Source: an uncultured Acidimicrobiales bacterium | GTDB lineage: Bacteria; Actinomycetota; Acidimicrobiia; Acidimicrobiales; SHLQ01 | DNA length: 64,000 nt | Reading direction: 5' to 3' | Assembly: GCA_964390555.1 (NCBI GenBank) | Contig: CAYMJU010000086.1 | Location: 7,661 to 71,660 of the forward strand | Shown: positions 1 through 64,000 of the stretch, piece after piece | Layout: each line of letters begins with the position of its first letter | Numbering within the stretch: the first letter of the stretch is position 1 | Notes under the pieces: generated by a model | Told to the model about the DNA's origin: nothing | Databases searched by the model: none | The model's input: only the letters and a program-made list of their open reading frames with translations | Program-made: the position numbers and the translations under genes

Positions 1-476
1 TGGACACCACGGCCACCGCTATCGGCTGGGCCGGGTCGCTGCTCGCCGAGCACCCCGAGCAACGGGCGATGCTCGCGGACAACCCCGAGCTCATCCCGCA
101 CGCGGTCGAGGAGATCCTGCGCTTCGAGCCGCCGGCCTACCAGTTCGGGCGGACCCTATCCGAGGACGTGGAGATCCACGGCCATACCGTCCCGAGCGAC
201 AGCATCGTGCTCGTGTTGCCCGGATCGGCGAACCGCGACGACCGGGTGTTCACTCATGGCGACACGTTCGACGTGACCCGGCCGCCCGGGCAGACCTTCA
301 CGTTCTCCTACGGCCCGCACTTCTGCCTCGGCGCGGCGCTGGCCCGGCTCGAGGTGAAAGTAGCCCTGGAAGCTCTGCTGCCGCGGATCCCGGAGTGGGA
401 CGTCGACCACGCCGGAGCGGTGTTGACCGACGGGATCGACACCCGCGGATGGGCGAAGCTCCCCGTGAGGGTCTGA
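1..476 (+). CDS. Cytochrome P450, C-terminal part (gene starts upstream of window)
   Basis: Frame 3 is open from nt 3 (DTTATAIGWAGSLLAEHPEQRAMLADNPE...). Heme-thiolate signature FSYGPHFCLGAALARLE (FxxGxxxCxG). TGA at 474-476. Confidence 0.85.
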   Translation, partial: DTTATAIGWAGSLLAEHPEQRAMLADNPELIPHAVEEILRFEPPAYQFGRTLSEDVEIHGHTVPSDSIVLVLPGSANRDDRVFTHGDTFDVTRPPGQTFTFSYGPHFCLGAALARLEVKVALEALLPRIPEWDVDHAGAVLTDGIDTRGWAKLPVRV

Positions 477-520
477 TCGAACCCCGGCGCGAGCGAGAAC
501 CACGAGAGAGAAGGACCAAC

Positions 521-1474
521 ATGGACGAACTGCGATTCGACGGGCGGGCGGCGATCGTGACCGGCGCCGGGCGCGGGGTGGGGCGCTCGCACGCGCTCGA
601 GCTGGCCCGGCGCGGCGCCCGCGTGGTCGTAGCCGACCTCGGTGGGGCGCTCGACGGCTCGGGGTCGTCTACGGGGCCGGCCGACGAGGTCGTCGCCGAG
701 ATCCGCGCCGCGGGCGGCGAGGCGGTGGCGTGCTGCGCGTCGGTGGCCGACGAGGCGGGAGCGGCATCGATCGTGCAGGCCGCGCTCGACACGTTCGGCC
801 GCATCGACATCGTGGTCAACAACGCCGGTATCGCCGACCCCGACTGGTTCGAGGATCATCCGCTCGAACGGTTCCGGCGCATGATCGACGTCCACTACCT
901 CGGCAGCGTCTACGTGGCCTACGCAGCCTGGCCGCACATGGCGCGGGCCGGCTACGGCCGCATCGTGAACACGACGTCGGAGGCCGTGGTGGGCATGGTC
1001 CCCAAGGCCACCTCCTACGGCGGCGCCAAAGGCGGCGTGCTCGGCTTCACCAAGGCCCTGGCCAACGAGGGGGGCCGGTTCGGCATCCGAGTCAACGCCG
1101 TCGTCCCCCGGGCCAGCACCCGACTCTCGGCCCCGTGGGTCCTCGCCAAGACCTACGACGTCCCCGAGGAGGCGTTCATCAGCAGCGGGAGCATGGACCG
1201 GTTCCCTCCCGAGCAGGTCACCCCCGCCGCTGTGTACCTCGCGCACGAGTCGTGCGCTCTCAACGGCGATCTGTTGACCGCGGGAGGTGGCCAGGTGTTC
1301 CGCATCGCCATGGTGGCCAACGCCGGCATCACCAGGGAGGGCGGCGTCACCCCCGAGGACATCGCCGCCGAGATCGACGTGTTGCTCGACATGTCCGACC
1401 CGCAGGAGTACAAGGCCGAGTCGATGGTCAGCGCGGAGACCAAGGCCGCGCAGGAGAACATCGGCGGCGGCTGA
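521..1474 (+). CDS. Short-chain dehydrogenase/reductase (MFE-2-type 3-hydroxyacyl-CoA dehydrogenase-like)
   Basis: ATG 521 is preceded by GAGAGAGAAGGA. Rossmann motif AIVTGAGRGVGRS, NNAG, and catalytic YGGAK (YxxxK). The ORF-track start at 395 was trimmed as an Arg-rich extension. Confidence 0.85.
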   Translation: MDELRFDGRAAIVTGAGRGVGRSHALELARRGARVVVADLGGALDGSGSSTGPADEVVAEIRAAGGEAVACCASVADEAGAASIVQAALDTFGRIDIVVNNAGIADPDWFEDHPLERFRRMIDVHYLGSVYVAYAAWPHMARAGYGRIVNTTSEAVVGMVPKATSYGGAKGGVLGFTKALANEGGRFGIRVNAVVPRASTRLSAPWVLAKTYDVPEEAFISSGSMDRFPPEQVTPAAVYLAHESCALNGDLLTAGGGQVFRIAMVANAGITREGGVTPEDIAAEIDVLLDMSDPQEYKAESMVSAETKAAQENIGGG

Positions 1475-1512
1475 CCCGGCTCAGGTATCGCCACGGGCAG
1501 AGAGGGAGCGAG

Positions 1513-2739
1513 ATGGAACAGACCTGGACGGGCAAGAAGCCCCGAGTGCTCGACGAGGACACGATCGCCGAGGTGTGCCGCAAGATCGGCATCCCGGTTC
1601 GGTACTCGCAGCGCCAGCACTGCGAGGTGTCGTCGACGGACTCGTTCCGGCACTTCGCCCGCGCCTATGGCGACGGCAACCCGCTCTACAACGACCCCGC
1701 CTATGCAGCCGCGAGCACGTGGGGAGCGCCGATCGCTCCGCCGCTGTACCCGTTCATCTCCGGTGTCGCCCGCCCGGTGGAGCTCACCGAGGCCGAGCGG
1801 GCGATCATCAAGGGCGGCGACCCCCTGGCCGGGATCGGTCAGTACATGGCCGGCGAGCGCTGGATCTTCATGAAGCCGGTTCGAGCCGGCGACGTGCTCG
1901 AGATGTCGCAGACCCTGCACTCGGCCGAGTTGCGACCGAGCGCGTTCGGCGGTGGCACAGGTGCGCTCGTGTCGCACCGGGTGGCGTGGGAGGACGACCA
2001 CGGTTCGCCATACGCCTACCGCTTCCTCGACTTCTGGCACGCCGACCGGGAGAGGTCGCGCGAGGCGGGGAAGAACCGCGAGATCGACCGTCCCAACTAC
2101 AGCGACGACGACATCGAGCGCTACGACGCCATGTACGCGGCCGAGGAGATCCGGGGAGCCGAGCCCCGCCGGGCCGGAGACGTAGCCGTGGGGGACACCC
2201 TGGGGCCGATCGCCAAGGGTCCGCTCAGCGTCACCGACATCATCTGCTGGCACGCCGGTGTGGGGTGGGGCATGTACGGCGGCGGCACGTCGAAGCTGGG
2301 CTACGTCAACCGCAAGCGCGTACCGAAGTTCTATCTCAAGAACGAGTTCGGCTTCTGGGACTCGGCGCAGCGGTGCCACTGGGACGACGAGTGGGCCCAA
2401 CGAATCGGCCACCCCGGCGCGTACGACTACGGCGTGATGCGCAGCAACTGGATGGTCCACCTCGTCACCAACTGGATGGGCGACGACGCCTGGGTGTGGA
2501 AGATGACGGCTCGCCAGCGCAAGTTCAACTACCTCGGCGACGCCCACGTCATCTCCGGCGTGGTGCGTGAGGTCGATCGGGTCGCGAGCACGGTGACCAT
2601 CGACGTGACCGGCGTGAACCAGCGGGGCGAGGCCACCTGCGACGCCCGGATGGTGGTGATCCTGCCGCCACCGGAGGGCGGGCCGGCCCGGATCCCGGAG
2701 TACGACCCCGACCAGGTGCCGGAGGCATCAGCCCCGTGA
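1513..2739 (+). CDS. Two-domain hotdog-fold acyl dehydratase (MaoC-like), tentative
   Basis: ATG 1513 follows GAGGGAG. The 408-aa product has strongly GC-rich third positions and sits between an MFE-2-like SDR and a CoA-transferase. Its stop overlaps the next start (GTGA). The family call is from overall resemblance; no diagnostic motif was verified. Confidence 0.6.
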   Translation: MEQTWTGKKPRVLDEDTIAEVCRKIGIPVRYSQRQHCEVSSTDSFRHFARAYGDGNPLYNDPAYAAASTWGAPIAPPLYPFISGVARPVELTEAERAIIKGGDPLAGIGQYMAGERWIFMKPVRAGDVLEMSQTLHSAELRPSAFGGGTGALVSHRVAWEDDHGSPYAYRFLDFWHADRERSREAGKNREIDRPNYSDDDIERYDAMYAAEEIRGAEPRRAGDVAVGDTLGPIAKGPLSVTDIICWHAGVGWGMYGGGTSKLGYVNRKRVPKFYLKNEFGFWDSAQRCHWDDEWAQRIGHPGAYDYGVMRSNWMVHLVTNWMGDDAWVWKMTARQRKFNYLGDAHVISGVVREVDRVASTVTIDVTGVNQRGEATCDARMVVILPPPEGGPARIPEYDPDQVPEASAP

Positions 2740-5039
2740 GCGCGGTACCTCCACGTCCAGGGCCCGCGGGACCGGGGCCACCTGGTCCAGGGGCTCGTCC
2801 GGGGCCTCGACGCGTCACGTTCCTCGCCGGCGTCCGGGCCCTCGAACTGGGCGACGGTGTGGCGGGATCGGCCGCGACCAGCGTCCTGTGGGCGCTCGGC
2901 GCCGAGGTCACGACCGTGATCGATCCCGCGAGCCCGCACCGGCGGGGCCGGCCCGCCGCGGGAGCCCGCGGCGCGAGTCTGCTCCCGGCCGCGCTGGACC
3001 GGGGCAAGGCCCTCGTGCGCGGCGTCGACGACCTCGCCGGCATCGAGGCGCTGATCGGGTCGGGAGCCGACGGCGCGCCCTTCGACGTGGTGGTCGTGGA
3101 TCGTGTCGGCGCTCTCGGTGGCGCGCTCGGCCCCCTTGCCGACCTCGACGCGTACGTGCAGCTCGTCGAGAGGTGCAACGGCCGGGCGTGGGTGACGATC
3201 AGCGCGTTCGGGCTCACCGGAGGTCGCGGGGCCGACCCGGCGACCGAGCTCACGGTGGCGGCGGCCAGCGGCATGCTCTCCGCGGTGCGCGACCCAGCCA
3301 CCGGCCGTCCGCTCAAGCTCGGCGGGCAGCAGTCGCTGCTCAACACCGGGCAGGCCGCCGCGCTCGCGGCGTGCCACGCCCTCGATCTCGCCGCCGAAGC
3401 CGCGCCGGTTCACCTCGACCTCGCCGCGGTCGAGGCGACCCTCGCCATGGGTCCGGTGCTCGAGGTCGGCGGCCTGTTGCTCCAGACCGGCGGGGCGGGA
3501 GGGGCGAAGCGCTACGGCGCCCCGGCCAGCTTCTATGAGTGCTCCGACGGCCACGTGCGGATCTCGGCGATGGAGAACCACCAGTGGCAGGGCGTGGTTG
3601 CCGCCATGGGCTCGCCGGCGTGGACCGCACGCTTCGCCACGGTCGAGGCACGCATCGAAGACCCCGACGAGATCGATCGTCAGGTCGAGGCGTGGACAGG
3701 GCAGCGGACCAAACGCGACGCCGAATCGGTTCTCCAGGCCAACGGCGTGCCGGCCTCGGCCGTCTACGCACCGACGGAGATCCTCGACTCACCACAGTTG
3801 CGGTTCCGCGACGCCTTCGAGCCCTTGCTGATCGGGGGTGAGGTGGCCACGGTGGTGGGTCTACCGTTCCGGGTGGTCGGCCGCGGCGAGGGCGCCGGCG
3901 GTCATCGACATCGCTCGTTGCGCGGACTGCGCCTGCTCGAGGCCAGCCGGGTGCTCGCCGTGCCGCTCGCCGGGGCGATCCTCGGTGCGCTGGGTGCCGA
4001 CGTCACCAAGCTCGAGGACCTGCCCCGGCTCGACATGTACCGGCGCCGCGGTCCCTACATCGACGGCTCGGCGGGCGAGGAGCAGTCTGCGTACTTCGCG
4101 TTGATGAACCACTCGAAGCGCAGCGCGGCCTTCGACGTCGACGCCGACCGGGATCGTCTGCACGCCCTGCTCGACTCGTCCGACGTGGTCATCGAGAACC
4201 TGGGCCGCAAGCGGGCCATCAGCCTCGGCGTCGCGCCGGCCGTGCTTCCGGGCACCCATCCCGCTGTGCTGTCGGTCAGCTCGTCGGGCTTTGGCCAAGA
4301 CGGTCCGCACGCCGAGTTCCGGGCCTACGCCTACAACCTCCAGGCGTCGGGGGGGCTGGGCTACCTCACGCGCAACGATCGGGGCGAAGGGGCCGAGATC
4401 GACATCGCCTGGGCCGATCTGATCTCCGCCTATTCCCTGGCCACGATCATCGCCGCCTGGGCCGTGGGTCCGTCGGGGAACCCCGGGGCCGGGCTCGACT
4501 TCTCGATGATCGACCTGGTGGTGTCGCACTTCAACGAGTACCTGGCCGCGGCGAGCCTCGACGCCGGGTCGGACCGGTCGCTCGACCGGGCCAACGAGCT
4601 GGCGCCCTACGCGCCTCACGGGGTGTACCGCGCCGGCGAGGGCTGGGTGGCGATCGCCGTCGACGGCGACGACCAGTTCGCCGCGCTCACCGCGGTGCTG
4701 GCGCATCCGGGCCTCGGCGATACGGCGTACGCGCACGTCGACGGACGGTCGACGCATCGTGCCCGACTCGACTCGCTCATCGACGAGGCGGCCGGCCCCC
4801 GTTCGGCGGCGACGCTCGCGGCCGAGCTCCGCACCGCTGGGGTATGGGCCGAGGCGGTGGAAACGCCGTCCTCGCTGCTCGACAGCCCGACGCTGGTCGA
4901 GCGTGGCTTCTTCGTGCCCGTCGACCACCACGACTGGGGCCGGCGTCGCTTGGTCGGTCTGCCCTGGCGACGATACGGCGGCCCGCCCTTGCCCCTAACG
5001 GCTGCGCCCCGGCTCGGCGAGGAGCGTCGGACACAATGA
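2736..5039 (+). CDS. Tandem-fused family III (CaiB/BaiF) CoA-transferase, 767 aa
   Basis: There are two CaiB/BaiF-like N-terminal nucleotide-fold motifs, about 360 aa apart. One is VRALELGDGVAGSAATSVLWALGAEV near aa 33. The other is LRLLEASRVLAVPLAGAILGALGADVTKLED near aa 395. GTG 2736 overlaps the upstream TGA. Confidence 0.8.
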   Translation: MSAVPPRPGPAGPGPPGPGARPGPRRVTFLAGVRALELGDGVAGSAATSVLWALGAEVTTVIDPASPHRRGRPAAGARGASLLPAALDRGKALVRGVDDLAGIEALIGSGADGAPFDVVVVDRVGALGGALGPLADLDAYVQLVERCNGRAWVTISAFGLTGGRGADPATELTVAAASGMLSAVRDPATGRPLKLGGQQSLLNTGQAAALAACHALDLAAEAAPVHLDLAAVEATLAMGPVLEVGGLLLQTGGAGGAKRYGAPASFYECSDGHVRISAMENHQWQGVVAAMGSPAWTARFATVEARIEDPDEIDRQVEAWTGQRTKRDAESVLQANGVPASAVYAPTEILDSPQLRFRDAFEPLLIGGEVATVVGLPFRVVGRGEGAGGHRHRSLRGLRLLEASRVLAVPLAGAILGALGADVTKLEDLPRLDMYRRRGPYIDGSAGEEQSAYFALMNHSKRSAAFDVDADRDRLHALLDSSDVVIENLGRKRAISLGVAPAVLPGTHPAVLSVSSSGFGQDGPHAEFRAYAYNLQASGGLGYLTRNDRGEGAEIDIAWADLISAYSLATIIAAWAVGPSGNPGAGLDFSMIDLVVSHFNEYLAAASLDAGSDRSLDRANELAPYAPHGVYRAGEGWVAIAVDGDDQFAALTAVLAHPGLGDTAYAHVDGRSTHRARLDSLIDEAAGPRSAATLAAELRTAGVWAEAVETPSSLLDSPTLVERGFFVPVDHHDWGRRRLVGLPWRRYGGPPLPLTAAPRLGEERRTQ

Positions 5040-5100
5040 CTCGCGAACCTGGCGCGAGTTTGGCGCTTCTACGACCCAACTCGCGCCAGGTTCGTCGCGA
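5040..5100. terminator. Long intercistronic stem-loop (terminator/attenuator or REP-like)
   Basis: TCGCGAACCTGGCGCGAGTT (5041-5060) pairs with AACTCGCGCCAGGTTCG-T-CGCGA (5078-5100). This gives a 17-bp perfect stem plus 5 bp after a 1-nt bulge, with a 17-nt loop. It starts 1 nt after the stop codon and has no T-tract. Confidence 0.4.
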
Positions 5101-5123
5101 GGAGCTAGCGATGGAGGTCTGAC

Positions 5124-6050
5124 ATGGGATATCTGGATGGCAAGGTCGTCGTCGTCACGGGCGGGGGGCGTGGGATCGGGCGGGCCACTGCGCTGGCCGC
5201 GGGTGCCGAAGGTGCGCAGGTGGTCGTCGCCGACTACGGCGGGGCCGTCGATCGCCGCGCCGGTGCGTCACCCGATGCGGCGCAGGCCGTGGTCGCCGAG
5301 ATCGTCGCCGCCGGCGGGCGAGCCACCGCTGCTGGCGAGGACGTATCGAGCCTCGACGGTTGCCGGCGGATCATCGCCACCGCCGTCGACGGCTACGGAC
5401 GGCTCGACGGGATCGCCTGCTTCGCCGGCATCACGGTCACGAAGTACCTGTGGGAGCTCGACGAGAGCGACTGGGACGACGTGATCGGCGTGCACCTCAA
5501 GGGGCACTTCGGCTGTGCCCAGGCTGCGGCCCGACAGATGATGGAGCAGGGGAGCGGCAGCCTGGTCTTCATCGGGAGCGGCGCCATGAACGGCACCCCC
5601 AACATGCCGAGCTACGCGACCGCCAAGGCCGGGATCCTCGGGCTGACGTGGAGCACCGCGTACGCCCTCGAGCGGTTCGGCATCCGCACCAACTGCGTGG
5701 TCCCCAGCGCCGCAACCCGCATGTCCGACAGCATCTACGGCAACGCCGAGATGCTTTCGGATCAGGTGGGGGAGACGATCCGGAGCGACCTGGCTGCAGG
5801 TACCTACCGCGATCCCGCCAACATCGCACCGCTCGTGCTCTATCTGTTCGGCGACAAGTCCGTGGGCATCAACGGTCAGGTGTTTCGCGCCCAGGGTTAC
5901 GACGTGGCCCGGCTCGGCGGTCTGGCGTGGGACAAGACGATGTCGAACGATGGTCCGTGGGACCTCGCGTCCCTCTCCGTGCGGTTGCCCCAGGAGCTCG
6001 GACCGACGCTCACGCCGCGGCCCGTTCCCTGGCCGGAACGGCCACGATGA
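5124..6050 (+). CDS. Short-chain dehydrogenase/reductase
   Basis: SD GGAGG lies 6 nt upstream of ATG 5124. Motifs: VVVVTGGGRGIGRAT and YATAKAG (YxxxK). Confidence 0.85.
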   Translation: MGYLDGKVVVVTGGGRGIGRATALAAGAEGAQVVVADYGGAVDRRAGASPDAAQAVVAEIVAAGGRATAAGEDVSSLDGCRRIIATAVDGYGRLDGIACFAGITVTKYLWELDESDWDDVIGVHLKGHFGCAQAAARQMMEQGSGSLVFIGSGAMNGTPNMPSYATAKAGILGLTWSTAYALERFGIRTNCVVPSAATRMSDSIYGNAEMLSDQVGETIRSDLAAGTYRDPANIAPLVLYLFGDKSVGINGQVFRAQGYDVARLGGLAWDKTMSNDGPWDLASLSVRLPQELGPTLTPRPVPWPERPR

Positions 6051-6080
6051 CTGGCGCCGGAACGGCCGCGATGACTGGCC
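6033..6080. repeat. 24-bp tandem duplication spanning the SDR stop codon
   Basis: CCGGAACGGCCACGATGACTGGCG (6033-6056) is followed by CCGGAACGGCCGCGATGACTGGCC (6057-6080). 22/24 positions are identical. The SDR TGA (6048-6050) lies in copy 1. Confidence 0.8.
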
Positions 6081-6162
6081 GGCGCGTCATGGCGCCCGAT
6101 TGCGGCCCGGCGCCCAAGCTGACAGTCTGCTGTCGCATTGTCGAAGGCTCGGGGGTACGCCC

Positions 6163-6947
6163 ATGACGGGCACGACGCAGGACGCGGAGCTCAAGGTCGA
6201 GCGGCTCGGTCGCGTGCTGGTCGTGACGATCGATCGCCAGGCGCGGATGAACGCGCTCAGCCAGGAGGTCAAGGCCGGCCTGGCCGAGACCTGGGCCACG
6301 CTGACCGGCGACCGCGACATCCGCGCGATCGTGATAACCGGCGCAGGCGACCGGGCCTTTTGCACCGGCATGGATCTCAAGGCCCACGCCGAGCGGGGCG
6401 GACCACCGCCGGCCAAGGCCGACGTCCACGAGGAGATGCGGATCACCCCGCTGAACTGCGACGTGTGGCTCCCCACCATCGTCGCGGTCAACGGCGTGTG
6501 CACTGGAGCCGGCCTGCACTTCGTGGCCGATGCCGACATCGTGGTGGCGTCGTCGAGGGCCTCGTTCATCGACACGCACGTCAGCGTCGGGCAGGTCACC
6601 GCCCTTGAACCGATCTCGTTGCTTCCCCGCATCGGTCTCGGCAACGCCCTCCGCTTCGCCGTGCTCGGCCGGCACGGTCGGATCGGCGCCGACGAAGCCC
6701 TTCGCATCTCGCTCGTGGACGAGGTGGTCGAGCCCGACCGCCTGCTCGAACGTGCGGTGGAGCTCGCGGAGCTGGCTGCCTCGGGGTCGCCGGTAGCCAT
6801 CGAGGCCTCGAAACGAGCCATTCGCGATTCGCTCGACCGACCGATGGCGCAGGCCATGCAGCACGGGTGGGAGCTCCTGCTCGCCCATCGCTCGCACCCT
6901 GACAGCACCGAGGGACCGCGCTCATTCGCCGAGAAACGGGAGGCGCA

Positions 6948-6957
<10 letters not shown>
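6163..6957 (+). CDS. Enoyl-CoA hydratase/isomerase (crotonase) family
   Basis: ATG 6163 opens MTGTTQDAELKVERLGRVLVVTIDRQARMNAL. The oxyanion-hole region is ITGAGDRAFCTGMDL. The ORF-track start at 5950 was trimmed. Confidence 0.85.
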
Positions 6958-8203
<1,246 letters not shown>

Positions 8204-8207
<4 letters not shown>

Positions 8208-9775
8208 CCGGCGCCGCCGCCGAGGACGAGAGTCCGGGCAGCCTGGTCGAGATCGCGGTCCGCCGGGCGCGCCACGACCCGGACACACCGATGCTCGTCA
8301 CCGTCGACGGTCCGGAACCCGATCCCGTCGTCTTGCACACCTACGGTGAAGTCCTCGGCCGCGCCGCCGTCGTGGCCGCGGTGTTGGCCGCCGCCGGGGT
8401 GCGGGCCGGTGACCGGATCGGGTGCTACCTCGACAACACGCCGAGCTGGGTGGTGGCGTCGCTCGCGGCGTGGATGAACGGTGCTGCCGTGGCCGCCGCA
8501 GGCACGCTCATGCCGGCCCCCGAGGCCGCGGGACTGTTCTCCATGGCCGAGGCGACCGTCGTGGTCGCCCTCGACTCGGCACCCGATCTTCCGTCGACGT
8601 TCCGGGTGATCCGGATCGACTCGTCCGGGCGAGGCCCCGGCGATCTCTCCGCGGCAGCCGGGAGCGGCGACGTGGCGGTCACCCTTCCGGATCCCGAGGC
8701 GCTGGCCGTCGCCATCTTCACCTCGGGGACGACCGGTCGACCCAAAGGGGTCACCCACACCCACCGCGACCTCGTGGTGGCCGCGGCACGCGTCGCCGCG
8801 GGCTACTCGAAGAACAGCGGGTACCGCCCCGAGCCGGCGCCGGCCCGACTACCGCCCGGTGTGCTGTTCAACCCCTACGGGCACATGGCGGGGTACGGCC
8901 GTCTCGCTTTTCGCATGTGGACCGGGCGGGCCCTGGCGATCGTGCCCCGGTTCTCGCCCGAGGCGGCCCACACGTTGCTCCAGCGCTTCGACCTCGACAC
9001 CTTGCAGCTCAGCCCGACGATGATCCACATGCTGGCCACGTCGGAACTGCCGCTCGACCTCGGCACGGTGAAGTACGTGACGTCGGGGACCGCACCGCTG
9101 CCGGTCGCCACCCGGGACCTGTTCGAGCGCCGTTTCGGCGCGCCGGTCATGCAGGCCTACGGGATGAGCGAGATCGGCGCCGTGGCCCAGGAACGCTACG
9201 ACGATGTCGTGGCCGGCCGGCGGGGTCCGGGATCGGTCGGCCGCCTCGCCGCCGGTGTGGAGGTGCGCTTCCGGCACCTCGACGACGACCGGCCCGAGGG
9301 CGAGGGCGAGATCCTCGTGCGGACCGACGAGGCGTCCAAGGAGTTCATCGGCGGCGCTCCGGTGCCCGTCGACGACGACGGTTGGTTCGAGACCGGCGAC
9401 GTGGGACGCCTCGACGACGACATCTTGTACATCACCGGTCGCGTGCACGAGAAGATCATCGTCGGCGGGTTCAACGTCTACCCCGCCGAGGTGGAAGACG
9501 CCGCCCGCCGGTCGTCATCGGTGCTCGACGTCGTGGTGGTGGGGGTGCCCGACGAGCGTCTCGGCGAGTGTCCGGTGGCCGGCGTGGTGTGGGAGGGGGA
9601 GCCCGACGAGGCAGGGCTGATCGCCCAGCTCCGAGGCGAGCTGGCGGCCTACAAGGTGCCCCGCCGCACCTTCGCCCTCACGAATGTTCCGCTCACGGCT
9701 CGCGACAAGGTCGACCGCGCCGAGTCGATGCGACTGGCGCAGCGAGCCCTCGGCGTCGGCGACACCCAGGTTTGA
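8204..9775 (+). CDS. Acyl-CoA synthetase (AMP-dependent ligase)
   Basis: ATG 8204 overlaps the upstream TGA (ATGA). AMP-binding motif IFTSGTTGRPKGVTHTH. C-terminal GWFETGDVGRLD...YITGRVHEKI. Confidence 0.9.
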
Positions 9776-9788
9776 TCCGGCGCTCGGA

Positions 9789-10445
9789 TCAGGATTGGCC
9801 GCGCGCGGCCTTGCGGTCCGGCCGGCCCGAACCCGTGCCGGCCGAGAGCGTGACGAGTAGATCGAATTCGTCGTGGATCACGTCGGCCAGGTCGAAGCTG
9901 GCCGGACCGGCGAGCCAGCGGTTCAGCGCGCGCCGGTAGGTGACGAGAGCGACGGCGGCGAAGAGCGAACACCCCTCGTCGGGCGAGACCAGACCGCGCC
10001 GGGCGGCCACCGCGTCGGCCAGGGTGCCGATGTTCTCGGCGATGTGGTCCTGGACCCGGCCCCGGAGCGTGGGCGACGTTGCGACCGCTTTGTCGTACAG
10101 GCGCAGCGATCTCCGCCCCGACGAGATGCCGGGGGCCGACGACACCAGCGCATCGCGCATGGCGTCGACGTCGCCTACCGAGGCCGGTTGGGCGAGATAC
10201 TGCTTCGTGAAGGACTGGATCCATCCGTACTCGCCGACGAACAGCACCGACTCCTTGGTGGGGAAGTACCGGAAGAAGGTCCGTGGCGAGACGCCCGCCC
10301 GCTCGGCGATCTCGTCGGTCGTGGTGGTGTCGTAGCCGAAGGTCGCGAACAGCTCGAGCGCCGCCTTCTGCAGGGCGCGCTCGGTCCGCAGCTTGTGCTG
10401 CTGGCGGCGCCCCTCGGGTTGGATCGTCGCGACATCATCGGCCAT
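9789..10445 (-). CDS. TetR family transcriptional regulator (TetR-1)
   Basis: HTH region ALELFATFGYDTTTTDEIAERAGVSPRTFFRYFPTKESVLF. The preferred start is ATG at 10445 (MADDVATIQ...). The ORF track begins 3 codons earlier on TTG 10454. Confidence 0.85.
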   Translation of the reverse strand: MADDVATIQPEGRRQQHKLRTERALQKAALELFATFGYDTTTTDEIAERAGVSPRTFFRYFPTKESVLFVGEYGWIQSFTKQYLAQPASVGDVDAMRDALVSSAPGISSGRRSLRLYDKAVATSPTLRGRVQDHIAENIGTLADAVAARRGLVSPDEGCSLFAAVALVTYRRALNRWLAGPASFDLADVIHDEFDLLVTLSAGTGSGRPDRKAARGQS

Positions 10446-10497
10446 CGCAAGCAACGATACCGGCCGACAGGGGTCCAGGGTGTGGGCCCGGATCCGC

Positions 10498-10527
10498 TTG
10501 ACAGCTTTCCGAGCCGCCTCCTATTCT
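10498..10527 (+). promoter_or_regulatory. Sigma-A-type promoter TTGACA-N18-TATTCT reading toward the ParB-like gene
   Basis: TTGACA at 10498-10503 and TATTCT (TAnnnT) at 10522-10527, with an 18-nt spacer. It lies in the TetR-1/ParB-like divergent region. Confidence 0.55.
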
Positions 10528-10542
10528 GACAGTCGAGTGTCA
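10527..10542. promoter_or_regulatory. Palindromic operator candidate TGACA-N6-TGTCA (copy 1)
   Basis: TGACAGTCGAGTGTCA has perfect 5-bp inverted arms. It overlaps the -10 and predicted TSS of the adjacent promoter. Related copies are at 21544-21559 and 23629-23644. Confidence 0.55.
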
Positions 10543-10570
10543 CTTGGGGGTTTGGTGTCGCAGGCCGAGG

Positions 10571-10654
10571 CTACGAGCGAAGCGAGCGCAGCCGAAGGAG
10601 CGCAGCTCCTCGGATGCAGATGGGGTCTGGTGGCGCAGCCCCCAGCGACAGATG
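10571..10654 (+). repeat. Double-hairpin interspersed repeat, copy A (shortened, no ATG)
   Basis: CTACGAGCGAAGCGAGCGCAGCCGAAGGAGCGCAGCTCCTCGGATGCAGATGGGGTCTGGTGGCGCAGCCCCCAGCGACAGATG aligns with the copies at 29498, 32364 and 36287. Confidence 0.75.
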
Positions 10655-11589
10655 CCGGCGTTCTCGACGAGCCGGGCCTCACCGTCGCGGTGCCCGTAGG
10701 CCTGTTGGACACGAGCCAGTCGTTCCGGGTCGGTGGATTGTGCGCCGAGCAGGTCGACCGCCTGGTCGCGCTCGGCGGAGCGTGGCCCCCGATCGTGATC
10801 GAACCGGGCCGACGGCGCGTCATCGACGGAGCGCACCGGGTCGCCGCGGCCCGCCGGCTCGGTTATAGCCATGTCCAGGCCGAGCTCTTCCACGGCTCGC
10901 CCGACGAGGCGTTCGTCGAGTTCGTTCGCCGCAACGTGACCCAGGGGCTCGTGCTCTCGTTGGCCGAGCGCAAGCACGCCGCGGTTCGCATACTGCGCAC
11001 GAGCCCGATCTGGTCGGACCGAAGGATCGCCGAGTTGTGCGTCGTGTCCCCGAAGACGGTGGCGCGGCTGCGGTCGGGGGACGGCTCGTGCCCAAGTGAG
11101 GACGCGGCCCACTCCGACGACGAGCGTCGTGTTGGCCGCGACCTCCGGGTTCGGCCGGTGCGACGAGGATCGGTGCGGGCGCTGGTGATCGAAGCGGTAC
11201 GGGCGCAGCCGAAGGCGTCGTTGCGCACCATCGCCGCGTCGGTCGGTGTGTCCCCGGAGACCGTGCGCCTGGTCCGGCGGAACCTTGCGCCCGGCGGGTC
11301 CTTGGTGGACGCCGGGTGCGACCTCGATCCTGCCCCGAGCGTCGACGACGGCTCGCCGACCGACACCGTGACCCCATGGCACTGCGATGCCGCGCTGGCC
11401 TCCAGCGAGCGCGGCGAGGAATTCACCCGGTGGTTCGAGAGCACCCATGTCGACGACACCGACCTGAGCTGGGTCGACGCGGTCCCCTTGGGCCGCGTCT
11501 ACGTGGTCGCCGAGGTCGCTCGCCAGCGGTCCGAGATCTGGCTGCGGATCGCCCGGGCCCTCGAGGCCCGTCCGGCGCGAGCGCGGTGA
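10630..11589 (+). CDS. ParB/sulfiredoxin-domain transcriptional regulator (StrR-like)
   Basis: ParB N-terminal domain pattern: AWPPIVIEPGRRRVIDGAHRVAAARRLGYSHVQAELF. Two HTH-like segments follow: SDRRIAELCVVSPKTVARLR and SLRTIAASVGVSPETVRLVRRNL. The start is uncertain. In-frame candidates are GTG 10630, GTG 10555 and TTG 10552. The ORF-track start at 10393 overlaps TetR-1 and was rejected. Confidence 0.65.
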   Translation: MAQPPATDAGVLDEPGLTVAVPVGLLDTSQSFRVGGLCAEQVDRLVALGGAWPPIVIEPGRRRVIDGAHRVAAARRLGYSHVQAELFHGSPDEAFVEFVRRNVTQGLVLSLAERKHAAVRILRTSPIWSDRRIAELCVVSPKTVARLRSGDGSCPSEDAAHSDDERRVGRDLRVRPVRRGSVRALVIEAVRAQPKASLRTIAASVGVSPETVRLVRRNLAPGGSLVDAGCDLDPAPSVDDGSPTDTVTPWHCDAALASSERGEEFTRWFESTHVDDTDLSWVDAVPLGRVYVVAEVARQRSEIWLRIARALEARPARAR

Positions 11590-11602
11590 CTCTGAGAGCG
11601 CG

Positions 11603-11646
11603 CGCCACTACGTGAACGTTCGACGTCTGATCGGTCCCGCTCGCCT
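11603..11646 (+). promoter_or_regulatory. Conserved 44-bp 5' module, copy X
   Basis: CGCCACTACGTGAACGTTCGACGTCTGATCGGTCCCGCTCGCCT matches 23564-23607 at 41/44 positions. It contains the palindromes GAACGTTC and GACGTC and lies 167 nt upstream of the dienelactone hydrolase start. Confidence 0.5.
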
Positions 11647-11812
11647 GCTAGCGCAGTCGAGAAATGCCACTGTCACATTGGAGAGCTCGTCTTTCGGCTC
11701 GCTCTCTGCGGTTGGTGTCGCCGTTTCCCCGGGCGGAGCGACTAGGAACGAGATCGTTGCGGGGACCGCAAACGCGCCATCCGGCGCGCAACGACGAGAA
11801 AAGGGATCAGGA

Positions 11813-12526
11813 ATGGCACAGACGGTGACAATCGACAGCGCTGGCGGCTCGATGGGGCTGTACGACGCCGAGCCCGACGGCGTGCCGCGGGGCGCGGTGA
11901 TCGTCATCCAGGAGGCGTTCGGTATAACGGACCACATCGAGGACGTCTGCCGGCGGCTCGCCGCCAGCGGGTACCGAGCCGTCGCTCCTCACCTGTTCCA
12001 CCGCAGTGGCGACGCAGTGATCGCCTACGACGACATGGCTTCGGTGATGCCACACATGGGCGCGCTGAGCGCCGACGGCTTGGCATCGGATCTCGCCGCG
12101 TCGATCGCCTACCTCGAAGGGGCCGGTTTCGGTGCCCAGCGGGTGGGGATCGTCGGATTCTGCATGGGCGGAAGCGTCGTTGTCCTCGCCGCCGCCACTC
12201 ACACCTTGGGCGCTGCGGTGACCTTCTACGGCGGTGGGGTGGCGACGGGAAGGTTCGGCTTGCCGCCACTCGTCGAGCTCGCCCCGACACTGAAGACCCC
12301 GTGGCTGGGCGTGTTCGGCGACAAGGACCAGGGCATACCCACCGACCAGGTGGAAACGCTGCGCGATGCGGCGGCCCAGGCCGCGGTGCCCACCGAGGTG
12401 GTCCGATACCCCGACGCCGAGCACGGCTTCCACTGCGATGCCCGCAGCTCCTACCACGAGGCGTCTTCGAAGGACGCGTGGAAGCGGACGCTCGCCTGGC
12501 TCGACGCTCACCTGGCCCCAGGCTGA
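11813..12526 (+). CDS. Dienelactone hydrolase family protein
   Basis: ATG 11813 follows AAAAGGGA. Motifs: VIVIQEAFGITDHIEDVCRRLAASGYRAVAPHLFHR and the nucleophile motif GFCMGG. The upstream in-frame extension from 11612 has low third-position GC and was rejected. Confidence 0.85.
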   Translation: MAQTVTIDSAGGSMGLYDAEPDGVPRGAVIVIQEAFGITDHIEDVCRRLAASGYRAVAPHLFHRSGDAVIAYDDMASVMPHMGALSADGLASDLAASIAYLEGAGFGAQRVGIVGFCMGGSVVVLAAATHTLGAAVTFYGGGVATGRFGLPPLVELAPTLKTPWLGVFGDKDQGIPTDQVETLRDAAAQAAVPTEVVRYPDAEHGFHCDARSSYHEASSKDAWKRTLAWLDAHLAPG

Positions 12527-12548
12527 TCCGACGCCGATCGCCGTGCCC

Positions 12549-13970
12549 ATGATCACCCACCACGAGACGGTCACCGAGGGCCGGATGGTCACCCGCGAGC
12601 TGGCGGAGTGGGTCGCCGGCGTGCGGATCGAGGACCTTCCCGACGACGTGGTCGCCGAAGCCGGCCGGGCTTTCGCGGACTTCCTCGGGGAATGCCTGTT
12701 CGTGGGGGCCACCCAACCCTGGGGACAGAGCATCGCCGCCTTCTGCGCCCACGACGGAGGGGGCCAGCCCGAAGCCACGATCATCGCGACCGGAAAGCGC
12801 ACGCTGGCGTCGCGGGCGGCGTTGGCGAATGGCACGATGGCCCTCGGGTTCGAGTACGCCGACTACGGAGCCGGCAGCCGGCCGTACCCGTTCGCGGTGA
12901 CCGCTCCGCTCGCCGTCGCCGAGTCGTGCCACGCGTCGGGTCGCGACCTGGCGCTGGCGATCGTCATCGGCTACGAGGTCATGGGCAGAGTGTTCCGTGC
13001 CACCTTCGAGCGCGGCAAGACGATCCCGTTCTACGTACCGTCGGTCTACGGAACCCTGGCCGGCGCGGCCGGGTGCGCCCGCCTGCTCGGGTTGTCGCCG
13101 GAGCACACGAACTACGCCCTCGGGCTGGCTGCGGCGTTCACGGGTGGCACGTTTCAGGGGCACGAGGAGGGGGCGTGGCAACGTTCGCTCAACGGGGGCA
13201 TGGCGGGCGAGCGGGCGGTGACGGCGGCCCGGCTCGCCCAAACGGGCTTCCGGGCGACCGAGCTCGGGCTCGAAGGCGTGCAGGGCTTCGCCAAGATGTA
13301 CACCCGGGGGCACCTCGACCCCGCCGCGCTGCTCGACGGGCTCGGCGAGGACTTCATCATCCTGAGTCGTTGGGTGAAGCGGTACCCGATGAACACCACC
13401 CTCCACGCGCCCGTGGAGGCGTTGCTGCAGATCATGAGCGAGCACGGTCTGCGCCACACCGACATCGACCGGATCGACGCCGCCTGGCAGCGCGTCGAGC
13501 CCTTCCTCGCCAAACACGAGGTGTCCACCGTCGTGAGCGCGCAGGCCAGCCTGCCCTTCGCCCTGGCGGTGGCCGCGGTGCGCGGCAAAGTCGGGGTCGA
13601 CGAGTTCACCGACGACACGGTGGCCGATCCGGTGGTCCAGGGCATGATCCCCCGGACCGTCGTGCACCAAGACGACGAGCTCTACACCCGCGTGACCAAC
13701 AGCATGCCCGGGCGCGTGACCGTGCGGACCTTCGACGGGCGCGAGCTCACCGCCGAGGTGCTCTATCCCAAGGGCAACCCGGCGAACCCGCTCACCGACG
13801 ACGAGTTCAAGGCCAAGTTCATGGACATGGCCGCCCGCGTGCTCGGTGAGGCGCAGGCCGAGGAACTGTACGGGCGGGCACTGCGTCTCGACTCCGAGCC
13901 CGACGTGGCCGACCTGGCCCCCCTGTTCAGCCCGGCCCCCATGCCCATTCCAAGTTGTCCGGCGGACTGA
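12549..13970 (+). CDS. MmgE/PrpD family protein (2-methylcitrate dehydratase-like) 1
   Basis: The 473-aa product has an N-terminus typical of the family, LAEWVAGVRIEDLPDDVVAEAGRAFADFLGECL. A paralog lies at 15823. The start is ATG 12549, with GTG 12543 as the alternative. Confidence 0.75.
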   Translation: MITHHETVTEGRMVTRELAEWVAGVRIEDLPDDVVAEAGRAFADFLGECLFVGATQPWGQSIAAFCAHDGGGQPEATIIATGKRTLASRAALANGTMALGFEYADYGAGSRPYPFAVTAPLAVAESCHASGRDLALAIVIGYEVMGRVFRATFERGKTIPFYVPSVYGTLAGAAGCARLLGLSPEHTNYALGLAAAFTGGTFQGHEEGAWQRSLNGGMAGERAVTAARLAQTGFRATELGLEGVQGFAKMYTRGHLDPAALLDGLGEDFIILSRWVKRYPMNTTLHAPVEALLQIMSEHGLRHTDIDRIDAAWQRVEPFLAKHEVSTVVSAQASLPFALAVAAVRGKVGVDEFTDDTVADPVVQGMIPRTVVHQDDELYTRVTNSMPGRVTVRTFDGRELTAEVLYPKGNPANPLTDDEFKAKFMDMAARVLGEAQAEELYGRALRLDSEPDVADLAPLFSPAPMPIPSCPAD

Positions 13971-13989
13971 GAGAGCTGCGAGGCACCCG

Positions 13990-15225
13990 ATGGGCATGAA
14001 CGCGATAGAGAAGATCCTGGCCAACCACTCGGATCAGACGACGGTGGTTCCCGGCGACGTCGTCATGGTGAAGGTCGACGTCACCGTGCAGTTCGACTCG
14101 TCGCGGCCCGACATCTTGCGCATCGCCAACCCCGACAAGCTGGTGCTGCTCCACGACCACGTGGTCCCGGCGCCAACCGTGCAGGCGGCGAACAACGCCA
14201 AGCGGATGCGCGAGTTCGTGGAGCGCTTCGGCATCGAGAACTACTTCCCGGTCGGCAAGCACGGGATCTCCCACGTGCTCGTGGCCGCGGAGGGCTTCGC
14301 CCTCCCCGGGCAGATCCTCGTGAACTCCGACTCCCACACCTGCTCGTCGGGGGCGATGAACTGCCTGGCCCGGGGTATGGGCCCGTCGGAGATGCTGTAC
14401 ATCATCTGCAAGGGCGAGACCTGGTATCTCGTCGGTCCCACCACCAAGGTGGTGCTCGAGGGCAAGCTCGCTCACCGGGTCTACCCGCGCGATGTCATCC
14501 ACCACCTGCCCGGGCAGTACGGCGACTTCGCTGGCCGCAACTTCGAGTGGCACGGCGACGGCCTGGCCGGGATCGACATCGACGGTCGGCTCACCATGGC
14601 GACGATCTCGGCCGAGGCGTCGGTGGAGTTCTCGCTGTTCCCCTACGACGACGTGCTCGCCGAGTACCTGGAGGGTCGGGCCCGGTGGCCGTTCGAACCG
14701 TCCCACCCCGACGCCGACGCGCATTACGACCAGGTCATCACGATCGACCTCTCCCAGCTCGAACCCCAGGTCGTGCTGCCGGGCAAGGTGGCATGGAACA
14801 CCAAGGGTGCCCGCGAGGTGGCCGCCGACAAGATCAAGGTCGACCAGGCCTTCATCGGGTCGTGCGCCAACGGTCGGCTGTCGGATTTCGCGGTGGCCGC
14901 CGAGATCGTGAAGGGCCGGCAGCTCGCGCCGGGCACGAGGATGATCGTCACGCCGGGCAGCCAGGACATCTTGAAAGAGGCGATCCGGGCCGGCTACGTC
15001 GAGACGCTGATGGACGCCGGTGCCGTGGTCACCAACTCGACCTGTGGCGCCTGCTTCGGTGGCCACATGGGCCTGCTGGCCGACGGCGAGGTGTGCATCA
15101 CCGCATCGACCAGGAATTTCCAGGGGCGGATGGGCAGCCCCAAGGCGAGCGTCTACATGGGTTCGCCGGCCACCGTCGCCGCGTCGGCGATCGCCGGCGT
15201 GATCATCGACCCGCGGGATCTCTAG
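13990..15225 (+). CDS. Aconitase-family dehydratase large subunit (LeuC/HacA-like)
   Basis: Cluster-ligand motifs NSDSHTCSSGA, FIGSCANGRLSDF and NSTCGACFGGHMG. At 411 aa it matches the short archaeal-type LeuC size. ATG 13990. Confidence 0.85.
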   Translation: MGMNAIEKILANHSDQTTVVPGDVVMVKVDVTVQFDSSRPDILRIANPDKLVLLHDHVVPAPTVQAANNAKRMREFVERFGIENYFPVGKHGISHVLVAAEGFALPGQILVNSDSHTCSSGAMNCLARGMGPSEMLYIICKGETWYLVGPTTKVVLEGKLAHRVYPRDVIHHLPGQYGDFAGRNFEWHGDGLAGIDIDGRLTMATISAEASVEFSLFPYDDVLAEYLEGRARWPFEPSHPDADAHYDQVITIDLSQLEPQVVLPGKVAWNTKGAREVAADKIKVDQAFIGSCANGRLSDFAVAAEIVKGRQLAPGTRMIVTPGSQDILKEAIRAGYVETLMDAGAVVTNSTCGACFGGHMGLLADGEVCITASTRNFQGRMGSPKASVYMGSPATVAASAIAGVIIDPRDL

Positions 15226-15288
15226 GTGCCACCCATGCCCGAGCGGGAAACGGGGGTTCAGCCCCCGAGAAGAACCAGGGAGCGCGCG

Positions 15289-15792
15289 ATGGCCACCACG
15301 TTCACGGGCAAGGTGTGGAAGTTCGGCGACGACATCAACACCGATCTCGTCATCCCGAACTTCGCCGTGCTCATGCCGATCGAGGAGCAGTTGCAGCACT
15401 GCTTCTCGGCCAACCGTCCGGGGTGGGTCGACGAGATCACCGTCGGCGACGTGATGGTCGTGGGTCGGAATTTCGGGGTCGGGTCGGCCCGCAACATCGG
15501 GGCGGTGTTCCACGGGCTCGGGATCGCGGGCGTGGTCGCCGAGTCGTTCAACGGGCTGGGCCTGCGCAACTGCATCAACTCGGCCCTTCCTTCGCTGCCG
15601 TGCCCCGGCGTGCTGGACATGTTCGACGAGGGCCACGTAGCCGAGGTCGACTGGACCATCGGCGAGGTACGCAACGTGACGACCGGGGCGACCGCCCGGG
15701 GTCTGCCGATCCCACCGCAGCTGCAGGCGATCATCCACGGCGGCGGGGTCGAGGGCGTTCTACGCACCCAGGGCTACCTCGCACCCCGATGA
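15289..15792 (+). CDS. Aconitase-family dehydratase small subunit (LeuD-like)
   Basis: ATG 15289 follows AGGGAG. Motifs: KFGDDINTDLVIP and GRNFGVGSARN (the LeuD G-x-NFG-x-GSSRE pattern). Confidence 0.85.
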   Translation: MATTFTGKVWKFGDDINTDLVIPNFAVLMPIEEQLQHCFSANRPGWVDEITVGDVMVVGRNFGVGSARNIGAVFHGLGIAGVVAESFNGLGLRNCINSALPSLPCPGVLDMFDEGHVAEVDWTIGEVRNVTTGATARGLPIPPQLQAIIHGGGVEGVLRTQGYLAPR

Positions 15793-15822
15793 GGCTTACG
15801 ACGATGAGCGAGGTGGCCACGC

Positions 15823-17196
15823 ATGGCTGATCAACCGGAACGGTCCGTGACCGAGCAGATGGCCACCTGGATCGTCGAGGTCGACGCGGCCGACCTCCCA
15901 CCGGTCGCTGCCGAACGCGTCGCCAACCTGGTCCTCGACTCGATCGGCAACCAGTTCGCCGGGATGTCGGTGTCGACCGGGCGGCTCCTGTCGGAGTGGG
16001 TTCGGGCCCAGCGGGCGGCGCCGGAGTGCACCGTCACCGCGTGCGATTTCAAGACCACGCCGTCGTTCGCCGCGCTCGTCAACGGTGCGGCGTCGCACGC
16101 CCTCGAGAACGACGACATCGCCACGTTCAGCAGCCATCCGAACAGCCCCCTCACCGCGGCCTCGCTGGCGCTCGGGGAGAAGCTCGGCGCGTCCGGCGCC
16201 GACGTCGTGTTGGCCTGGGTGATCGGCTGGGAGGTCACCGCCCAGACGATGAAGGTCTGTCTCGGCCCGCGCGGCAACGAGCTCATCAACCGGGGTTGGT
16301 TCAACCAGGGCTTCCAGGAGACGCTCGGCGTGGCCGCGCTCGCCTCCCGCCTCTTGCACCTCGACGTCGACCAGACGCGCATGGCGCTCGGGCACGCCGC
16401 GTCGGCCATGGCGGGGATGATGAAGAACCGAGGCACCGACACCAAGGGCTTCACGGCCGGCAGCGCGGCCATGCACGGCGTCATCGCCGGCGAGCTGGCG
16501 TCGTGCGGTTTCACGGCCAACCGCGACATCCTCGACGGCGAGCTCGGTGTGGCGAGGCTGCTCGGCCTCGACTCCGGCGACCCGCAGAAGATGCTCGACG
16601 GTCTCGGTTCCTGGGACCTCGCCACCCGGGGCTCGACGATCCGCCTCCACGCCTGCTGCGGGGCCTCCCACTGGAGCATGGACGCCATGCAGGACATCGT
16701 GCGCCGCTCGTCGCTGGTAGCCGCCGACATCGCGTCGATCGAGGTCGAGATCCCCGAGTTCCTCACCGACATGGTCCCGTTCCACGAGCCCCGTACCGGC
16801 TTGGAGGGGAAGTACAGCCTCGAGTACAGCCTGGCCACGGTGGCCCTCGACGGCCGGGCAGGAATCCACCAGTTCAGCGACGCCGCGGTGAGCCGGCCGG
16901 CGGCCCGGGACCTCGTGAGCCGGGTGCGCACCGTGCCCGTGAACGGGCCGCTCGAGAGCAAGGTGGTGGTCACGCTGCGCAACGGCGAACGCCTGGAGAG
17001 CAGCGCCAACCGGGCCCACGGTCATCCCATGGATCCGCTCAGCCCCGGCGAGATCGTCGCCAAGTTCGCCGAGTGCGCCGCTACGTCGGCCACCCCGGCC
17101 CAGCGCGACCAGGTGATCGATCTCTGCTCGCGGCTGGGGTCGCTCGACGACATCGGCGAGCTGACCCGGGTGATCGGAGCCGCCGGTGCCTCATGA
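15823..17196 (+). CDS. MmgE/PrpD family protein 2
   Basis: 457-aa paralog of 12549-13970. N-terminus: MATWIVEVDAADLPPVAAERVANLVLDSIGNQFAG. Confidence 0.75.
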   Translation: MADQPERSVTEQMATWIVEVDAADLPPVAAERVANLVLDSIGNQFAGMSVSTGRLLSEWVRAQRAAPECTVTACDFKTTPSFAALVNGAASHALENDDIATFSSHPNSPLTAASLALGEKLGASGADVVLAWVIGWEVTAQTMKVCLGPRGNELINRGWFNQGFQETLGVAALASRLLHLDVDQTRMALGHAASAMAGMMKNRGTDTKGFTAGSAAMHGVIAGELASCGFTANRDILDGELGVARLLGLDSGDPQKMLDGLGSWDLATRGSTIRLHACCGASHWSMDAMQDIVRRSSLVAADIASIEVEIPEFLTDMVPFHEPRTGLEGKYSLEYSLATVALDGRAGIHQFSDAAVSRPAARDLVSRVRTVPVNGPLESKVVVTLRNGERLESSANRAHGHPMDPLSPGEIVAKFAECAATSATPAQRDQVIDLCSRLGSLDDIGELTRVIGAAGAS

Positions 17197-18847
17197 CGTG
17201 GTGATCACCGGTGGGCGGATCGTCGACGGTACGGGGCGGGCCGCGTTCGCCGCCGACATCGCCATCGACGCCGGCCGCATCTCGGCGATCGGCGCGGTGA
17301 GCGGCGACGCCCGGCGCACGGTCGACGCCACGGATCACGTCGTGGCCCCGGGTTTCATCGACGCCCACACCCACTACGACGCCCAGCTCCTGTGGGACCC
17401 GACGGCCAACCCGTCGACCGCTCACGGCATCACCACGATCCTCACCGGGAACTGCGGCTACACCCTCGCCCCGGTCCGACCCGACGATCAGGACTACCTG
17501 ATGGGGTTGTTCGCGGCGGCCGAGGAGGTCCCCAAGGCGGCGTTGCAGCAGTTCGCCCCGCTGGGCTGGGAGACCTTCGGCGAGTACCTCGATGCCATGA
17601 GCGGGCGGCTCGGGCTCAACGTCGTGACCCAGGTCGGGCACAGCGCCGTGCGCCGGTACGTGATGGGTGACGCCGCCCTCGAACGACCCGCCACCGTCGA
17701 CGAGATCGCCGCCATGGTCCGCCTCGCCGAGGAGGCGATGGCCGCGGGCGCCGCCGGCGTGAGCAGCAGCCAGGCGTCGCACCAGCGAGGCGAGCGGGGC
17801 GAGCACATCCCGTCGTACTTCGCCGACGGCGCCGAGACCCGCGCTCTCGCCGAGGCGGTGCGGCGCCAGGGCAAGCGGTTGGTGTCGATCAACCCGGCCA
17901 GCAAGCGCAGTGGCATCACCGCGGAGGACCGGGCGCTGCTGGTCGCCTTGGCCGAGCTCTCCGGCGGCGTCGTGTCGTGGAACGACTTCGGCATGGGCAC
18001 GCCAGACGGCGACAGCATGCTCGAGTTCATGGAGGCCGAGCTCGAACGCGGCCGCGAGATCGTGGCCGTGGCGCGCTGCCAGCGCCCCGAGACGCGGTTC
18101 ACCCTGAAGAAGCTTTCGGCGGTGTTCGCCACATCCGAGGCGTGGGTCGACCTGTCGCGGTTGGACCCGGCCGACAAGCTCGCCGCTCTCGCCGACCCCA
18201 CCTGGCGGGCCAGCCTCGCCGCGTTCTGGTCTACCGCGGCGTTCATGGTGAACGCGGCGGTCGAGAGGGCCGGGAGCCCTGCCACGTCGGCGCTGGAAGG
18301 ACGCCTCCTCGTCGACATCGCGGCCGAGCGCGGCGTGAGCCCCGCCGAGGTCATGTTCGACGTGGCGATCGCCGACGGGCTCGAGACGTTCTTCCGCATC
18401 ACCGGACCGGTCGACATCGACGAGAGTCGCCTCGAACGTATTCTGAAGAGCCCGGCGACGCTGGTCGGGATCTCCGACGGCGGCGCCCACCTGCAGACCT
18501 TCGCCGGCGGCGACTACACCAGCTACTTCCTGGCCCACTGGGTCCGACGCAAGGGCGCTTTCACGCTCGAAGAAGGCGTTGCGGCGCTCACGTCGCGGGT
18601 CGCGGGGTTCCTCGGCCTCGCGGATCGCGGCACCATCGAGGTGGGCCGAGCTGCCGACGTGGTCGTGTTCGACCCCGTCACCATCGAGCCCCTGTCGTTG
18701 CAGACCCTCGACGACATCCCTGGAGGCGGCACCCGCATGACCAAGAACGCCCGCGGGATCCCGTGGGTCCTGGTGAACGGCGTGCCGGTTGTCGAGGCGG
18801 GCGTGGCCACGGCCGCCCGGCCCGGAGCCGTCCTCGGTCGCGGGTGA
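17186..18847 (+). CDS. Metal-dependent amidohydrolase (N-acyl-D-amino-acid deacylase/D-aminoacylase family)
   Basis: GTG 17186 overlaps the upstream gene end. N-terminus: VVITGGRIVDGTGRAAFAADIAIDAGRISAIG...APGFIDAHTHYDAQLLWDP (HxH metal motif). Confidence 0.85.
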   Translation: MPHDVVITGGRIVDGTGRAAFAADIAIDAGRISAIGAVSGDARRTVDATDHVVAPGFIDAHTHYDAQLLWDPTANPSTAHGITTILTGNCGYTLAPVRPDDQDYLMGLFAAAEEVPKAALQQFAPLGWETFGEYLDAMSGRLGLNVVTQVGHSAVRRYVMGDAALERPATVDEIAAMVRLAEEAMAAGAAGVSSSQASHQRGERGEHIPSYFADGAETRALAEAVRRQGKRLVSINPASKRSGITAEDRALLVALAELSGGVVSWNDFGMGTPDGDSMLEFMEAELERGREIVAVARCQRPETRFTLKKLSAVFATSEAWVDLSRLDPADKLAALADPTWRASLAAFWSTAAFMVNAAVERAGSPATSALEGRLLVDIAAERGVSPAEVMFDVAIADGLETFFRITGPVDIDESRLERILKSPATLVGISDGGAHLQTFAGGDYTSYFLAHWVRRKGAFTLEEGVAALTSRVAGFLGLADRGTIEVGRAADVVVFDPVTIEPLSLQTLDDIPGGGTRMTKNARGIPWVLVNGVPVVEAGVATAARPGAVLGRG

Positions 18848-18860
18848 GCCGAGTCGCCGG

Positions 18861-19181
18861 ATGGGGTTCACACGGGTGTGTCTCGAAGCCGACCTCGAAC
18901 CGGGCGACATGACGGCGTTCTTCGTCGACGACGTCGAGGTCCTCGTGGTGCGCGACAGACACGGCGTGCTCCACGCCATGGACGGCATCTGTCCCCACGA
19001 GGAATACCCCCTCGCCTACGGGCTGTTCGACGGTTCGGTGATCACGTGCGCGAACCACATGTGGTCCTTCGATGCCACCACCGGGCGGGGCATCAACCCA
19101 CCGAACTGTCACCTGTCGCGCTTCGCCATCAAGGTCGACGACGGCGAGGTGCTCGTCGACCCCGGCGCCGAGCCGGCGTGA
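18861..19181 (+). CDS. Rieske [2Fe-2S] ferredoxin
   Basis: CPHEEYPL...(17 aa)...CANHMW gives CxH-N17-CxxH. The product is 106 aa from ATG 18861. Confidence 0.85.
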   Translation: MGFTRVCLEADLEPGDMTAFFVDDVEVLVVRDRHGVLHAMDGICPHEEYPLAYGLFDGSVITCANHMWSFDATTGRGINPPNCHLSRFAIKVDDGEVLVDPGAEPA

Positions 19182-19184
19182 CAG

Positions 19185-20033
19185 TCACCGAGTGAACGGT
19201 GCCAGCAACTCCTCGGGAACCGTGTTGCGCCAACCGTGCCCGGGCCAGTTGAACCAGCCCGACGACGCGTACGTGCCGCCGTCGGGGTGCAGCGTGGTGC
19301 CGGTCACGTAGGCCGACAGCGCCGAGGCCAGGAACACCACGCACCCGGCCACGTCGGCCACGTCGCCAGGCCGGCCCATCGGGATCTGCACGCGGGTGCC
19401 GAGCTCGGACTTCGGCGGCTGGCCGGGGGCGGCCATCCGGCGCATGGCCGGCGTGGGGGTGTAGTCGGGGGCGACGTTGTTGACACGGATGTGATCGGGC
19501 CCGAGCTCGACGGCCAGGGTGCGCCCGAACTGCTCGACGGCGGCCTTGGCCGCCGAATAGACGGCGAAGCCGGGAGCGGCGCGGTGGCACTCGATCGTGG
19601 TCAGGTTGACGATGCTCCCGCCGCGGCCGCCGGCTTGCATCCGGGGCACGGCCAGGGAACAGGCGTGGATCACGTGCATGAGGTTCATGCGGATGACGGC
19701 GTCCCACCCCTTCGGCTTCGTGTCGACGAAGTCGGCGAGGAACGTCCCGCCCGGCACGTTCACCAGGGTGTCGACGCGCCCCCACTGCTCGTCGACCTCG
19801 ACGAAGAGCGCTTCGAGCTGGTCGTGAACGCGCACGTCGCCATGCCTGACGATCGCCTCCGGACCCAGGGCGGCGGCGGTGTCACCGACCGCGTGGGGGT
19901 CGATGTCGATCACCGCGACGCGCACGCCGTTGGCGGCCAGATCACGGGTGATCGCGCCGCCCAGACCGCCGGCGCCGCCGGTGATCACCGCGACCGTGCC
20001 GGCAAGCCCGCCGCGCTCCTCGAACCAGGTCAC
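19185..20033 (-). CDS. Short-chain dehydrogenase/reductase
   Basis: GTG 20033 opens VTWFEERGGLAGTVAVITGGAGGLGGAI. Catalytic motif YSAAKAA. The start lies 7 nt after the upstream HD-gene stop. The ORF-track start at 20186 was trimmed. Confidence 0.8.
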   Translation of the reverse strand: MTWFEERGGLAGTVAVITGGAGGLGGAITRDLAANGVRVAVIDIDPHAVGDTAAALGPEAIVRHGDVRVHDQLEALFVEVDEQWGRVDTLVNVPGGTFLADFVDTKPKGWDAVIRMNLMHVIHACSLAVPRMQAGGRGGSIVNLTTIECHRAAPGFAVYSAAKAAVEQFGRTLAVELGPDHIRVNNVAPDYTPTPAMRRMAAPGQPPKSELGTRVQIPMGRPGDVADVAGCVVFLASALSAYVTGTTLHPDGGTYASSGWFNWPGHGWRNTVPEELLAPFTR

Positions 20034-20040
20034 CGGTTCG

Positions 20041-20622
20041 CTACTTGGACGCGACCGACGTGACGAGGCGGGCACGTACCAACGGCTCGAAGTGCTCGAG
20101 CGGCTCGCTCTTGTAGTCGGCGTCGAAGGCGACCTGGTCGTACTTGGCGCAGAACTCCTCGGTGTACTCGTAGTACGGCGAGTCACGATGGGCGTCTCGG
20201 GCGTTGCGGTCGAGGCCGATGTGGTGCCAGAAGTAATACCCCTGGAAGATGCCGTGGTGCTCCACGAGCCAGTGGTTCTCGCGCGACACGAAGGGCCGCA
20301 CGATCGACGCCGCCACCGCCGGGTGGTTGAACGGGGCGAGGGTGTCGCCGATGTCGTGCAACAGGGCGCACAGGACGTACTCCTCGTCGCGCCCGTCGCG
20401 CTCGGCCCGGGTGGCCGTCTGCAGGCTGTGCTCGAGACGATCGACGGGGAACCCGCCGTAGTCGTGGCTCAGCTCGCGCAGGAGGCCGATCACCCGGTCC
20501 GGTACAAAGGTCTGGGCCACGTCGAGTTGAGGTGTGATGATCGCCCAGTCCTCGGCCGTCGACTCCTCGAATGACGAGAAGCGAGCCCGCGGTGGATCGT
20601 TGGTGGCTGTCGTTGCCTTCAC
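20041..20622 (-). CDS. HD-domain protein, PhnZ/MIOX-like (COG4341-type predicted diiron oxygenase/phosphohydrolase)
   Basis: VDRLEHSLQTATRAERDGRDEEYVLCALLHDIGD matches the H...HD pattern of PhnZ-type HD proteins. Further His residues occur in NHPAV and WLVEHHGIFQGYYFWHH. Confidence 0.7.
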   Translation of the reverse strand: MKATTATNDPPRARFSSFEESTAEDWAIITPQLDVAQTFVPDRVIGLLRELSHDYGGFPVDRLEHSLQTATRAERDGRDEEYVLCALLHDIGDTLAPFNHPAVAASIVRPFVSRENHWLVEHHGIFQGYYFWHHIGLDRNARDAHRDSPYYEYTEEFCAKYDQVAFDADYKSEPLEHFEPLVRARLVTSVASK

Positions 20623-20664
20623 AGAGCTAATCGTACGGGTCGTAGCACCCGCGGTCCATGGACG

Positions 20665-21513
20665 TCAGCCAGTGGGCCGGTCGGCGGCGACACTTCGTAT
20701 GCGATCGACACCGGCCTGGCCGCGAACGGTCCCCGCAACCATGCCGCCGTCGACGGGGAGCACCGTGCCGGTGACGTAGCTCGACCGGTCGCTCGCGAAC
20801 CACACAGCGGCTTCGGCGATGTCGCCGGGCGTGCCCTGCCGTTTGATGGCCTGCCGGGACATGATGTGCTCCCGGATGCGCGCCATCAGCTCGGCCCTCT
20901 CGTCGTCGGCCAGGCCGGCCGCCATCACCGATCCGAGGATCGGCGTCTCGATGTTGCCGGGCGCCAGGCAGTTGACCCTCACACCGAGCTCGCCGACGTC
21001 GAGGGCGGCGGATTTCGTGAACATGATCACCGACGCCTTCGACGTGTGGTACGTCCACAGCCCCGGCGCCGGATTGATGCCACCGATCGACGAGATGTTG
21101 ATGATCGATCCACCGCCGTTGGTCGCCATGTGGCGGGCGGCCTCGCGGGTCCCGGCCATGACACCGAGCAGGTTGACCCCCATCACCCGATGGAAGTCGC
21201 CGAAGTCGTCGTCGAGCAGCCGGGGGTGGCGTGCGCCCGAGATGCCGGCGTTGTTGAACATCACGTGAAGTCCGCCGAAGGTCTCGACGGCGCAGTCGAC
21301 GAGCGCGCGCACCTGCTCCTGATCGGCCACGTCGGTGTACCGGAAGCGGGCCCGGGAACCGAAGGTCGCGGCGAGAGCCTCGCCCTGATCCCGGTCGACG
21401 TCCGCGATGACCACCCGGGCGCCCTCGGCCACGAACCGCTCGACGGTGCCCCGACCGATCCCGGATGCTCCTCCGGTGACGATCGCGACCTTCCCCACCA
21501 GTTCTTCTGCCAT
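20665..21513 (-). CDS. Short-chain dehydrogenase/reductase
   Basis: ATG 21513 opens MAEELVGKVAIVTGGASGIGRGT. Motifs NNAGI and YHTSKAS. The 579-aa ORF-track version was trimmed to 282 aa. Confidence 0.85.
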   Translation of the reverse strand: MAEELVGKVAIVTGGASGIGRGTVERFVAEGARVVIADVDRDQGEALAATFGSRARFRYTDVADQEQVRALVDCAVETFGGLHVMFNNAGISGARHPRLLDDDFGDFHRVMGVNLLGVMAGTREAARHMATNGGGSIINISSIGGINPAPGLWTYHTSKASVIMFTKSAALDVGELGVRVNCLAPGNIETPILGSVMAAGLADDERAELMARIREHIMSRQAIKRQGTPGDIAEAAVWFASDRSSYVTGTVLPVDGGMVAGTVRGQAGVDRIRSVAADRPTG

Positions 21514-21543
21514 GGCTGATCCTCGACTCGACGCTCCTAGGAC

Positions 21544-21559
21544 TGACAGTAGAGTGTCA
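21544..21559. promoter_or_regulatory. Palindromic operator candidate TGACA-N6-TGTCA (copy 2)
   Basis: TGACAGTAGAGTGTCA lies between the divergent SDR (start 21513) and P450 genes. The internal TAGAGT (21550-21555) fits the -10 pattern TAnnnT. Confidence 0.5.
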
Positions 21560-21633
21560 CATTGACGAGATCGGTGCGCTCGGCCATCGCCCACCGACCG
21601 TCGACCACCGACGCCGCAGAAGGGGGAGACGAC

Positions 21634-22842
21634 GTGGAGACCGCCAGCACGGTGATCACCTACCCGATCGTGCCCGAACGTGGGCTCGAGGTCGACCCGC
21701 TGTACCGCGAGCTGCAGGCCAAAGCACCCATCCGGGTCCAGCTGCCCCACGGTGAACCGTGCTGGCTCGCGACCCGCTACGACGACGTGCGCACGGTGTA
21801 CGGCGACCGGCGGTTCGGTCGGGCCGAGGGCCTCCGGCGTGACCCGCCCGGCACGTTCCCCGGCGAGCTCATGCGGATCCCCAGCCTGCTGGTGAACATG
21901 GATCCGCCCGACCACACGCGAGTGCGCCGCCTCACGTCGGGCGCGTTCTCGCCGGCTCGCATCGGTGGGCTGCAGGCGTGGGTCCAGTCGGTGGTCGACG
22001 ACCTCCTCGACCAGATGGCTGCGCTCGGGCCAGGCGCCGACTTCGTTCCCGCGTTCGCCGAGCAGCTGCCGGTGAAGGTGCTGGTGGGGATCCTCGGCGT
22101 GCCCGAGACCGACTCGCGGGACTTCCGGACCTGGGTGATGAACATGTCCGACCACGGGCTCGACCTCGCGACACGAGATCAGGCCCGCGTCGAGTTCCAC
22201 GCCTACCTGGCCGAGCGGATCGCCGAGCGGCGCGAGCGGCGAACCGACGACTTGTTGAGCTCCCTCGTCGAGGCGAGAGACGACGACGACCGCTTGAGCG
22301 AGGACGAGCTGTTCGGCCTGTGCATCGCCCTGTGGGGCGGGGGCTTCAAGACGACGTTGATGCAGCTCGGCACCACCGTGTACACGCTCATGACCCACCG
22401 CCACCTCTGGGAGGAGCTCCTCGGCGACGCCGCCCTGATGCCTGCGGGGCTCGAGGAGCTGTGGCGGTGGATTCCGAGCTTCCGCTACGCCCGGCCGTTC
22501 GTGCGGTGGGCCTCAGAAGACGTCGAGCTGGCGGGCGGGTTCGTCGTCCCGGCGGGCGACGCGGTGCTGCCCGAGCACGCGGTGGCCAACCGCGACGAGT
22601 CGGTGTTCTCCCACGGATGGGACCTCGACTTCCACCGCGTCGATCCCCGCCCTCACCTCTCGTTCGCGTTCGGCGCCCACCACTGCATGGGCGCCCACCT
22701 GGCGACACTGCAGGTCCGTCTGGCGGTCGAGTCTCTGCTGGGACGGTTCCCGTCCCTCGAGCTGGCCATACCCGAGGCCGACGTGCCGTGGTCGACGGCG
22801 GCGATCATGCGCTCGGTCGAGTCTCTGCCTCTGCGGTGGTGA
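21634..22842 (+). CDS. Cytochrome P450
   Basis: Heme signature FAFGAHHCMGAHLATLQ. GTG 21634 lies 6 nt after GGGGGAG and gives 402 aa. The alternative is TTG 21562, immediately after the -10-like TAGAGT. Confidence 0.85.
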   Translation: METASTVITYPIVPERGLEVDPLYRELQAKAPIRVQLPHGEPCWLATRYDDVRTVYGDRRFGRAEGLRRDPPGTFPGELMRIPSLLVNMDPPDHTRVRRLTSGAFSPARIGGLQAWVQSVVDDLLDQMAALGPGADFVPAFAEQLPVKVLVGILGVPETDSRDFRTWVMNMSDHGLDLATRDQARVEFHAYLAERIAERRERRTDDLLSSLVEARDDDDRLSEDELFGLCIALWGGGFKTTLMQLGTTVYTLMTHRHLWEELLGDAALMPAGLEELWRWIPSFRYARPFVRWASEDVELAGGFVVPAGDAVLPEHAVANRDESVFSHGWDLDFHRVDPRPHLSFAFGAHHCMGAHLATLQVRLAVESLLGRFPSLELAIPEADVPWSTAAIMRSVESLPLRW

Positions 22843-22866
22843 CCGAGGAGCGCGGGCCCGAGCCCT

Positions 22867-23493
22867 CTAGGAACCCGCCATGATGTCGGCGAGGCGAACG
22901 AACTCGTCGGCGATCGTTTCGCTGAGATCGGCTTCGTCGGGGCCGGCGAGCCACCGGTCGAGGCCCCGATTGTGGGTGAGCACGCCGATGTCGGCCAGGA
23001 GCCGGCAGTTCTCGTCGGGATGTTGGCGACCTCGTCGGGTCGCGATGGCGCTGGCGACGACGGCTAGGTCGTTGAGCCGGTGCTCGTACTCTCGGCCACG
23101 CAGCGTCGGCGAGGACGCCACCGCCCGCTCGTAGAGCAGGAGGTTGGCGCGCCGTTCGGTCAGCGTGGAGCCCACCTGCCGGAAGGTCGTCGCCAGGGCG
23201 TCGAGGTCCGAGAGGTGCGCGGGTTGCCCGAGGAACACGGCGACGAAGGACTGCATCCAGGTGCGCCGGTCTGCGAACAGGACCGACTCCTTGGTGGCGA
23301 AGTACCGGAAGAACGTGCGGCCCGACACCTCGGCGCGCTCGGCGATCTCTTCGGTGGTGGTCGACTCGTAGCCCTGGGTGGCGAACAGGTGCAGAGCGGC
23401 CTCGCGGAGGGCGACCCCGGTTCTGGCCTTGCGCCGCTCGCGCCGGGTCGGAGCGGTGTCGACAGCCGTCGACGAGAGGCTCTGACCGTTCAC
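22867..23493 (-). CDS. TetR family transcriptional regulator (TetR-2, paralog of TetR-1)
   Basis: ALHLFATQGYESTTTEEIAERAEVSGRTFFRYFATKESVLF, and both TetR proteins share SPTLRGR. The preferred start is GTG 23493 (209 aa). The Arg-rich ORF-track extension to 23634 was rejected. Confidence 0.8.
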   Translation of the reverse strand: MNGQSLSSTAVDTAPTRRERRKARTGVALREAALHLFATQGYESTTTEEIAERAEVSGRTFFRYFATKESVLFADRRTWMQSFVAVFLGQPAHLSDLDALATTFRQVGSTLTERRANLLLYERAVASSPTLRGREYEHRLNDLAVVASAIATRRGRQHPDENCRLLADIGVLTHNRGLDRWLAGPDEADLSETIADEFVRLADIMAGS

Positions 23494-23563
23494 GGAGATG
23501 GTGCCGATGTCGAGAATGTAGCTCGACGGGGCGCGACCACCGTGGCCCGGACGCGAGAACCCA

Positions 23564-23607
23564 CGCCAGTAGGTGAACGTTCGACGTCTGATCGGTCTCG
23601 CTCGCCT
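23564..23607 (+). promoter_or_regulatory. Conserved 44-bp 5' module, copy Y
   Basis: CGCCAGTAGGTGAACGTTCGACGTCTGATCGGTCTCGCTCGCCT matches 11603-11646 at 41/44 positions. It lies 37 nt upstream of the amidohydrolase ATG. Confidence 0.5.
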
Positions 23608-23628
23608 ATTGGCTCGCCCTCTGGGTCG

Positions 23629-23644
23629 TGGCACTCTACTGTCA
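23629..23644. promoter_or_regulatory. Palindromic operator candidate (copy 3, one arm mismatch)
   Basis: The + strand reads TGGCACTCTACTGTCA, the reverse complement of TGACAGTAGAGTGCCA. It matches copy 2 at 15/16 positions and abuts or overlaps ATG 23644. Confidence 0.5.
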
Positions 23645-25350
23645 TGAGAGCATCTGGTGAGGAGTTCGACCTCGTCATCAGGGGCGGCACGATCGTCGAC
23701 GGGTCGGGCGGGCCGTCACGGACCGGCGATGTCGCCGTCGTTGGCGATCGGATCGTCGATGTGGGTCTCGTGGCGGGCCGCGGCTCACGCGAGATCGACG
23801 CCGACGGGCTCGTGGTGGCACCCGGTTTCGTCGACGCCCACACGCACATGGACGCCCAGCTCTTCTGGGACGACCTCGGCAAGCCGACGTGTTGGCACGG
23901 GGTGACCACGGTCGTGATGGGCAACTGCGGGTTCACGCTCGCGCCGGCCCGGCCCGCCGAGCGCGCCCTGGTGGTCCGCAACCTCGAGCGGGCCGAGGAC
24001 ATCGCCCCCGAGGCCATGGCCGAGGGCATCGACTGGACCTGGTCGACGTTCGCAGAGTTCCTCGACGCCGTCGATGCCCGTCCCAAGGGCCTGAACCACG
24101 TGGCGTCGATCGGGCATTCGGCGCTGCGCACGTGGGCGATGGGGGAGCGGGCGTTCGAGCACACCGCGACCCCCGATGACCTGGCGGTGATGGCCGCCGA
24201 GCTGCGGTCGGCCCTGGCGGCCGGGGCCGCGGCGTTCACGACGTCGCGCACGATCGCCCACGCTACGTCCGACGATCGCCCGGTGGCGTCGCGGTTGGCC
24301 GCGTGGGACGAGATCGAAGCTCTCGTGGGGATCGTCGGCCGTGAGAGCCGAGCCGTCTTCCAGTTGGCCCCCGAGCGGTTGTTCGACCCCGACCAGCATC
24401 GCGACTTCGAGCGCCGGTTGAGCGAGCTCGCGATCCAAAGCGGTGCACCGATCGTGTTCGGGAAGTTCTCCCACCCCATCCCGCAGCCGTCGCTCGATCT
24501 GATGGATCAGACCGCGGTCCGAGGTGGCGAGATGTTCGCCTTGACACACTGCCGTGGCGTGGTGTCCGCGCAGTCCTTCCAGACCCGGCTCGGGTTCGAC
24601 AGCCTCCCCGAGTGGCAGGAGGTCCGCCGTCAGCCCTTGCCGGCGCAAAGGGAGCTCCTGCGGGATCCCGCCGTACGTGCCCGGCTCGTGCACGCCGCTC
24701 ACCATGGCGAGTACGGCGTCGTCCACGGTCCCGAGGCCGGGCGACCGCGGTTCGAGACGATGACGATCCTCGACTCGCCGGTCCTGCCCAACACCTCGGT
24801 CGCCGACGAGGCCCGCCGCCGTGGCGTCGATCCGGTCGAGGCGATGATCGATGTGGCCCTCGAGCGTGACTTCGAGGTCTTCTTCGTCCAGCACCTGATG
24901 ATGCAGGACGAGGACGAGCTCCTGCATCTGATGCGCCACCCGCGCACGGCCATGTGCTTCTCCGATTCCGGCGCCCACGTGAGCCAGATCTTCGACTCGT
25001 CGATCTACACGCACCTGCTCGCCTACTGGGTGCGCGAGCGAGGCGTGGTCGGGCTCGAGGAAGCCGTGCAGATGATCACGTCGCGTCCGGCCAGCATCTT
25101 CGGGCTGCACGACCGTGGCCGTCTGGAGCCGGGGCTCGCCGCCGACATCACCGTGTTCGACGCGGCCACGGTGGCCCCGCTGCGTCCCTACGTCGTGCAG
25201 GACCTCCCGGGCGGAGCCCGGCGGATCGAGCAGCGGGCGGTCGGGATCGAGGCCACGGTGGTGAACGGCCGGGTGTTCACCCTCGGCGGTGAGCCCACCG
25301 AAGAGCGCCCCGGTCGGCTGCTACGAGCCCGGCCCATCGAGGAGTCCTGA
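23644..25350 (+). CDS. Metal-dependent amidohydrolase (D-aminoacylase family), paralog of 17186-18847
   Basis: ATG 23644 opens MRASGEEFDLVIRGGTIVDGSGGPSRTGDVAVVGDRIVDVG...APGFVDAHTHMDAQLFWDD. The 756-aa ORF-track version was trimmed. Confidence 0.85.
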   Translation: MRASGEEFDLVIRGGTIVDGSGGPSRTGDVAVVGDRIVDVGLVAGRGSREIDADGLVVAPGFVDAHTHMDAQLFWDDLGKPTCWHGVTTVVMGNCGFTLAPARPAERALVVRNLERAEDIAPEAMAEGIDWTWSTFAEFLDAVDARPKGLNHVASIGHSALRTWAMGERAFEHTATPDDLAVMAAELRSALAAGAAAFTTSRTIAHATSDDRPVASRLAAWDEIEALVGIVGRESRAVFQLAPERLFDPDQHRDFERRLSELAIQSGAPIVFGKFSHPIPQPSLDLMDQTAVRGGEMFALTHCRGVVSAQSFQTRLGFDSLPEWQEVRRQPLPAQRELLRDPAVRARLVHAAHHGEYGVVHGPEAGRPRFETMTILDSPVLPNTSVADEARRRGVDPVEAMIDVALERDFEVFFVQHLMMQDEDELLHLMRHPRTAMCFSDSGAHVSQIFDSSIYTHLLAYWVRERGVVGLEEAVQMITSRPASIFGLHDRGRLEPGLAADITVFDAATVAPLRPYVVQDLPGGARRIEQRAVGIEATVVNGRVFTLGGEPTEERPGRLLRARPIEES

Positions 25351-25413
25351 CCCACCCTGCAGAAAACTGGCAGCGTGATGACACTTTGATGGGCAGAGCT
25401 CAGCCGGCGCATC

Positions 25414-25419
25414 TATGCT
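25414..25419 (+). promoter_or_regulatory. -10-like hexamer TATGCT, 6 nt upstream of the AKR ATG (possible leaderless transcript)
   Basis: TATGCT-CGCGGC-ATG(25426). No Shine-Dalgarno is present. The best -35 at 18-nt spacing is weak (TGGGCA, 25390-25395). Confidence 0.3.
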
Positions 25420-25425
25420 CGCGGC

Positions 25426-26451
25426 ATGGAGTACCGCACTCTGGGTGAGACGGGCGTGAAGGTCAGCGAGCTGTGTCTCGGCGCCATGATGTTCGGATCG
25501 TGGGGCAACACCGACCACGACGAGTGTGTCCGCATCGTCGACGCGGCGATCGATGCCGGTATCAACTTCATCGACACCGCCGACACGTACAGCAACGGCG
25601 AGTCCGAGGAGATCCTGGCCAAGGCGCTGCGGGGCCGGCGCGACGACATCGTCCTCGCCACGAAGTGCCACATGCCGATGGGTCGCGACCCGAACCAGCA
25701 GGGATCGTCCCGGCGCTGGATCACCCGCGCGTGCGAGGACAGCCTGCGCCGCCTCCAGACCGATCACATCGACCTCTTCCAGATCCACCGCCTCGATCCG
25801 GCCACCAGCCATGACGAGACGCTCGCCGCGCTCACCGATCTGGTACGGGCGGGCAAGGTCCGCTATCTCGGGAGCTCGACCTACCCTCCCTCGGCGATCG
25901 TCGAGGCGCAGTGTGTCGCCGAGCGCCGTGGCCGCGAGCGGTTCGTGTGCGAGCAGCCCCCGTACTCGATGCTGTACCGGGCGATCGAGAGCGATGCGTT
26001 GCCCACGTGCCAGCGCTACGGCATGGGCGTGATCCCCTGGGGTCCTCTCGGTGGTGGCTGGCTGTCGGGCCGGTGGCGCAGGGGTGCGAGCACCATGGAG
26101 AGCAGCCGGTCCAACCGGGTGCCGAGCCGCTACGACTTGTCGACCCCCGACAACCAGCGCAAGCTCGACGCCGTAGAGGAGCTGACGCTGCTCGCCGAGT
26201 CCGCCGGTCTCTCGCTGATCCATCTCGGCCTGGCGTTCGTCCTCAGTCATCCCGCGGTGAGCGCGGCGATCGTCGGTCCCCGCACGATGGAGCACTTCGA
26301 GAGTCAGGTCGGCTCGGCCGACGTTCGCCTCGGGTCCGACGTGCTCGACCGCATCGACAAGATCGTCCCGCCGGGGACCAACATCAGCGCCGCCGACAAC
26401 GGGTACCGCTCGCCGCCGATCGTCGACCCGAAGCTGCGCCGGCGGGCCTGA
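25426..26451 (+). CDS. Aldo/keto reductase
   Basis: MEYRTLGETGVKVSELCLGAMMFG...INFIDTADTYSNGESEEILAKAL...DHIDLFQIHRLD is the typical AKR pattern, including the catalytic D-Y-K-H context. Confidence 0.9.
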   Translation: MEYRTLGETGVKVSELCLGAMMFGSWGNTDHDECVRIVDAAIDAGINFIDTADTYSNGESEEILAKALRGRRDDIVLATKCHMPMGRDPNQQGSSRRWITRACEDSLRRLQTDHIDLFQIHRLDPATSHDETLAALTDLVRAGKVRYLGSSTYPPSAIVEAQCVAERRGRERFVCEQPPYSMLYRAIESDALPTCQRYGMGVIPWGPLGGGWLSGRWRRGASTMESSRSNRVPSRYDLSTPDNQRKLDAVEELTLLAESAGLSLIHLGLAFVLSHPAVSAAIVGPRTMEHFESQVGSADVRLGSDVLDRIDKIVPPGTNISAADNGYRSPPIVDPKLRRRA

Positions 26452-26473
26452 TCGGTGTGAGAGGGGATCGCCG

Positions 26474-27328
26474 ATGACTCAGCTCCTGGTCAGAGACCTC
26501 ACGCCGCGGATCGGTGCGGAGATCACGGGGTTGAATCCTCGGGCGGACCTCGACGAGACGACCCGTTTGCGCCTCAAGGACGTGTTCGATCGTCGCGCGT
26601 TGCTGGTGTTGCGCGACGTCGACGTCGACTTCGAGTCCCAGCTCTACCTCGTCGAGAGCTTGCATGGCTCCGAGCCGGTGCGCCGCGACATCGAGGACGT
26701 CAACTTCAGCTACGTGTCGAACAAGGAGCCCGATGGCGGTGCCCCGTACGGGCGGCTGATGTTCCACACCGACATGATGTGGTCGCCGCTGGCGACCCAG
26801 GTCGCGTCGCTCTACGCCACCGAGGTCGAGCAACCATCGGTCCCGACGGTATGGGCGAGCACGACGCACGGGTGGGCCGCGCTCTCCGACGAGCTGAAGG
26901 GCCGGGTCGAGGGGCTCCACGCCCTCCATTCCAGCGGCCAGCAGGGGCGGGTGGCCGACGACGACCAGCTCCTGCAGCCGAAGTGGACGACGGAGCGCAG
27001 CACGACCACCCCGGTCGCCCTACCGCATCACCGCACGGGCGAGACCATGCTCTACGTGTGCGAGCAGCAGACCCGGCGAATCGTCGACCTCGCCGAGGAT
27101 CAAAGCGATGCCCTGCTCGACGAGCTGTTCGCGCATCTCTACGCGCCGGAGAACCTGTTCGAGCACCACTGGCGAGCCGGTGACCTGGTGATCTGGGACA
27201 ACCAGCTCGTCCAGCACGCTCGCCCGTACCTCGAACCTGGCGGTCCGGCCCGAACCCTGCGAAAGGTGCATGCTCCCCGCAACCTCGTCCGGTTGGTGGG
27301 CGCGCCCGAGTACGACCGGGCGAACTGA
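26474..27328 (+). CDS. TauD/TfdA-family Fe(II)/2-oxoglutarate dioxygenase 1
   Basis: RDLTPRIGAEITGLNP..., HxD in FHTDMMW, C-terminal DLVIWDNQLVQHAR. SD GAGAGGGGA lies upstream. Confidence 0.8.
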   Translation: MTQLLVRDLTPRIGAEITGLNPRADLDETTRLRLKDVFDRRALLVLRDVDVDFESQLYLVESLHGSEPVRRDIEDVNFSYVSNKEPDGGAPYGRLMFHTDMMWSPLATQVASLYATEVEQPSVPTVWASTTHGWAALSDELKGRVEGLHALHSSGQQGRVADDDQLLQPKWTTERSTTTPVALPHHRTGETMLYVCEQQTRRIVDLAEDQSDALLDELFAHLYAPENLFEHHWRAGDLVIWDNQLVQHARPYLEPGGPARTLRKVHAPRNLVRLVGAPEYDRAN

Positions 27329-27331
27329 ACC

Positions 27332-27808
27332 ATGCGGTTGCTGGTCCTGGGCGTCGATGCGCACGGAAGCTCGTGCCTCACCGCGATGACCGAGGTCGTG
27401 CCCCGAGCGGTCGCGGGGGTGCCGGGAGTGGCGGTGGCACGGCTGTTCTCGACCGACTCCAGTCCACCCCCGCCGTGTCCGGCCGGCCTCGGCCTGGCCA
27501 CCGAGGACCGGCTCGCCCCGGGACTCGTGCAGTGGTACGTCGTCGAACACGAACCGGCGGCGCACGACGAACGAAGCGCGGCCACCGAGCTGCACCATCG
27601 CAACGCCATCGACTTGGTGGTCGTGCTCGACGGGAGTGCCGACCTGCTGCTGATGGACGGCGCCCACCCGGTGAGCGCCGGGGACTGCATCGTGATGGCC
27701 GGAATCGACCACGGTATGCGGGCCGGCATCGACGGTTGCCGCTTGATGTCGTTCGCGATCGGCACGCCACCACCCGCGGCGGTGCTTGAACCTGGAGGTT
27801 CACCATGA
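27332..27808 (+). CDS. Cupin-domain protein
   Basis: LHHRNAIDLVVVLDGSADLLLMDGAHPVSAGDCIVMAGIDHGMRAG is a cupin two-motif pattern. The stop overlaps the next ATG (ATGA). Confidence 0.65.
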   Translation: MRLLVLGVDAHGSSCLTAMTEVVPRAVAGVPGVAVARLFSTDSSPPPPCPAGLGLATEDRLAPGLVQWYVVEHEPAAHDERSAATELHHRNAIDLVVVLDGSADLLLMDGAHPVSAGDCIVMAGIDHGMRAGIDGCRLMSFAIGTPPPAAVLEPGGSP

Positions 27809-28662
27809 GTGCGTTGGACGTCGAAGACCTCACGCCAGGGTTCGGCACCGAGGTGAACGGGTTTCATCCCGGCGCGCCGCTCGACCCCGACACCACCCGA
27901 GCCTTGCGGGATCTGTTCGACCGCCGGGGCATGCTCGTGTTCCGAGACGTCGACCTCTCCCACGCTCAGCAGGTACAGCTGTGTGAGACGCTGATCGACA
28001 AGGTCGGCGTGGGCGGTGGCGATGGTTCGCCGGTCGAGGATCGCTGGTACATCTCCAACCGGCGGGACAATTCGGCCGCTCCCTTCGGACGGCTACAGTT
28101 CCATTCCGACACGATGTGGGCGACCCAACCCTTCGAGGTGCTGTCGCTGTACGGAGTCGAGGTGGACGAGCCGGCCGTACCGACCACCTTCGTCAGCGCC
28201 GAGCTGGCGTGGGAGACGCTGCCCGACCAGCTCCGGTCCCGGGTCGCTGAGCTGAGCGTGCTCCAGACGGCCGGCGAGGTCCGGCGGGGAGATCTCACCG
28301 ACGTGCTCGTGACCAACGTCGAACGACCGCCCTCCACGACGACGCGCATCGGGCACCCGCACCCGCGCACCGGGGCCACGCTCCTGTACATCTGCGAACA
28401 GATGACCAAGGAGGTGGTCGGCTTGCCGCCCGACGAGAGCGAGGCGCTGCTGGGGGAGTTGTTCGCTCACCTCTACGACCCGGCTGTCCGTTGGGATCAC
28501 CAGTGGCACAACGGTGACCTCGTCGTCTGGGACAACTTGGCGATCCAGCACGCCAGGTCCAACGTGACGCCGGACGGGCCGACCCGGACGCTGCGCAAGG
28601 TGGCGAGCCCGGTTCCGCAGCTGAGCCCCGAGCAGCGCCCGCGCTACCGCGCCGCATCGTGA
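27805..28662 (+). CDS. TauD/TfdA-family Fe(II)/2-oxoglutarate dioxygenase 2
   Basis: Paralog of 26474-27328. EDLTPGFGTEVNGFHP, FHSDTMW (HxD), DLVVWDNLAIQHAR. Confidence 0.8.
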   Translation: MSALDVEDLTPGFGTEVNGFHPGAPLDPDTTRALRDLFDRRGMLVFRDVDLSHAQQVQLCETLIDKVGVGGGDGSPVEDRWYISNRRDNSAAPFGRLQFHSDTMWATQPFEVLSLYGVEVDEPAVPTTFVSAELAWETLPDQLRSRVAELSVLQTAGEVRRGDLTDVLVTNVERPPSTTTRIGHPHPRTGATLLYICEQMTKEVVGLPPDESEALLGELFAHLYDPAVRWDHQWHNGDLVVWDNLAIQHARSNVTPDGPTRTLRKVASPVPQLSPEQRPRYRAAS

Positions 28663-29441
28663 ACCCGTTCTCGCTCGAGGGCAAGGTCGCACTCGTGACC
28701 GGTGCGGGGCGGGGTATCGGTGCGGCCATCGCTCAGGTGTTCGCTGATTCGGGGGCGGCGGTCGTCGTCACGGCGCGGACCTTGGCCGATGTGGAGGAGG
28801 TCGCCTCGAGGATCACAGACGCAGGTGGTCGGGCCATAGCCGTCGCCGCCGACGTCACCGATGCGTCGCAGCTCCCGAACCTGGTCGCGGAGTGCGCGAC
28901 CGCGTTCGGCGGGCTCGACATCGTCGTGAACAACGCCGGCGCTGGAGGGTCGCCGTCGTTCGTCGACACCCGGATCGAGCACCTTCGGCATGCTTTCGAC
29001 CTCATGGTGGCCGCCCCATTCGAGCTCACCCGCCTGGCGCTCCCGCATCTGCTGGTGCGCCCGGGGGCGTCGGTCATCAACATGTGCTCGGTGGGCGCCC
29101 ACCGCTCCACTCGCGGCAACCTCGCCCACCACACCGCCAAGGCCGCGCTCGCGCACCTGACCCGCCTGATGGCCGCGGACCTCGGGCCTCGCGTCCGGGT
29201 CAATGCGCTGGTCCCCGGTGCAGTGGAGACGCCCGGGCTGCGAGCGGTCTTCGACGCCCGCCCGGGTTTGCGCGATGTCCTTCAAGACCACATCCGGCTG
29301 CGGCGGATGGGCACCCCCGACGACGTCGCGCTGGCCGCCGTGTACCTCGCGTCGCCTGCTGCATCGTGGATCACCGGCACCTTGCTGGACATCGACGGCG
29401 GCACGGTCGACGAGATCATGCCCTCCACGCCGGATCTCTGA
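28659..29441 (+). CDS. Short-chain dehydrogenase/reductase (FabG-like) with HxxxK in place of YxxxK
   Basis: GTG 28659 overlaps the upstream TGA. Motifs KVALVTGAGRGIGAAI and NNAGAG. The active-site segment reads LAHHTAKAAL. Confidence 0.8.
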   Translation: MNPFSLEGKVALVTGAGRGIGAAIAQVFADSGAAVVVTARTLADVEEVASRITDAGGRAIAVAADVTDASQLPNLVAECATAFGGLDIVVNNAGAGGSPSFVDTRIEHLRHAFDLMVAAPFELTRLALPHLLVRPGASVINMCSVGAHRSTRGNLAHHTAKAALAHLTRLMAADLGPRVRVNALVPGAVETPGLRAVFDARPGLRDVLQDHIRLRRMGTPDDVALAAVYLASPAASWITGTLLDIDGGTVDEIMPSTPDL

Positions 29442-29463
29442 GCCCGCGCCGGCGCTCAGTGCC

Positions 29464-29495
29464 CTGCATCCCACCCCAGGTGGGGTAGGATGCAG
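29464..29495. terminator. Stem-loop downstream of the SDR gene
   Basis: CTGCATCCCACCCC-AGGT-GGGGTAGGATGCAG forms 13 of 14 bp. It lies 23 nt after the stop and has no T-tract. Its 3' arm contains TAGGA, the only SD-like sequence for the repeat mini-ORF. Confidence 0.35.
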
Positions 29496-29497
29496 CC

Positions 29498-29594
29498 TAT
29501 GAGCGAAGCGCAGCGAGCGAGTGCAGCCGAGGGAGCGCAGCTCCCCGGTTGCCGATGGGGTCTGGGGGCGCGTAGCCCCCAGCGACGACGATGA
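29498..29594 (+). repeat. Double-hairpin interspersed repeat, copy B (with a 31-codon mini-ORF)
   Basis: TATGAGCGAAGCGCAGCGAGCGAGTGCAGCCGAGGGAGCGCAGCTCCCCGGTTGCCGATGGGGTCTGGGGGCGCGTAGCCCCCAGCGACGACGATGA. ATG 29499 is in frame with TGA 29592-29594. Confidence 0.8.
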
Positions 29595-29902
29595 AGGACG
29601 TCCACGAGAAGGCTGTGCTCAACCGGCTGAAGACCGCGCGGGGCCACTTGGATGCGGTGATCCGCATGGTCGAGGCCGACGCGTACTGCCCCGACCTGAT
29701 GAAGCAGCTCGCGGCGGTACAGGGCTCGTTGGAACGGGCCAGCCGGATCGTCTTGCGCAATCACCTCGAGACGTGTGTCGCCGCTGCGATGGCGGCGGGT
29801 CGCACCGACGAGATCGTCGAGGAGCTGATGGACGCCCTGCGCTATGACCGCACCGTCACCGCGCCCGGTCCCGAGTTGCACCTGACCGAGCAGGGGGGGT
29901 GA
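29591..29902 (+). CDS. csoR: CsoR-family copper-sensing repressor
   Basis: The Cys-His-Cys fingerprint has CsoR spacing: YCPDL..(25 aa)..NHLETC. The product is 103 aa, sits directly upstream of a Cu-ATPase, and overlaps it. Confidence 0.9.
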
Positions 29903-32088
29903 TGACCGCGACGATGCCTGCGGCGCCTGCCGGGGCGGAGTTCTCGGTGTCGGGGATGACGTGTGGGTCGTGCGCGGCCCGGGTGGAGAACGAGCTCGCC
30001 CGCCAGCCGGGGGTGACCCATGCCTCGGTGAATCTGGCGTCGGCGAAGGCCGTCGTCGTATTCCAACCCGGCGAGATCACGCCGGAGGAGCTGGTCGCTG
30101 CGGTCGGCCGGATCGGCTACGGGCTGGGGCCGGTCGAGGCATCGGCCGCGGACGACGGGGTGGACAGCGAGCAGGTCGCGCGGCGGTTGTGGCTGCGCCG
30201 GGTGCTGGTGGCGGGGCCGCTCGGGCTCGCGGTGCTGGCGCTGTCGCTCGGCTACATGCACGATCCGTGGGCCCGGTGGAGCGCCCTCGCGCTTGCGATT
30301 CCGGTGCAGTTCTGGGCGGGGTGGCCGTTCTTGCACCAGGCGGCGGTCCGGGCCCGGGCCCGCCAGGCGAACATGGACACCCTGATCTCGATGGGCACTT
30401 TGGCGGCGTTCGTGTTCTCCGCCTACCAGGTCGTGTTCGGTCCCGAGCACTCCGATCACTACTTCGACACCGCCGCGCTGATCGTGGCGTTCCTGGTGCT
30501 GGGTCGTTACTTCGAGGCGCGTGCCAAGGGCAAAGCGTCGAGCGCGATCCGCAGGCTGCTCGAGTTGGGTGCCAAGGAGGCCCGCCTGGTAGTCGACGGC
30601 GCCGAACGCATGGTCGCGATCGACACGGTGCGCGTGGGCGACGAGGTGCGGGTGCGGCCGGGGGAGAAGATACCCGTCGACGGGGTCGTGGTCGACGGGG
30701 CGTCGGCGGTGGACGAATCGATGTTGACCGGTGAATCGGTCCCGGTCGACAAGGGCCCCGGGGATCGGGTGGCCGGCGCGACGATCAACGCCCAAGGTGT
30801 GCTGACGATGCGGGCCACGGCGGTGGGCGCCGACACCGCCTTGGCGCAGATCGTTCGTCTGGTCGACGAGGCGCAGGGCACCAAGGCGCCGGTTCAGCGC
30901 CTCGCCGATCGGATCTCGGGCGTCTTCGTGCCGGCCGTACTGGTCGTCGCGGCCGTCACCTTCGCCGGGTGGGCGCTGGCCGATGACCTCACGAGCGGCC
31001 TGGTGGCCGCGGTCGCGGTGCTGATCATCGCGTGCCCGTGCGCTCTCGGATTGGCGACGCCGACCGCGATCATGGTCGGCACCGGTCGGGGTGCGGCGCT
31101 GGGTGTGCTGATCAAGGGCGGCGAGGTGCTGGAGCGCTCGAAGCGGGTCGACACGGTCGTGTTCGACAAGACCGGCACCCTCACCAAGGGTCAGATGGCG
31201 CTGACCGACGTCGTGCCCGCCGACGGTGTCGATCCCGGCGAGTTGTTGGCTCGGGCGGCGGCGGTCGAAGCCGGGTCCGAGCACCCCGTCGGTCGGGCGC
31301 TCGTCGATGGCGCCCACCACCGCGGTGTCGATGTCGCGCCGGTCACCGAGTTCGCGGCGGTGACCGGGCACGGTGTGCGCGCCCGCCTCGACGGAATTCT
31401 GGTTCACGTCGGTCGGCGTAAGTTGATGACCGACTCGGGCCTGATGAGTTGTACCGAGGTCGACGCCGCCGCGATGCGTCTGGAGGCCGAGGGTAAGACG
31501 GCGATCATGGCCGGCTGGGACGGCCGGGTCCGTGGCGTGTTAGCAGTCGCCGACACGCTCAAGGACGACGCCGCTGGGGCCGTCGCCCGCTTGCGGGAGA
31601 TGGGGATCGACGTGGTGATGATCACCGGCGACAACCGCCGCACCGCCGAGTCGATCGCCGCTCAGGTCGGCATCGATCGGGTCCTGGCCGAGGTGCTGCC
31701 CGAGGACAAGGTGGGCGAGGTCCGCCGTCTCCAAGCCCAAGGCTTGGTCGTGGCCATGGTGGGAGACGGCGTCAACGACGCCCCGGCTCTGGTTCAGGCC
31801 GACCTCGGCATCGCCATCGGCACCGGTACCGACGTCGCCATCGAGTCCTCCGACATCACGCTCCTGTCGGCCAACCTCGACGGCGTCGCCACCGCGATCC
31901 GCCTGTCTCGCCGGACCTTTCGCACCATCGTCCAGAACCTCGGCTGGGCGTTCGCGTACAACGTCGTGCTCATCCCGGTCGCCGCGCTCGGCTTGCTCGA
32001 CCCGATCCTGGCCGGCGCGGCCATGGCGTTCTCGAGCGTGTCGGTCGTGACCAACAGCCTGCGCCTCCATCGGTTCAGGCCCGGATGA
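29899..32088 (+). CDS. copA: Copper-translocating P1B-type ATPase
   Basis: N-terminal HMA motif [16 protein letters not shown], transmembrane CPC ([13 protein letters not shown]), DKTGTLT and GDGVNDAP. The start is GTG 29899 or ATG 29902. Confidence 0.95.
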
Positions 32089-32363
32089 GCTGCCGAACCG
32101 CTCGATCTCAGCGGTGGCGGAACTTCTGCACCGTTCCCCGCCGACAAACCGAGCAAGGCCGGGTTCGTGTACGGGCCGGCGAACGCCGCGCTGAACCGGC
32201 TGACGGTCGGCGCGTCGAAGAACTCGTGGACGGGACAGCCCGACGATCTCCAACGCTTTATCGCCGCCTGGAGGCGAACCTGGCTGCGCAGGGATGGCCC
32301 GATGCCTTTACCATCGGGCGCGTCCACAGCCCGCGCCCGTGACACAGATCCGAAAGGAGGGGG

Positions 32364-32457
32364 CATGAGAAGCGAAGCGACCGAATGCAGCCGAGGGAGC
32401 GCAGCTCCCCGGACGCCGATGGGGTCTGGGGGCTCGCGGCCCCGGCGACAACGATGA
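32364..32457 (+). repeat. Double-hairpin interspersed repeat, copy C (mini-ORF with a canonical SD)
   Basis: AAAGGAGGGGGC-ATG(32365)...CGATGA(32457). The body GCAGCCGAGGGAGCGCAGCTCCCCGGACGCCGATGGGGTCTGGGGGCTCGCGGCCCCGGCGACAACGATG aligns with copies A, B and D. Confidence 0.8.
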
Positions 32458-33515
32458 TCGATCGGGAGTCGCTGGCCGCGGCACTGAGGCCCGCGTCAGA
32501 GCCACGGATCATCGACGGGGTATACACCGAGGACCAGTTCGAGTCGTTGCTCGGCGTGGTGAAGGAGCACGGGCCCTGGCCGACCATCACCGCCCACCAC
32601 TTCCAGTCAGTCGAGGAGCTCATCGCCACCACGTCGGGTGTGGTTCCCAAAGGTCACGGACTGACCCTCGATGCCATGGCGACGGCCAACTTCCGAGGGT
32701 TCTACGCCGCGAACTCGTGTTGCTACTACCCAGAGATCCACGACTGCTTCTTCAACGCCGGGTTCATCGAACGGGTCAAGGACTACTGGGGGGCGAAGTA
32801 CGCCAAGCCGACGCTGATGCTGTTCAACATCTGTGGCCCGCACAACAGCGGCCTCAGTCCGCACCTCGACGCGGTGACCTTTCGCGGCGTGAGGATCGAG
32901 AACACCCCGGTGTGGATGCAGAACGTGATGGGGAAGTCGGGGTTGTTCCGCGACTACATCGTGAAGATGGCCCAGGTCATCACCTGGTTCTGGTTGGGCG
33001 AGGAGGGCACGTTCACCTACTGGCCCGACGGGCCGCTCGGTGCGCCGCGCCGTATCGAGCACCCGATGTGGAACAAGGGGGTCGTCGTTCAGAACGAGCT
33101 GATGTTCCACCGTGGCGATCCGGTCGGTCGCCCCGACGAGCGGGCCGTACCCGGGCTCGCGAATCGCTCGAGGATCGGGTACCGCGCCTCCACCGACGAT
33201 TGGGCGGTCTCGACCGATGGCGAGGTGATGCGGACCTACGAGCCCGGCAACGTCCGCTTCTTGGTGCACTGGAATGCCGAGGTGTACGCCGACCTGGACG
33301 AGGCGAAGCTGGTGATGGACCACACCGACGATCTGACCCATGATCGGGTCGTGGCCACGTTGCTCGCCGACATGCGGGCCAAGGGCGTCAAGGTCGCGGA
33401 GCCGAGCGACCCGTTCCACGACGACGACTTCATCCACGCGCTGATCTCGACGTACACGATCGCCCCGACCCAGGACTGGGTCCAGCGCACCGACGGCGTG
33501 CGTCGTTCGTCCTGA
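32454..33515 (+). CDS. Hypothetical protein (possible non-heme-iron oxygenase fold, speculative)
   Basis: Strongly GC-rich third positions over 353 codons. ATG 32454 overlaps the mini-ORF stop. I recognise no family. It contains SPHLDAV (HxD) and a later MFHRGD. The alternative start ATG 32385 lies inside the repeat. Confidence 0.65.
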   Translation: MIDRESLAAALRPASEPRIIDGVYTEDQFESLLGVVKEHGPWPTITAHHFQSVEELIATTSGVVPKGHGLTLDAMATANFRGFYAANSCCYYPEIHDCFFNAGFIERVKDYWGAKYAKPTLMLFNICGPHNSGLSPHLDAVTFRGVRIENTPVWMQNVMGKSGLFRDYIVKMAQVITWFWLGEEGTFTYWPDGPLGAPRRIEHPMWNKGVVVQNELMFHRGDPVGRPDERAVPGLANRSRIGYRASTDDWAVSTDGEVMRTYEPGNVRFLVHWNAEVYADLDEAKLVMDHTDDLTHDRVVATLLADMRAKGVKVAEPSDPFHDDDFIHALISTYTIAPTQDWVQRTDGVRRSS

Positions 33516-33534
33516 GCTGCCACAGGAGCAAGCC

Positions 33535-34017
33535 ATGACCGGCCACGACCGTCTCGCCGCCCACGAGTTCGTCCACCACTGGTGGCATCACTACGACGAG
33601 GGGAACCTTGATGTGCTCGCCCCGCTCCTGACCGACGACTGCCGTCTCCGGTCGCGCACCGACACCGGCCGGCACCCGCACGAGGAATTCATCGCCTCGG
33701 ACAATCACGGCCCCGACACGGCCATGGCGTGGACGAGGGAGCACCGCCGGCACAGCCCCTACCCGCTACGACACCAGGCGTCGAACATCTTCGTCGCGGC
33801 GACGCGTGGCGACGAGATCGACCTCGAGTCCTATTTGTTCGTCACCCAGGTCGTGGAGAGCAAGCCGAGCACATTGTCGAGCGGGATCGTGCACCTGACG
33901 CTGCGCCTCACCCCCGACGGCTACCGGCTGAAATACCAAGATGTCGTCCTTGATTCCATCGAGTCCACGGCGTTCCAGGACGTCCCGGAGGTCTCGAACC
34001 GCATGACTCGCTGGTGA
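33535..34017 (+). CDS. NTF2-like (SnoaL-like) domain protein
   Basis: AGGAG lies 7 nt upstream. The 160-aa product carries AAHEFVHHWWHHYDEGNLDVLAPLLTDDCRL, the pattern of SnoaL / ring-hydroxylating beta-subunit-like folds. Confidence 0.65.
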   Translation: MTGHDRLAAHEFVHHWWHHYDEGNLDVLAPLLTDDCRLRSRTDTGRHPHEEFIASDNHGPDTAMAWTREHRRHSPYPLRHQASNIFVAATRGDEIDLESYLFVTQVVESKPSTLSSGIVHLTLRLTPDGYRLKYQDVVLDSIESTAFQDVPEVSNRMTRW

Positions 34018-34129
34018 CGATGGCGAGCGTCGATCATGAGCATGTCTGGGTACCGACTCGACGATTACCGGCGCCACGCGGTGCCATGGGGTTCGCCGAT
34101 CCAAGCGACGATCGGTAGATTCTCCCGGG

Positions 34130-35194
34130 ATGAACCGCGAAGATCCGCACGTAGAGGTACCGGTACGATTCGCGCTGGTCGGATACGGGTTCGGGGGGCG
34201 CTGGTTCCACGCTCCGCTGCTCGCCAGCTCTCGGGCGTGTGATCTCGTCGGCGTCGTAACGACGTCGTCTCAACGCACGGCGTTGGTCGCCGCTGACCAT
34301 CCCGGGGTGCGAACCTTCGATTCCCTCACGCAGGTGGTCGATGCTGGGGTCGAGGCCGTCGCGATATCGACGCCCGCCGACACTCACAGCGCGTTGACCG
34401 ACGAGGCGCTCGAGCTCGGACTCCACGTCGTCTGCGACAAGCCGTTCGCACTCGACGCGCCGGCGGCCGCAAGGTCGGTCGACCTCGCCAGCCAATCGGG
34501 ACGGCTGTTGTCGGCGTACCAGAACCGACGCTGGGATTCGGATTTCCAGACCGTGCGGCGTCTCGTCGAGGCCCATCGGCTCGGCCGGGTCACCCGGTTC
34601 GAGTCGAGGTTCGAACGGTTCGCGCCGCAGCCCGGCCCACCGCCGTCGGGTGGGGGAGCACTTCTCGATTTCGGCAGCCACCTCGTCGACCAGGCACTCG
34701 TGCTCCTCGGCCCGGCCCGCAGCGTCTACGCCGAGCTACGCATCCGCGAGACCGGACTCGACGATGATGTGTTCGTTGCCATCACCCATGACGGAGGAGC
34801 ACGTTCGCACCTGTTCGGGAGCTGGAGCCAGGGCGCACCGGGCCAACGATTCCGGGTCACCGGGACCGACGGCTCCTATGTCGTAGAAGGCCCGATGGAC
34901 GGTCAGGAAGCGGCGCTCGTGGCCGGGCAGAACCCGGCCCTGCTCGGCGACCAGTGGGGCGTGGAGCCCGAAGCTCGGTGGGGCTCGATCCGGCGGGGTC
35001 ATGAGGCCGAGGTGGTCGCAACGGCACCGGGCGCCTGGCCCATCTTCTATGAGATGTTCGCCGCGGCGGTGCGCGGTGTCGGGCCGGTTCCGGTGCCAGC
35101 GGCAGATGCCGTCGAGACGGCCAGAGTGCTCGACGCGGCTCGGCGGAGCGCTCTGACCGGCGAAGTGGTTGCGCTCCGCGGCGAGCGCCACTGA
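34130..35194 (+). CDS. Gfo/Idh/MocA family NAD(P)-dependent oxidoreductase
   Basis: The N-terminal Rossmann region is VRFALVGYGFGGRWFHAPLL. EKPFA-like motif: VVCDKPFALD. Confidence 0.85.
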   Translation: MNREDPHVEVPVRFALVGYGFGGRWFHAPLLASSRACDLVGVVTTSSQRTALVAADHPGVRTFDSLTQVVDAGVEAVAISTPADTHSALTDEALELGLHVVCDKPFALDAPAAARSVDLASQSGRLLSAYQNRRWDSDFQTVRRLVEAHRLGRVTRFESRFERFAPQPGPPPSGGGALLDFGSHLVDQALVLLGPARSVYAELRIRETGLDDDVFVAITHDGGARSHLFGSWSQGAPGQRFRVTGTDGSYVVEGPMDGQEAALVAGQNPALLGDQWGVEPEARWGSIRRGHEAEVVATAPGAWPIFYEMFAAAVRGVGPVPVPAADAVETARVLDAARRSALTGEVVALRGERH

Positions 35195-36724
35195 GTGGGC
35201 ACGATCACCATCTCGGGCCCGACCGGCGAGGACGCCCGGCTCGCGGCGTGGGTCGAACGGGAGCTCGGCGGCCGGGTCACCCGGATCGCACGGCTACCTC
35301 GGTGGCGCCCGGCGTGGGACATCGACGTCGAGGTGAGCGGAGAGGTGGTGCCGCTTCACGCCCGAGGGGAGAGGGAGCCGACGATCCTCATGCCCTTCCG
35401 GATCGCCGACGAGGTACCCGTTCATCACCTGCTCGAAGCGCACGGCGTGCCCGTTCCCCACGCCTACGGGCTCTGTGACGATCCCCATGCCCTGGTGATG
35501 GACCGGCTGTCCGGGAACGTCGATCTGTCCTTTGCCGCCGACGACGCCGAACGGGATCAGCTGACCGGCGACTACCTCGAGCACTTGGCCCGCGTCTACG
35601 ACATCCCGATTTCAGCGGCGGTGGCCGCCGGGTTCGAGATGCCCGCCGACGATGCCGGGACCGCCCTGGGCTACTTCCGCAGGATCGAAGCCGACTACGA
35701 CCCGTTGATGGAGGGACAGCCGGTCGATCCGATCGCCCTGTTCTTCCGTCGCTGGTTGGCCGGCAACGTCCCGGTCGGCCGGCGCGCGTCGGCCCGGTTC
35801 ATCCTCTACGACGCGTTCCAATTCATGTTCGCCGAAGGTCGCGTCACCGGTCTGCTCGATTTCGAGACGGCCCACATCGCCGACCCGATGATGGACCTCG
35901 CCGCGCTCCGGGTCCGCGACACCATCAAGAGCATGGGCGATCTCGAAGCCCTGGTCGCCCGCTACGAAGCGGTCACCGGAATCCCGGTCGACCACGACGT
36001 GATCGAGTACCACAGCGTCTTGTACAACGTGTTGTCGGTGATCCCGACCGGGCCGTCGCTTGCCGTGCCGACCAGGGGTGTCGACTGGCTCACGTATCTG
36101 GCGTGGTACACCAACGGCGCCCGGTGGGCGTTCGAGTGCATAGCCGAGATGCGGGGCTTCCAGCTCGACCCCGTCGAGATCCCCGAGCCGCGGCCCACCC
36201 GACGGGCCCCCGCGTACCGCCATCTAGTCGACAGCTTGCGCGCCGCTTCCTCTCCTGGGAGCGAGGCCCCCAGCGACAACTATGAGGGAGCGCAGCGACC
36301 GAGTGGCAGCCGAGGGAGCGAAGCGACCCGGATGCCGATCGGGTCTGGGGGCGCAGCCCCCAGCGACAACTATGAGCGGTTGAGTGCGGGCAAGCTGGCC
36401 AACCACCTGCGGCGCGTCGACGAGGTCGGGCCGGCGTTCGATGCCGCCGATCTCGACGACCTGGCCGGTGTCCTCGGGTATCGCCCCGATCGGGCCGAGG
36501 CCGAGGCCGAGCTGGTCGAGTTGGTGGCCAATGCCGGCCCCGAGCGCGAGGAAGAGCTCGTGCGGCTTCTCGACGCCCGAGCGCAGCGGATGCACTACAC
36601 GCTGGCGTCGTCGACGTCGCTGCTGGTGCGCCACCCGCGGCTTCGCAGCCTGCGTTCGGGCCGGTCGAGCGCCCGGGGAGCCGACGAGAGCTGGCCCGCC
36701 GGCGCCATCCCCGGCACGGCCTGA
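35195..36724 (+). CDS. APH/choline-kinase-like phosphotransferase family protein with an in-frame repeat insertion and a C-terminal extension
   Basis: GTG 35195 directly follows the upstream TGA. Kinase-fold C-lobe: GLLDFETAHIADPMMDLAALR. The catalytic-loop position reads ILYDAFQFMF rather than HGDxxxxN. At 509 aa it is longer than its two paralogs here (344 and 370 aa). Confidence 0.75.
   Translation: MGTITISGPTGEDARLAAWVERELGGRVTRIARLPRWRPAWDIDVEVSGEVVPLHARGEREPTILMPFRIADEVPVHHLLEAHGVPVPHAYGLCDDPHALVMDRLSGNVDLSFAADDAERDQLTGDYLEHLARVYDIPISAAVAAGFEMPADDAGTALGYFRRIEADYDPLMEGQPVDPIALFFRRWLAGNVPVGRRASARFILYDAFQFMFAEGRVTGLLDFETAHIADPMMDLAALRVRDTIKSMGDLEALVARYEAVTGIPVDHDVIEYHSVLYNVLSVIPTGPSLAVPTRGVDWLTYLAWYTNGARWAFECIAEMRGFQLDPVEIPEPRPTRRAPAYRHLVDSLRAASSPGSEAPSDNYEGAQRPSGSRGSEATRMPIGSGGAAPSDNYERLSAGKLANHLRRVDEVGPAFDAADLDDLAGVLGYRPDRAEAEAELVELVANAGPEREEELVRLLDARAQRMHYTLASSTSLLVRHPRLRSLRSGRSSARGADESWPAGAIPGTA
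36267..36376 (+). repeat. Double-hairpin interspersed repeat, copy D (90-bp unit plus duplicated 20-bp end, in-frame in a CDS)
   Basis: CCCCCAGCGACAACTATGAG occurs at 36267-36286 and again at 36357-36376 (period 90 bp, or 30 codons). The body GGAGCGCAGCGACCGAGTGGCAGCCGAGGGAGCGAAGCGACCCGGATGCCGATCGGGTCTGGGGGCGCAG aligns with copies A-C. Confidence 0.8.
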
Positions 36725-36754
36725 TCGGCGCCGCCGGCAGCCTGTCCAGCCCGG

Positions 36755-37513
36755 TCAGTGGGTGACGCCGACGGGCTCGCCGAAGAGCAGCACGGCGTTG
36801 GCCTTGGCGTCTTCGGGGATCGCAGCCCAGATGAGGCCGGCCGATTCCTCGGCCTCGAGGTAGTTGCCGGTCTGAACCGCCTCGGCCACGCCGGCCTGTC
36901 CGGGGTACGAGTCCGGCGGGAGCTCGGCGTCGCGTCTCGCGGCTGGCGTGTTCACGAAACCGGGGCGGATCGCGGTGACCCACGGACCCTTGCCACGATG
37001 CTTGCGCTCCTTGCGGACGGCGCGGACCCACTGTTCCATCGATGCCTTGGCCGCGCCGTATATGGCGAGGCCCGGATAGGCGATCCGGGCCGACGCCGAG
37101 GAGATCTGGACCAGACCGACGTCGACCCCGGCATCGACGGCGGGTCCGCTGGCCCGTAGGAACATGTCGCCGAGCACGAGAGGTGACATCACGTTGGCGA
37201 TGATCTCGTCTCGGTGGTGGTCGAGGTCCCCCTCACCCGCGAAGGCGCGGCCACCCCAGAAGTAGAGGGCGTTGTGGATGAAGATCGCTTGGCGGCCTCG
37301 GAAGGTGGCCAAGACCTCGGTGAGGTGGTCACCGACGGCGCCCCACGTATCCATGTCGGTCAGGTCGAAGCGAACGGTCTCGTGGTCGGGGTGATCGCGT
37401 CGAGAGACGCTGATGATCTTGGTGTTCGGCCACGGGCAGGTGCGGGCGAGCGCTTCGCCGATTCCGGATGTGGCTCCGGTGATCCAGACGATGTTGTCGT
37501 AGGAGTCGGTCAC
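36755..37513 (-). CDS. Short-chain dehydrogenase/reductase
   Basis: GTG 37513 lies 4 nt after the upstream stop and opens VTDSYDNIVWITGATSGIGEAL. Catalytic motif YGAAKAS. Confidence 0.8.
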   Translation of the reverse strand: MTDSYDNIVWITGATSGIGEALARTCPWPNTKIISVSRRDHPDHETVRFDLTDMDTWGAVGDHLTEVLATFRGRQAIFIHNALYFWGGRAFAGEGDLDHHRDEIIANVMSPLVLGDMFLRASGPAVDAGVDVGLVQISSASARIAYPGLAIYGAAKASMEQWVRAVRKERKHRGKGPWVTAIRPGFVNTPAARRDAELPPDSYPGQAGVAEAVQTGNYLEAEESAGLIWAAIPEDAKANAVLLFGEPVGVTH

Positions 37514-37517
37514 GGCG

Positions 37518-38594
37518 TCAGCGTACGAGCCCCGGGTTTCGTTCGAGGCCGAAGTCAAACGGTGACAAGATCCCGGGAGCGCTCTCACAGACATCGGGGA
37601 TGCGGTTGACGATCCGGAATGCCGTGGCGGCTTCGAGGGCATGGTAGTTGCTCCCGTGATCGTCGGTTCCGAACAGGTTCAGCTCGTAGCTCGGCCAACC
37701 CTCGATGACGATCCGGTAGACCCCATCGGGAACCATCGGTTGCGGCCAATCGGGCGCGACCGATGGGTGCAGTCGGGTGACGTGCTCGACGCTCACGATC
37801 TCGCGCCCGTCGCGGTATCCGTGGACCCCGAATCGCAGGGCCCCGACGGTGCCGGCTTCGATCCGGCCGGCGCCGACCTCGACCGCCGCGGCGGTCGGGT
37901 ACCGGTCGGTCGTCTCGCGGATCTCGTCGATCTCCACGCCGATGCCCTCGGCCACCAGCTCGACGGTCGGTGCCCAGTAGCGACTAGGCCGGCCAGGGGC
38001 GAGGTAGGGCGGGAGCGGTGAGTCGACGGGGGCGCCGAACCCGAACCAGCGGAACTGCGTGTCGGCGTCGTCGTAGTGCGCGTAGCTCATGATCTCCATG
38101 ATCCGGACCCGGTCGACCCGCCCGCAGATGCCCGTGAGCAGGATCGGGAGCGCGTCGGTGGCGAAGCCGGGGTGGATGCCGGAGACGAACAGGCTCGACT
38201 GGCCTCGTTTACACGCAAGCGCCAGCCGCTCGGTGCTGCGGAGGGACACGTGCCGGGCGTTCGGGTTGATCGCCGGCACCAACGCCGAGGACACCACGTT
38301 GGCGCCGGTCTCCAGGATCGTCGCCAGTTCGTTGGTCGTGTCCTTGGTGTTGCGCGGGCAATGGCAGATGCAGTCGGCGTCCACAGCCAGCACCGCGTCG
38401 ATGTCGCGGGTGGCGACGATGCCGGTCTCCGCGGCACCGCACAACGTCCCCGCATCGAGACCGTCCTTGGCGGGGTCGAACACGAGCACGCCACCGAGCT
38501 CGAGGAGAGGGTGCTCGATGATGGCTCGCAGCGCCGAGGCACCGACCGATCCGGTCGCCCACTGCACGACCTTGTACCTACGGTCTGTCGGCAC
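37518..38594 (-). CDS. DapB-N-like NAD(P)-binding protein (2,4-diaminopentanoate / native amine dehydrogenase family)
   Basis: YKVVQWATGSVGASALRAIIEHPLLELGGVLVFDPAKDGLDAG is the family's typical N-terminus. A paralog lies at 49411-50466. Confidence 0.7.
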   Translation of the reverse strand: MPTDRRYKVVQWATGSVGASALRAIIEHPLLELGGVLVFDPAKDGLDAGTLCGAAETGIVATRDIDAVLAVDADCICHCPRNTKDTTNELATILETGANVVSSALVPAINPNARHVSLRSTERLALACKRGQSSLFVSGIHPGFATDALPILLTGICGRVDRVRIMEIMSYAHYDDADTQFRWFGFGAPVDSPLPPYLAPGRPSRYWAPTVELVAEGIGVEIDEIRETTDRYPTAAAVEVGAGRIEAGTVGALRFGVHGYRDGREIVSVEHVTRLHPSVAPDWPQPMVPDGVYRIVIEGWPSYELNLFGTDDHGSNYHALEAATAFRIVNRIPDVCESAPGILSPFDFGLERNPGLVR

Positions 38595-38642
38595 TACGAC
38601 ACCTCTTGTAGTCGAGCGAGTACATGATGCTGGGCCGCCGGC

Positions 38643-39518
38643 TCAGGGTTCTGGGACCTCGAAGTGCTCGTCGCGCAGCTGGAACGCTCCCTTGGTGCCG
38701 AGCTGGGCGCGCGACTTCACGAAGTTGAACTCGCCCTCCTCGAACTGAAGATTCGTGCCGAAGGCGTGGATGAGGTAGCTGGTCACCTCTTCGCCTTGGT
38801 AAGCCTGAAGTTGCTCGACGAGTCGGAATGCTTCTTTGGCCATCACGACGCCGTCGGCGGGCATGCGGGCGATCTTCTGCGCGAACCACTCGGCCCGGGC
38901 GGCCACCAACGTGTCGTCGACGACCTCGGTGAAGATGCCGAGGTGGGCGAAGGTCGAGGCCGCCATGGTGTCACCGGTGAGCAACAGGCGGCGGGTGAGC
39001 ACCGGGCCGAGCCGGTGGAAGAACATGTGCAGCGAACCGAGCGCCGGGCCGAGCAACCGGGTGGCGGGCATACCCACGATGGCGTTCTCGGCGACGACCG
39101 CGATGTCGGCCATGAGCGCCAGCTCGAACCCACCGCCGAGTGCGTAGCCCCGCACCTCGGCCACGGTGGCTTTCGGGTAGCCCAGGAACTCGTGGTAGAA
39201 GTCGAAAGCTCGGCGGTCGACGGTGAGCCGGCGCCGCTGGCTCGGGCGGCGCTTGCGGCTGCTTTCGTCGCGGGGGTCGGAACCCTCGCCGTACCAGGCG
39301 TAGGCATTGTTCATGTCGGCGCCGGTGCTGAAGACGCCACCCTCGCCACGTAGGAGCACGACGGTGATGTCGTCGTCCTCGGCGAGCTCGTTGAGGTAGT
39401 CGCCTAGCTGGCGGCGCATCGGTGGGTCGTAGGCGTTTCGTCGCTCGGGGTTGTCGATCGTGACGCGCGCGATGCCCGTCTCGAGGTCGCGCTCCATGCG
39501 GACTCGTGGGTCGGTCAC
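38643..39518 (-). CDS. Enoyl-CoA hydratase/isomerase family
   Basis: GTG 39518 follows AGGAGG. Motifs: IARVTIDNPERRNAY and LLRGEGGVFSTGADM. Confidence 0.85.
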   Translation of the reverse strand: MTDPRVRMERDLETGIARVTIDNPERRNAYDPPMRRQLGDYLNELAEDDDITVVLLRGEGGVFSTGADMNNAYAWYGEGSDPRDESSRKRRPSQRRRLTVDRRAFDFYHEFLGYPKATVAEVRGYALGGGFELALMADIAVVAENAIVGMPATRLLGPALGSLHMFFHRLGPVLTRRLLLTGDTMAASTFAHLGIFTEVVDDTLVAARAEWFAQKIARMPADGVVMAKEAFRLVEQLQAYQGEEVTSYLIHAFGTNLQFEEGEFNFVKSRAQLGTKGAFQLRDEHFEVPEP

Positions 39519-39599
39519 GTCGCCTCCTGCCTGGTCTTCTACTTTGCGGCAATCGCGGGACCACCGTACACTTAGATCTAGATATTTCTCAAGACGCCG

Positions 39600-39634
39600 C
39601 GCCTGTAGGTGAACGATCGACGTCCAAGCCGGTC
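39600..39634 (+). promoter_or_regulatory. Conserved 5' module, diverged copy Z
   Basis: CGCCTGTAGGTGAACGATCGACGTCCAAGCCGGTC shares the core CGCC-GTAGGTGAACG(T/A)TCGACGTC with copies X and Y. It lies 91 nt upstream of ATG 39725. Confidence 0.4.
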
Positions 39635-39724
39635 ACGGTCAGGAGCCGACGAACGCCGTGGCGCTCGGCCGACTTTCGGGGCCGGTGGCGCGGTCCGGTC
39701 ACTGCGGCGAGGATGGGCGAAGCG

Positions 39725-40501
39725 ATGGATTACGCGACAATTCTGTACGAGGTGTCCGCCGACAAGGTCGCCACCATCACGCTCAACCGGCCCGACGTGC
39801 TCAACGCCTTCGACCGGCAGATGTGCGAGGAGATGCGCCACGCTTGGCGCCAGGTCAAAGACGACCCGGCGGTCAACGCGGTGGTCCTCCGGGCGGCCGG
39901 CGACCGGGCGTTCTCAGCCGGACTCGATACCAAGAAGCCGTTCGGGCAGCCCGACGACGTCTGGAACCACGAGGACCCCGGTGAGTATCTGAGCCCCAAG
40001 TGGCAGGCGTGCTGGAAGCCGGTCGTGTGCGCCGTCCAGGGGATGTGCACGGCCGGCGCGCTCTACTTCCTCAACGAGGCCGACGTGGTGATCTGCTCGC
40101 CCGAGGCCACGTTCTTCGACTCGCACGTCACCTACGGGTTGGTGTGCGCGCTCGAACCGGTCGGGCTGATGCGACGGGTCGGTTTGGCCGAGACCTTGCG
40201 CATCGCCCTCTCCGGCAACGACGAGCGGGTCACCGCCGACACCGCCCTGCGCATCAGCTTGGTCACCGAGGTGGTGCCCCGGGACCAGCTGTGGGCGCGG
40301 GCGCACGAGATCGCAACGGGGATCGCCCGCAAACCGTCCTCGGCGACGCAGGGAACGGTGAGGGCGATCTGGGAGTCCCTCGACCGTCCGTACCGCGCCG
40401 CCATGCAGCAGGGGCTCATCTACACCCGGCTCGGCAACCCGATCGGCCAGGCCGTGGTGGCCGAACACGGCATCGACCGGACCGAACCGCGGTTCCGCTG
40501 A
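39725..40501 (+). CDS. Enoyl-CoA hydratase/isomerase family
   Basis: ATG 39725 opens MDYATILYEVSADKVATITLNRPDVLNAF. Oxyanion-hole region: VLRAAGDRAFSAGLD. The alternative start is ATG 39713. Confidence 0.85.
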   Translation: MDYATILYEVSADKVATITLNRPDVLNAFDRQMCEEMRHAWRQVKDDPAVNAVVLRAAGDRAFSAGLDTKKPFGQPDDVWNHEDPGEYLSPKWQACWKPVVCAVQGMCTAGALYFLNEADVVICSPEATFFDSHVTYGLVCALEPVGLMRRVGLAETLRIALSGNDERVTADTALRISLVTEVVPRDQLWARAHEIATGIARKPSSATQGTVRAIWESLDRPYRAAMQQGLIYTRLGNPIGQAVVAEHGIDRTEPRFR

Positions 40502-41970
40502 TGAGTGACCTCTCCCAGCTCAGCGCGCGGATAGCTGACATCGTCGCCGTCGACCCTGCGGCGCCCGCCTTCGAGTTCGAGCGCCAGTGGTACCCGTGGG
40601 GCGATATCGCCGCGTCGGTCGAGTCGATCGCCCGTTGTGTCGAGCCCGGCACGCGCGTCGGGGTCCTGCTGCGCAACCGACCGCCGCAAGTCGGACTGCT
40701 GCTCGGACTCTTGGCTACCGGGGCCTGCGTCGTCACCATCAACCCCGACCGGGGATCCGAGCGGGTGCGCGCCGACCTGGCCCGGCTGGGGCTCCCGGCG
40801 CTGGCCGGGGAGCCCGGCGATCTCGCGGTGTTCGGTGACGCCAGCGACGCCCCGCTGCGCCTGGCCAGCGAGCACCCGGCGGCGGTCTCGGTCGTTGGCG
40901 TCGCCACCGGCAACGATGTCGGGCGCCCGGGGGTGGCGGTCGAGATGCTCACCAGCGGCACGACCGGCTCCCCGAAGAGGGTTCCGCTCACCTACGAGAC
41001 GCTCCTGCGGGTGCTGGTCGGGGCCAAGCACTACGAGCGCAACCAGCAGACCGATCTCCGGCTGCGGTCGGGGGTGATGATCGTCAACTCGCCGCTGGTC
41101 CACCTCGGCGGGCTGTTCCGCGTGTTGCAGTGCGTGTTCGACGGCCGTTCGTTCTGCCTGCTCGAGAAGTTCCGGGTCGACGAGTGGGCCGACGCTGTTC
41201 GCCGCCACCGGCCGAGCACGGTCAGCCTCGTCCCCGCCGCGCTGCGGATGGTGCTCGAGGCCGATCTCGACCCGAGTGACCTGGCGAGCGTCCGGTCGGC
41301 GGTGTCGGGGACCGCACCGCTGTCGCCCGACGACGCCGACGCCTTCCGGGCCAGGTACGGCGTGCCGGTGCTGATCTCGTACGCGGCGACCGAGTTCGGC
41401 GGCGGGGTCGCGGGCTGGAACCTGGCCGACCACGAGCAGTACTGGTCACAGAAGCGGGGCAGCGTCGGGCGGGCTCACCCGGGTTGCGAGCTGCGGGTCG
41501 TGAACGGCGAAACCGGCGCCCCGGTCGGCGCGGACCAGGAGGGCCTCCTCGAGGTGAAGACCCGCCAGCTCGGCGACGACGCCGGCTGGACGCGTACCAC
41601 CGACGTCGCCCGCATCGATGGTGACGGCTTTGTGTGGATCCTCGGCCGCGCCGATCAGGCGATCATCCGGGGCGGGTTCAAGATCCTTCCCGACGACGTA
41701 CGGGCCGCGCTCGAGAGCGATCCCCGGGTGCGGGGCGCGGCGGTGATCGGCCGTCTCGATCCACGGCTCGGCGCTGTTCCAGTGGCAGCCGTGGAGCTCC
41801 GCGACGGGGCGCACTCGGTCAGCCCCGAGGAGTTGCTCGCCGCGGCCTCGGCAATCCTCGCCCCGTACGAGATCCCCGCCGAGCTGAGGGTCGTCGACGC
41901 CTTGCCCAGGACCCCGCCCGGCAAGGTCGATCTCGCCGCGGTGCGCGAGCTCTTCACCGGTTCCCCCTGA
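40501..41970 (+). CDS. Acyl-CoA synthetase (AMP-dependent ligase)
   Basis: ATG 40501 shares 1 nt with the upstream TGA (TGATG). AMP motif: EMLTSGTTGSPKRVPL. C-terminal GFVWILGRADQAIIRGGFKI. Confidence 0.85.
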   Translation: MSDLSQLSARIADIVAVDPAAPAFEFERQWYPWGDIAASVESIARCVEPGTRVGVLLRNRPPQVGLLLGLLATGACVVTINPDRGSERVRADLARLGLPALAGEPGDLAVFGDASDAPLRLASEHPAAVSVVGVATGNDVGRPGVAVEMLTSGTTGSPKRVPLTYETLLRVLVGAKHYERNQQTDLRLRSGVMIVNSPLVHLGGLFRVLQCVFDGRSFCLLEKFRVDEWADAVRRHRPSTVSLVPAALRMVLEADLDPSDLASVRSAVSGTAPLSPDDADAFRARYGVPVLISYAATEFGGGVAGWNLADHEQYWSQKRGSVGRAHPGCELRVVNGETGAPVGADQEGLLEVKTRQLGDDAGWTRTTDVARIDGDGFVWILGRADQAIIRGGFKILPDDVRAALESDPRVRGAAVIGRLDPRLGAVPVAAVELRDGAHSVSPEELLAAASAILAPYEIPAELRVVDALPRTPPGKVDLAAVRELFTGSP

Positions 41971-41983
41971 CCGGGGGATCGCA

Positions 41984-42793
41984 TCAGCGGCACTGCCAGT
42001 CGGGGGCGCGCTTCTCCAGGAACGCGCGAGGACCCTCCAGCGCGTCGTCGGTGTGGGCCACACGGAGCCGGGCGGCTTCGGCCACCAACTCGGCTTGGTA
42101 GACGGGGAGCCCCAGGCCCTTGCGGATTCCGAGCCGGGTGCCGCGCACGGCGAGCGGGGCGTTGCGGTTCACCATGGCGGCGATCTCCCACGCCCGGTCC
42201 ATCAACCTCTCGGGCTCGACCAGTTCGGTGACCAAGCCGAGCTCGTAGGCGCGCTGGGCGCTCAGCCGTTCCTGAGTGCCCATGAGAGCGACTCGCATGG
42301 CCACGTTGACTGGAAGCACCCGCGCCAGGCGCACCGACTCGCGAGCTGACACCACGCCGATGCTCACATGGGGGTCGAGGAACGTGGCCGTGGTCGAGGC
42401 GATGGCGATGTCGGACGTGGTGATCAGGTCGAGCCCGGCGCCGGCGGCGATGCCGTTCACCGCGCAGATGATCGGTTTGGCCATCTCGAGGTAGGGCGGT
42501 GTGGCTTCGGCCGACGCGTTCCACTGCCAGTACGAGCCGAGCAGGGTTTCGCCGCGCGTGTCGATGCCTGGCGCGGGCTGTTCGACGGTGGCGACGTCGG
42601 CGCCGCTGCAGAGGGCGCGCCCGGCGCCGGTGATGATGAGCGTCCAGACCTCGTCGTCATCCTCGGCGGCCCGGTAGGCCACGCCGAGCTCGCGGATCAT
42701 CGTGTGGTCGATGGCGTTGAGCTTGTCGGGCCGGTTCAGCGTGATGCAGGCCGTGCGCTCCCTGCGCTCATAGAGGATGGTCTCGAATTCCAC
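41984..42793 (-). CDS. Enoyl-CoA hydratase/isomerase family
   Basis: GTG 42793 follows GGAGAC and opens VEFETILYERRERTACITLNRPDKLNAI. Oxyanion-hole region: IITGAGRALCSGADV. The 429-aa ORF-track version was trimmed to 269 aa. Confidence 0.85.
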   Translation of the reverse strand: MEFETILYERRERTACITLNRPDKLNAIDHTMIRELGVAYRAAEDDDEVWTLIITGAGRALCSGADVATVEQPAPGIDTRGETLLGSYWQWNASAEATPPYLEMAKPIICAVNGIAAGAGLDLITTSDIAIASTTATFLDPHVSIGVVSARESVRLARVLPVNVAMRVALMGTQERLSAQRAYELGLVTELVEPERLMDRAWEIAAMVNRNAPLAVRGTRLGIRKGLGLPVYQAELVAEAARLRVAHTDDALEGPRAFLEKRAPDWQCR

Positions 42794-42992
42794 GTCGTCT
42801 CCGATGGGGTGGTGGGCGGGACTTGCGATCAATGGTCGGCGATGATCAGCCCGGCGAGGCAGCGCCCGCCCCTCGAGGTGCGACGGTACTCCTTGATCTT
42901 CGGGAGCATTCACGGGCGGCAGATGCGTTGCACCCGCGCCGCGGCGAGAATACTGTACCTCTAGATCTTTTGCGACTGCCCGGGGTGCGTGA

Positions 42993-43667
42993 ATGCCGAA
43001 CGAAATGGTCGAGCCGAGTTCGCCAGCGCCCGGTCCGTGGGTCTTCGGCGAGGCGCCGATGGCTGAGACTTGCGAGCTGGCACCGCTGCTGCGGCGGGTG
43101 GCCGGGCTGGTGTTGTCGTTGGAGGAGCCCGACCCCGTGGTGGCCCGGCTGATAGCGGAACTACGCCGAGCCGAGCGGGAGCTGGCCGAGCGCGTACCCT
43201 CCGATCTGACACCGCGGCTCGGCGCCGATGCTCGGTCCGACCAGCGTGTGTACCTCGACCACGGCAGCCACATCGGCGCCTACAACCCGTGCTTCCCGGA
43301 GTACGAGATCGTGGTCGATGGGTCGCGTGCGGCCGGCACGGTGACGTTCGCGTTGGTGTTCGAAGGGCCGCCGGGGATCGTGCACGGTGGGGTGCTCGCC
43401 ACGTTCTTCGACAGCGCGATGCAGCATCACAACTGTGAGCTCGGGCAGGCCGGCAAGACCGTCACGCTTCAGGTTCGCTATCGCCGCCCGACCCCGGTCG
43501 GTGTTCCCCTGCATTTCGAGATCGATCGTGAGGTCGACGAGCGCCGCATCACGTCCACCGCGCGCTTGATCCTGGGCGAGGAGATCCTGAGCGTCGCCAC
43601 GATGGAAGCGGTCGCGGGTGATCGCCAAAACCTGCCGTCGCAGTCGCCGCGCCGATCGGCACCGTGA
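42993..43667 (+). CDS. PaaI/4HBT-type hotdog-fold thioesterase
   Basis: PPGIVHGGVLATFFDSAM matches the G-x-x-HGG...D motif in the C-terminal ~130 aa. About 90 aa of N-terminal extension precede it. Confidence 0.7.
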   Translation: MPNEMVEPSSPAPGPWVFGEAPMAETCELAPLLRRVAGLVLSLEEPDPVVARLIAELRRAERELAERVPSDLTPRLGADARSDQRVYLDHGSHIGAYNPCFPEYEIVVDGSRAAGTVTFALVFEGPPGIVHGGVLATFFDSAMQHHNCELGQAGKTVTLQVRYRRPTPVGVPLHFEIDREVDERRITSTARLILGEEILSVATMEAVAGDRQNLPSQSPRRSAP

Positions 43668-45337
43668 CCGTCTGGCCCGCGTCCCCGGTGGTCGACGCCG
43701 GCGCCGCCTTGCCGTCGACGTTGCCCGAGCTGTTGGCGGCTCGGGCGGCCGAGCGGTGCGACCACCCGCTGCTGATCTGCGACGACGAGGTCCTCACGTT
43801 CGCCGAGACCGAGCGCCGGTCGGCGGTCCTCGCCCGGGGGTTGCTGGCCGCCGGCGCCGGGAAGGGAACCCACATCGGCTTGTTCTTCCCGAACGGCGCC
43901 GATTTCGTCGTCGCGGCGATGGCGGTCGCCCGAATCGGCGCGGTCGTCTTGCCGCTGTCGACGCTTTCCACCGCAGCGGAGCTCCGGACCTTGCTGCGCA
44001 GCGCCGACATCGAGATCCTCATCGCCTCGGCGACCTATCGTGGCAAGGACCACGTCGCGCTGATCCACGAAGCGCTGATTCACGAAGCGCTGATTCACGA
44101 CGCGGTCGATGGTCTCGGCCTCGACGTGGCGCCGCCCCTGTATCTTCCGGCGGTGCCGGCGTTGCGTCGGGTGGTGGTCGACTCGCCCGCCCCAGGCATC
44201 GGCACCGCGTCGACGGTGGAGGCACTGATCGCCGAGGGCGAGTCGGTAGAACTCGCGGTGCTGGCCGCCGCCGAGGCCCTGGTGCGACCCGGCGACCGGT
44301 TGGTCATCGTGCACACGTCGGGTTCGACGAGTGCACCGAAAGGCGTGATCCACCAGCACGGGCCGCTGATCCGCCACCAGGACAACCTCAACGCCCTCCG
44401 CGGCTACCAGCGGCACGAGATCCTGTTCTCGAACTCCCCGTTTTTCTGGATCGGCGGGTTCGCGTACAGCCTGCTCGCCACGCTGGTGGCTGGCGCCACG
44501 CTGGTGTGTTCGAACGCTACCGATCCCTCGGGCACGCTGGACGTCCTCGAACGGGTCCGGCCCACGATGGTCAACGGGTTCGCCCAGAGCGTCGCTCACC
44601 TCGGCGCCCACCCTTCGTTCCCCGGGCGCGATCTCTCGTCGATCCGTCGGGGAAACCTGTGGCCGATCATGCCGCCAGATGTCCGGGCCGCCGATCCGGA
44701 ACTTCGGCACAACCTGTTCGGCATGACCGAGACGGGAAGCGTGTGCCTGGCCAGCGACGACGAGTCCGACCAGCCCGAGCATCGGCGGGGTTCGTTCGGC
44801 AAGCCCGTGCCGGGGTTCACCGCCCGCGTCGTCGACACCGACTCGGGCGCCGAATGTGTCACCGGCGAGGTGGGGGAGCTGTGGCTTCGAGGCCCGTTCC
44901 TGATGGAGGGCTACTACGGCCGGGAACGTCACGAGACCTTCGAGCGCGACGGCTGGTACCGCACCGGAGACCTCTTCCACGTCGATCCCGAGGGGTTCTT
45001 CTACTTCACCGGCCGTCGAGGCGACATGATCAAGACCGCGGGCGCGAACGTTTCGCCTCGCGAGGTCGAGGGCGCGATCGCGGACCTGACCGGCCTCGTG
45101 GCCCACGTCGTCGGCGTCGACGACGCGGCGAGGGGCCAGATCGTGGCGGCGGCCGTGCGGGTACCCGCGGGCCAGGCCGGACCCGAGCTCGACGAGCTGC
45201 GTCGCGCCCTGCGGACTCGGCTCTCGGCGTACAAGGTGCCCCAGCGAATCCTCGTCCTGGCCGACGCCGACGTGCCGATGCTGTCGAGCGGCAAACTCGA
45301 CGCCCGGGCGTTGAAGGAGCTCTTCGGTGCCCTTTGA
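43664..45337 (+). CDS. Acyl-CoA synthetase (AMP-dependent ligase)
   Basis: GTG 43664 overlaps the upstream TGA (GTGA). AMP motif: IVHTSGSTSAPKGVIH. C-terminal GWYRTGDLFHVDPEGFFYFTGRRGDMIK. Confidence 0.9.
   Translation: MTVWPASPVVDAGAALPSTLPELLAARAAERCDHPLLICDDEVLTFAETERRSAVLARGLLAAGAGKGTHIGLFFPNGADFVVAAMAVARIGAVVLPLSTLSTAAELRTLLRSADIEILIASATYRGKDHVALIHEALIHEALIHDAVDGLGLDVAPPLYLPAVPALRRVVVDSPAPGIGTASTVEALIAEGESVELAVLAAAEALVRPGDRLVIVHTSGSTSAPKGVIHQHGPLIRHQDNLNALRGYQRHEILFSNSPFFWIGGFAYSLLATLVAGATLVCSNATDPSGTLDVLERVRPTMVNGFAQSVAHLGAHPSFPGRDLSSIRRGNLWPIMPPDVRAADPELRHNLFGMTETGSVCLASDDESDQPEHRRGSFGKPVPGFTARVVDTDSGAECVTGEVGELWLRGPFLMEGYYGRERHETFERDGWYRTGDLFHVDPEGFFYFTGRRGDMIKTAGANVSPREVEGAIADLTGLVAHVVGVDDAARGQIVAAAVRVPAGQAGPELDELRRALRTRLSAYKVPQRILVLADADVPMLSSGKLDARALKELFGAL
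44057..44101 (+). repeat. In-frame 15-bp x3 tandem repeat in the acyl-CoA synthetase gene
   Basis: GCGCTGATCCACGAA / GCGCTGATTCACGAA / GCGCTGATTCACGAC encodes ALIHE-ALIHE-ALIHD. Confidence 0.9.
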
Positions 45338-46922
45338 CCTGCCGACACTTCCCGAGCCGCTGACATTGCCGGCCCTGCTGGCCCGCAATCGCCGCGCGGC
45401 CGGCAACGAGGCCGTCGTCGTGACGGAGGACCGGTCGATGACCCACGCCGACCTCGACGAGCAAAGCCGGGCGTTGGCTCGCCACCTGGTCGCCGTCGGC
45501 GTCGGCAAGGGCGCTCGGGTCGGGATCGTTCTGCCGAACGGGATCGACTGGGCGCTGACCGCCGCGGCCGCCGCCCGCGTCGGCGGGGTGCTGGTGCCGC
45601 TCAGCACCTTGCTGCGCCCACCCGAGCTCGAGGCTCAGCTCGGCGTGGCCGGCGTGACCCACCTCGTTGTCGCCGAGGAGTTCCGTGGTCGGTCCTACCT
45701 GGCCGACCTCGACGAGATCGCCCCTGGGCTGATGGTCGAGCTGGCCGCGGGTCGGCGCCACCCGCGACTGCCGCTGCTGCGCTACGTGGAGGTGGCCCCC
45801 CGAACGAGCAGCGGGCCCGAGGTCGTCGCGAGCGAGGCGCTCGTCGATGGGCTCGAAGCGGCGGTGCGTCCCGCTGACGACTTCGTCATCTTGTTCACCT
45901 CGGGGAGTCGCGGGGTCCCCAAGGCCACCATCCACACGCACGGCAGCGGCTTGCGAGCGCCGGCCGCCAGCCTGGCCGCTCGACGCGTCGGCCGAGGCGA
46001 GCGGCTCTACATCCCGATGCCGTTCTTTTGGACCGGAGGGTTCTCCCAAGGCCTGTTGTCGGTGCTCGTCGCCTGCGCCACGCTCATCACCGAGGCGGTT
46101 CCCGAGCCAGAACGCACCTTGCGGTTGTTGGAACGCGAACGGGTCACGTTGTTCCGGGGTTGGCCCGACCAAGCTGTCCGCCTGGCCGCGCACCCGAGCT
46201 TCGCGTCGGCCGACCTGGCCTGGCTGGGTCCGGCCAGCCTGCCCGCGGTCTTGCCGCCCGAGCAGCGCAGCGCTCCCGGCGCTCGGGCGCAGCTGTTCGG
46301 GATGACCGAGACCAACGGGCCGTGGTGTGGTGACCGCCTCGACATCGATCTCCCCCGCGAGGCGTGGGGGAGCTGTGGGCGCCCGTTCGCCGGGGTCGAG
46401 CTCCGGATCGTGGATGTCGAGACCGGTGCCGAATGCCCGCCCGGGGTCTCCGGCGAGATTCGACTGGGGGGCGTCAACGTGATGCGAGGCATGAGCGGCC
46501 GGACGCGCGACGAGGTCTTCGACGTCGACGGCTTCTATCCGACCGGGGACCTCGGCTCTCGCGATGCCGCCGGGTACGTGCGCTACCACGGTCGCCGCGA
46601 CGACATGTTCAAGGTCCGCGGCGCCACCGTGTACCCGTCCGAGGTCGAGGCTGCGCTTCGGACCATCGAGGGTGTTGCGCAGGCCCACGTCGCGAGCGTG
46701 ACGGGCGACGACGGTGCCGCGGCCGTCGGGGCCCTCGTCGTGACCAGGCTCGGCGTCTCCGAGCTGGTCGAGCACGCCCGGTCCCGGCTCAGCTCGTTCA
46801 AGGTCCCGACCCTCTGGGTGGTGACGCTCGACGCCGACGTGGTACCCATGACCGCCACGGCCAAGGTGGACAAGAGCAAGCTCCAGCAGATTCTGGCCGA
46901 GTCCGGCACGGGAGAGCGATGA
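45327..46922 (+). CDS. Acyl-CoA synthetase (AMP-dependent ligase)
   Basis: GTG 45327 overlaps the upstream gene end by 11 nt. AMP motif: ILFTSGSRGVPKATIH. C-terminal GFYPTGDLGSRDAAGYVRYHGRRDDMFK. Confidence 0.9.
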   Translation: MPFDLPTLPEPLTLPALLARNRRAAGNEAVVVTEDRSMTHADLDEQSRALARHLVAVGVGKGARVGIVLPNGIDWALTAAAAARVGGVLVPLSTLLRPPELEAQLGVAGVTHLVVAEEFRGRSYLADLDEIAPGLMVELAAGRRHPRLPLLRYVEVAPRTSSGPEVVASEALVDGLEAAVRPADDFVILFTSGSRGVPKATIHTHGSGLRAPAASLAARRVGRGERLYIPMPFFWTGGFSQGLLSVLVACATLITEAVPEPERTLRLLERERVTLFRGWPDQAVRLAAHPSFASADLAWLGPASLPAVLPPEQRSAPGARAQLFGMTETNGPWCGDRLDIDLPREAWGSCGRPFAGVELRIVDVETGAECPPGVSGEIRLGGVNVMRGMSGRTRDEVFDVDGFYPTGDLGSRDAAGYVRYHGRRDDMFKVRGATVYPSEVEAALRTIEGVAQAHVASVTGDDGAAAVGALVVTRLGVSELVEHARSRLSSFKVPTLWVVTLDADVVPMTATAKVDKSKLQQILAESGTGER

Positions 46923-48178
46923 CGATGGCTCCGTCAACCCCCGACGACGATCCCGAAGCGACGCTGCGGGCCGAGGTCGAGGCCTGGCTGGCCGAGAGCT
47001 GGGATCCTGCGCTGGCGGTGACCGATTGGTGGGCCCGGGTCGCGGCGGCGGGCTGGACGGCTCCGCACTTTCCGCAGGCGTGGGGCGGCCGGGGCCTGTC
47101 GCGCCGTTCACAGGTAGTCGTTCGCGAGACCTTCCGGCGCCACGGCGCCCTGGTGCCGCCAGGCGGCCTCGGACTGATCATGGCCGCGCCCACGATCCTC
47201 ACCCACGGGACGCCCGACCAGATCGCCCGGCTGGTCCCGCCGATCCTCGACGGTCGGGTGGCGTGGTGCCAGCTCTTCAGTGAGCCCGAGGCCGGATCGG
47301 ATCTCGCCGGTCTGCGGACTCGGGCCGAACGCGACGGCGATCGTTGGCGGATCAGCGGCCAGAAGGTGTGGAGCTCGATGGCGCGCGACAGCGACTACGG
47401 GATGCTGCTCGCCCGAAGCGCCGTCGACCGCCCGAAGCACGCCGGCATCTCATGGTTCGCCTTCCGGCTCGACCAGCCCGGCGTGGAGATCCGGCCCCTT
47501 CGCGAGGCGACGGGACATGCGATCTTCAACGAGGTCTTCTTCGATGGCGCGATCGTCGACGACGCCGATCTGATCGGCGGAGAGGGCAACGGCTGGGCCG
47601 TGACCCAGACAACCCTGCACTTCGAACGAACCGGGATCGGCGCGGGCGGCGGCGGCGGGTCCACGTTTCCTTTCGCCGGTCCCAAGGGCGCAATGCTCGG
47701 GCTGACGGCCGGAGCGGCCGCGCGCGTGCGCCCACCCCAAGGCGGGTCGGTGGTGTTGAACCTCGGCGAGCTGATCGAACTGACCCAGAGCTCCGGGCGG
47801 GCCCAGGACCCGATCCTGCGCCAGGACCTTGCTCGGTTGGCGAGCCTCGTCAGCATCGGCTCGTGGACGGGCCTACGGTCACGGGCGCTCGGTGCCGCCG
47901 CGGCCTCGAGTGGGTTCGCCAACCTTGGCAAGATCACCCAGACGGCGATCCACAAGCTGTCGGCCGAGATCGGCCTTACCATCACCGGAGCGGCCGGGCA
48001 GCTCGCCGCCCCCGACGGGGCCGGCGGCGGGCGCTATGCCGAGGCGGCGGTGTTCGCCATGGCGGCGTCGATCTACGGTGGCACCGACGAGATCCAACGA
48101 AACGTGATCGCCGAGCGGGCCCTCGGCCTGCCCCGCGAACCCGACCCCGACCGGCACCGGCCGTTCGGTGGCGACTGA
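46919..48178 (+). CDS. Acyl-CoA dehydrogenase
   Basis: ATG 46919 overlaps the upstream TGA (ATGA). Motifs: CQLFSEPEAGSDLAGLRTRAERDGDRWRISGQKVWSS and IYGGTDEIQRNVIAERALGLP. Confidence 0.9.
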   Translation: MTMAPSTPDDDPEATLRAEVEAWLAESWDPALAVTDWWARVAAAGWTAPHFPQAWGGRGLSRRSQVVVRETFRRHGALVPPGGLGLIMAAPTILTHGTPDQIARLVPPILDGRVAWCQLFSEPEAGSDLAGLRTRAERDGDRWRISGQKVWSSMARDSDYGMLLARSAVDRPKHAGISWFAFRLDQPGVEIRPLREATGHAIFNEVFFDGAIVDDADLIGGEGNGWAVTQTTLHFERTGIGAGGGGGSTFPFAGPKGAMLGLTAGAAARVRPPQGGSVVLNLGELIELTQSSGRAQDPILRQDLARLASLVSIGSWTGLRSRALGAAAASSGFANLGKITQTAIHKLSAEIGLTITGAAGQLAAPDGAGGGRYAEAAVFAMAASIYGGTDEIQRNVIAERALGLPREPDPDRHRPFGGD

Positions 48179-48217
48179 TCGACTACGCCCAGCTTCCAGC
48201 GCATCGGAGTTCTGAGG

Positions 48218-49411
48218 ATGAACGTGTTGCCCATCGACGCCGACCACCACTACTACGAATCGCTCGACGCCTTCACCCGGCACATGCCCAGGGAGTTCGC
48301 CCGCCGCGGCGTGCGGGTCGTCCGCGACGGCAAGCGGGTGGAAGTGGTGATGGGCGACAAGGTGAACCGGTTCATCCCCAACCCGACCTTCGATCCCATC
48401 ATCGTGGCCGGCTGCCTGGACCTGTTCTTCCGGGGTCAGATCCCCGACGGGATCGATCCTCGGACGGTCCAGCAGGTCGAGCCTCTTGACCGGCACCCCG
48501 AATACCAGGATCGTGACGCGCGGCTGAGGGTCATCGAGGAACAGGGCCTCGGCGCGGTGTTCTTGTTCCCGACGCTCGGATGTGGAGTGGAGCAGGCGCT
48601 TCGATTCGATGCCGAGGCCACGATGGTGAGCCTTCACGCCTTCAACCTGTGGCTCGAGGAGGCCTGGGGCTTCGACTACGGGGGACGGCTGATCGCGGCA
48701 CCGATGCTCTCGCTCGCCGATCCTGCGGCGGCGGTGGCCGAGGTCGACTCGCTGCTCGATCGGGGGGCGCAGATGGTCCACGTCCGTCCAGCTCCCGTCC
48801 CGACCGGAGATGGCGGGGGCCGATCGCTCGGGCACAAGGACCACGACGCGGTGTGGGCGCGCTTGGCCGAGGCCGGCGTCCCGGTGGCCTTTCACCTCGG
48901 CGACAGCGGGTACGAGGGGGTGCTGGCCTCCGCGTGGGGTGCCCACGGCACCTTCGAGGGGTACGGCAAGCTCGATCTGCTCACCAAGATCACGGTGTCG
49001 GACCGGGCGATCCACGACACCGTGGCGTCGTTGATCGTCGATGGCGCGTTCGCCCGCAACCCGGGGCTCAAGGTGGCGAGCATCGAGAACGGCTCGGATT
49101 GGGTGAAGCTGCTCGTCAAGCGGCTGCGAAAGCAGATGAACCAGACGCCCTGGGCGTTCAAGGGTGACCCGATCGAGCAGCTCCGCCAGAACGTGTGGGT
49201 CACGCCGTACTACGAGGAGGACATCGTCGCCCTAACCGAGGTTCTCGGTGCCAACCGGGTGCTGTTCGGCTCCGACTGGCCCCACGGGGAGGGACTGGCG
49301 ACGCCGCTCGACTTCGTGAACGAGCTCGACGGGCTCGACGACGACACCAAGGCGCTCATCATGCGCGACAACGCGCTCGAGTTGCTCGGCCGAGTGTCGG
49401 TGGTGGTCTGA
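48218..49411 (+). CDS. Amidohydrolase-2 (ACMSD-like TIM-barrel metal hydrolase/decarboxylase) family
   Basis: N-terminal IDADHHYYE (HxH-type metal motif). C-terminal VLFGSDWPHGEG. Confidence 0.8.
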   Translation: MNVLPIDADHHYYESLDAFTRHMPREFARRGVRVVRDGKRVEVVMGDKVNRFIPNPTFDPIIVAGCLDLFFRGQIPDGIDPRTVQQVEPLDRHPEYQDRDARLRVIEEQGLGAVFLFPTLGCGVEQALRFDAEATMVSLHAFNLWLEEAWGFDYGGRLIAAPMLSLADPAAAVAEVDSLLDRGAQMVHVRPAPVPTGDGGGRSLGHKDHDAVWARLAEAGVPVAFHLGDSGYEGVLASAWGAHGTFEGYGKLDLLTKITVSDRAIHDTVASLIVDGAFARNPGLKVASIENGSDWVKLLVKRLRKQMNQTPWAFKGDPIEQLRQNVWVTPYYEEDIVALTEVLGANRVLFGSDWPHGEGLATPLDFVNELDGLDDDTKALIMRDNALELLGRVSVVV

Positions 49412-50466
49412 TGTTGCGCGTCGTCCAGTGGGCTACCGGCCCGGTCGGCCGCCACGCCATCGCCGCGGTGAACGACCATCCCGAGATGGAGCTGGTCGGC
49501 GCCCTCGTCTACAGCGACGACAAGGTAGGGCGCGACGCGGGTGAGATCGCCGGAATCGGGCCCATCGGCGTCCGCGCGACGAGGGACCCCGACGAGGTGC
49601 TCGCGCTCGAAGCGGATTGCGTCCTGTACGCGCCTCAAGGCGAGATGAACCCGGAAGGGGCGATCGGTGACATCTGCCGGATCCTGGCGTCGGGCAAGAA
49701 CGTGGTGTCCACGGCGCTGACCGCGCTCATCTATCCGAAGAGCGCCGGCCCCGAAATCGTCGACCGGCTCGAGGCGGCGTGCCGGGCCGGTAGCTCGTCG
49801 TTCCACGGGACCGGCATCGAGCCCGGGTGGGCCGGTGAAGTCCTGCCGCTCACCATGTCGGGGCTGTTCCGCCGCATCGATTCGATCCGGGTCCGCGAGC
49901 TGTTGGACTACTCGAGCTACGACAACGCGTTCATGCTGATGGACGTGATGGGGTTCGGCGGCCCGCCCGACGCCATGGTGCCGATGGCCGATCCGAACCT
50001 TGCCGGCGGGCCGTTCCGTGCCCCGCTGCTCCTGGTCGCCGACGGTCTGGGCGCCGAAGTCGAGGACTGGGTGTTCACCCGCGAGGTCGCGGTCGCCACG
50101 GAGGCGTTCGACATCCCGGCCGGGCACATCGCGGCGGGAACGGTGTCGGCCCAGCGGTACTCGTTCTCGGCGGTCGTCGATGGGCGCCCGGCGATCACGA
50201 TCGAGCACATCACCCGGATCGGCGAGAACCAGGGACTCGACTGGCCAACCGGGCGGGGATGGAGCGTGAAGATCGAGGGATCGCCGTCGATGGTGCTGGT
50301 TGCCGAGATCGGGATCGACGGCGAGGACGAGAACGACCAAGGCCTCCTCGGCACCGCCATGCACGCCGTCCACGCCATCCCGCATGTGTGCGCGGCAGCG
50401 CCCGGCATCAAGACGTTCCTCGATCTCCCCATGATCACCGGCCGCCACACCCTGCGTCGCGGTTGA
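49411..50466 (+). CDS. DapB-N-like NAD(P)-binding protein (amine dehydrogenase family), paralog of 37518-38594
   Basis: ATG 49411 shares 1 nt with the upstream TGA. N-terminus: MLRVVQWATGPVGRHAIAAVNDHPEMELVGALVYSDDKVGRDAG. Confidence 0.7.
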   Translation: MLRVVQWATGPVGRHAIAAVNDHPEMELVGALVYSDDKVGRDAGEIAGIGPIGVRATRDPDEVLALEADCVLYAPQGEMNPEGAIGDICRILASGKNVVSTALTALIYPKSAGPEIVDRLEAACRAGSSSFHGTGIEPGWAGEVLPLTMSGLFRRIDSIRVRELLDYSSYDNAFMLMDVMGFGGPPDAMVPMADPNLAGGPFRAPLLLVADGLGAEVEDWVFTREVAVATEAFDIPAGHIAAGTVSAQRYSFSAVVDGRPAITIEHITRIGENQGLDWPTGRGWSVKIEGSPSMVLVAEIGIDGEDENDQGLLGTAMHAVHAIPHVCAAAPGIKTFLDLPMITGRHTLRRG

Positions 50467-52125
50467 TCAGCAGAGGATGATCAGCTCGTGCGCGGCGCGC
50501 GACGCCGCGAGGTAGAGCTCGGGCGCGGTCATGTCGGTGGCGTCGACCACGACGGCGTCGTATTCGACGCCCTTGTGGGTCCACGCGTCGTCGCGGGAGA
50601 TGACCGCGATGTTCGGCCACCGGCGACCCAGGTCGGCTAACAAGGCGGCGCGGTTCGGGTGGTCGTGTCGCTCTAGCTCTCGGACCGCCACGCCCGTGGG
50701 CCGGATGCCGACGAGCTGCACCGCATCGATCCCGTTCCGGGTGGCGTGTTCGTTGAGCCAATCGGCGATCTCGGCCGACATGCGATAGGCCGTGGTCATC
50801 TCGACCGTTGGCACGCTGAGCAGATCGCCGATGCCACGAAGCCCGAGGCCCAGCGGGTTCGACCGTTGCGCGTCGTCGCCGACCAGGCTCAATCCGACCG
50901 AGCGGCGTTGGACGGCGCGGAGCTGGAGCAACGTGAGGTCCTGGGCCTCATCGACGATCACGTGGCCGAACATCGTCGGCACGCCCTCGATCCGGGCTCG
51001 GACCTCGTCGGCCAAGGCCCCATCCCCGGGAACGGCGAGCCAGGCCTCGATGAGATCGGTGTCAGCCCCGAGACCGTCGAGCAGTTTGGGGCTCCGCAGC
51101 CTCTTGAGCACCTGGGTCGTGGTGTGAGGCGGCCAGACGTCGCGAACGCTTCGGCTCACGTCGGCCGCGACCAGGTCGTGGCGGTTGGCGATGGTCTCGA
51201 CGAACACTCGTCGCTTGTCTCGCCACGGCAGGGTTCGGCCGCTGATCCGCTCGATCAGCTCAGACACCTCGGCCTCAGAGACCCGCCGGTGCCCGACCGT
51301 GACCGGCCCCGGCCGCACCATGGTCGTCTCGTACCGGTCGAGGATGTCGAGCCACCGTTCGTCGCTCCCGGCGGGACACGAGGGGCCGAGCAGGCGATCG
51401 AACGTCGTCTGCGTGATCCGGGCCTCACCCAACGTGGGAAGCACGGCTGATACGAACCGGAGGAACTTGTCGCTGGGACCGACCACCAGAATCCGACCGG
51501 CGGTCAGGCGGGTGTCGTTGTACACGAGCCAGGCCGCTCGGTGCAGCGCGACGACGGTCTTGCCGGTGCCGGGCCCGCCGCGCAGGACCAGCTTCGCCGA
51601 CGGGTCCAAGCGGACCAGCGCGTCCTGCTCGGACTGCAGGGTGGCGACGGCCGTCCGCATCTCGGTGCCGCGACTTCGCGACAGCTCGCCGAGCAGCGGC
51701 GAGGTGCCGGCGACCTCTCCGGACACGAAGTCCTCGACGAACAGGTCGACGATCGAGCCCACGTAGGTGACTCGCCGGTCCAGTCCCATCGGCTCCTCGA
51801 ACCGGGCCCGGTAGAACGCGGCGGCGAACGGCGCCCGCCAATCGATGACCAACCGATCGCCGTACGAGTCGATCCCGTAGAGGCCGATCCGCCAGGGCTG
51901 GTCGTCGTCGATGCGTCCGAAGACGACCAGCTCCTGTTGGTACTTCTCGATGGTGCCCCGGACGACGGCATCGATGTACTCGTCGGTCAGGGCGTCGGCT
52001 CCGCCCCCCGAGATTCCAGCGAGCTTCGCGAGCTTGGCTTGGACGGCATCTTGGGCGCGGGCGAGCGCCGACCGTTCGGATGCGAGATCGACGGCGACGA
52101 TGGCGCTCGGCTCACGCGGGCGCAT
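50467..52125 (-). CDS. helD: HelD-like UvrD-family helicase/ATPase (short, 552 aa)
   Basis: Walker A LRGGPGTGKTVVALHRAAWL, motif II HVIVDEAQDLT, and the N-terminal RIGLYGID...LVIDWRAPFAAAFYRA typical of HelD. Its stop codon abuts the convergent gene's stop (TGATCA). Confidence 0.7.
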   Translation of the reverse strand: MRPREPSAIVAVDLASERSALARAQDAVQAKLAKLAGISGGGADALTDEYIDAVVRGTIEKYQQELVVFGRIDDDQPWRIGLYGIDSYGDRLVIDWRAPFAAAFYRARFEEPMGLDRRVTYVGSIVDLFVEDFVSGEVAGTSPLLGELSRSRGTEMRTAVATLQSEQDALVRLDPSAKLVLRGGPGTGKTVVALHRAAWLVYNDTRLTAGRILVVGPSDKFLRFVSAVLPTLGEARITQTTFDRLLGPSCPAGSDERWLDILDRYETTMVRPGPVTVGHRRVSEAEVSELIERISGRTLPWRDKRRVFVETIANRHDLVAADVSRSVRDVWPPHTTTQVLKRLRSPKLLDGLGADTDLIEAWLAVPGDGALADEVRARIEGVPTMFGHVIVDEAQDLTLLQLRAVQRRSVGLSLVGDDAQRSNPLGLGLRGIGDLLSVPTVEMTTAYRMSAEIADWLNEHATRNGIDAVQLVGIRPTGVAVRELERHDHPNRAALLADLGRRWPNIAVISRDDAWTHKGVEYDAVVVDATDMTAPELYLAASRAAHELIILC

Positions 52126-52146
52126 AGAGGTCGTCTAGCGGCCCGG

Positions 52147-52614
52147 TCAACGAAGCGCTGGCGCGTCGTCGCTCAGCGTGTCGACTCGAAGCCGGCGCAG
52201 GTGGATCCTGGCGATTCTCCACGCGCCGTCTTCGCGGACGTACTCCTCGAGGTAGTGACCGTAACCCTGGAGCCCGACGCGGGCACCGGACTCGGCGGTC
52301 GGCCATTCGACGTAGTCGAACATGGCCCAGACGCCCTTGGCGCTGTCGACTCCGGTGAGCTCGATCTCGGGCATGTGGCCGTGATGGCAGGTGCGCGTGC
52401 CGGTGAGCGCCGTGCTCACGGCCTCGACGATGTTGGCGCGGCCCTCGACGACCATGTCGGCCTCGGGCACTTCCATGTGGGCGTTGGTGGCGAAGACCTG
52501 GCCCCAGTCGTCCCACTCCTTGCAGTCCATGTGGCGGAAGTACCGGGCCTTGAGCTGCTTGATCGCCTCGACGTCGAGGAGCTGTTGCAGCCCATCGTGG
52601 GTGTGGTCGGTCAT
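52147..52614 (-). CDS. NTF2-like (SnoaL-like) domain protein
   Basis: LLDVEAIKQLKARYFRHMDCKEWDDWGQVFATNAHM is typical of SnoaL_4-type proteins. ATG 52614 overlaps the upstream stop (ATGA). Confidence 0.7.
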   Translation of the reverse strand: MTDHTHDGLQQLLDVEAIKQLKARYFRHMDCKEWDDWGQVFATNAHMEVPEADMVVEGRANIVEAVSTALTGTRTCHHGHMPEIELTGVDSAKGVWAMFDYVEWPTAESGARVGLQGYGHYLEEYVREDGAWRIARIHLRRLRVDTLSDDAPALR

Positions 52615-53459
52615 GACGCCTCCATTCGGTCGAGCGCCGCCTCGAGGGCGTCGCGCCGCTGGTTGTAGTCGGCTCGGTAGGTGCCGTGGGTGAGAATGTA
52701 CGGCTCGTTGGCCACGAGGTCGGTGAGGAGGTTGCGGATGGCGTGCTCGGCGGTCGCGATGTCGGCTTCGCTCATCGGTCGTTGGGCCATCATGGCCTCG
52801 AGATCCTCTTGGCGAACCTCGGTCGGTCCGAGGTCGGCCGGCCGGGCCAACACGCTGCTTTCGAGGTGGCGGGTCATCATGCCGCCCGGGAACAGCACGC
52901 TCACTCCGATGCCCTCGGGAGCGAGTTCGTCCCGGAGCGACTCGCCGAAGCCCATCACCGCGAACTTGGTCGTCTGGTAGCCGCCGATGCGCACCGAAGG
53001 CACGAGCGCGCTCGACGACGAGGTGAGCACGATGCGGCGCCAGCCCGGCCGCTCACGGAGCAACGGCAGGAACTCGCGCACCGTGCGCACGGCACCGAGG
53101 ACGTTCACGTTGACCAACCACTGCCAGTCCTGCTCGGTCAGCTTGTCGATGGCGCCGAATTGCTGCACGCCGACGTTGGCGCACAGCACGTCGCAGCCTC
53201 CTAGGGTCGCGGCGACGTGTCGAGCGGCTGCCGCGACCGAGTCGGAATCGCCGACATCGGTCCGCACCGCGGTAGTGGGGACGCCGAACTCGGCGGCGAG
53301 CGATGCCGCGGCCTGCGCGGCGCCCGCCGCGTCGATGTCGAGTGCCGCCACCGCCATGCCCTGGCCGGCGAACAGCCGTCCCATGGCGGCCCCAAGTCCC
53401 GACCCGCCACCGGTTATGACCGCGACCTTTCCGGCGAGCTCGGGCGCTTTGTCGGCCAT
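52611..53459 (-). CDS. Short-chain dehydrogenase/reductase
   Basis: ATG 53459 lies 6 nt after GAGGGAG and opens MADKAPELAGKVAVITGGGSGLGAAM. Catalytic motif YQTTKFA. Confidence 0.85.
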   Translation of the reverse strand: MADKAPELAGKVAVITGGGSGLGAAMGRLFAGQGMAVAALDIDAAGAAQAAASLAAEFGVPTTAVRTDVGDSDSVAAAARHVAATLGGCDVLCANVGVQQFGAIDKLTEQDWQWLVNVNVLGAVRTVREFLPLLRERPGWRRIVLTSSSSALVPSVRIGGYQTTKFAVMGFGESLRDELAPEGIGVSVLFPGGMMTRHLESSVLARPADLGPTEVRQEDLEAMMAQRPMSEADIATAEHAIRNLLTDLVANEPYILTHGTYRADYNQRRDALEAALDRMEAS

Positions 53460-53601
53460 CGTGTCTCCCTCGGACCAGGCTCGGGGTGCCATCTGGCTGG
53501 CGACGTTACTCGATTGATGTAGAGCTTTCAGGTACAGTCCGGCGGGTGAGTGAACCGCGGAGCAACACAGTTTGGACGGCCGAACGCGGTCGGTCTAGGC
53601 C

Positions 53602-54636
53602 GTGAGCGCCGAGGTCATGGACGATCTGGATCCTGAGCGGCTGCGGGAGTGGCTGGCGACGGCGCTTCATGCCACGGTGTCGCCGGTGACCGTGACCCGG
53701 TTGGCCGGCGGGCATTCGAGCGGCGCGTGGCGGCTGGACGTCTCGATCGGTGGGGTTGCTCGGCCGCTTGTGCTCAAGGCCCCCACGCAACCGAGCGTGG
53801 TGTTTCAGCGCGATGCAGTCCGCGAGGCCCGCATCCTGTCCGACCTGCACCGGCTCGGAGCGCCGGTCCCCGAGATCGTGGCCATCGACGAGGGTGACCG
53901 AGCCGTGGGTCGGCCGTGCTTCGTCATGGCGTACATCCCGAGCCGCAGCGTCGAAGACGCGGCACCGGGCGCCTACCACGCCGATATCGAGCTGAGGGCC
54001 GTCGGCGTCGAAGGACAGCGAGCCGTTTGGCACTCCTTCCACGACGCGCTGGCGGCACTGCACTCGGTCGACGCCGCACAGGTTCCCGCGGCTCGGCTTG
54101 GCGACGCGGGTGTCGCCGACGTGCTCGCCTACTGGCGCGCGTCCCTGCTCGACGTCGCCCCTGCGGCGGCGGTGCCCCGGCAGATCGCCGTGCTCGACTG
54201 GCTGAGAGCCAACACGCCGCCCGACGCCGACGACGCGCCGGCGGTGTGCCTCGGCGACGCTCGCCTGGTCAACGCCTTGCTCGCCGGCACGGAGGCCCGG
54301 GCGCTGGTGGACTTCGAGGTCGCCTACGTCGGCAATCCCGCGGCCGACATCGCCTACAGCCTGTTCCTCGACAGCTCGTCGCGCCGAAGGGCCGCACAAC
54401 CGCTGGACTTGCCGACCCACGACGAGACGTGGGCCCGCTGGAGCCGAATCACCGGTCGGCCCTTGGACCACCTGGTCTACTGGACCGCGTTCGCAGCGAC
54501 GATCCTGTGTGTCACCGCGACCCGGGCCATGATCCAGTGGGAGGTCGCCGCGGTGGCCGACGTCGAGGCCGTCAACCCGGTCGTGGCCGAGTGGGAGGTG
54601 ACCGTCGAGCGAGCCACCACGAGAGGAGCGCGATGA
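53602..54636 (+). CDS. APH/choline-kinase-like phosphotransferase family protein
   Basis: GTG 53602. LAGGHSSGAWRLDV (Gly-rich loop region), catalytic loop CLGDARLVNALL, and LVDFEVAYVGNPAADI. Confidence 0.8.
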   Translation: MSAEVMDDLDPERLREWLATALHATVSPVTVTRLAGGHSSGAWRLDVSIGGVARPLVLKAPTQPSVVFQRDAVREARILSDLHRLGAPVPEIVAIDEGDRAVGRPCFVMAYIPSRSVEDAAPGAYHADIELRAVGVEGQRAVWHSFHDALAALHSVDAAQVPAARLGDAGVADVLAYWRASLLDVAPAAAVPRQIAVLDWLRANTPPDADDAPAVCLGDARLVNALLAGTEARALVDFEVAYVGNPAADIAYSLFLDSSSRRRAAQPLDLPTHDETWARWSRITGRPLDHLVYWTAFAATILCVTATRAMIQWEVAAVADVEAVNPVVAEWEVTVERATTRGAR

Positions 54637-55604
54637 TCGTCGACACCGACGAGCAGATCCATGCCGCTGACCCCAAGGTGTGGTCGTGGAGCGAGTCGTG
54701 GTTCTTCTCGTTCATCGATCTCGATGGTGGCCCGGCACTGGTGTTCCGGGTGGGCGTCGTGCCCAACCAGCGTCGAGCCATGCTGTGGGCCTTCGTCCAC
54801 GTCGACGGCGAGTGGCTTGCGGTCGAGGAGTCCCGGCTTCACGCCGACGATCTGCGCACCGAGCGGGGCATCGCCTATGACCGGTGGGCGCTTCAGTTCG
54901 CCTGGGAGCCGACAGAGGCGCTGAAGGCGTCACGGTTCAGCTTCTCCGGATCGTGCCTGGCCCGTTCTGGCCCCCGGGCGGGAGCCGTCGTGCCGGTCTC
55001 GATCGACGTCTCGACCACAGCGACGGCATCGCTCCTTGTCACCGGCACCGGCGAGGCCGGTGGGGTCACCGGTACCGGCGAGGCCGGTGGGGCCGCCGAG
55101 TACCCGACGAACCGGTTCGAGCAATCCGTCCAGGTGGTCGGGTCGGTGGTCATCGACGGCGTTTGCCACGAGGTGCGGGGCGGCGGGCACCGCGACAAGT
55201 CGTGGGGCCCTCGGGACTGGCGGGTGGCGTTCACCATCGGCGACCTTCAGGGCGACGACCGCCAGCTCTACTTCGTGGGCCGCCGACCTGGTCAGGGGTC
55301 GGGGTATGTGCGGGCCGGCACCGACGAGCTCCAGGTGATGCGTTGGGTCGGCGGAGAAGTCGGCTTCGACGATGCCAACCGCACGATCACCGGTGCCCGA
55401 CTCGAGCTCGCCGCGGGCGACACTCGGATCGAGGCGACGCTCAAGCCCATCGGACCCAGCATCTGTTTCGATATGGCGCACACGTGCCCCGAGCCCGAAC
55501 ACTGGCTCTACTACCGGGCCCTGGTCGAGGCTCGGGTCACGGGCTGGAGCGAGCCGGTGCGGGGTTGGTTCGAGACGAGTCGTTACGGTGAGGAGCAGCG
55601 CTGA
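54633..55604 (+). CDS. Conserved hypothetical protein (tentatively CrtC/AttH-like beta-barrel)
   Basis: ATG 54633 overlaps the upstream TGA (ATGA), and its stop shares 1 nt with the next ATG. WSWSESWFFSFIDLDGG and GGHRDKSWGPRDW resemble DH-x-WG motifs of that superfamily. The family call is low confidence. Confidence 0.65.
   Translation: MIVDTDEQIHAADPKVWSWSESWFFSFIDLDGGPALVFRVGVVPNQRRAMLWAFVHVDGEWLAVEESRLHADDLRTERGIAYDRWALQFAWEPTEALKASRFSFSGSCLARSGPRAGAVVPVSIDVSTTATASLLVTGTGEAGGVTGTGEAGGAAEYPTNRFEQSVQVVGSVVIDGVCHEVRGGGHRDKSWGPRDWRVAFTIGDLQGDDRQLYFVGRRPGQGSGYVRAGTDELQVMRWVGGEVGFDDANRTITGARLELAAGDTRIEATLKPIGPSICFDMAHTCPEPEHWLYYRALVEARVTGWSEPVRGWFETSRYGEEQR
55037..55090 (+). repeat. In-frame 27-bp x2 tandem duplication
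   Basis: GTCACCGGCACCGGCGAGGCCGGTGGG / GTCACCGGTACCGGCGAGGCCGGTGGG (26/27 identical) encodes VTGTGEAGG twice. Confidence 0.9.
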
Positions 55605-57256
55605 TGACCGGCACCGAGTGGGCGCTGACCGAGGTACACGATGTCGTGGCTGGCGCGATCCCGGACCGCGAGATGATCGTCTGCGGTGCGGTGCGGCGAA
55701 CGTATGCCGAGGTGGCCGGTCGCACCCGAGCGGTCGGCGCCTACCTGTCGGGCCGCGGCTTGGGGCTCCGCCGGGATCGTAACGAGCTGGCGCGGTGGGA
55801 GTGCGGTCAGGACACCGTGGCCATCGTGTTGTTCAACTGTCCGGAGTATCTCGAGGCGATGCTCGGGTCGTTTCGCGCCCGGGCGGTTCCGTTCAACGTC
55901 AACCAGCACTACCGCGCCAACGAGGTGAGGGAGTTACTCGCCTACCTCGATGCGCGGGCGGTGGTGTACCACCGGGCGCTCGGACCGCTGGTGGCCGAAG
56001 CGTATGACACCAGCGCGCTGGTCCTGATCGATGTCGATGACGGATCGGGGGTCGCCCCACTTGCCGGGAGTACCAACTTCGAGGAGGCGGCGCAATCTCC
56101 GGTAACCGAGCCGTTGCCGGTTCCGTCCCCTGATGACCTCTACGCAGTCTGCACCGGAGGCACGACCGGTCGGCCCAAGGCAGTGTTGTGGCGCCAGGCC
56201 GACGCCTACGTGTCGGCGATGAGCGGCGCCGAAGGCGCGACCGCGGGGTCGATCGCCGCCGCGGTGGCCGAGCCGAATCCACTCAGCCCGTGGTACGCGG
56301 TGCCGCCGCTGATGCACGCGGCCTCGCAGTGGACGGCGTTCGCCGGGATGCACAACGGCGGGACCGTCGTGCTCCACGACGACTCGGGTTCGTTCGACGC
56401 CCGGTTGATCCTCGAGACCGCCGAACGGGAGCGGGTGGGCATGATGTCGATCGTGGGCGATGCCTACGCCCGGCCGATGGTCGAGGAACTGCGCCGGCGT
56501 CCCTACGACCTCTCGATGCTGCGGCGTCTGGGTGTGGGCGGCGCCGCCACCGGCGAGCATCTCAAGGATGCGTTCCTGGAACTGGTGCCCGACGTGACGA
56601 TCACCGACGGCTACGGCGCGTCGGAGACCGGCGGGATGGCCTTCGGCGCCCGCACCCGCTCCCTGAACACCGCGGGCTTTCTCCCGAGTGGCGGAGCGGT
56701 TGTCGTGTCGGCTGACCGCTCTCGGTTCCTCGATCCCGGCGACGAGGAGATCGGTTGGACCGCTCGGCGCGGTCGCGTGCCGCTCGGCTATCTCGGAGAT
56801 CGGGAGCGCACCGAGGCCACCTTTCCGATCATCGGCGACGAGCGGGTCGCGATCCCGGGCGACCGCGCCCAACTTCTTCCCGACGGGAACATCAAGATGC
56901 TGGGGCGCGACGCCATGGTGGTGAACACCGGCGGCGAGAAGGTGTTCGTCGAGGAGGTCGAGGCGGTGCTGCGCCGCCACCCCGACGTCGCCGACGCGCT
57001 CGTCGTCGGCCGCCCTTCGGAGCGGTTCGGGCAGGAGGTCACCGCCGTCGTCGCCGCTCGCCCTGGTGCCATGCTCGATCCCGCGGAGTTGCGCGAGTTC
57101 GTGAGCGCCGAGATCGCTCGGTTCAAGGCGCCCCGGGCCGTGCTCGTGTGCGACGCCGTGCGCCGCCACGCCAACGGCAAGGCCGACTACCGGTGGGCCC
57201 AGGAGATGGCGCTCGCCGCCATCGAAGTGACCAGCACCGGCACCGGCTCAGACTGA
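55604..57256 (+). CDS. Acyl-CoA synthetase (AMP-dependent ligase)
   Basis: AMP motif: YAVCTGGTTGRPKAVLW. C-terminal LLPDGNIKMLGRDAMVVNTGGEKV. Confidence 0.9.
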   Translation: MTGTEWALTEVHDVVAGAIPDREMIVCGAVRRTYAEVAGRTRAVGAYLSGRGLGLRRDRNELARWECGQDTVAIVLFNCPEYLEAMLGSFRARAVPFNVNQHYRANEVRELLAYLDARAVVYHRALGPLVAEAYDTSALVLIDVDDGSGVAPLAGSTNFEEAAQSPVTEPLPVPSPDDLYAVCTGGTTGRPKAVLWRQADAYVSAMSGAEGATAGSIAAAVAEPNPLSPWYAVPPLMHAASQWTAFAGMHNGGTVVLHDDSGSFDARLILETAERERVGMMSIVGDAYARPMVEELRRRPYDLSMLRRLGVGGAATGEHLKDAFLELVPDVTITDGYGASETGGMAFGARTRSLNTAGFLPSGGAVVVSADRSRFLDPGDEEIGWTARRGRVPLGYLGDRERTEATFPIIGDERVAIPGDRAQLLPDGNIKMLGRDAMVVNTGGEKVFVEEVEAVLRRHPDVADALVVGRPSERFGQEVTAVVAARPGAMLDPAELREFVSAEIARFKAPRAVLVCDAVRRHANGKADYRWAQEMALAAIEVTSTGTGSD

Positions 57257-57276
57257 AGCCGAGACCGAGACCGCCA

Positions 57277-57324
57277 TTCTGGGTGGGGGCGGCGGGCCCC
57301 AGGGCCCCCGCGACCCACCCAGAA
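57277..57324. terminator. GC-rich stem-loop between convergent genes (candidate bidirectional terminator)
   Basis: TTCTGGGTGGG (57277-57287) pairs with CCCACCCAGAA (57314-57324), an 11-bp perfect outer stem, with further GGGCCC/GGGCCC pairing inside. It lies between stop codons at 57256 and 57330. Confidence 0.45.
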
Positions 57325-57329
57325 CGGGT

Positions 57330-58595
57330 TCAGCGGGGGCCTTTGGGGACGTCGCGAAAGGAGCCGTCGTCGTGGCGGGTCTCGCGGGGCATGCCGAGGA
57401 GGCGCTCGGCGATGACGTTGCGGGCCATCTCGGTGGTGCCGCCGCCGATGCAGCCGGCCTGGCGAACGAGCCAGCTGAACCCGACCCCGGCACGCCGGTC
57501 GTCACCTGGTGTCCACGCCACACCGTCGGCGCCGGCGACCTCGAGGGCGAGCGCAGCCCGGCGAACCTGCGCCATACCACCGAAGAGCCGGCTCATCGCG
57601 GCCGCGTGGAAGGGGAGCTCCCCGGCCTGCATCTTGCGGGTGACCGACGAGACGAGGGCGTCGCTGACCAGGGTGAGGGCCCGAGCTTCGCCGATCATCT
57701 CCAGGACGCGAGGGTCATCGACGGTGCCGAGGGAGCGGGCCAACGAGGCGAGCTTGGGCCCATCGTTGGGGGCATTGTGCGCCCGGCCGGTGCTGGTCAC
57801 ATACGGGGAGCCACCCGAGATCGTCCGCTCGTGGTGTAGCCAACGGGTCATGACCGTCCAGCCGCCATCGATGTCGCCGATGCGGTCGTCGTCGGGCACG
57901 ACGACGTCGGTGAGAAATTCCTGACAGAACTCCACCGACCCGTTGAGCAGCTCGATCCGGTGGATGTCCAGGCCCGGCGTGCGGAGCGGGACGGCGAACA
58001 CGGTCAGGCCGCGGTGCTTCTCGACTTCCCAGTTCGTGCGGGCCAGGCACATGGCCCAGTCCGAGTACCAGGCCCCGGTGGTCCAGATCTTGGAGCCGTT
58101 GAGGATCCAATGGTCGCCGTCGCGGGTCGCAGTGGTGCGGGCGCCAGCAGCGTCGGACCCGCCGCTCGGCTCGGACAGCAGCTGAGCCCAGACCTGTTCG
58201 CCCTTGAGCATGGGCGCAATGTGCCGGAGCTTCTGTTCCTCGGTACCGAACTCCAGCAAGATCGCCATGCACGGGATGAATGTCGAGGCTTGGATCTCGA
58301 TCGGGTAGTCGTACCCCCGCAGCTCCCGGTTGAACGCCGCCTGATGGGCTGGCGTGAGGCCTAGCCCGCCGTACTCGGTGGGAACGCAAACTCCGGCGAA
58401 CCCGCCGTCGAACAGGAGGCGCTGCAACCGCCGGCAGGTGTCGATGCGCTCGAGGTCGTGGTCGTCGCTGCGTGACGAGGCGTCGGTGAAGAAGAAGTGC
58501 CCGGCAGTCGGATCGGCCGGTGGCATGGTTTCGGTCAGCCAGGCCCGGGCCCGAGCGGCGAAGTCCTCGACCGGGATAACGGCGGTGTGACTCAT
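57330..58595 (-). CDS. Acyl-CoA dehydrogenase (downstream member of an overlapping pair)
   Basis: Motifs: AQLLSEPSGGSDAAGARTTATRDGDHWILNGSKIWTT and CIGGGTTEMARNVIAERLLGMP. ATG 58595 overlaps the upstream stop (ATGA). Confidence 0.9.
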   Translation of the reverse strand: MSHTAVIPVEDFAARARAWLTETMPPADPTAGHFFFTDASSRSDDHDLERIDTCRRLQRLLFDGGFAGVCVPTEYGGLGLTPAHQAAFNRELRGYDYPIEIQASTFIPCMAILLEFGTEEQKLRHIAPMLKGEQVWAQLLSEPSGGSDAAGARTTATRDGDHWILNGSKIWTTGAWYSDWAMCLARTNWEVEKHRGLTVFAVPLRTPGLDIHRIELLNGSVEFCQEFLTDVVVPDDDRIGDIDGGWTVMTRWLHHERTISGGSPYVTSTGRAHNAPNDGPKLASLARSLGTVDDPRVLEMIGEARALTLVSDALVSSVTRKMQAGELPFHAAAMSRLFGGMAQVRRAALALEVAGADGVAWTPGDDRRAGVGFSWLVRQAGCIGGGTTEMARNVIAERLLGMPRETRHDDGSFRDVPKGPR

Positions 58596-59701
58596 GCGGC
58601 GACTCCTTCGGCGGCCACGATGCGGCCCAAGCGGCGGGCGAAGTCCGCGGGGGAGCCGTAAAGGTTGGCGTCGAGGACCGCCCGCCGGAGGAATAGGTGC
58701 AGGTCGTGGTCGAACGTGACGCCGATGCCGCCGTGGAGCTGGATGCAGTCCTGGATCGCCTCAGGTGCGTGCCGTCCGACATGCGCCATGCCGGCGCTCG
58801 CCCACGCCCGGCCGTCGGCGGCGCCGGCGCCGACGAGCGCCGCCGCGCGGGCGGCCACGGCTTCGGCCGCCTCGAGCTGGGTGCGCAGGTCCGCCACCCG
58901 GTGCTTGATCTCCTGGTAGGAGTTGAGCGGGCGACCGAACGAGTACCGGTTGGCGACCCACTCAAGCGTCATCGCGAATGCCCGATGCAACGCACCGGTG
59001 ATCTCGCCGAGCGCGACCACCGCCACCAGGTCGAGCAGCGCCTCGTCGTGAGCGGCCGCCGTCCCCGGCTCGCCCACCCGGGCATCGGCGAACAGCGCCA
59101 CCCCATTCAGCGTCACGTCCCAGAATCGCCTGGTCAGGTCGACGCCGTTCAGCGACGTCATGCCGACGCCGGGCTCGTCGAGGGGCACCAGGAACTGCGA
59201 CGGACCCCCCACTTCGTCAGCGCTCACGAGGAGATATCGGGCATCGGCCGCGCTCTCGACGGACCGGACTCGACCGGTGAGGACCACGCCTTCACCCGAC
59301 GCCGTCGCGGTGCAGGCCGACCGGTGGCCCCAGGCCGCGACGGCTTCGCCGACGATGATCTCGGCTAGCGCCCCGGATTGCTGAACCGCCGACCCCCAGC
59401 GCCCGAGCGCGGCGGCCACGACGTTGCTGCCGAGCAACGGCCCCGGTGCCGCGTGCTGTCCGAACAGCGAGGCCACGATCAACATGTCGGCCAGCCCGTT
59501 GCCGCTTATCGAACCGCCGCCGGCCTCCTCGGACACGAGCAGCGTCGTCCACCCGAGCTCGGCCGCTTCCCGCCAGCGCGCCGGCTCGAACGCCGACTCG
59601 GCCCTGGCGAGGGCTCGGACCCGCTCAACCGGGTAGTGCGTCTCCATGAAACGCGCCGAGGCGCTCTCGAACACCTGCTGGTCCTCGGTCTGTGCGAACA
59701 T
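58592..59701 (-). CDS. Acyl-CoA dehydrogenase family protein (upstream member of the pair, 369 aa)
   Basis: ATG 59701 follows GGTGGAG. C-terminal ACAD-like region: AIQDCIQLHGGIGVTFDHDLHLFLRRA. It is shorter than the other ACADs in the window. Confidence 0.8.
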   Translation of the reverse strand: MFAQTEDQQVFESASARFMETHYPVERVRALARAESAFEPARWREAAELGWTTLLVSEEAGGGSISGNGLADMLIVASLFGQHAAPGPLLGSNVVAAALGRWGSAVQQSGALAEIIVGEAVAAWGHRSACTATASGEGVVLTGRVRSVESAADARYLLVSADEVGGPSQFLVPLDEPGVGMTSLNGVDLTRRFWDVTLNGVALFADARVGEPGTAAAHDEALLDLVAVVALGEITGALHRAFAMTLEWVANRYSFGRPLNSYQEIKHRVADLRTQLEAAEAVAARAAALVGAGAADGRAWASAGMAHVGRHAPEAIQDCIQLHGGIGVTFDHDLHLFLRRAVLDANLYGSPADFARRLGRIVAAEGVAA

Positions 59702-59762
59702 CGCTCCACCGTAGCCGGAAGATCTAGATGATTCTGGGCCGGCGCGCCATCGGTCCCGGCGC

Positions 59763-60524
59763 TCAGTGGTGGTGCAACAGGTCGACCACGGTTGCGGCTT
59801 CCTGACCGAGCATGACCTTCCCGACCACCCCCATGTGGGCTCGCCAGTGCGCCTCGGCCGCCGCGCCGTCGCCCCGCTCGAGCAGGTTGAGCAGGTGGTG
59901 TTGGGAGTTGATGCCCCGCTGCCGGGTCGACCGCGACCCGACAGGATCGGCGGACTGGCTCACGGCAGTGACGGCCGTGACCACGATCTCGTTGAGCATC
60001 TCGCCGACGATGCTCAAGGTCTGGTTGCCACCGAGAGCGACCAGGCGCTCGTGGAAGGCGGCGTTGGCGACTCCGAACGCGTCGGGGTCCGCGATCGCGG
60101 CCTCTTCCTGTGCCACCATCGCCCGCAGCTCGGCGACAGCGGACTTGCGTCGCCGAGACGCCGCGATTGAGCGGGCGGCGAGGGGTTCGATCTGGGCGCG
60201 TGCGTCGAACACGTCGGCGAGGGATACGTTGCGGGACTGAAGGACCATGGCCGCCGTGCGCGCGGTCATCCGCTGGTCCGGTTCGTGGACGATCACCCCT
60301 CCGTGGACGCCGCGAAGGACGGTGATGAGGCCCTCGGCCTCGAGGATTCGCAGCGCTTCACGCAGCGACGGCCGCGAGACCCCGAACCGCTCGACCAGGT
60401 CGGGCTCGTGGCCCAGCGAGTCGCCCTCGGAGAGCGCGCCGCTGACGATCAACGCCCGCAGCTCGTCGGCGATCAGCTGCGGTTTCTCACGTACTCGCGT
60501 TGCGTTGGTCTTCCTTGCGCTCAC
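59763..60524 (-). CDS. GntR/FadR-family transcriptional regulator (FCD C-terminal domain)
   Basis: GTG 60524 follows GGAGGAG. Winged-HTH region: LGHEPDLVERFGVSRPSLREALRILEAEGLITVLRGVHGGVIV. Confidence 0.85.
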   Translation of the reverse strand: MSARKTNATRVREKPQLIADELRALIVSGALSEGDSLGHEPDLVERFGVSRPSLREALRILEAEGLITVLRGVHGGVIVHEPDQRMTARTAAMVLQSRNVSLADVFDARAQIEPLAARSIAASRRRKSAVAELRAMVAQEEAAIADPDAFGVANAAFHERLVALGGNQTLSIVGEMLNEIVVTAVTAVSQSADPVGSRSTRQRGINSQHHLLNLLERGDGAAAEAHWRAHMGVVGKVMLGQEAATVVDLLHHH

Positions 60525-60736
60525 GCAACTCCTCCACTCGCCGGTCCGCGATCTGACCCCCGCCCCGAGGATAGCGAGCCGCGCCGTCGAAGGAGGTTGG
60601 TCGACCGACGACTGCGAGCTGTTCGGTTGAACGACCGAGCCCCGGTCGAGTACGCGCCAAACGTATTACTGTTTAGGCGTATGTCTTGGTGCATGTCTGA
60701 AGGAATCGATCCGGACGCCGTCAACTTGGTGGATGC

Positions 60737-61849
60737 TTGCTGGCACGCCGGGGACGGGCGATCTTGGTGACCAGCACGCCGTCGAGCACCACGCCCTGGC
60801 GGCGCACGCCCGACCAGGTAGAAGCGGGACTCGCCGCGTGGGCCAGGGCGTGGCGGGGCGACAGCTCGATGGTGTCCGAGGTCCGCTCGCCGGGCAGTGG
60901 GATGGCCAACGACACGGTGCTGTTCCGCCTCGACGGCGAGGCGCTGGTCGCCCGTCTCGCACCGTCGCCCGACTCGCCCTACCCGACGTTCCCGAGCTTC
61001 GACCTCGGGCTGCAGCAGCGGGCGATGGAGCTCGTGCGGAAGCGCACTTCGGTACCGGTCCCCGAGATCGTCCACCACGAGCGCTCCGACGCGTGGCTCG
61101 GGGTGCCGTTTCTCGTGACCCGAGCCATCGATGGCGAGGTGGCTTCGGACAACCCGCCCTACCTGCTCGACCCGACGGGGTGGTTCCTACAGGGCACCCC
61201 CGAGCAGTGGCAGCGCTTCGAGACCTCCACCATCGAGGTGTTGGTGCAACTGCATCGGATCGCCGATGACGGGGAGTCCACGGCGTTCCTCCGTCCCAGA
61301 ACATCCGGCGACACGGCGCTGGCCCGCTACTTCGGCTTCCTCCGTGAGTACTACGACTGGGCGCGGGAGGGTGCGAGAATTCCCGTCCTGGAGCGGGCGC
61401 TCGAAGTGTTGGCCGCCACGATGCCAGCCACGAACCACAGTGTCTTGAACTGGGGCGACAGCCGGCCGGGGAACATCATCTACCACGACTTCGAGCCGGT
61501 AGCCGTGCTCGATTGGGAGATGGCCGGCGTCGGCCCGCCCGAGCTCGACGTCGCGTGGACGACATTTTTCCAGCGGTTCTGGGCGTTCATGGCCGGGATG
61601 TACGGCGCGCCGGGCGTTCCGGAGATGTTCGATCGACAGACGACCGCCGCCACCTACGAGCGGCTGTCGGGCCGGAGGCTCGACGACCTCGCCTGGTACG
61701 AGGCGGCCGCTGGGTTGCGTTTCGGCATCATCTTGTTGCGGATGAGCCATCGCAGCATCTCCTTCGGCATGGTGGTGCCGCCCGCGAACCCCGACGGCCA
61801 TGTGATGTTCGCCCCGCTGCTCGAGGATCTGGTGGCCGAACTGCTGTAG
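60737..61849 (+). CDS. APH/choline-kinase-like phosphotransferase family protein
   Basis: Motifs: GSGMANDTVLFRLDG, catalytic loop VLNWGDSRPGNIIY, VLDWEMAGVGPPELDV. The start is uncertain among TTG 60737, TTG 60764 and GTG 60767. Confidence 0.75.
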   Translation: MLARRGRAILVTSTPSSTTPWRRTPDQVEAGLAAWARAWRGDSSMVSEVRSPGSGMANDTVLFRLDGEALVARLAPSPDSPYPTFPSFDLGLQQRAMELVRKRTSVPVPEIVHHERSDAWLGVPFLVTRAIDGEVASDNPPYLLDPTGWFLQGTPEQWQRFETSTIEVLVQLHRIADDGESTAFLRPRTSGDTALARYFGFLREYYDWAREGARIPVLERALEVLAATMPATNHSVLNWGDSRPGNIIYHDFEPVAVLDWEMAGVGPPELDVAWTTFFQRFWAFMAGMYGAPGVPEMFDRQTTAATYERLSGRRLDDLAWYEAAAGLRFGIILLRMSHRSISFGMVVPPANPDGHVMFAPLLEDLVAELL

Positions 61850-62040
61850 CGCGCTCACCGGGCCCGAACGTCCTCGGGTCGTGAAACGACTGAACCGACC
61901 GCGCTAATACGAACCCCGACCATGACGACTACCCCCGCGCCCACGATTGCAGTACCGCCCTCGACGGGCCGGAGGTCCTGTCGCGTCGGTTGCGCGGTGC
62001 CGCCTCGCAGCGGTTGGCCCCGTAGCTGTAGACAGTCGGC

Positions 62041-62880
62041 ATGAACGACCTCGCCTTCTCGTCGCCGCACCCGAACATCGGGTTGGAGCGACACGGTCAC
62101 GTGGCGACGGTGACGATCGATCGCCCGGACTCCAAGAATTCCTGCACCGGCGACATGTGGGTGGCCCTGGGTGCGATCTTTCGCCAGGTGAGCTACTCGG
62201 GGGTACGAGCGGTCATGCTGACCGGAGCGGGCGGCGACTTCTGCACGGGCGCGGACCTGGGCGGCTCGCGCTCTGATCGTGCGTCGACCGCCGGCGAGCC
62301 AGCGGGTGGGCGACCCGCGCCGCCGGGGACGATCCTCGATGCCATGCGGGTCCTCGGCGACGTGGTGGTGGCGGTGCACGATTGCTCGGTTCCCGTGGTG
62401 GCCAAGGTCGACGGGCTGTGCGTGGGTGCCGGCCTCGGTCTGGCGCTGGCCGCGGATCTCACGTGGTGCTCGGACCGGTCCCGGTTCTCGGCGATCTTCG
62501 TCAAGCGCGGGCTCAGCCTGGACTTCGGAACGTCCTGGCTGTTGCGCCAACGGATCGGGTCGCACAAGGCCAAGGAGCTGGCGTTCACGGGCAAGATGGT
62601 GAGCGGCGCCGAAGCGTTCGGGCTCGGCCTGGTGAACGCCGTAGTGCCGGCGGCCGACCTCGACTCGGCGGTTCGGGAGGTCGTCGAGACGATCGCTGCC
62701 GGCCCGCCAGTGGCATTGTCGATGACGAAGCGGGAGCTGAACCACGCATCGAGCGCGTCCCTCGCGCAGGCCCTCGAGACCGAAGCGCTGGCCCAGGGCT
62801 TCAACACCACCACCGAGGACATGCGCGAAGCGCTCATCGCCTACGGCGAGCGTCGCGCACCCGAATTCAAAGGCCGGTAG
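62041..62880 (+). CDS. Enoyl-CoA hydratase/isomerase family
   Basis: Motifs: IGLERHGHVATVTIDRPDSKNS and MLTGAGGDFCTGADL. Confidence 0.85.
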   Translation: MNDLAFSSPHPNIGLERHGHVATVTIDRPDSKNSCTGDMWVALGAIFRQVSYSGVRAVMLTGAGGDFCTGADLGGSRSDRASTAGEPAGGRPAPPGTILDAMRVLGDVVVAVHDCSVPVVAKVDGLCVGAGLGLALAADLTWCSDRSRFSAIFVKRGLSLDFGTSWLLRQRIGSHKAKELAFTGKMVSGAEAFGLGLVNAVVPAADLDSAVREVVETIAAGPPVALSMTKRELNHASSASLAQALETEALAQGFNTTTEDMREALIAYGERRAPEFKGR

Positions 62881-62882
62881 CC

Positions 62883-64000
62883 GTGACTGACAGCTCCGAA
62901 GGGTGGGACGACGTCCTGGAGGACCTGCGCCTCCGACGCGAGGTGGCCCGTTCGATGGGCGGTGACGAGCGGCTCCGCAAGCACCGGGCGGCGGGGAAGC
63001 TCGACGCCCGCGCCCGGATCGCCCACCTGCTCGACGCCGGATCCTTCCTCGAGCTAGGCACCCTCGTCGGCGGAGCCGAGGCCCCGGCCGATGCCGTCGT
63101 CATGGGGTCGGGTCGGATCGACGGCCGCCCGGTGATGGTGGCGGCCGAGGACTTCACCGTGATGGCCGGCACCATCAGCTCGGCCGCGAACGCCAAGCGC
63201 TACCGGGTGGCCGAGGTCGCGGCGGGAGATCGGGTCCCACTCGTCATGCTGCTCGAAGGGGCAGGGTTCCGGGCCGACGGGAAGACTCACACCCGGACGC
63301 CGACCGATCTCCTCGCGCAGGCGCGGTGCTCGGGGCGGGTGCCGCTCGTGACGGCGGTCCTCGGTGCGTCGGCGGGTCACGGCGCGCTCGTCGCGCCCAT
63401 GTCGGATTTCACGGTGATGAGCAGCCGCGGGTCGGTGTTCACGGCCGGCCCTCCGGTCGTCTACGAGTCGTTGGGGGAGAAGATCTCCAAGGAGGACCTC
63501 GGGGGTCCCGGGGTGGCGATCGCGAGTGGCCTCATCCACAACGTCGTCGACGACGACCAAGCCGCGCTCGACCTGATCCGCACCTACCTCGGCTACTTCC
63601 CGTCGTCAGCGTGGTCGTTCCCACTCGACGTAGACGGAGGTGACGACGGCGCCCGCCTGGTCCCCGAGATGGTGGAGATCGTGCCCCGAAACGGGCGGCG
63701 CGTGTACGACATGCGCACGGTCGTCGATGTCGTGTTCGACGCCGGCTCGACGTTCGAGGTGCAGCCCGATTTCGGACGGTCGATCATCACCTCCCTGTGT
63801 CGGCTGGGCGGCCACCCGGTCGCGGTGGTGGCGAACCAGCCTCTGGTGCTGGCCGGGTCGATCGATGCCGATGCCGCCGACAAGGGCGCACACTTCATCT
63901 CCGTGGCCGATTCGTTCCACCTGCCGTTGATCTTCCTGTCCGACAATCCGGGGGTGATGCCCGGCAGCGCTTCAGAGAAGCAGGCCATCTTGCGCAGTGG
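62883..64000 (+). CDS. Acyl-CoA carboxylase carboxyltransferase (beta) subunit, N-terminal part (continues past the window)
   Basis: This ORF is absent from the ORF track because it has no stop in the window. My own translation from GTG 62883 reads VTDSSEGWDDVLEDLRLRREVARSMGGDERLRKHRAAGKLDARARIAHLLDAGSFLELGTLVGG...GRIDGRPVMVAAEDFTVMAGTISSAANAKRYRV...VANQPLVLAGSIDADAADKGAHFISVADSFHLPLIFLSDNPGVMPG. That is the typical PccB/AccD pattern. Confidence 0.85.
   Translation, partial: MTDSSEGWDDVLEDLRLRREVARSMGGDERLRKHRAAGKLDARARIAHLLDAGSFLELGTLVGGAEAPADAVVMGSGRIDGRPVMVAAEDFTVMAGTISSAANAKRYRVAEVAAGDRVPLVMLLEGAGFRADGKTHTRTPTDLLAQARCSGRVPLVTAVLGASAGHGALVAPMSDFTVMSSRGSVFTAGPPVVYESLGEKISKEDLGGPGVAIASGLIHNVVDDDQAALDLIRTYLGYFPSSAWSFPLDVDGGDDGARLVPEMVEIVPRNGRRVYDMRTVVDVVFDAGSTFEVQPDFGRSIITSLCRLGGHPVAVVANQPLVLAGSIDADAADKGAHFISVADSFHLPLIFLSDNPGVMPGSASEKQAILRS

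Follow-up and report, generated by a model that had tools for sequence, protein, structure and literature searches.

The stretch of DNA analyzed here (the window, 64,000 nucleotides) comes from an uncultured Acidimicrobiales bacterium, a freshwater-sediment actinobacterium. The region of interest in it comprises a leader module and seven genes.

11594..11646, plus strand: 53-nt leader module preceding the operon; it lies within the 223 nt that separate a ParB-like regulator gene from the DLH gene
11813..12526, plus strand: dienelactone-hydrolase-family alpha/beta hydrolase (DLH), accessory; Pfam DLH 9.9e-51
12549..13970, plus strand: PrpD1, divergent MmgE/PrpD family, core; Pfam MmgE_PrpD_N/C 1.2e-48 and 4.2e-33
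13990..15225, plus strand: LeuC-like [4Fe-4S] hydro-lyase large subunit, core; Pfam Aconitase 3e-78
15289..15792 (or from a GTG at 15226), plus strand: LeuD-like small subunit, core; Aconitase_C 8e-05, NCBIfam LEUD_arch 3e-31
15823..17196, plus strand: PrpD2, divergent MmgE/PrpD family, core; Pfam MmgE_PrpD_N/C 7.2e-48 and 5e-28
17186..18847, plus strand: D-aminoacylase-like Amidohydro_3 metallohydrolase, core; Pfam Amidohydro_3 1e-32
18861..19181, plus strand: Rieske-type [2Fe-2S] ferredoxin of 106 aa, accessory; Pfam Rieske 6.4e-18

All seven open reading frames are real, with a strong per-frame GC3 codon bias (0.80-0.93), and the Pfam matches bear out the family assignments of the first-pass annotation as well as its description of a co-directional cluster with short gaps or overlaps. 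Intergenic distances are, in gene order, 22, 19, 63, 30, -11 and 13 nt, the start of the amidohydrolase gene overlapping the end of PrpD2. Since the genes are co-directional, spaced by no more than 63 nt with one 11-nt overlap, and since no terminator-like sites were found inside the seven-gene run, they look like a single operon. The DLH gene begins with an ATG preceded by an AGGA-type ribosome-binding site, and the motifs GFCMGG, FGDKD and AEHGF in its product are consistent with a Cys-Asp-His triad. A ParB/StrR-like regulator is encoded upstream of the operon. The leader occurs a second time at 23555-23607, ahead of another amidohydrolase operon; the two copies form a direct repeat (D3) with 89% identity.

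The operon-like layout agrees with the earlier view of a seven-gene unit, but the conserved unit has only five genes. In about 30 loci with LeuC identity of at least 74%, the order PrpD1-LeuC-LeuD-PrpD2-Amidohydro_3 is kept fully or nearly, making the amidohydrolase the fifth conserved gene; this order is lost where LeuC identity is 56% or lower. DLH and the Rieske ferredoxin are variable add-ons: a DLH ortholog is adjacent or 3-6 kb away in only about six of the 30 loci, and an adjacent ortholog of the Rieske gene is present in a single one (L006). Hosts of the cassette include Acidimicrobiia MAGs, Mycobacterium sp. BK086 and Novosphingobium sp. CF614. In a quick tree the cassette LeuC proteins form one clade (SH-aLRT 100) on a long stem, with Sphingomonadaceae and Mycobacterium nested among Acidimicrobiia. 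The five-gene cassette is mobile and horizontally spread across phyla. It is also rare and patchy, because the PrpD1 gene was not found in the 41 same-family genomes and 300 class genomes searched. No close homolog of PrpD1 or LeuC was found in the plasmid collection. A literature search found no characterized pathway that fits the arrangement, in line with the initial description of the cluster as uncharacterized.

The closest structural and sequence relatives of both LeuCD-like subunits are M. jannaschii MJ0499/MJ1277 (PDB 4NQY, 3VBA). The nearest PDB entry to the LeuC-like protein is the IPM/citramalate isomerase 4NQY (1.2e-82), while the LeuD-like protein matches 3VBA at 3.5e-29. The LeuC-like protein carries the three Cys, DSHT and NRNFxGR motifs, and alignment of its three Fe-S ligands with those of the M. 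jannaschii isomerase confirms that the cluster motifs are intact, as first noted. It passes the subfamily cut-offs PRK00402 (429 bits, cut-off 385) and hacA_fam (400, cut-off 385.7), and the small subunit, at 108.3, comes in just under the 108.95 cut-off of the LeuD/DmdB subfamily model. The substrate-recognition loop of the small subunit is NFAVLM; it is hydrophobic in 32 of 32 cassette copies, all with the pattern P[NG][FY]A[VIL][LMFY], and aligns with RYLVYT of IPMI, not with PYLRTT of homoaconitase. This loop governs substrate preference according to a statement in PMC7308503 that cites Jeyakanthan 2010. In spite of the shared Cys ligands and hydrophobic loop, the cassette pair differs from MJ0499/MJ1277 in failing the leuC/LEU2 and leud equivalog cut-offs, in having F-A-V-L instead of Y-L-V-Y in the loop, in an altered GSSRE motif (GS[AG]Rx across copies, GSARN here), and in the absence of LeuA or LeuB from the cassette.

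A second leucine/isoleucine isomerase or a split methylcitrate cycle would draw on the same protein families, yet either is extremely improbable. The cluster does not belong to leucine biosynthesis because a bona fide bacterial-type LeuC (746 bits to TIGR00170) is encoded on another contig, C107; the LeuC-like protein, a member of the cassette clade, is not the genome's only copy. Nor is it the methylcitrate cycle, because neither a PrpD nor a PrpB equivalog was found: no PrpB above cut-off is present in the genome, which has no MmgE/PrpD genes beyond PrpD1 and PrpD2. Both exclusions made in the first-pass annotation therefore hold. The scores of the cassette proteins fall far below the leuC, leuD and PrpD equivalog cut-offs, and these failures, together with the LeuC on C107, the missing PrpB and the patchy cross-phylum distribution, effectively refute housekeeping metabolism. 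The methylcitrate pair of PrpD and AcnB/AcnA is nevertheless instructive, as it likewise joins an MmgE/PrpD enzyme with an aconitase-superfamily Fe-S hydro-lyase, one dehydrating and the other rehydrating so that a tertiary alcohol becomes a secondary one. The differences are that PrpD1 and PrpD2 reach 21-41 bits with the model for the actinobacterial PrpD equivalog (cut-off 950), PrpC is also missing, a two-subunit archaeal-type LeuCD takes the place of AcnA/AcnB as Fe-S partner, and the cassette has a second PrpD paralog as well as a fixed amidohydrolase.

Membership of PrpD1 and PrpD2 in the MmgE/PrpD family stands, but their structure matches place them nearer to CAD/IRG1 and iminodisuccinate (IDS) epimerase than to 2-methylcitrate dehydratase. 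Among solved structures, PrpD1 comes closest to the B. subtilis IRG1-like protein 7BRA (2.6e-27) and IDS-epimerase, and PrpD2 to human CAD (5e-39) and IDS-epimerase (1.5e-36); matches of the two paralogs to IDS-epimerase range from 1e-20 to 1e-36. At the CAD catalytic positions 103/159/207/272/277, PrpD1 has Tyr, Tyr, Arg, Lys and Asn (conserved in 24 orthologs), with His103, His159 and Lys207 of CAD replaced by Tyr, Tyr and Arg. PrpD2 has His, Phe, Lys, Arg and Cys (conserved in 23 orthologs), with His159 replaced by Phe, Lys272 by Arg and His277 by Cys. Each paralog lacks part of the CAD catalytic set, leaving dehydratase, decarboxylase or epimerase as candidate reactions. A predicted complex of PrpD1 with PrpD2 scored 0.77 against 0.00 for the best control, a mark that 58 of 80 solved complexes and 2 of 110 mismatched pairs also attain, with contact agreement of at least 91% and partner pLDDT of at least 89. 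The model supports a PrpD1-PrpD2 heterodimer, with controls that do not separate heterodimer from homodimer. Its interface is near-symmetric, and the score may reflect mere likeness to two-chain solved family entries such as CAD and IDS-epimerase.

The amidohydrolase matches D-aminoacylase (1V4Y/1M7J) at about 6e-46, and N-acyl-D-glutamate deacylase is among its nearest solved relatives. Invariant residues are the HxH pair (H61, H63), Cys90 in GNCG and Asp431 in SDG; a motif matching the presumed third metal-binding His of D-aminoacylase was not found in this protein.

The Rieske ferredoxin carries the ligand motifs CPH...CANH, and its likely partner class are amidohydrolase-related dinuclear oxygenases (AROs), diiron enzymes of the Amidohydro_2 fold for which an association with Rieske ferredoxins is documented (PMC13154177). 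In other genomes, the Amidohydro_2 genes next to the cassette match PtmU3 best (about 1e-34) and the diterpenoid hydroxylase DitZ at 1e-24 to 1e-31, compared with only 1e-12 for decarboxylases, and in two loci (L021 and L024) another Rieske ferredoxin gene lies between two ARO genes. The link to a small Rieske ferredoxin recalls the known ARO systems AibH1H2/AibG, SfbO, PtmU3 and DitZ. The earlier statement that the Rieske protein has no partner oxygenase in the cluster is correct, and the whole window has no ARO gene, but the likely partner class flanks the cassette elsewhere and the nearest orthologs in this genome are on contig C174. Rieske ferredoxins are largely missing near "high-potential" AROs of the PtmU3/DitZ type and mainly partner the low-potential branch (PMC13154177).

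Further genes of the window, several of which recur beside the cassette in other genomes, are listed below.

2736..9775, plus strand: CoA block with a tandem-fused family III CoA-transferase, SDR, enoyl-CoA hydratase, acyl-CoA dehydrogenase and acyl-CoA synthetase; Pfam and NCBIfam
9789..10454, minus strand: TetR-family regulator; Pfam TetR_N 1.3e-16
21562..22842, plus strand: cytochrome P450; Pfam p450
23555..29441, plus strand: second operon with the same leader, encoding an amidohydrolase paralog, an aldo-keto reductase, two TauD-family dioxygenases, a cupin and an SDR; Pfam

In about 11 loci a TetR ortholog with 52-65% identity is encoded upstream of the cassette, the same block of enoyl-CoA hydratase, acyl-CoA dehydrogenase, acyl-CoA synthetase and CoA-transferase precedes it in L006, L008, L010-L012, L027, L048 and L061, and P450 orthologs with 58-60% identity adjoin it in L017, L019-L021 and L024. 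In L006 the Rieske gene is directly followed by the amidohydrolase paralog and two TauD-family genes. The CoA-transferases belong to the dicarboxylate type, with succinate-glutarate and succinyl-CoA:mesaconate transferases as closest relatives, and the neighborhood thiolase is an Ltp/DUF35 fusion. The initial observation that partner enzymes are absent is accurate for the operon itself, which has no dehydrogenase or lyase, but dehydrogenases, CoA-transferases and a thiolase-like enzyme adjoin it. What ties the cassette to these CoA and oxygenase genes is recurrent proximity, and the flanking genes vary among genomes. The genome encodes about 45 Amidohydro_2 and about 18 Amidohydro_3 paralogs, in keeping with a broad degrader.

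In the aconitase family, hydro-lyases classically act on 2-substituted malates or maleates, and the substrates known for the PrpD family are built on a substituted succinate backbone. The cassette substrate most likely carries a hydrophobic, probably branched substituent on a malate-, maleate- or succinate-type C4-dicarboxylate backbone. The explanation we favor, tentatively, is a catabolic module that dehydrates and rehydrates a malate- or maleate-type acid bearing such a substituent; hydrolysis followed by dehydration/rehydration of a substituted di- or tricarboxylate, as proposed at the outset, is the most sensible reading. DLH, where present, and the Amidohydro_3 enzyme would liberate or unmask an acid held as a lactone, anhydride, amide or imide. 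PrpD1 and PrpD2, possibly as a heterodimer, would carry out a dehydration or epimerization beyond the reach of the Fe-S enzyme, and the LeuCD-like hydro-lyase would re-add water across the double bond, moving a tertiary hydroxyl to an oxidizable secondary position, a division of labor analogous to that of PrpD and aconitase in the methylcitrate cycle. The product may then pass to the neighboring CoA-transferase, acyl-CoA dehydrogenase, hydratase, SDR and DUF35-thiolase, while the Rieske ferredoxin most likely passes electrons to diiron oxygenases. Against this explanation counts GSARN in place of GSSRE, and the D-aminoacylase-like enzyme suggests an amide substrate that it does not explain.

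Such a substrate is central to an unlikely alternative in which the amidohydrolase, working as imidase or half-amidase, first attacks a cyclic imide or amide with an alkyl substituent, such as an alkylmaleimide or an N-substituted aspartate-type compound; the dialkylmaleate so formed would be hydrated by the LeuCD-like pair, by analogy with DmdAB and dimethylmaleate, and the PrpDs would be epimerases or isomerases analogous to IDS-epimerase. Strict conservation of the amidohydrolase as fifth gene, its retained HxH, Cys and Asp and deacylase relative, the IDS-epimerase matches and the near-cut-off LeuD/DmdB score are consistent with this route, but recurring neighbors are CoA-dependent enzymes and oxygenases, with no recurrent ammonia-handling, amidase-signature or transporter genes beside the cassette, and a motif for the third metal-binding His was not found.

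Somewhat less probable still is a scavenging role, in which ring cleavage of abietane-type resin acids or p-menthane terpenoids would yield a malate with an isopropyl group that the cassette isomerizes for entry into leucine catabolism. 2-Isopropylmalate is reportedly a breakdown product of dehydroabietate, and the similarity of the LeuCD pair and its loop to IPM/citramalate isomerase and the DitZ-related neighbors would fit. Resin-acid catabolism past known intermediates is still to be worked out (PMC13063091). However, the cassette has no linked LeuB-like dehydrogenase, housekeeping LeuCD could suffice, this route would need neither a pair of PrpD paralogs nor an amidohydrolase, no ring-cleavage dioxygenase is present among the annotated neighbors scanned within about 8 kb, the plasmid collection has no close PrpD1/LeuC homolog, and a literature search combining dehydroabietic acid with isopropylmalate returned nothing relevant. 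A role in the biosynthesis of a secondary metabolite resembling a dialkylmaleic anhydride or an alkylcitrate seems very improbable. The closest comparable enzyme set is that for the dialkylmaleic anhydride of tautomycin/tautomycetin (ttm/ttn K-S), with an esterase or alpha/beta hydrolase, a PrpD-like dehydratase, a LeuCD-like dehydratase pair, a family III CoA-transferase and a dioxygenase, and the ParB/StrR-like regulator would suit such a role. Those genes are biosynthetic and include a condensing or lyase-type enzyme beside a PKS, whereas no citrate-synthase-like, citryl-CoA-lyase-like, PKS or NRPS gene is found among annotated neighbors of our loci, the flanking genes are typically catabolic and TetR-controlled, and the many amidohydrolase paralogs are those of a degrader.

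For the favored dehydrate/rehydrate module, the wider neighborhood, with its PtmU3/DitZ-like diiron oxygenases, P450s and TauD dioxygenases, suggests that a terpenoid-like or alicyclic acid containing tertiary or quaternary carbons is broken down. The cassette probably rearranges a bulky branched hydroxy-dicarboxylic acid in the breakdown of terpenoid-like compounds.

Between window positions 11813 and 19181, seven reading frames run in one direction, and their GC3 bias is that of real genes in this genome of 70% GC. Pfam and NCBIfam searches bore out all the family names proposed in the first-pass annotation.

Genes of the operon (window positions, strand, assignment; starts placed by start-codon inspection)
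11813-12526, +, dienelactone hydrolase (DLH; Pfam DLH 9.9e-51, 172.8 bits)
12549-13970, +, PrpD1, MmgE/PrpD family
13990-15225, +, LeuC-like protein, aconitase-family large subunit (3e-78)
15289-15792, +, LeuD-like protein (LEUD_arch 3e-31)
15823-17196, +, PrpD2, MmgE/PrpD family
17186-18847, +, amidohydrolase, Amidohydro_3, D-aminoacylases nearest
18861-19181, +, Rieske [2Fe-2S] protein

Intergenic distances from DLH to Rieske are 22, 19, 63, 30, -11 and 13 nt in order, no terminator-like site was found in 10300-20800, and the SDR and HD-domain genes that come next on the downstream side are convergent on the minus strand. This layout is compatible with a single transcription unit. The window DNA is almost fully present in a freshwater sediment metagenome, which may be the source sample; no RNA run is among the sequencing runs listed as containing it. 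DLH combines its Pfam match with the motifs GFCMGG, FGDKD and AEHGF of a Cys-Asp-His triad and belongs to the dienelactone hydrolases at the family level, while the Rieske protein has the ligand motifs CxH...CxxH. Directly 5' of the operon lies a ParB/HTH-like regulator gene (10630-11589), with orthologs of 48-55% identity in the same position in three loci of other genomes (L009, L012 and L018). At its N-terminus the HD-domain protein (20041-20622, minus strand) weakly matches phosphonate oxygenases of the PhnZ type (E 2.6e-10, 45 residues), and an 82% ortholog of it adjoins the cassette amidohydrolase in another locus (L013).

A scan with the LeuC-like protein over one genome per GTDB species yielded 79 loci, which were compared by tblastn with all window proteins and by clustering of every ORF. 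The order PrpD-LeuC-LeuD-PrpD, for which a synteny search had been suggested, recurs in about 30 loci with the amidohydrolase as fifth gene. PrpD1-LeuC-LeuD-PrpD2-amidohydrolase is kept there fully or nearly (LeuC 74-89% identical) and is absent from every locus with LeuC at 56% identity or less. The seven-gene cluster described at first pass thus holds as a run of close-set, co-directional genes, but the conserved unit, here called the cassette, is five genes, and DLH and Rieske are variable. Only about six loci have a DLH ortholog next to the core or a few kb away, five others have a distant DLH paralog on the opposite strand, and an adjacent Rieske ortholog was seen in L006 only.

The cassette occurs in Acidimicrobiia-type MAGs of soil, peat and sediment origin, and also in Mycobacterium sp. 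BK086, Novosphingobium sp. CF614 and two further sphingomonad assemblies. In a quick maximum-likelihood tree of LeuC (SH-aLRT support, midpoint root, no bootstrap), cassette proteins form a single clade with SH-aLRT 100 and a long stem; sphingomonads fall beside an Acidimicrobiales MAG and Mycobacterium beside an Acidimicrobiaceae group. A search for PrpD1 orthologs in 41 further genomes of the window's family and in 300 sampled from the class found none, so the cassette is rare and patchy, and it appears to be mobile between phyla. A collection of 72,556 plasmid records contained no PrpD1 homolog at E <=1e-40 and LeuC-like homologs only at 50% identity or below. The S. cattleyicolor plasmid pSCAT (L083; NC_016113.1 1771968-1791068, a record without annotation in this region) has a LeuC-LeuD pair, 50% identical, with a distant PrpD-like gene (27% to PrpD1) 3' of it and an Amidohydro_2 gene upstream, and appears to be a looser relative of the cassette, borne on a megaplasmid of the Streptomyces type. 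An ESM Atlas search with PrpD1 returned generic MmgE/PrpD clusters only. The cassette is also present on a MAG contig labelled Bifidobacterium breve (L008; CAMDCC010000004.1), where LeuC is 86% identical to that of the window and falls among Acidimicrobiia in the tree; an error of binning or naming probably explains the label.

The genome of the window (4.56 Mb, 222 contigs, 96% complete) has three aconitase-family genes. Against the leuC equivalog TIGR00170 (cut-off 560), the LeuC of contig C107 reaches 746 bits, while the cassette LeuC remains below TIGR00170 (178 bits vs 560) and LEU2 (385 vs 611), and the cassette LeuD below the leud equivalog (95 bits vs 246). With these cut-offs missed and a true LeuC on C107, a bona fide leucine-biosynthesis LeuCD was ruled out for the cassette. 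The two cassette paralogs are the only MmgE/PrpD genes in the genome and their scores against the actinobacterial PrpD equivalog (PrpD_hiGCgrampos, cut-off 950) are 21 and 41 bits. The methylcitrate cycle was rejected because this equivalog was missed, no PrpB was found above cut-off in the genome, and no synthase or lyase occurs among annotated neighbours across the loci. Neither of the refuting outcomes named at first pass came out: the genome has a second LeuC, and no matching characterised pathway was found in the literature searched. We give housekeeping roles practically no weight.

Subfamily models, Cys ligands and adjacent subunit genes place the LeuCD-like pair among the heterodimeric aconitase-superfamily hydro-lyases of the archaeal isopropylmalate isomerase (IPMI)/HACN/DmdAB type. 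LeuC is above the cut-offs of PRK00402 (429 bits vs 385) and hacA_fam (400 vs 385.7), and it keeps the three Cys ligands, DSHT and NRNFxGR when aligned with 4NQY. Nearest solved relatives are the subunits of the M. jannaschii isopropylmalate/citramalate isomerase, ahead of homoaconitase (large subunit, 4NQY 1.2e-82 vs homoaconitase 4KP2 4.7e-73; small subunit, 3VBA 3.5e-29 vs 2PKP 1.7e-15). According to PMC7308503, citing Jeyakanthan et al. 2010, IPMI/homoaconitase substrate preference is set by a five-residue recognition region of the small subunit. This region reads F-A-V-L in the window LeuD, all 32 of 32 cassette LeuD copies share the pattern P[NG][FY]A[VIL][LMFY], and the loop aligns with RYLVYT of IPMI, not with PYLRTT of homoaconitase. 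In non-cassette LeuD relatives the region is variable, often with Arg. A conserved, hydrophobic and IPMI-like loop of this kind speaks for a substrate with a hydrophobic substituent. The small-subunit substrate-binding motif GSSRE (PMC7308503) is replaced by GS[AG]Rx in all cassette copies, with the first Ser and the Arg kept and the second Ser and the Glu lost.

Structure matches of PrpD1 and PrpD2 are to cis-aconitate decarboxylase (CAD/IRG1) and iminodisuccinate (IDS) epimerase, with no 2-methylcitrate dehydratase among them. Active sites were mapped on human CAD, with His103, His159, Lys207 and Lys272 as its catalytic residues.

Residues at CAD positions 103/159/207/272/277
Human CAD: His, His, Lys, Lys, His
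PrpD1: Tyr, Tyr, Arg, Lys, Asn
PrpD2: His, Phe, Lys, Arg, Cys

The set of each paralog is conserved in 23-24 orthologs and differs from that of CAD, so both proteins are evidently under selection; a cis-aconitate decarboxylase was rejected for either, the CAD catalytic set being incomplete in each. Since PrpD1 and PrpD2 always co-occur, a heterodimer was modelled. The complex scored 0.77 against 0.00 for the best control; 58 of 80 solved complexes came up to that mark, as did 2 of 110 mismatched pairs. Contacts agree to at least 91% and partner pLDDT is at least 89. The model supports binding of PrpD1 to PrpD2, but its score may reflect likeness to the solved MmgE/PrpD-family entries, each with two chains and presumably homodimers, and does not separate a heterodimer from homodimers.

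Two recurrent types of upstream flank were found around the cassette. The window type has a family III CoA-transferase (here a tandem fusion), an enoyl-CoA hydratase, an acyl-CoA dehydrogenase, an acyl-CoA synthetase and a divergent TetR gene, and the other has two Amidohydro_2 genes around a fused CoA-transferase. Downstream of the core, loci of either type often have a DUF35-Ltp thiolase fusion, a further Amidohydro_2 gene and an SDR. The CoA-transferases of the neighbourhood belong to the dicarboxylate type. The window fusion (2736-5039) is about 770 aa long; similar fusions, 840-870 aa in length, immediately precede the cassette in Mycobacterium sp. BK086 (L022:2597-5203) and Novosphingobium sp. 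CF614 (L025:972-3494), and a closer ortholog of these (61% identity) lies just outside the window (G000:C86:2025-4511, on the window's own contig). The neighbouring thiolase matches BbsB weakly (82 bits vs a cut-off of 750) and lipid-transfer (Ltp) thiolases better. Bbs-type (benzylsuccinate) beta-oxidation was rejected for the neighbours on this weak match and kept as an analogy only. Ltp/DUF35 enzymes cleave hindered hydroxyacyl-CoAs in steroid catabolism. The window P450 has orthologs of 58-60% identity beside the cassette in five loci.

The neighbouring Amidohydro_2 proteins match PtmU3 (about 1e-34) and DitZ (1e-24 to 1e-31) vs 1e-12 for decarboxylases. PtmU3 and DitZ are diiron enzymes of the amidohydrolase-related dinuclear oxygenases (AROs). 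Dehydroabietic acid is the compound that DitZ hydroxylates, and genomic association with Rieske ferredoxins has brought up candidate AROs by the thousand (PMC13154177). The Rieske ferredoxin had been described as lacking a partner oxygenase in the cluster. AROs are a likely partner class for this orphan ferredoxin, given the PtmU3/DitZ-like neighbours and two loci (L021 and L024) in which two ARO genes next to the cassette enclose a Rieske gene. Two points qualify this: no ARO gene was found in the 64-kb window (the nearest orthologs, with 81% and 62% identity, are on contig C174 of the same genome), and Rieske partners occur mainly with the low-potential ARO branch (PMC13154177).

A 53-nt leader at 11594-11646 recurs, 89% identical, at 23555-23607 before a second operon of an amidohydrolase paralog, an aldo-keto reductase, two TauD dioxygenases, a cupin and an SDR; both leader-bearing operons include a D-aminoacylase-like paralog. 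In L006 the Rieske gene has the amidohydrolase paralog and two TauD-family genes immediately 3' of it, so a single pathway for the two operons is probable. Between the TetR genes that flank them (9789-10454 and 22867-23634), nucleotide identity is 74% over 201 nt. The genome has about 45 Amidohydro_2 (ARO/decarboxylase-fold) and about 18 Amidohydro_3 (D-aminoacylase-like) loci, numbers that a broad degrader typically shows, and numerous family III CoA-transferases and SDRs as well, which makes a very large paralog expansion.

Classical substrates of aconitase-family hydro-lyases are 2-substituted malates or maleates, and the known PrpD-family substrates (methylcitrate, cis-aconitate and iminodisuccinate) have a substituted succinate backbone in common. 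From these family substrates, the dicarboxylate-type CoA-transferases and the hydrophobic LeuD loop, we tentatively propose that the cassette handles a C4-dicarboxylate with a hydrophobic substituent, derived, to judge by the neighbouring genes, from terpenoid-like or alicyclic acids; this may well be correct, but we stop short of calling it probable. The PtmU3/DitZ-kind oxygenases, Ltp/DUF35 enzymes, P450s and TauD enzymes of the neighbourhood suggest ultimate substrates of this kind that are rich in tertiary or quaternary carbons. The closest working analogy is the methylcitrate-cycle pair, in which PrpD dehydrates and aconitase rehydrates, so that a tertiary hydroxyl is moved to a secondary carbon.

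Other readings were weighed against this one. In the amidohydrolase, HxH, Cys90 (GNCG) and Asp431 (SDG) of D-aminoacylases are invariant, and H199 is conserved in cassette orthologs. The site of D-aminoacylases (N-acyl-D-amino-acid deacylases) consists of HxH, a Cys, two His metal ligands and a catalytic Asp; here the stretch expected to hold the last metal-binding His reads S[IL]NP, and no motif for that His was recognised. An amide or imide route led by this enzyme seems unlikely to us. Scavenging of isopropylmalate-type ring-cleavage products is more doubtful still, and a biosynthetic module of the dialkylmaleic-anhydride kind would be very surprising.

The dicarboxylate reading can be extended, with little confidence, to an undescribed "alkyl-malate shunt" that would solve the tertiary-carbon problem in the catabolism of terpenoids (resin-acid-type or alicyclic acids). 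AROs and CoA-dependent ring opening would give tertiary hydroxy acids, and a heterodimeric PrpD-family enzyme with a dedicated Fe-S hydratase would convert tertiary hydroxy-dicarboxylates to oxidisable secondary alcohols; the whole unit would have spread horizontally between Acidimicrobiia, Mycobacterium and sphingomonads. The enzymes are from known superfamilies, and the gene set is undescribed in the literature searched, where neither the gene combination nor, in work on abietane resin-acid (dit) catabolism, the cassette genes were found. The bile-salt side-chain cluster of Caenibius and Chol11 was rejected as a different gene set. New here are the distinction of a five-gene core from the accessory DLH and Rieske genes, a recognition loop that is hydrophobic and conserved, an active-site set in each PrpD paralog that is conserved and unlike that of CAD, a modelled PrpD1-PrpD2 interface, the probable link of the Rieske ferredoxin to AROs, the leader common to a second operon, and the measured patchiness and cross-phylum nesting.

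Downstream steps of breakdown are still unknown even for well-studied resin acids (PMC13063091). If our reading is true, the cassette would be a missing piece in the breakdown of branched terpenoid-like acids by soil and sediment bacteria. It would also bring new reactions to two sparsely characterised families, MmgE/PrpD and the archaeal-type LeuCD hydro-lyases, and MmgE/PrpD would possibly gain its first heteromeric form. Orphan Rieske ferredoxins gain a concrete, likely partner class, and with Novosphingobium sp. CF614 and Mycobacterium sp. BK086 as carriers in culture, the question can be put to a direct test.

Follow-up and report, generated by a model that had tools for sequence, protein, structure and literature searches.

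Mycobacterial interspersed repetitive units (MIRUs), which are used for tuberculosis typing, are the classic repeats that insert at start codons and keep the gene expressed via a coupled mini-ORF. We know of no account, since 1997, of how MIRUs move. According to two sources (PMC12548453, PMC3184786), the ORF of a MIRU ends in a TGA overlapping the restored start codon, with a −4 spacing and tetranucleotide direct repeats, and PMC12548453 explains this arrangement by coupling, with reference to Supply et al. 1997. The description in PMC6286618 limits MIRUs to mycobacteria. REP/REPIN sequences are extragenic, often occur as inverted pairs, make no target duplication and are mobilised by RAYT (PMC3184786). 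The small mobile RU/ERIC sequences of enterobacteria carry ORFs, are occasionally intragenic and are MITE-like with terminal inverted repeats (PMC2759123).

The repeat analysed here occurs in a stretch of 64 kb of DNA, in the following called the window (the whole stretch that was analysed). It acts in the manner of a MIRU without being one. With a probability of roughly 70% we regard it as belonging to an undescribed, MIRU-like family of non-autonomous mobile repeats that works in the way of MIRUs and spares the host by inserting at gene junctions or in frame.

The repeat family in the window and its two hairpins

A profile built from the four copies given in the original prediction recovered exactly four full copies in the window, all on the plus strand and with E-values of 1e-23 to 1e-25, which bears out the predicted recurrence of a sequence of about 90–96 bp at four places. 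These are copy A (10563–10655; nhmmer E = 1.4e-23), copy B (29498–29595; E = 1.6e-25), copy C (32363–32459; E = 6.8e-25) and copy D (36285–36377; E = 2.5e-24). A fifth, partial copy at 36255–36286 (+; profile search, E = 0.008) had been overlooked. It comprises the 3′ third of the unit (a hairpin-2-like part and the tail), lies directly 5′ of copy D and forms about 1.3 tandem units together with it. A broader family profile gave no additional copies in the window. The 26-nt core of the repeat (up to 3 mismatches) and a 34-nt degenerate core each had four matches in the window versus 0.00 expected from shuffled sequences. The G+C content is 66–72% across the entire window, and its gene calls are based on third-position G+C, Pfam and homologues.

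When copies A to D are aligned, the mean column identity is 76% and a long invariant core is seen. The unit has about 85–95 nt, with periods of 82–99 nt among the copies, and is built from a GAGCG(A/C)AGCG-rich head, hairpin 1, the sequence GATG, hairpin 2 and a short tail. It is essentially free of stop codons in all six frames. In copy B, hairpin 1 lies at 29523–29552 (+; GCAGCCG-GGGAGC-GCA-GCTCCC-CGGTTGC) and hairpin 2 at 29562–29582 (+; CTGGGGGC-GCGTA-GCCCCCAG). Two GC-rich stem-loops had been predicted for every copy. Hairpin 2 (CTGGGGGC/GCCCCCAG) is indeed present in all window copies, with one mismatch in copy A and a remodelled stem in copy C, while only copies A, B and C have hairpin 1 with an intact inner stem as quoted (GGGAGC/GCTCCC); in copy D, the outer stem has been retained together with an apical GC-GAA-GC mini-hairpin. 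Folding of each copy, as the original prediction had suggested, showed that copies B, C and D fold better than their shuffles (z = −2.6 to −3.4 as RNA), and copy A does not. For copy B the z-score is −2.8 as RNA and −2.6 as DNA.

The structure of hairpin 1 is supported by compensatory changes, which were found in seven of ten pairs among 17 family members, with 97.6% of the cells paired and one pair occurring as GC, CG, AU and UA. The covariation score is 0.28 compared to 0.079 in shuffles (none of 500 reaches the observed value) and drops to 0.04 or less when the partner strand is slid. Hairpin 2 is near-invariant in the family, with the form GGGGTCTGGGGGC-GCA-GCCCCCAG. Its invariance in the metagenome set is an ascertainment artefact, since hairpin 2 was the search pattern; in the independently found copies A, B, C, L002b and L003 it varies slightly. 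Both hairpins are capped by a C-GNA-G triloop, which is replaced by GCCA in one subfamily. We take C-GNA-G triloop hairpins to be of the hyperstable single-stranded DNA mini-hairpin type, as in d(GCGAAGC). These conserved, covarying hairpins and their triloops suggest that it may be in the form of folded, single-stranded DNA that the element is recognised; the covariation table contains three G-U cells only, and DNA and RNA as the folded species are inseparable by these data.

The inner part of hairpin 1 occurs in two versions that differ by a two-base TC/GA change, namely the perfect palindrome GAGC-GCA-GCTC (copies A to C) and the direct-repeat form GAGC-GCA-GCGA (copy D, L002, L003). The same switch is seen among the metagenome copies (L024 and L061 versus the others). 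Its presence in both subfamilies suggests that it may have arisen by quasi-palindrome template switching.

Some other features of the window were recorded. On the minus strand, positions 48290–48387 match the Mycobacterium sRNA Ms_AS-1 in Rfam with 50.1 bits (gathering score 37, E = 1.3e-6). The match runs antisense to an Amidohydro_2 gene, in the 5′ part of the latter, and shares positions with a 21-nt tandem repeat (48297–48339). Other tandem repeats with periods of 27, 15 and 24 nt are located at 55038–55116, 44057–44104 and 6029–6082, respectively, have 2–3 copies and are unrelated to the repeat family.

Copies at start codons and copies within genes

Copy B precedes csoR (29591–29902, +; Pfam Trns_repr_metal, E = 2.9e-25). 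Its mini-ORF (29499–29594, +) consists of 31 codons plus TGA and has a period of 92 nt from ATG to ATG, i.e. 2 mod 3. The TGA at 29592–29594 overlaps the csoR ATG at 29591 in the sequence ATGA; both the coordinates and the overlap are exactly as predicted. Hairpin 2 ends 8 nt before the csoR ATG, and these 8 nt (CGACGACG) contain no Shine-Dalgarno-like purine run, in agreement with the claim that csoR lacks a Shine-Dalgarno sequence of its own. A near-perfect palindrome with 15-nt arms (CTGCATCCCACCCCA-GG-TGGGGTAGGATGCAG, 29464–29495, 93% complementary) stops 3 nt upstream of the mini-ORF ATG. By comparison with CsoR operators, this palindrome is probably the CsoR operator. Copy B would then have entered the space that separates the operator from the coding sequence of csoR. 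Neither a sigma-70-like promoter nor a terminator consensus was seen at copy B.

The ATGA mini-ORF had been ascribed to copy B, where it stands, but the same design at copy C had been missed. The mini-ORF of copy C (32365–32457, +) has 30 codons plus TGA and a period of 89 nt (2 mod 3), and its TGA at 32455–32457 overlaps the ATG at 32454 of the next gene in another ATGA. This gene (32454–33515, +) encodes 353 amino acids without a Pfam match. Copy C sits at its start codon; the homologues have 355 amino acids and begin at the equivalent methionine. The strong native Shine-Dalgarno sequence (AAAGGAGG, 32353–32360, +) now serves the mini-ORF. In a relative (L128, GCA_009886115.1; protein 83% identical) the site is empty and reads ...GGAGGACCTTCGATGACG... 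(also given as ...GGAGGACCTTCGATGACGCTCATCGAT...); there, GGAGG stands 7 nt before the ATGA, and the ATG of the gene overlaps the stop codon of an SDR gene that precedes it. In the database, the model P0121 (376 aa) begins at ATG 32385 inside copy C, and its start is probably 23 codons too early.

Upstream of copy C, an 85-codon ORF in 32085–32342 overlaps the copA stop codon (ATGA). Over its last 42 residues (32217–32342) it shares 62% identity with the C-terminus of the SDR gene directly upstream of the orthologue of the 353-aa gene in L128, and judging from this identity it is a truncated SDR remnant. The position of the remnant between copA and copy C indicates that csoR-copA was acquired by or rearranged into this site, and that the right edge of the acquired DNA is not at the repeat. 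A csoR-copA composite transposon bounded by the direct copies B and C was rejected, because the ancestral SDR remnant separates copA from copy C.

Copies A and D lie within coding sequences. Copy A adds about 27–30 codons in frame after codon 5 (MSQAE) of a ParB-like/HTH gene (10555–11589, +), with a period of about 90 nt (0 mod 3). The corresponding segment ATSEASAAEGAQLLGCRWGLVAQPPATDAG is missing from all nine of the nine aligned homologues (302–333 aa), which have the MSQAE start in common, and the database model P0241 (344 aa) includes the repeat-encoded residues. Copy D is found in a gene for an APH-family phosphotransferase (35195–36724, +), the product of which has 509 amino acids compared to mostly 465–480 in the full-length homologues listed. 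It forms a single 33-residue insertion in a poorly conserved, variable linker, is absent from 11 of 11 aligned homologues and has a unit period of 90 nt (0 mod 3); here, too, the database model (P0001) includes residues encoded by the repeat. The flank of copy D shows a 13-nt exact identity (CGACAACTATGAG) within a 20-nt identity (CCCCCAGCGACAACTATGAG), but the partial copy next to it implies that some of the apparent duplication near copy D is tandem-unit material.

According to this, the original prediction, which had placed all copies on the plus strand, between cistrons and in the orientation of the downstream gene, is right about the strand throughout and about the intercistronic placement for copies B and C, whereas copies A and D are located in frame inside genes whose homologues lack the insert, not upstream of genes. 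Since copies B and C lie at start codons and copies A and D in frame inside genes, all four leave the host gene readable, by two routes. The translations of the copies do differ, as expected from the view that the peptide is irrelevant because the frames differ between copies. Copies A and D resemble the Rickettsia palindromic elements (RPEs), small palindromic repeats that lie in frame in protein-coding genes and extend tolerant regions of the product by a peptide segment. RPEs differ from the present family in being larger, AT-rich, known only from Rickettsia and not known to be tied to start-codon/ATGA coupling.

Relatives, reading frames and flanking duplications

The named homologues of the window proteins come from Acidimicrobiia or Acidimicrobiales MAGs. 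A window-type core pattern had matches in only one of 185,579 reference species, again an Acidimicrobiales MAG; this pattern is specific to the window subfamily, and its absence elsewhere is weak evidence. The MAG carries three copies, two in L002 and one in L003. While the strict core pattern had no match in the JGI metagenomes, the 23-nt hairpin 2 alone was found in more than 120 metagenome contigs, and about 14 full-length relatives were identified on 10 distinct metagenome loci (L044 and L086 are the same locus), each scoring above 50 bits with the family profile. Across all sequence scanned there were 21 full-length family matches, four of them in the 64-kb window. About 17 related copies exist outside the window, in the MAG and on metagenome contigs. 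Most copies share the orientation of the adjacent gene (12–13 co-oriented versus two antisense copies), at least two of the relatives being antisense. Tandem units occur in L015 (three) and L051 (two) as well as at copy D. About 75 kb of four related loci (L124–L126, L128) contain no copy. Together with the single reference species, this indicates that the family is patchy and lineage-specific.

The repeat interrupts short-read assemblies of the same organism. Logan contigs from SRR9952630 with identical genes start within hairpin 2 of copy B (L001, positions 1–26) and break off where copy D begins (L127, 3′ end), which is what a repeat with several copies in the sample would cause.

The periods of the copies depend on where the repeat is inserted. 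All six copies at start codons have periods of 2 mod 3 (B 92, C 89, L002a 95, L002b 89, L024 98 and L044 92 nt), for which the probability is (1/3)^6 or about 0.0014 if the frame were random, while the three in-frame copies (A about 90, D 90 and L077 99 nt) have periods of 0 mod 3; this frame rule covers nine copies, the context of which was classed by eye. Copies directly after stop codons (L003, 82 nt; L056, 90 nt) follow no frame rule. With a period of 2 mod 3, an ORF that begins at the first start codon runs in frame into the TGA contained in the second ATGA, GTGA or TGATG. Indeed, ATGA-type mini-ORFs were read from the sequences of further relatives, namely both copies of L002, L024 (GTGA) and L044. 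The repeat in L044 is antisense to its genes, yet an ATGA-to-ATGA mini-ORF is present on the gene strand, which is possible since practically no stop codon occurs in any of the six frames of the unit.

The repeat inserts at or beside TGA-containing sites (ATGA, GTGA, TGATG, CTGAGCG), typically junctions between gene stops and starts, and insertion duplicates 4–13 nt of the local flank. A flank duplication of at least 8 nt was found for 12 of 18 copies versus 12% of cross-locus controls. The flank that is repeated 5′ of the head and 3′ of the tail is TCAGGAGTGAGCG in L024, ACCGATGAGCG and TGATGGGAGCG in L002, TGGCGTGAGC in L077, GACTGAGCG in L003, TTCGGCTGA in L056 and CGGTCATG in L044. The left part of these duplications differs by locus and therefore stems from the target, whereas their right part invariably reads TGA or TGAGCG. 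In copies B and C, ATGA alone is duplicated, and this ATGA could belong to the element instead of the target. The duplications at solo copies range from 4 to 13 nt, a spread that no single known transposition chemistry predicts.

Hairpin 2 was also found elsewhere. The exact 23-mer GGGTCTGGGGGCGCAGCCCCCAG (e.g. 29558–29582) is present in the more than 120 metagenome contigs (L004–L123) in at least five unrelated contexts. Besides the repeat family of the window these include a REPIN-like inverted-pair element (TCAGCCCGTCCGGCGTTTGAGGAC...) on about 70 contigs of 71% GC, Olavius-metagenome contigs of 41–45% GC that carry two further similar hairpins, tRNA-adjacent GAGCGAGC arrays, and DGR loci. 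In eight contigs (including L065, L098, L009 and L046) the hairpin lies about 75–100 nt after the stop codon of an FGE/CLec-type gene (...FGFRCVRGL) and just before a gene for an Avd-like four-helix protein (MAESDNIL...), a position that separates the target gene of a diversity-generating retroelement from its avd. IMG/VR contains two occurrences of the 23-mer. In plasmid and phage collections only a weak 43-nt match in two Stutzerimonas megaplasmids was seen, and none in phages. In one of these megaplasmids (NZ_CP076684.1; L129 1501–1543) the match is a compressed double-hairpin look-alike, GGGAGCGCAGCTCC..GAGGGTCTGGGGCGAGTAGCCCCAGG, which is intergenic near parA and 84% identical over 43 nt (E = 2e-3, possibly by chance). 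Either convergence towards a highly stable hairpin or a mobile module common to these contexts could account for the sharing of the 23-mer.

Comparison with known elements and possible modes of movement

Several properties are common to the repeat and to MIRUs. The unit falls within 40–100 bp and is dispersed in several copies, and filled sites show tetranucleotide direct repeats where relatives have empty sites. For copies B, C, L002a, L002b, L024 and L044 the likeness extends to the start-codon site, the overlap of the ORFs and the −4 (ATGA) spacing. The predominant co-orientation with genes and the GC-rich internal dyads also agree with what is described for MIRUs (PMC12548453, PMC3184786, PMC4128351), the occasional tandem units may be a counterpart of the tandem arrays of MIRUs, and the short words CGACGACGATG and AGCGCAGCGA are shared. 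On the other hand, copies A and D are intragenic and in frame, flank duplications reach 13 nt, hairpin 1 covaries next to a near-invariant hairpin 2, some copies are antisense to their flanking genes, and the host is Acidimicrobiia-like, not Mycobacterium. A comparison with MIRU motifs A and B and the MIRU292 unit (sequences from PMC6286618 and PMC7977185) gave a best z of 2.1, corresponding to p of about 0.05, uncorrected for 24 comparisons (dinucleotide shuffles). With the similarity at chance level, no homology to MIRUs can be demonstrated; on this count and by its host, which is not Mycobacterium, the repeat falls outside the MIRUs. The MIRU-like architecture that had been proposed is thus retained for copies B and C but not for A and D, nor with respect to sequence similarity or host.

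In Rfam no copy had a match at the gathering threshold (best sub-threshold hit radC, 13.8 bits versus 40), and the literature yielded neither MIRU-like elements outside mycobacteria nor a description of the hairpin sequence. The family, which had not been recognised in the original prediction either, is therefore apparently undescribed. No transposase, RT or HUH/RAYT domain was detected by Pfam among the approximately 45 ORFs of the window, which are metabolic or regulatory. Terminal inverted repeats were not found, only internal hairpins. This absence, together with the variable duplications (4–13 nt), led us to reject a MITE, notwithstanding that RU/ERIC sequences are likewise small repeats with open frames that sometimes lie inside genes.

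As a non-autonomous MIRU-like element, the repeat would be seen today only where its insertion kept the host gene expressible. In an insertion at a start codon, the displaced native Shine-Dalgarno sequence and ATG would open a throw-away ORF of 30–31 codons through both hairpins. This ORF would stop at the TGA of the duplicated ATGA, where the terminating ribosome could re-initiate on the gene's own ATG. In copies B and C the translating ribosome would also melt hairpin 2; left folded, this hairpin 8 nt upstream would block a start codon without a Shine-Dalgarno sequence. Inside genes, only units with a length that is a multiple of 3 would persist, in variable segments of the protein. From this geometry we infer that translation of the host gene may be coupled via the mini-ORF, and, by analogy, the MIRU strategy appears to have been reached in a different actinobacterial class.

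The structural data could also be read in terms of a REP/REPIN-like or IS200/IS605-derived hairpin element that is moved in trans by an HUH transposase (RAYT/TnpA) recognising hairpin 2 and a 5′ GGGGT, with the ATGA mini-ORFs being accidental. Like REP/REPIN sequences, the repeat is short, GC-rich and hairpin-forming and probably recognised in single-stranded form; its two hairpins consist of GC stems with C-GNA-G triloops, presumably of the hyperstable single-stranded DNA type, hairpin 1 covaries, and the copies are biased in strand and orientation. Furthermore, the identical 23-nt hairpin 2 occurs in the REPIN-like metagenome family of inverted pairs, which is located between convergent genes on about 70 contigs of 71% GC. 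HUH transposition, however, makes no target duplication, and locus-specific flank duplications of 8–13 nt are present here. Inverted pairs are missing from the window, where all four copies are direct and two of the four intragenic, none of its approximately 45 genes encodes an HUH or RAYT domain, and the frame rule implies that the ORF geometry is under selection and not accidental. We consider such an HUH-driven element rather unlikely. Movement by reverse transcription, either target-primed or DGR-like and with the hairpin as DNA target or priming structure, would agree with the variable length of the flank duplications, a typical feature of target-primed reverse transcription, and with the identical hairpin 2 that eight metagenome contigs have between the gene for a DGR-type variable protein (...FGFRCVRGL) and an Avd-like gene. 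Nevertheless, the window holds no RT, and neither an A-tract nor a template repeat was seen; the identity of the hairpins may be convergence on a very stable stem-loop. RT-dependent insertion is highly improbable in our opinion.

Instead of a selfish insertion, the repeat could be a cis-regulatory RNA module that benefits the host (a translational coupler, an mRNA-stabilising or processing hairpin, or a leader-peptide attenuator) and was recruited to positions upstream of certain genes. The covarying, conserved structure, the co-orientation with genes, the position of copy B between a CsoR-operator-like palindrome and csoR, and the relatives L003 and L056 directly after stop codons are compatible with it. 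But the host genes are unrelated (ParB-like, csoR, a gene of no known function, APH), two copies lie inside coding sequence, orthologous sites in close relatives lack the repeat, and the peptides vary by copy, so that a recruited module appears very unlikely. Its variant as a leader-peptide or uORF attenuator fails, as the peptides differ by frame and the host genes are unrelated. A wider reading would make the repeat one branch of a cross-phylum superfamily of double hairpins, with a variable, covarying hairpin 1 and the constant hairpin 2 (GGGGTCTGGGGGC-GCA-GCCCCCAG), that share one undescribed single-stranded DNA or cDNA chemistry acting at TGA stop/start junctions and leaving duplications of variable length. 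The same superfamily would then take in the REPIN-like actinobacterial element, the arrays next to tRNAs and the hairpin that separates DGR target genes from avd. This we judge clearly unlikely; if true, its chemistry could also explain how MIRUs move.

With regard to the MIRU-like family proposed here, the frame rule and the covarying hairpin 1 are the most useful new facts, and the occurrence of hairpin 2 across families is the main loose end. Three database protein models (P0121, P0241 and P0001) carry residues encoded by the repeat. The frame rule, 2 mod 3 at start codons and 0 mod 3 inside genes, is testable genome-wide, and the conserved, covarying hairpins are handles for finding the mobilising enzyme. 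The same geometry with unrelated sequence in a deep-branching actinobacterial class would mean that the MIRU strategy is a general one that either evolved by convergence or is of very great age.

Follow-up and report, generated by a model that had tools for sequence, protein, structure and literature searches.

REP, BIME, and REPIN sequences are imperfect, G+C-rich hairpins found outside genes in large numbers and in clusters; their stems covary, and they are mobilized by RAYT (Y1 HUH) transposases. Miniature elements derived from IS200/IS605 are related to them, and the left end of IS608 combines a cleavage site with a guide. Among repeats that insert into start codons, MIRUs are, to our knowledge, the only textbook family that keeps the gene expressed through a coupled mini-ORF, and they occur only in mycobacteria. 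MIRUs were described by Supply et al. (1997), and the account given here follows three later papers (PMC12548453, PMC4473831, and PMC3184786). A 2025 review (PMC12548453) presents them as apparently mobile units whose insertion into a start codon leaves the gene coupled to the MIRU ORF with a spacing of −4 nt. Reviews also state that MIRU ORFs overlap contiguous ORFs in the same orientation, that the units are without dyad symmetry (PMC4473831), and that tetranucleotide direct repeats and the comparison of empty with filled sites suggest transposition (PMC3184786). The last of these papers also cites the Rickettsia palindromic elements (RPE), repeats that are fused in frame to genes (Ogata 2000, as cited in PMC3184786).

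We analyzed a 64-kb stretch of DNA (here referred to as the window), which has a G+C content of 69.5% and whose protein homologs place it in the Acidimicrobiales/Acidimicrobiia. The window contains four full copies (A to D) of a repeat (nhmmer E = 2e-22 to 3e-24) and a partial copy of 31 nt, each of them on the + strand; a 23-nt hairpin motif within the repeat had 0 matches in 100 shuffles. Copy C, at the start of a conserved 353-codon gene, fits the functional description of a MIRU point by point. We consider it likely that copy C represents one insertion of a MIRU-like hairpin repeat of ~90 nt, whose mini-ORF would act as a relay that keeps the gene expressed.

The likeness to MIRUs extends to the family as a whole. 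Both consist of 40- to 100-nt units that are dispersed as well as tandem, and for the present family we count four copies in the 64-kb window and, outside it, 51 or more arrays. Both are intergenic within operons and co-oriented, in this case inside rapZ-yvcK and dehydratase operons. The small ORF overlapping its neighbors at −4 spacing is found in copies B and C, twice in a locus termed L042, and in a locus termed L200, which are not the majority of copies. The empty and filled sites with tetranucleotide repeats have their counterpart in four empty sites and in the ATGA on both sides of copy C. Unlike MIRUs, the Acidimicrobiia family is strongly palindromic with covariation (hairpins H1 and H2 and, in many copies, H0), its hosts are Acidimicrobiia and not Mycobacterium, and most of its copies lie at the 3' stop of a gene and not at a start. 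We thus class the family as MIRU-like in its proposed way of working and not as a MIRU. Homology to MIRUs was rejected: local alignment of the family to a MIRU dimer, with motifs A and B taken from PMC6286618, gave z = −0.2 to 1.7 relative to shuffles, and the only sequence in common is GAGCG[A/T]AGCGA.

RESULTS AND DISCUSSION

Copy C lies between two ATGA motifs at the start of a conserved gene

The features around copy C are as follows, with the evidence for each in parentheses.

32131 to 32342, + strand: decayed SDR remnant with its native stop, TGA 32340 to 32342 (blastn against the intact ortholog in L001; HSPRP-stop ending in L204, L206, and L207)
32353 to 32360, + strand: Shine-Dalgarno sequence (SD) AAAGGAGG, native to the 353-aa gene and now ahead of the mini-ORF (repeat alignment without the SD; equivalent SD in four repeat-free loci)
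32365 to 32457, + strand: copy C, a 30-codon mini-ORF from ATGAG... to ...CGATGA, with ATGs 89 nt apart (filled versus empty sites)
32385 to 32387, + strand: in-frame ATG, taken as the start by the public annotation P0001 of 376 aa (no suitably spaced SD; 23 residues absent from orthologs)
32387 to 32416, + strand: hairpin H1, outer stem GCAGCCG/CGGACGC and inner stem GGGAGC/GCTCCC (fold; outer-stem covariation over 47 copies)
32426 to 32445, + strand: hairpin H2, degenerate in copy C (CTGGGGGC TCGC GGCCCCGG; family consensus CTGGGGGC GCA GCCCCCAG) (alignment)
32454 to 33515, + strand: conserved 353-aa gene without a Pfam match, followed by a SnoaL_4 gene as in orthologs (homologs)

An earlier note on this DNA had described an SD, a 30-codon mini-ORF, an ATGA junction onto a 353-codon gene that lacks an SD, and an in-frame ATG at 32385, and every one of these sequence statements holds. 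The SD is followed by GGGC and then by ATG 32365 to 32367 (the letters here read CCGAAAGGAGGGGGCATGAGAAGCG...GGCGACAACGATGATCGATCGG). The mini-ORF encodes MRSEATECSRGSAAPRTPMGSGGSRPRRQR and ends in a TGA (32455 to 32457) that overlaps ATG 32454 to 32456 of the 353-codon gene. The 15 nt 5' of ATG 32454 (GGCGACAACG) contain no purine-rich SD, and H1 and H2 are both placed between the SD and this ATG, with 8 nt from the end of H2 to the ATG; independent initiation at 32454 therefore looks unlikely. ATG 32385, inside copy C, is in frame with the 353-codon gene, and the frame is open from there. An open frame of 30 codons in 70% G+C DNA has an estimated probability of ~0.5 by chance and is not significant alone; the nontrivial part of copy C is the presence of ATGA at both ends together with the correct frame. 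Copy C is also the most degenerate of the copies, with a mutated H2.

Repeat-free orthologous loci carry an equivalent SD and an ATGA start

Comparison with orthologous loci that lack the repeat, which the earlier note had put forward as a check, yielded four loci with an SDR stop, an SD, and an ATGA start. The nearest homolog of the 353-aa protein (P0002, 83% identity) is encoded in one of them, L001, where its ATG overlaps the TGA of a preceding SDR gene (312 aa), and the repeat is absent from this locus. In three others (L204, L206, and L207), the SDR ends in HSPRP-TGA as it does in the window and is followed by a spacer of ~25 nt containing an SD and then by the ATGA start. Across the four loci, the equivalent SD lies 5 to 9 nt before the ATGA start. 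The flanks in the window are the same as those of the empty loci, plus 89 extra nt between the two ATGs. Since the empty loci hold an equivalent SD and the ATGA, the SD and ATG 32365 are the signals of the 353-aa gene itself. In the alignment of the copies, similarity runs from (A)TGAG through ...CGACRACKATGA, and the SD upstream of copy C lies outside it. The idea that the repeat is a portable translation-initiation element is not supported, as the SD and first ATG belong to the host flank; the other copies lack them, and the four repeat-free loci have them. Judging from the filled and empty sequences, copy C is placed on the T/GA of the native ATGA (the slash marking the point of entry), with a second ATGA rebuilt at the 3' end of the repeat.

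The orthologs also locate the start of the protein. They are 348 to 358 aa long and share the N-terminus MT(L/V)ID..., which aligns with 32448 to 32454, and both features therefore place initiation at 32454 or close to it rather than at 32385. This speaks against the alternative raised in the earlier note, in which a start at 32385 would add 23 aa, and no conserved coding N-terminus spans the copy C segment in the orthologs. The public call P0001 (376 aa, starting at 32385) is an outlier, and because all homologs are 348 to 358 aa, its annotated N-terminus is probably wrong, with repeat-encoded residues read as protein. A practical consequence is that automatic annotation probably miscalls the start of this gene (376 aa versus 353 aa).

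It is nonetheless conceivable, if clearly unlikely, that the gene starts at ATG 32385 with 23 repeat-encoded N-terminal residues and that the mini-ORF is irrelevant. The frame is open from this codon, P0001 uses it, copy D shows that a repeat-encoded peptide can be tolerated inside a protein, and the 99-nt spacing of the copy in L153 would give an in-frame N-terminal extension. However, 32385 lacks an SD at a distance of 5 to 12 nt, ribosomes would be captured 20 nt upstream by a perfect SD-ATG pair that is in a different frame, and such an extension is found in 0 of ~120 homologs.

The window protein lacks two N-terminal residues that are found in the orthologs, so the copy C junction is not a clean insertion. 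The SDR remnant has lost its 5' 465 nt and ~230 nt internally, as shown by blastn against the intact ortholog in L001. We asked whether the insertion might simply have cut the gene off from its SD, leaving it silent or decaying and the ATGA junction a mere leftover. The SDR partner is already a pseudogene with csoR-copA in place of its 5' part, and the degenerate state of copy C would also fit. Against this, the 353-codon ORF is intact, with 83% identity to its nearest homolog and a normal third-position G+C of 0.89, and its SnoaL neighbor is kept; we regard a silent gene as very unlikely.

The block (29591 to 32088) that has taken the place of the first 465 nt of this SDR gene encodes a copper repressor and a P-type ATPase (csoR-copA), and copies B and C bracket it as direct repeats 2.86 kb apart. 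We rejected a composite csoR-copA transposon bounded by B and C, since the block ends on its right within the SDR remnant, with 280 nt still to go before copy C.

Mini-ORFs at five stop/start junctions are consistent with a coupling relay

The remaining copies in the window are the following.

10565 to 10657, + strand: copy A, degenerate, with CTACGAG for ATGAG and without the terminal TGA (flanked by a divergent TetR-like gene and by an HTH gene)
29499 to 29594, + strand: copy B, a 31-codon mini-ORF from ATG 29499 whose TGA overlaps ATG 29591 of csoR (29591 to 29902)
36255 to 36376, + strand: copy D, ~1.3 units with 90-nt spacing, made up of a full unit (36285 to 36376) and a partial 3' piece (36255 to 36285)

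Five copies in all occupy stop/start junctions: copies B and C in the window, L042:3852-3947, L042:4840-4932, and L200:1472-1570. Each of the five contains an ORF of 30 to 32 codons that begins at a 5' ATG or GTG and ends with its TGA over the ATG of the next gene. The csoR product downstream of copy B matches Pfam PF02583 from residue 6. The first copy in L042 leads from a methyltransferase gene to rapZ through TGATG overlaps, and the second leads from rapZ to yvcK/cofD through ATGA overlaps. The earlier note had called the repeat a coupling cassette. Comparison across the five junctions favors coupling as a predicted property of these copies, and the portable SD is the part of that proposal that falls away.

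In L042 (positions 3850 to 4932; JBJXGF010000288.1, from another Acidimicrobiales MAG), the two copies break up a conserved methyltransferase-rapZ-yvcK(cofD) run and are associated with 11-nt direct repeats.

The junction mini-ORFs run through the conserved core in two different frames (RWGLGAQPP versus MGSGG.SP), and no peptide is conserved among them; indels give copy B a frame through the core that differs from that of copy C. Given the use of two frames, the peptide is irrelevant and compatibility of frame alone is kept. That the mini-ORF encodes a functional micropeptide is thus extremely improbable: a perfect SD and ATG and the ORFs of similar length in other copies would agree with it, but the core is read in two frames, indels shift the frame within copies, and no peptide sequence is conserved. 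Frame compatibility, by contrast, looks selected at the junction copies. The frame rule is followed in five of five copies (~0.004 under a uniform null, for a small sample of copies chosen after the fact). Tandem periods within arrays, at sites free of this constraint, fall in all three residue classes modulo 3, and the spacings of the intragenic copy D (90 nt) and of L153 (99 nt) are both in frame. This pattern is what would be expected if indel variants that break expression were purged, with the proviso that the junction copies number five and were picked post hoc.

Based on these observations, we propose the following series of events at copy C. The repeat would have entered the T/GA of the ATGA start of the 353-aa gene, leaving the native SD and ATG upstream and re-forming a second ATGA at its own 3' end. 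Ribosomes loading at the native SD would then read a meaningless 30-codon ORF through the repeat, melting H1 and H2 as they go. Termination at TGA 32455 to 32457 would be followed by reinitiation at the overlapping ATG 32454 (−4 spacing), and the gene would stay expressed. We infer the arrival by insertion, the translation of the mini-ORF, and the reinitiation from the arrangement of the DNA. The degenerate state of copy C, the decay of the upstream partner gene, and the unclean junction are points against a relay at this site.

If the relay operates as proposed, the MIRU type of solution would be found again in a family that is apparently unrelated to MIRUs and belongs to a distant class of actinobacteria. 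The family would also offer natural contrasts among junction relays, an in-frame intragenic copy, and unconstrained tandem copies at 3' ends. These contrasts would show that the coupling strategy is general and would provide a clean comparative test of whether frame compatibility is selected.

Copy D is read in frame within an APH-family (kinase-like) gene (35195 to 36724), where it adds ~33 aa to a variable linker; the host protein has 509 aa, versus about 466 to 477 aa in 120 homologs. Alignment with these homologs places the insertion point in a native ...DYER... (TAT/GAGCGG). A 21-nt direct repeat is found at the flanks, and two ATGAG motifs lie 90 nt apart. Copy D resembles an RPE in being a hairpin-capable, in-frame repeat in a variable region of a conserved protein whose ORF remains intact. 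Unlike RPE, the family has no sequence relation to those elements, and only one of the four window copies is intragenic.

Family members come from Acidimicrobiia and form covarying hairpins

We scanned 185,579 species genomes with a sequence pattern and then applied nhmmer. In this search, true members came from MAGs of Acidimicrobiales/Acidimicrobiia only: F1F2.bin.335 (JBJXGF01, ~20 loci), BC3.65 (JAWKIM01), BTUT01, and CAVVGJ01. A metagenome scan contributed ~15 further loci; a metagenome pattern built on the H1 variant specific to the window gave no matches. Outside the window there are at least 51 arrays in 44 loci, each array having one to three cores. The distribution is patchy: the closest orthologous loci of the 353-aa gene lack the family.

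The conserved core of 59 nt consists of H1, then GATGGGGT, and then H2 (CTGGGGGC-GCA-GCCCCCAG). Ahead of the core lies a further module, H0, in which a conserved loop (GAGCGNAGCGA) is held by a variable stem; the H0 stems are 4 to 7 bp long and have at least six different sequences in ~20 copies. The outer stem of H1 is 87% paired over 47 distinct copies, with changes on both sides in six of seven pairs and a conserved mismatch at one position. The observed covariation was reached in 0 of 500 shuffles, and the signal collapses in slid controls. In the structure test of the copies, 92.8% of cells were paired. H2 is almost invariant across the family. The repeats had no Rfam match, either in the window at the gathering threshold or in seven loci at E ≤ 1. 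We found the hairpin motif in no paper, and we found no description of Acidimicrobiia repeats; because no paper was found, the family is apparently undescribed.

Most arrays follow a stop codon

In 28 of the 51 arrays, the TGA within an xTGAGCG motif is the stop codon of a long ORF that has a high third-position G+C and is co-oriented with the array; in 23 of these 28, the stop lies 12 to 19 nt before the core. Wherever an upstream gene is detectable, the array is co-oriented with it; the downstream gene may have either orientation. An excess of TGA among the stops at repeats was considered and rejected (26/28 versus a background of 83%, not significant). Because 28 of the 51 arrays follow a stop without a start codon, coupling is not the general role of the family, and the stop-following copies might equally well have a structural role as RNA or DNA.

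These arrays raise the possibility that the repeat acts mainly in cis, as structured RNA or DNA, and is selected at the 3' ends of genes, where it might be a terminator or attenuator without a U-tract, a 3'-end stabilizer, or a processing site, and that the mini-ORF of copy C is incidental. The position of the stop codon, the orientation that always follows the upstream gene, the covariation of H1, the near invariance of H2, and the H0 stems of at least six sequences around a conserved loop all agree with such a role. So does the composition of H0, the 5' strand of which is made up of the final codons of the gene upstream; in both upstream genes tested, a MoxR ATPase (L031) and RapZ (L042), the C-terminus is of native length, and this combination is hard to obtain without local selection or target pairing.

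Several observations nevertheless run against a 3'-end element. No intrinsic terminator was called at the repeats in a scan of positions 28000 to 37500, and the repeat tails read CGACAAC..., with no U-tract after the hairpins. The genes between neighboring repeats are ordinary operon genes (a methyltransferase gene, rapZ, yvcK/cofD, and paired dehydratase subunits), and termination inside housekeeping operons such as rapZ-yvcK or that of the dehydratase would be harmful. Locus-specific exact direct repeats of at least 10 nt, shared by the flanks across the xTGAGCG junction, occur in 21 of 45 arrays versus 7% of cross-locus pairs; together with the variable tandem number (with periods of 73 to 111 nt in arrays that have two or three cores), they indicate a spreading element. 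The patchiness of the family and its absence from the closest orthologous loci also count against selection at 3' ends. On balance, we hold a 3'-end element with an incidental mini-ORF to be a possible but unlikely account of copy C and continue to favor the coupled relay there.

Runs in which genes and repeats alternate in one orientation, with the repeat beginning at the stop codon (L042 and L068), are reminiscent of integron attC arrays. An attC/cassette array was rejected: of the R''/L''...L'/R' architecture of attC, the R''/R' core sites (GTTRRRY) are lacking, and the intervening genes (rapZ, yvcK/cofD, dehydratase subunits, and methyltransferase) are housekeeping genes. Among the neighboring ORFs tested at repeat loci, there was no transposase, cassette gene, or autonomous parent element.

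The H2 motif and a possible guide

The family hairpins resemble REP/BIME/REPIN sequences in being G+C rich, imperfect, extragenic, numerous, and clustered, with conserved sequence and covarying stems. In contrast to REP/REPIN, in which a conserved GTAG/CTAC tetranucleotide adjoins a palindrome of ~35 nt, there is no such tetranucleotide, and clustered copies are direct and not inverted doublets. The Y1 transposase gene that would be expected for REP/RAYT is likewise missing among the neighboring ORFs tested, and the right end has no matching guide. The family differs from MITEs, which have terminal inverted repeats and a short target-site duplication, in its direct ends (xTGAG ... xTGA), with no terminal inverted repeats visible. 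The order of a target ending in T/GA, an 11-nt linker, a 5- to 7-nt segment complementary to the target, and the foot of a hairpin is similar to the left end of IS608; flanking direct repeats of 10 to 25 nt are, however, not expected from an IS200/IS605-type mechanism.

The IS608 likeness brings up a more speculative and, in our estimate, improbable idea, namely that the repeat is a guide-directed miniature single-strand element in which the 3' strand of H0 pairs with the last codons of the host gene and H2 is a shared recognition module. If so, the 5 to 7 nt located 5' of H1 would direct insertion at the T/GA of stops or ATGA overlaps, and a changed guide would mean a changed target. H2 would then be recognized by a widespread, undescribed mobilization or RNA-binding system. 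More generally, stops embedded in a covarying hairpin, together with a hairpin motif common to several phyla, may point to a new targeting mechanism.

The 23-nt H2 motif GGGTCTGGGGGCGCAGCCCCCAG (window positions 36341 to 36363 and 10623 to 10645) is present in exact form in >100 metagenome contigs with unrelated flanks and G+C contents of 0.41 to 0.74. These contigs (loci L081 to L200) include an abundant high-G+C repeat family with the organization ..CAGCCCGTCCGGCGTTTGAGGACGAG-hairpin-..-H2-GGGAYGGGACGGGTAGGGGCGGCGGGGGCGAAAA. Sites of the motif are also found next to tRNA genes and with T-runs following. The motif matched no Rfam family and no paper. Anchoring to stop codons was not seen in the other H2-bearing high-G+C family, in which the distances are variable, and a BLAST search of that family's consensus, including H2, against plasmids gave no matches.

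A further observation concerns tRNA-Sec. The repeat segment CGGNNGCNGATNGGGTCTGGNGGC (copy A, 10599 to 10645, and its equivalents) resembles the first 23 nt of tRNA-Sec, comprising the 5' strand of the acceptor stem and the D-arm; the matching genes are from Gemmatimonadota, Zixibacteria, Ignavibacteria, NC10, and others (L004, L006, L010, L012, and L032). The match involves the 24 nt that adjoin H2 and end in its 5' arm (GGGTCTGGNGGC), and in copy A, 22 of the 24 nt agree with the start of tRNA-Sec. We rejected an origin of the repeat in tRNA-Sec, as the likeness stops after the first 23 nt of the tRNA. The resemblance is curious in that the repeat sits on UGA codons, and it may be due to chance.

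Other repeats and RNA matches in the window

Between the stop of an SDR gene (28659 to 29441) and copy B lies a strong hairpin, GCATCCCACCCCAGGTGGGGTAGGATGC (29466 to 29493), which is possibly the terminator of that gene. A 201-nt direct repeat (10209 to 10409 and 23245 to 23445, 74% identity) is unrelated to the family of copies A to D and is probably paralogous coding sequence. The sole Rfam match in the window at gathering score is to Ms_AS-1, a Mycobacterium antisense sRNA (48290 to 48387, − strand, 50.1 bits), and it probably reflects a conserved protein-coding gene on the opposite strand.

Follow-up and report, generated by a model that had tools for sequence, protein, structure and literature searches.

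The best-documented cases of selfish repeats inserted in frame into genes come from Rickettsia. The palindromic elements found there are ~150 bp long and insert in frame into protein-coding genes, adding a peptide that is compatible with the fold of the protein, and ORFs contain nearly half of the copies that have been reported (PMC10969869). MITEs are small, non-autonomous and dispersed elements with flanks that resemble target-site duplications, and they too are sometimes intragenic and in frame (PMC10969869). MIRUs, with units of 40-100 bp, occupy the spacers of operons and are co-oriented with the genes; filled sites have short direct repeats, the units occur in tandem arrays, and they carry small ORFs that overlap neighbouring genes with a spacing of -4 (ATGA) (PMC3184786, PMC12548453).

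The repeat family described here was found in a window of 64 kb (the whole stretch of DNA analysed, 64,000 nucleotides in length) from a source, probably an Acidimicrobiia-like organism assembled from a metagenome, with a GC content of 69.5%. A repeat search combined with a profile built from the copies (nhmmer) identified four full copies within the window, all on the + strand, with E values of 1e-22 to 1e-29. One of them, copy D, lies inside the coding sequence of a kinase homolog.

Copy D and its host gene

The features of the host gene and of the repeat within it are as follows.

35195..36724, + strand: gene of an APH-family (aminoglycoside-phosphotransferase-like) kinase homolog; ORF, Pfam PF01636, ~120 full-length orthologs
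36255..36286, + strand: extra partial unit or element-like native linker; nhmmer match, resemblance by eye
36287..36376, + strand: complete 90-bp repeat unit (copy D); nhmmer E = 1e-26, absent from 118 orthologs
36305..36336, + strand: predicted hairpin 1 of copy D, GGCAGCCGAGGGAGCG AA GCGACCCGGATGCC; fold prediction
36337..36363, + strand: family core in copy D, consisting of GATCGGGTCTGG, hairpin 2 and AG; invariant alignment columns and fold
36347..36361, + strand: hairpin 2 of copy D, GGGGGC GCA GCCCCC
36377..36721, + strand: C-terminal ~115 aa of the kinase homolog; conserved in all orthologs, native and not a former separate gene

The ORF at 35195-36724 has a GTG start and encodes 509 aa, of which residues 70-258 match the Pfam family PF01636 (APH) with 45.9 bits against a cut-off of 23.2, while no Pfam family matched the C-terminal 115 aa. 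The initial annotation had counted two paralogs of this gene in the window; one clear further APH gene was found there, at 53725-54522, with 23% identity to the host kinase. Its description of 20-bp direct repeats with a 90-bp period and of an ORF that remains open across them proved accurate. The 20-mer CCCCCAGCGACAACTATGAG is present exactly at 36267-36286 and 36357-36376, giving a period of exactly 90 bp, and the translation across copy D (...APSDNYE-GAQRPSGSRGSEATRMPIGSGGAAPSDNYE-RLSAG...) is open throughout. A third match to the 20-mer in the window, with 3 mismatches, lies at 29576 within copy B of the repeat and there are no others, the number of matches expected by chance in the window being 0.01. 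The complete unit of copy D spans 30 codons in frame (G365-E394) and has the downstream 20-mer (36357-36376) as its 3' end; it encodes 30 residues rich in Gly, Ser, Ala, Pro and Arg. The profile match to copy D spans 36280-36378 (nhmmer), and the unit is bordered on both sides by TATGAG.

The sequence immediately upstream of the complete unit is itself similar to the element. A weak nhmmer match at 36255-36288 (E = 0.008-0.01) corresponds to model positions 77-110, the 3' third of the element, and by eye 27/31 bases upstream of copy D equal the 3' end of the full unit. This segment (36255..36286) contains a degenerate second hairpin, a tail and the upstream 20-mer (36267-36286), which is longer than the direct repeats of 7-13 nt usual in the family. 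Removal of exactly 90 bp would leave a linker of 15 residues, compared with 11-12 in most orthologs, and removal of ~1.3 units would leave 5-8 residues, like the shortest orthologs. It is probable, judging from these similarities, that the segment represents either a 5'-truncated extra unit, which would make copy D ~1.3 units long, or native sequence that resembles the tail of the element. The suggestion of ~1.3 tandem copies, made at the outset, thus gains from the weak profile match and from the truncated extra unit seen at another locus of the family (L007); an extra 0.3 unit at copy D is consistent with the truncated units and arrays present at other loci, of which L007 is an example.

A search of a protein collection returned ~120 full-length relatives of the host kinase, 465-480 aa long and with 97-100% query coverage, the closest ortholog being 78% identical. 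Alignment with orthologs had been named in the initial annotation as the check on whether the 90 bp is absent elsewhere, and it is absent in the 118 of 120 relatives that span the insertion site, which have 6-14 residues there (22 in one case) against 45 in the host kinase. An alignment of 21 sequences, extending to 59% identity and with a Mycobacterium protein among its members, shows one clean gap opposite the insert and the C-terminal region in every relative. The kinase-like part and the C-terminal ~115 aa are combined in one protein in every full-length ortholog (to 51-59% identity). At the DNA level, the empty site reads GCT CCC GAC TAC GAG CTG in one relative and GCT GAC GAC TAC GAG CGG in another, where Asp-Tyr-Glu is a native motif that opens the next helix; the linkers of the orthologs are also rich in Ala, Gly and Pro. 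As the orthologs are single proteins without the element, the segment is to be read as an in-frame insertion and not as the seam of a two-gene fusion. Copy D is thus very probably a small and non-autonomous repeat, capable of forming hairpins, that has inserted in frame into a variable linker of an APH-family kinase homolog. This bears out the first of the two origins initially considered, in which the repeat had inserted in frame into a coding region: 118 orthologs are without the segment, which has homologs among the intergenic copies of the family. The insertion event at copy D, its age and any variation in copy number there are matters of inference.

The position of the insert in the protein was considered on an AlphaFold2 model of the host kinase, built on the ortholog alignment (pTM 0.79). 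Termini aside, pLDDT falls below 50 only at residues 356-390, which are modelled as a coil between helices 338-352 and 389-427, and helices 389-468 have a pLDDT of 85-97. The insert is therefore placed by the model in an already variable linker, a predicted disordered loop between two helices. With no stop in the gene frame and with the insert in a loop, the protein most likely still folds, the insertion being tolerated, and the host kinase would presumably still be functional.

A family of hairpin-forming units at gene junctions

The other full copies in the window, and the gene that follows one of them, are listed here.

10569..10658, + strand: copy A; nhmmer E = 3e-22
about 29490..29597, + strand: copy B; nhmmer
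29591..29902: CsoR-type metal-sensing repressor gene after copy B; Pfam PF02583
about 32366..32461, + strand: copy C; nhmmer

Copy A is degenerate, with CTACGAG in place of CTATGAG, and has a divergent TetR-like gene on one side and, downstream, a + strand gene that encodes HTH domains. Copy B forms a mini-ORF of 34 codons, the stop of which overlaps (ATGA) the ATG of the CsoR-type repressor gene, and copy C is a mini-ORF behind AAGGAGG with a stop that overlaps (ATGA) the ATG of the next gene at 32454. Units of the family are 86-101 bp long and share a layout composed of a GAGCG(A/C)AGCGA-like 5' stretch, hairpin 1, GAT(G/C)GGGTCTGG, hairpin 2 (GGGGGC-GCA-GCCCCC) and a short tail, and the family carries two or three strong hairpins with covarying stems. 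The stem arms of hairpin 1 differ among the members while their complementarity is kept, and an alignment of 53 copies gives 9 base pairs with compensatory changes, which mark hairpin 1 as a structure conserved at the level of RNA or of single-stranded DNA.

Beyond the window, a strict pattern, in which both halves of the unit had to be present, found 1 locus among genome contigs, in an Acidimicrobiales MAG (L001), and 0 loci in metagenome contigs. This locus has two copies flanking rapZ, the second of which, between rapZ and a YvcK-like gene, is a mini-ORF of 30 codons with ATGA overlaps on both sides. A search with a pattern for the 3' half yielded 67 loci in metagenomes, or 64 after three apparent chance matches (L018, L050 and L065) were set aside; at least 60 of the further loci come from soil and sediment, and the nearest named sources of the family are Acidimicrobiales and Acidimicrobiia MAGs. 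In total, the profile search produced 82 matches, including tandem arrays of 4 units with a 92-nt period (L051), of 3 units with a period of 88 nt (L003) and of 2 units at several loci, together with the truncated extra unit at L007 mentioned above. No Rfam family matched the window (at gathering thresholds) or five of the loci (E <= 1), viral contigs gave no match to the element, plasmids gave nothing beyond one 28-nt match in a Streptomyces plasmid, and a literature search for the core sequence returned nothing relevant.

The position of the element relative to genes was determined from the third-position GC content of the flanks, by which their coding strand and frame were called. Among 36 copies with a clearly coding and co-oriented upstream flank, the first in-frame stop coincides with the 5' boundary of the element in 28, and in 25 of those the boundary TGA is itself the stop; four more copies are of a shortened variant that directly adjoins a TGA. 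Single copies have on either side a direct repeat of 7-13 nt that ends in TGA, the two being 87-99 nt apart, and these repeats contain native gene sequence. Nearly all RapZ orthologs, for example, have HRD[VIL]x[RK] as their C-terminus, just as at L001, and at another locus (L004) the mraZ/rsmH junction contributes its Shine-Dalgarno sequence and its GTGA overlap to the duplicated 13-mer. In some subfamilies the 3' repeat looks to have been inherited along with the element, and the target differs among subfamilies.

Among the ~66 loci, copy D alone is an internal in-frame insertion. At one locus (L015) the reading frame of the upstream gene continues across the element and ends in a new C-terminus. 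Two others (L033 and L045) were considered as in-frame cases and rejected, both being intergenic. There are 41 distinct units, of which 13 have a period divisible by 3, showing no excess of such periods, 24 are open in the register of copy D, and 10 are both. About one quarter of the units are thus compatible with the frame; chance suffices and no special adaptation is needed, so the in-frame state of copy D calls for no special design.

Origin of the insert and competing explanations

The family usually occupies the position directly after the TGA stop of a co-oriented gene, or else a stop/start overlap of the form (A/G)TGA; a short direct repeat of the junction flanks the element there, and a translationally coupled mini-ORF can arise. 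The native codons TAT GAG at the copy D site contain TGA(G) out of frame, and the element is placed exactly at this point. In these conserved Tyr-Glu codons, the out-of-frame TGA(G) may have mimicked the usual junction and served as a pseudo-target for transposition-like spread, by which we infer copy D to have arrived. Frame-breaking insertions at such sites would have been removed by purifying selection, and what is present today would be one full 90-bp unit together with the remnant of a second.

A further property of the family may bear on how its targets are chosen. In most copies, the 4-11 nt before the boundary TGA, which are the last codons of the upstream gene, recur inside the element as their reverse complement, between the GAGCG(A/C)AGCGA stretch and the foot of hairpin 1. 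The longest complementary run between flank and internal segment has a mean of 4.63 nt, compared with 3.91 +/- 0.12 nt when flanks are permuted among copies, the maximum mean in 500 permutations being 4.29 nt. One locus (L016) has an inverted copy of 11 nt in which the stop codon is contained; at the site in L029 that is orthologous to it, the arm pairs instead with a 12-nt insertion. In one of the subfamilies, changes in the flank are accompanied by matching changes in the internal segment (CCGGCT/AGCCGG, GTGGC/GCCAC and TGGCT/AGCCA). The complementarity is weak in copies A-D, with 4 of 5 bases matching in copy D, and guide-like pairing was rejected for copy D, as copies A-D share a near-constant internal segment that matches the flanks poorly.

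The complementary segment could be a guide that selects the target, a copy of the target made at insertion, or a hairpin kept by selection. On a base-pairing reading, the segment would either guide insertion, in the manner of the left end of IS200/IS605 elements with target duplication in addition, or be copied from the target. In the left end of IS608 there is a guide-to-target geometry that the segment just 5' of hairpin 1 resembles. A more speculative proposal, to which we attach a low though not negligible probability, is that the family is an undescribed small mobile element that reaches its targets, stop codons and stop/start overlaps, through base pairing, copy D being an off-target insertion on an out-of-frame TGA.

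Other explanations address copy D itself. The insert could have been co-opted. It would then serve as a flexible linker or, as an in-frame minisatellite of variable length, adjust the distance of the C-terminal helices from the kinase core, roles to which a unit length that is a multiple of 3, the tandem arrays elsewhere in the family and a position exactly between two structured parts (AlphaFold2) would be suited. With one internal in-frame case among ~66 loci, however, and no excess of multiples of 3 in the unit lengths (13/41), co-option appears improbable. Local tandem duplication of native coding sequence by VNTR-like slippage, with no mobile element involved, would produce direct repeats with an exact 90-bp period, and it would fit with an upstream flank that resembles the 3' end of the unit and with the Ala/Gly/Pro-rich linkers that are found in orthologs too. 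We consider this very improbable as the source of copy D, because the 70 bp between the 20-mers have no counterpart in any ortholog and are homologous (E to 1e-29) to copies between genes, both elsewhere in the window and in other organisms. Slippage may lie behind the extra 0.3 unit.

The element is repeated in the source genome, and the identical protein comes from a single NCBI contig and is the sole member of its cluster, as might be expected if a dispersed repeat had been mis-joined or collapsed inside a gene of a metagenome-assembled contig. Both flanks are nevertheless contiguous in a single gene and share one frame in the alignment to orthologs, and the junctions are precise with the frame kept, which a chimeric join would rarely achieve; an assembly artefact therefore has hardly any likelihood. 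Least credible of all, and refuted by the orthologs, is the second origin put forward in the initial annotation, in which an intercistronic copy lost its stops and fused a kinase-like gene to a 115-aa gene, for although copies B and C and the copy at the rapZ/yvcK junction of L001 do lie between genes as mini-ORFs with ATGA overlaps, ~118 full-length orthologs already hold both parts in one protein of 465-480 aa without the element, and the C-terminal part is well conserved.

Comparison with described elements

Read as an in-frame insertion of a dispersed repeat, copy D can be compared with several described systems. The family shares with MITEs a small size, a dispersed and non-autonomous character, flanking repeats that resemble duplications and one intragenic copy in frame. 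Identity with MITEs was rejected on the inverted-repeat criterion, as terminal inverted repeats are absent from the units (mean longest end-to-end complementary run 3.26 against 3.64 for shuffled ends). REP/BIME sequences and the IS200/IS605-derived PATEs are similar in being short extragenic hairpin repeats just downstream of stops. The copies described here, however, have duplicated native sequence on their flanks, and insertion of IS200/IS605 elements leaves no such duplications.

The likeness to the palindromic elements of Rickettsia concerns copy D only, which is palindromic and in frame and adds a peptide in a predicted coil. The family as a whole differs from them in having 1 internal and 1 C-terminal case (L015) among ~66 loci and in a frame compatibility at chance level. 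Copy D provides a clean in-frame case from an actinobacterial lineage that is free-living and high in GC, where >100 orthologs display the empty site, and shows that a gene-junction element can lengthen the linker of a protein simply through the ~1/4 of its units that are frame-compatible. Such elements can also mislead gene callers on starts, ends and fusions in Acidimicrobiia genomes.

The family resembles MIRUs in consisting of GC-rich, Actinobacteria-type units between the genes of operons, co-oriented with them and here 86-101 bp long, in the small ORFs with ATGA overlaps of copies B and C and of the second copy at L001, and in its tandem arrays (L051 and L003), with copy D itself at ~1.3 units. 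It differs from them in its two or three strong hairpins with covarying stems, in flanking repeats that are longer (7-13 nt), and in its hosts, which are Acidimicrobiales-like and soil metagenome sequence and not Mycobacterium. Local alignment of the units to the MIRU motifs A and B (PMC6286618), arranged as (A+B)x2, gave z-scores mostly below 2, collinear matches of 10-11 nt and best matches of 10-14 nt; homology to MIRUs was rejected, the similarity to the motifs not being significant.

The family matters more than copy D, through its stop-codon position, the coupling of its mini-ORFs, its minisatellite arrays and its flank-complementary segment. To our knowledge, how MIRU-like elements spread is still unresolved, and if the complementarity reflects the choice of target, the family would provide a testable model for it. 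Copy D adds a new instance to a phenomenon already known. The family to which it belongs appears to be an undescribed variant of the MIRU/REP-like junction elements and, by analogy of position, orientation and coupling to neighbouring genes, is closest to MIRUs in its behaviour.

Variation in the hairpins of the element

Two related metagenome contigs carry the same element at the same orthologous site (L016, positions 1-190; L029, positions 2345-2540) in near-identical flanks, and the 5' hairpin of the element has been rebuilt between them. In L016 the hairpin is formed by an 11-nt inverted copy that pairs with the end of the upstream gene, stop codon included, whereas in L029 the same hairpin arm pairs instead with an inserted 12-nt segment. 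Variation is also seen across the family alignment (A4) at the apex of hairpin 1, which occurs in two states (...GCGAGCGCCAGCGAGCC... vs ...GCGAGCGCCAGCTCGCC...) between which a block of 4-5 nt is inverted. The contrast separates loci such as L004, L019 and L026 from most other copies, and just one of the two states is self-complementary. Both GGGAGCGCAGCTCCC and GGGAGCGAAGCGACC are found as apex states in the window, where copies B and C differ from copy D.

Tails, flanks and read-through of individual copies

The window copies all lie on the + strand within 26 kb:
10569, +, copy A
29490, +, copy B
32366, +, copy C
36287, +, copy D, in-frame in a homolog of the APH-family kinases

These four copies have in common the tail CAGCGAC(A/G)AC(G/T)ATGA, which is absent from L001, the Acidimicrobiales locus that holds the most similar copy outside this genome. 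The tail may be specific to a subfamily, or it may represent the flank of a parent copy that was carried along.

An open reading frame also continues into the element in L015 (- strand orientation, around anchor 1133). There the coding sequence of a gene resembling acyl-CoA dehydrogenases runs on across a family copy, and its predicted product gains ~28 extra C-terminal residues encoded by the element (...MGSGGASPQGE*). The frame used within the element is the same as in copy D, and this copy is flanked by a 12-nt repeat, AAGGAGCCGAAG, without TGA. In L027 (- strand orientation, around anchor 1564) the family copy lies between 41-nt direct repeats that are 143 nt apart; because these are much longer than the 7-13 nt usual for the family, they suggest a larger local duplication that took in the element.

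Unrelated repeats and an Rfam match

Three short tandem repeats in the window have periods divisible by 3 and are probably in-frame coding repeats unrelated to the hairpin family:
6029-6082, 24 nt x 2.4
44057-44104, 15 nt x 3.2, 93% match
55038-55116, 27 nt x 2.8

Two RapZ homologs, P0122 (362 aa) and P0163 (346 aa), contain an internal tandem duplication of ~65-80 residues (for example EPVRAEADVV...HWVDELRPLTGLD), which has no relation to the hairpin element and may be either genuine or a product of misassembly.

The sole Rfam match above gathering score in the window, at 48290-48387 on the - strand, is to the Mycobacterium sRNA Ms_AS-1 (RF02463), which scores 50.1 bits (cut-off 37) over the full model length. 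Such a match is surprising in Acidimicrobiia-like sequence, and it may stem from coding sequence that is conserved on the other strand.
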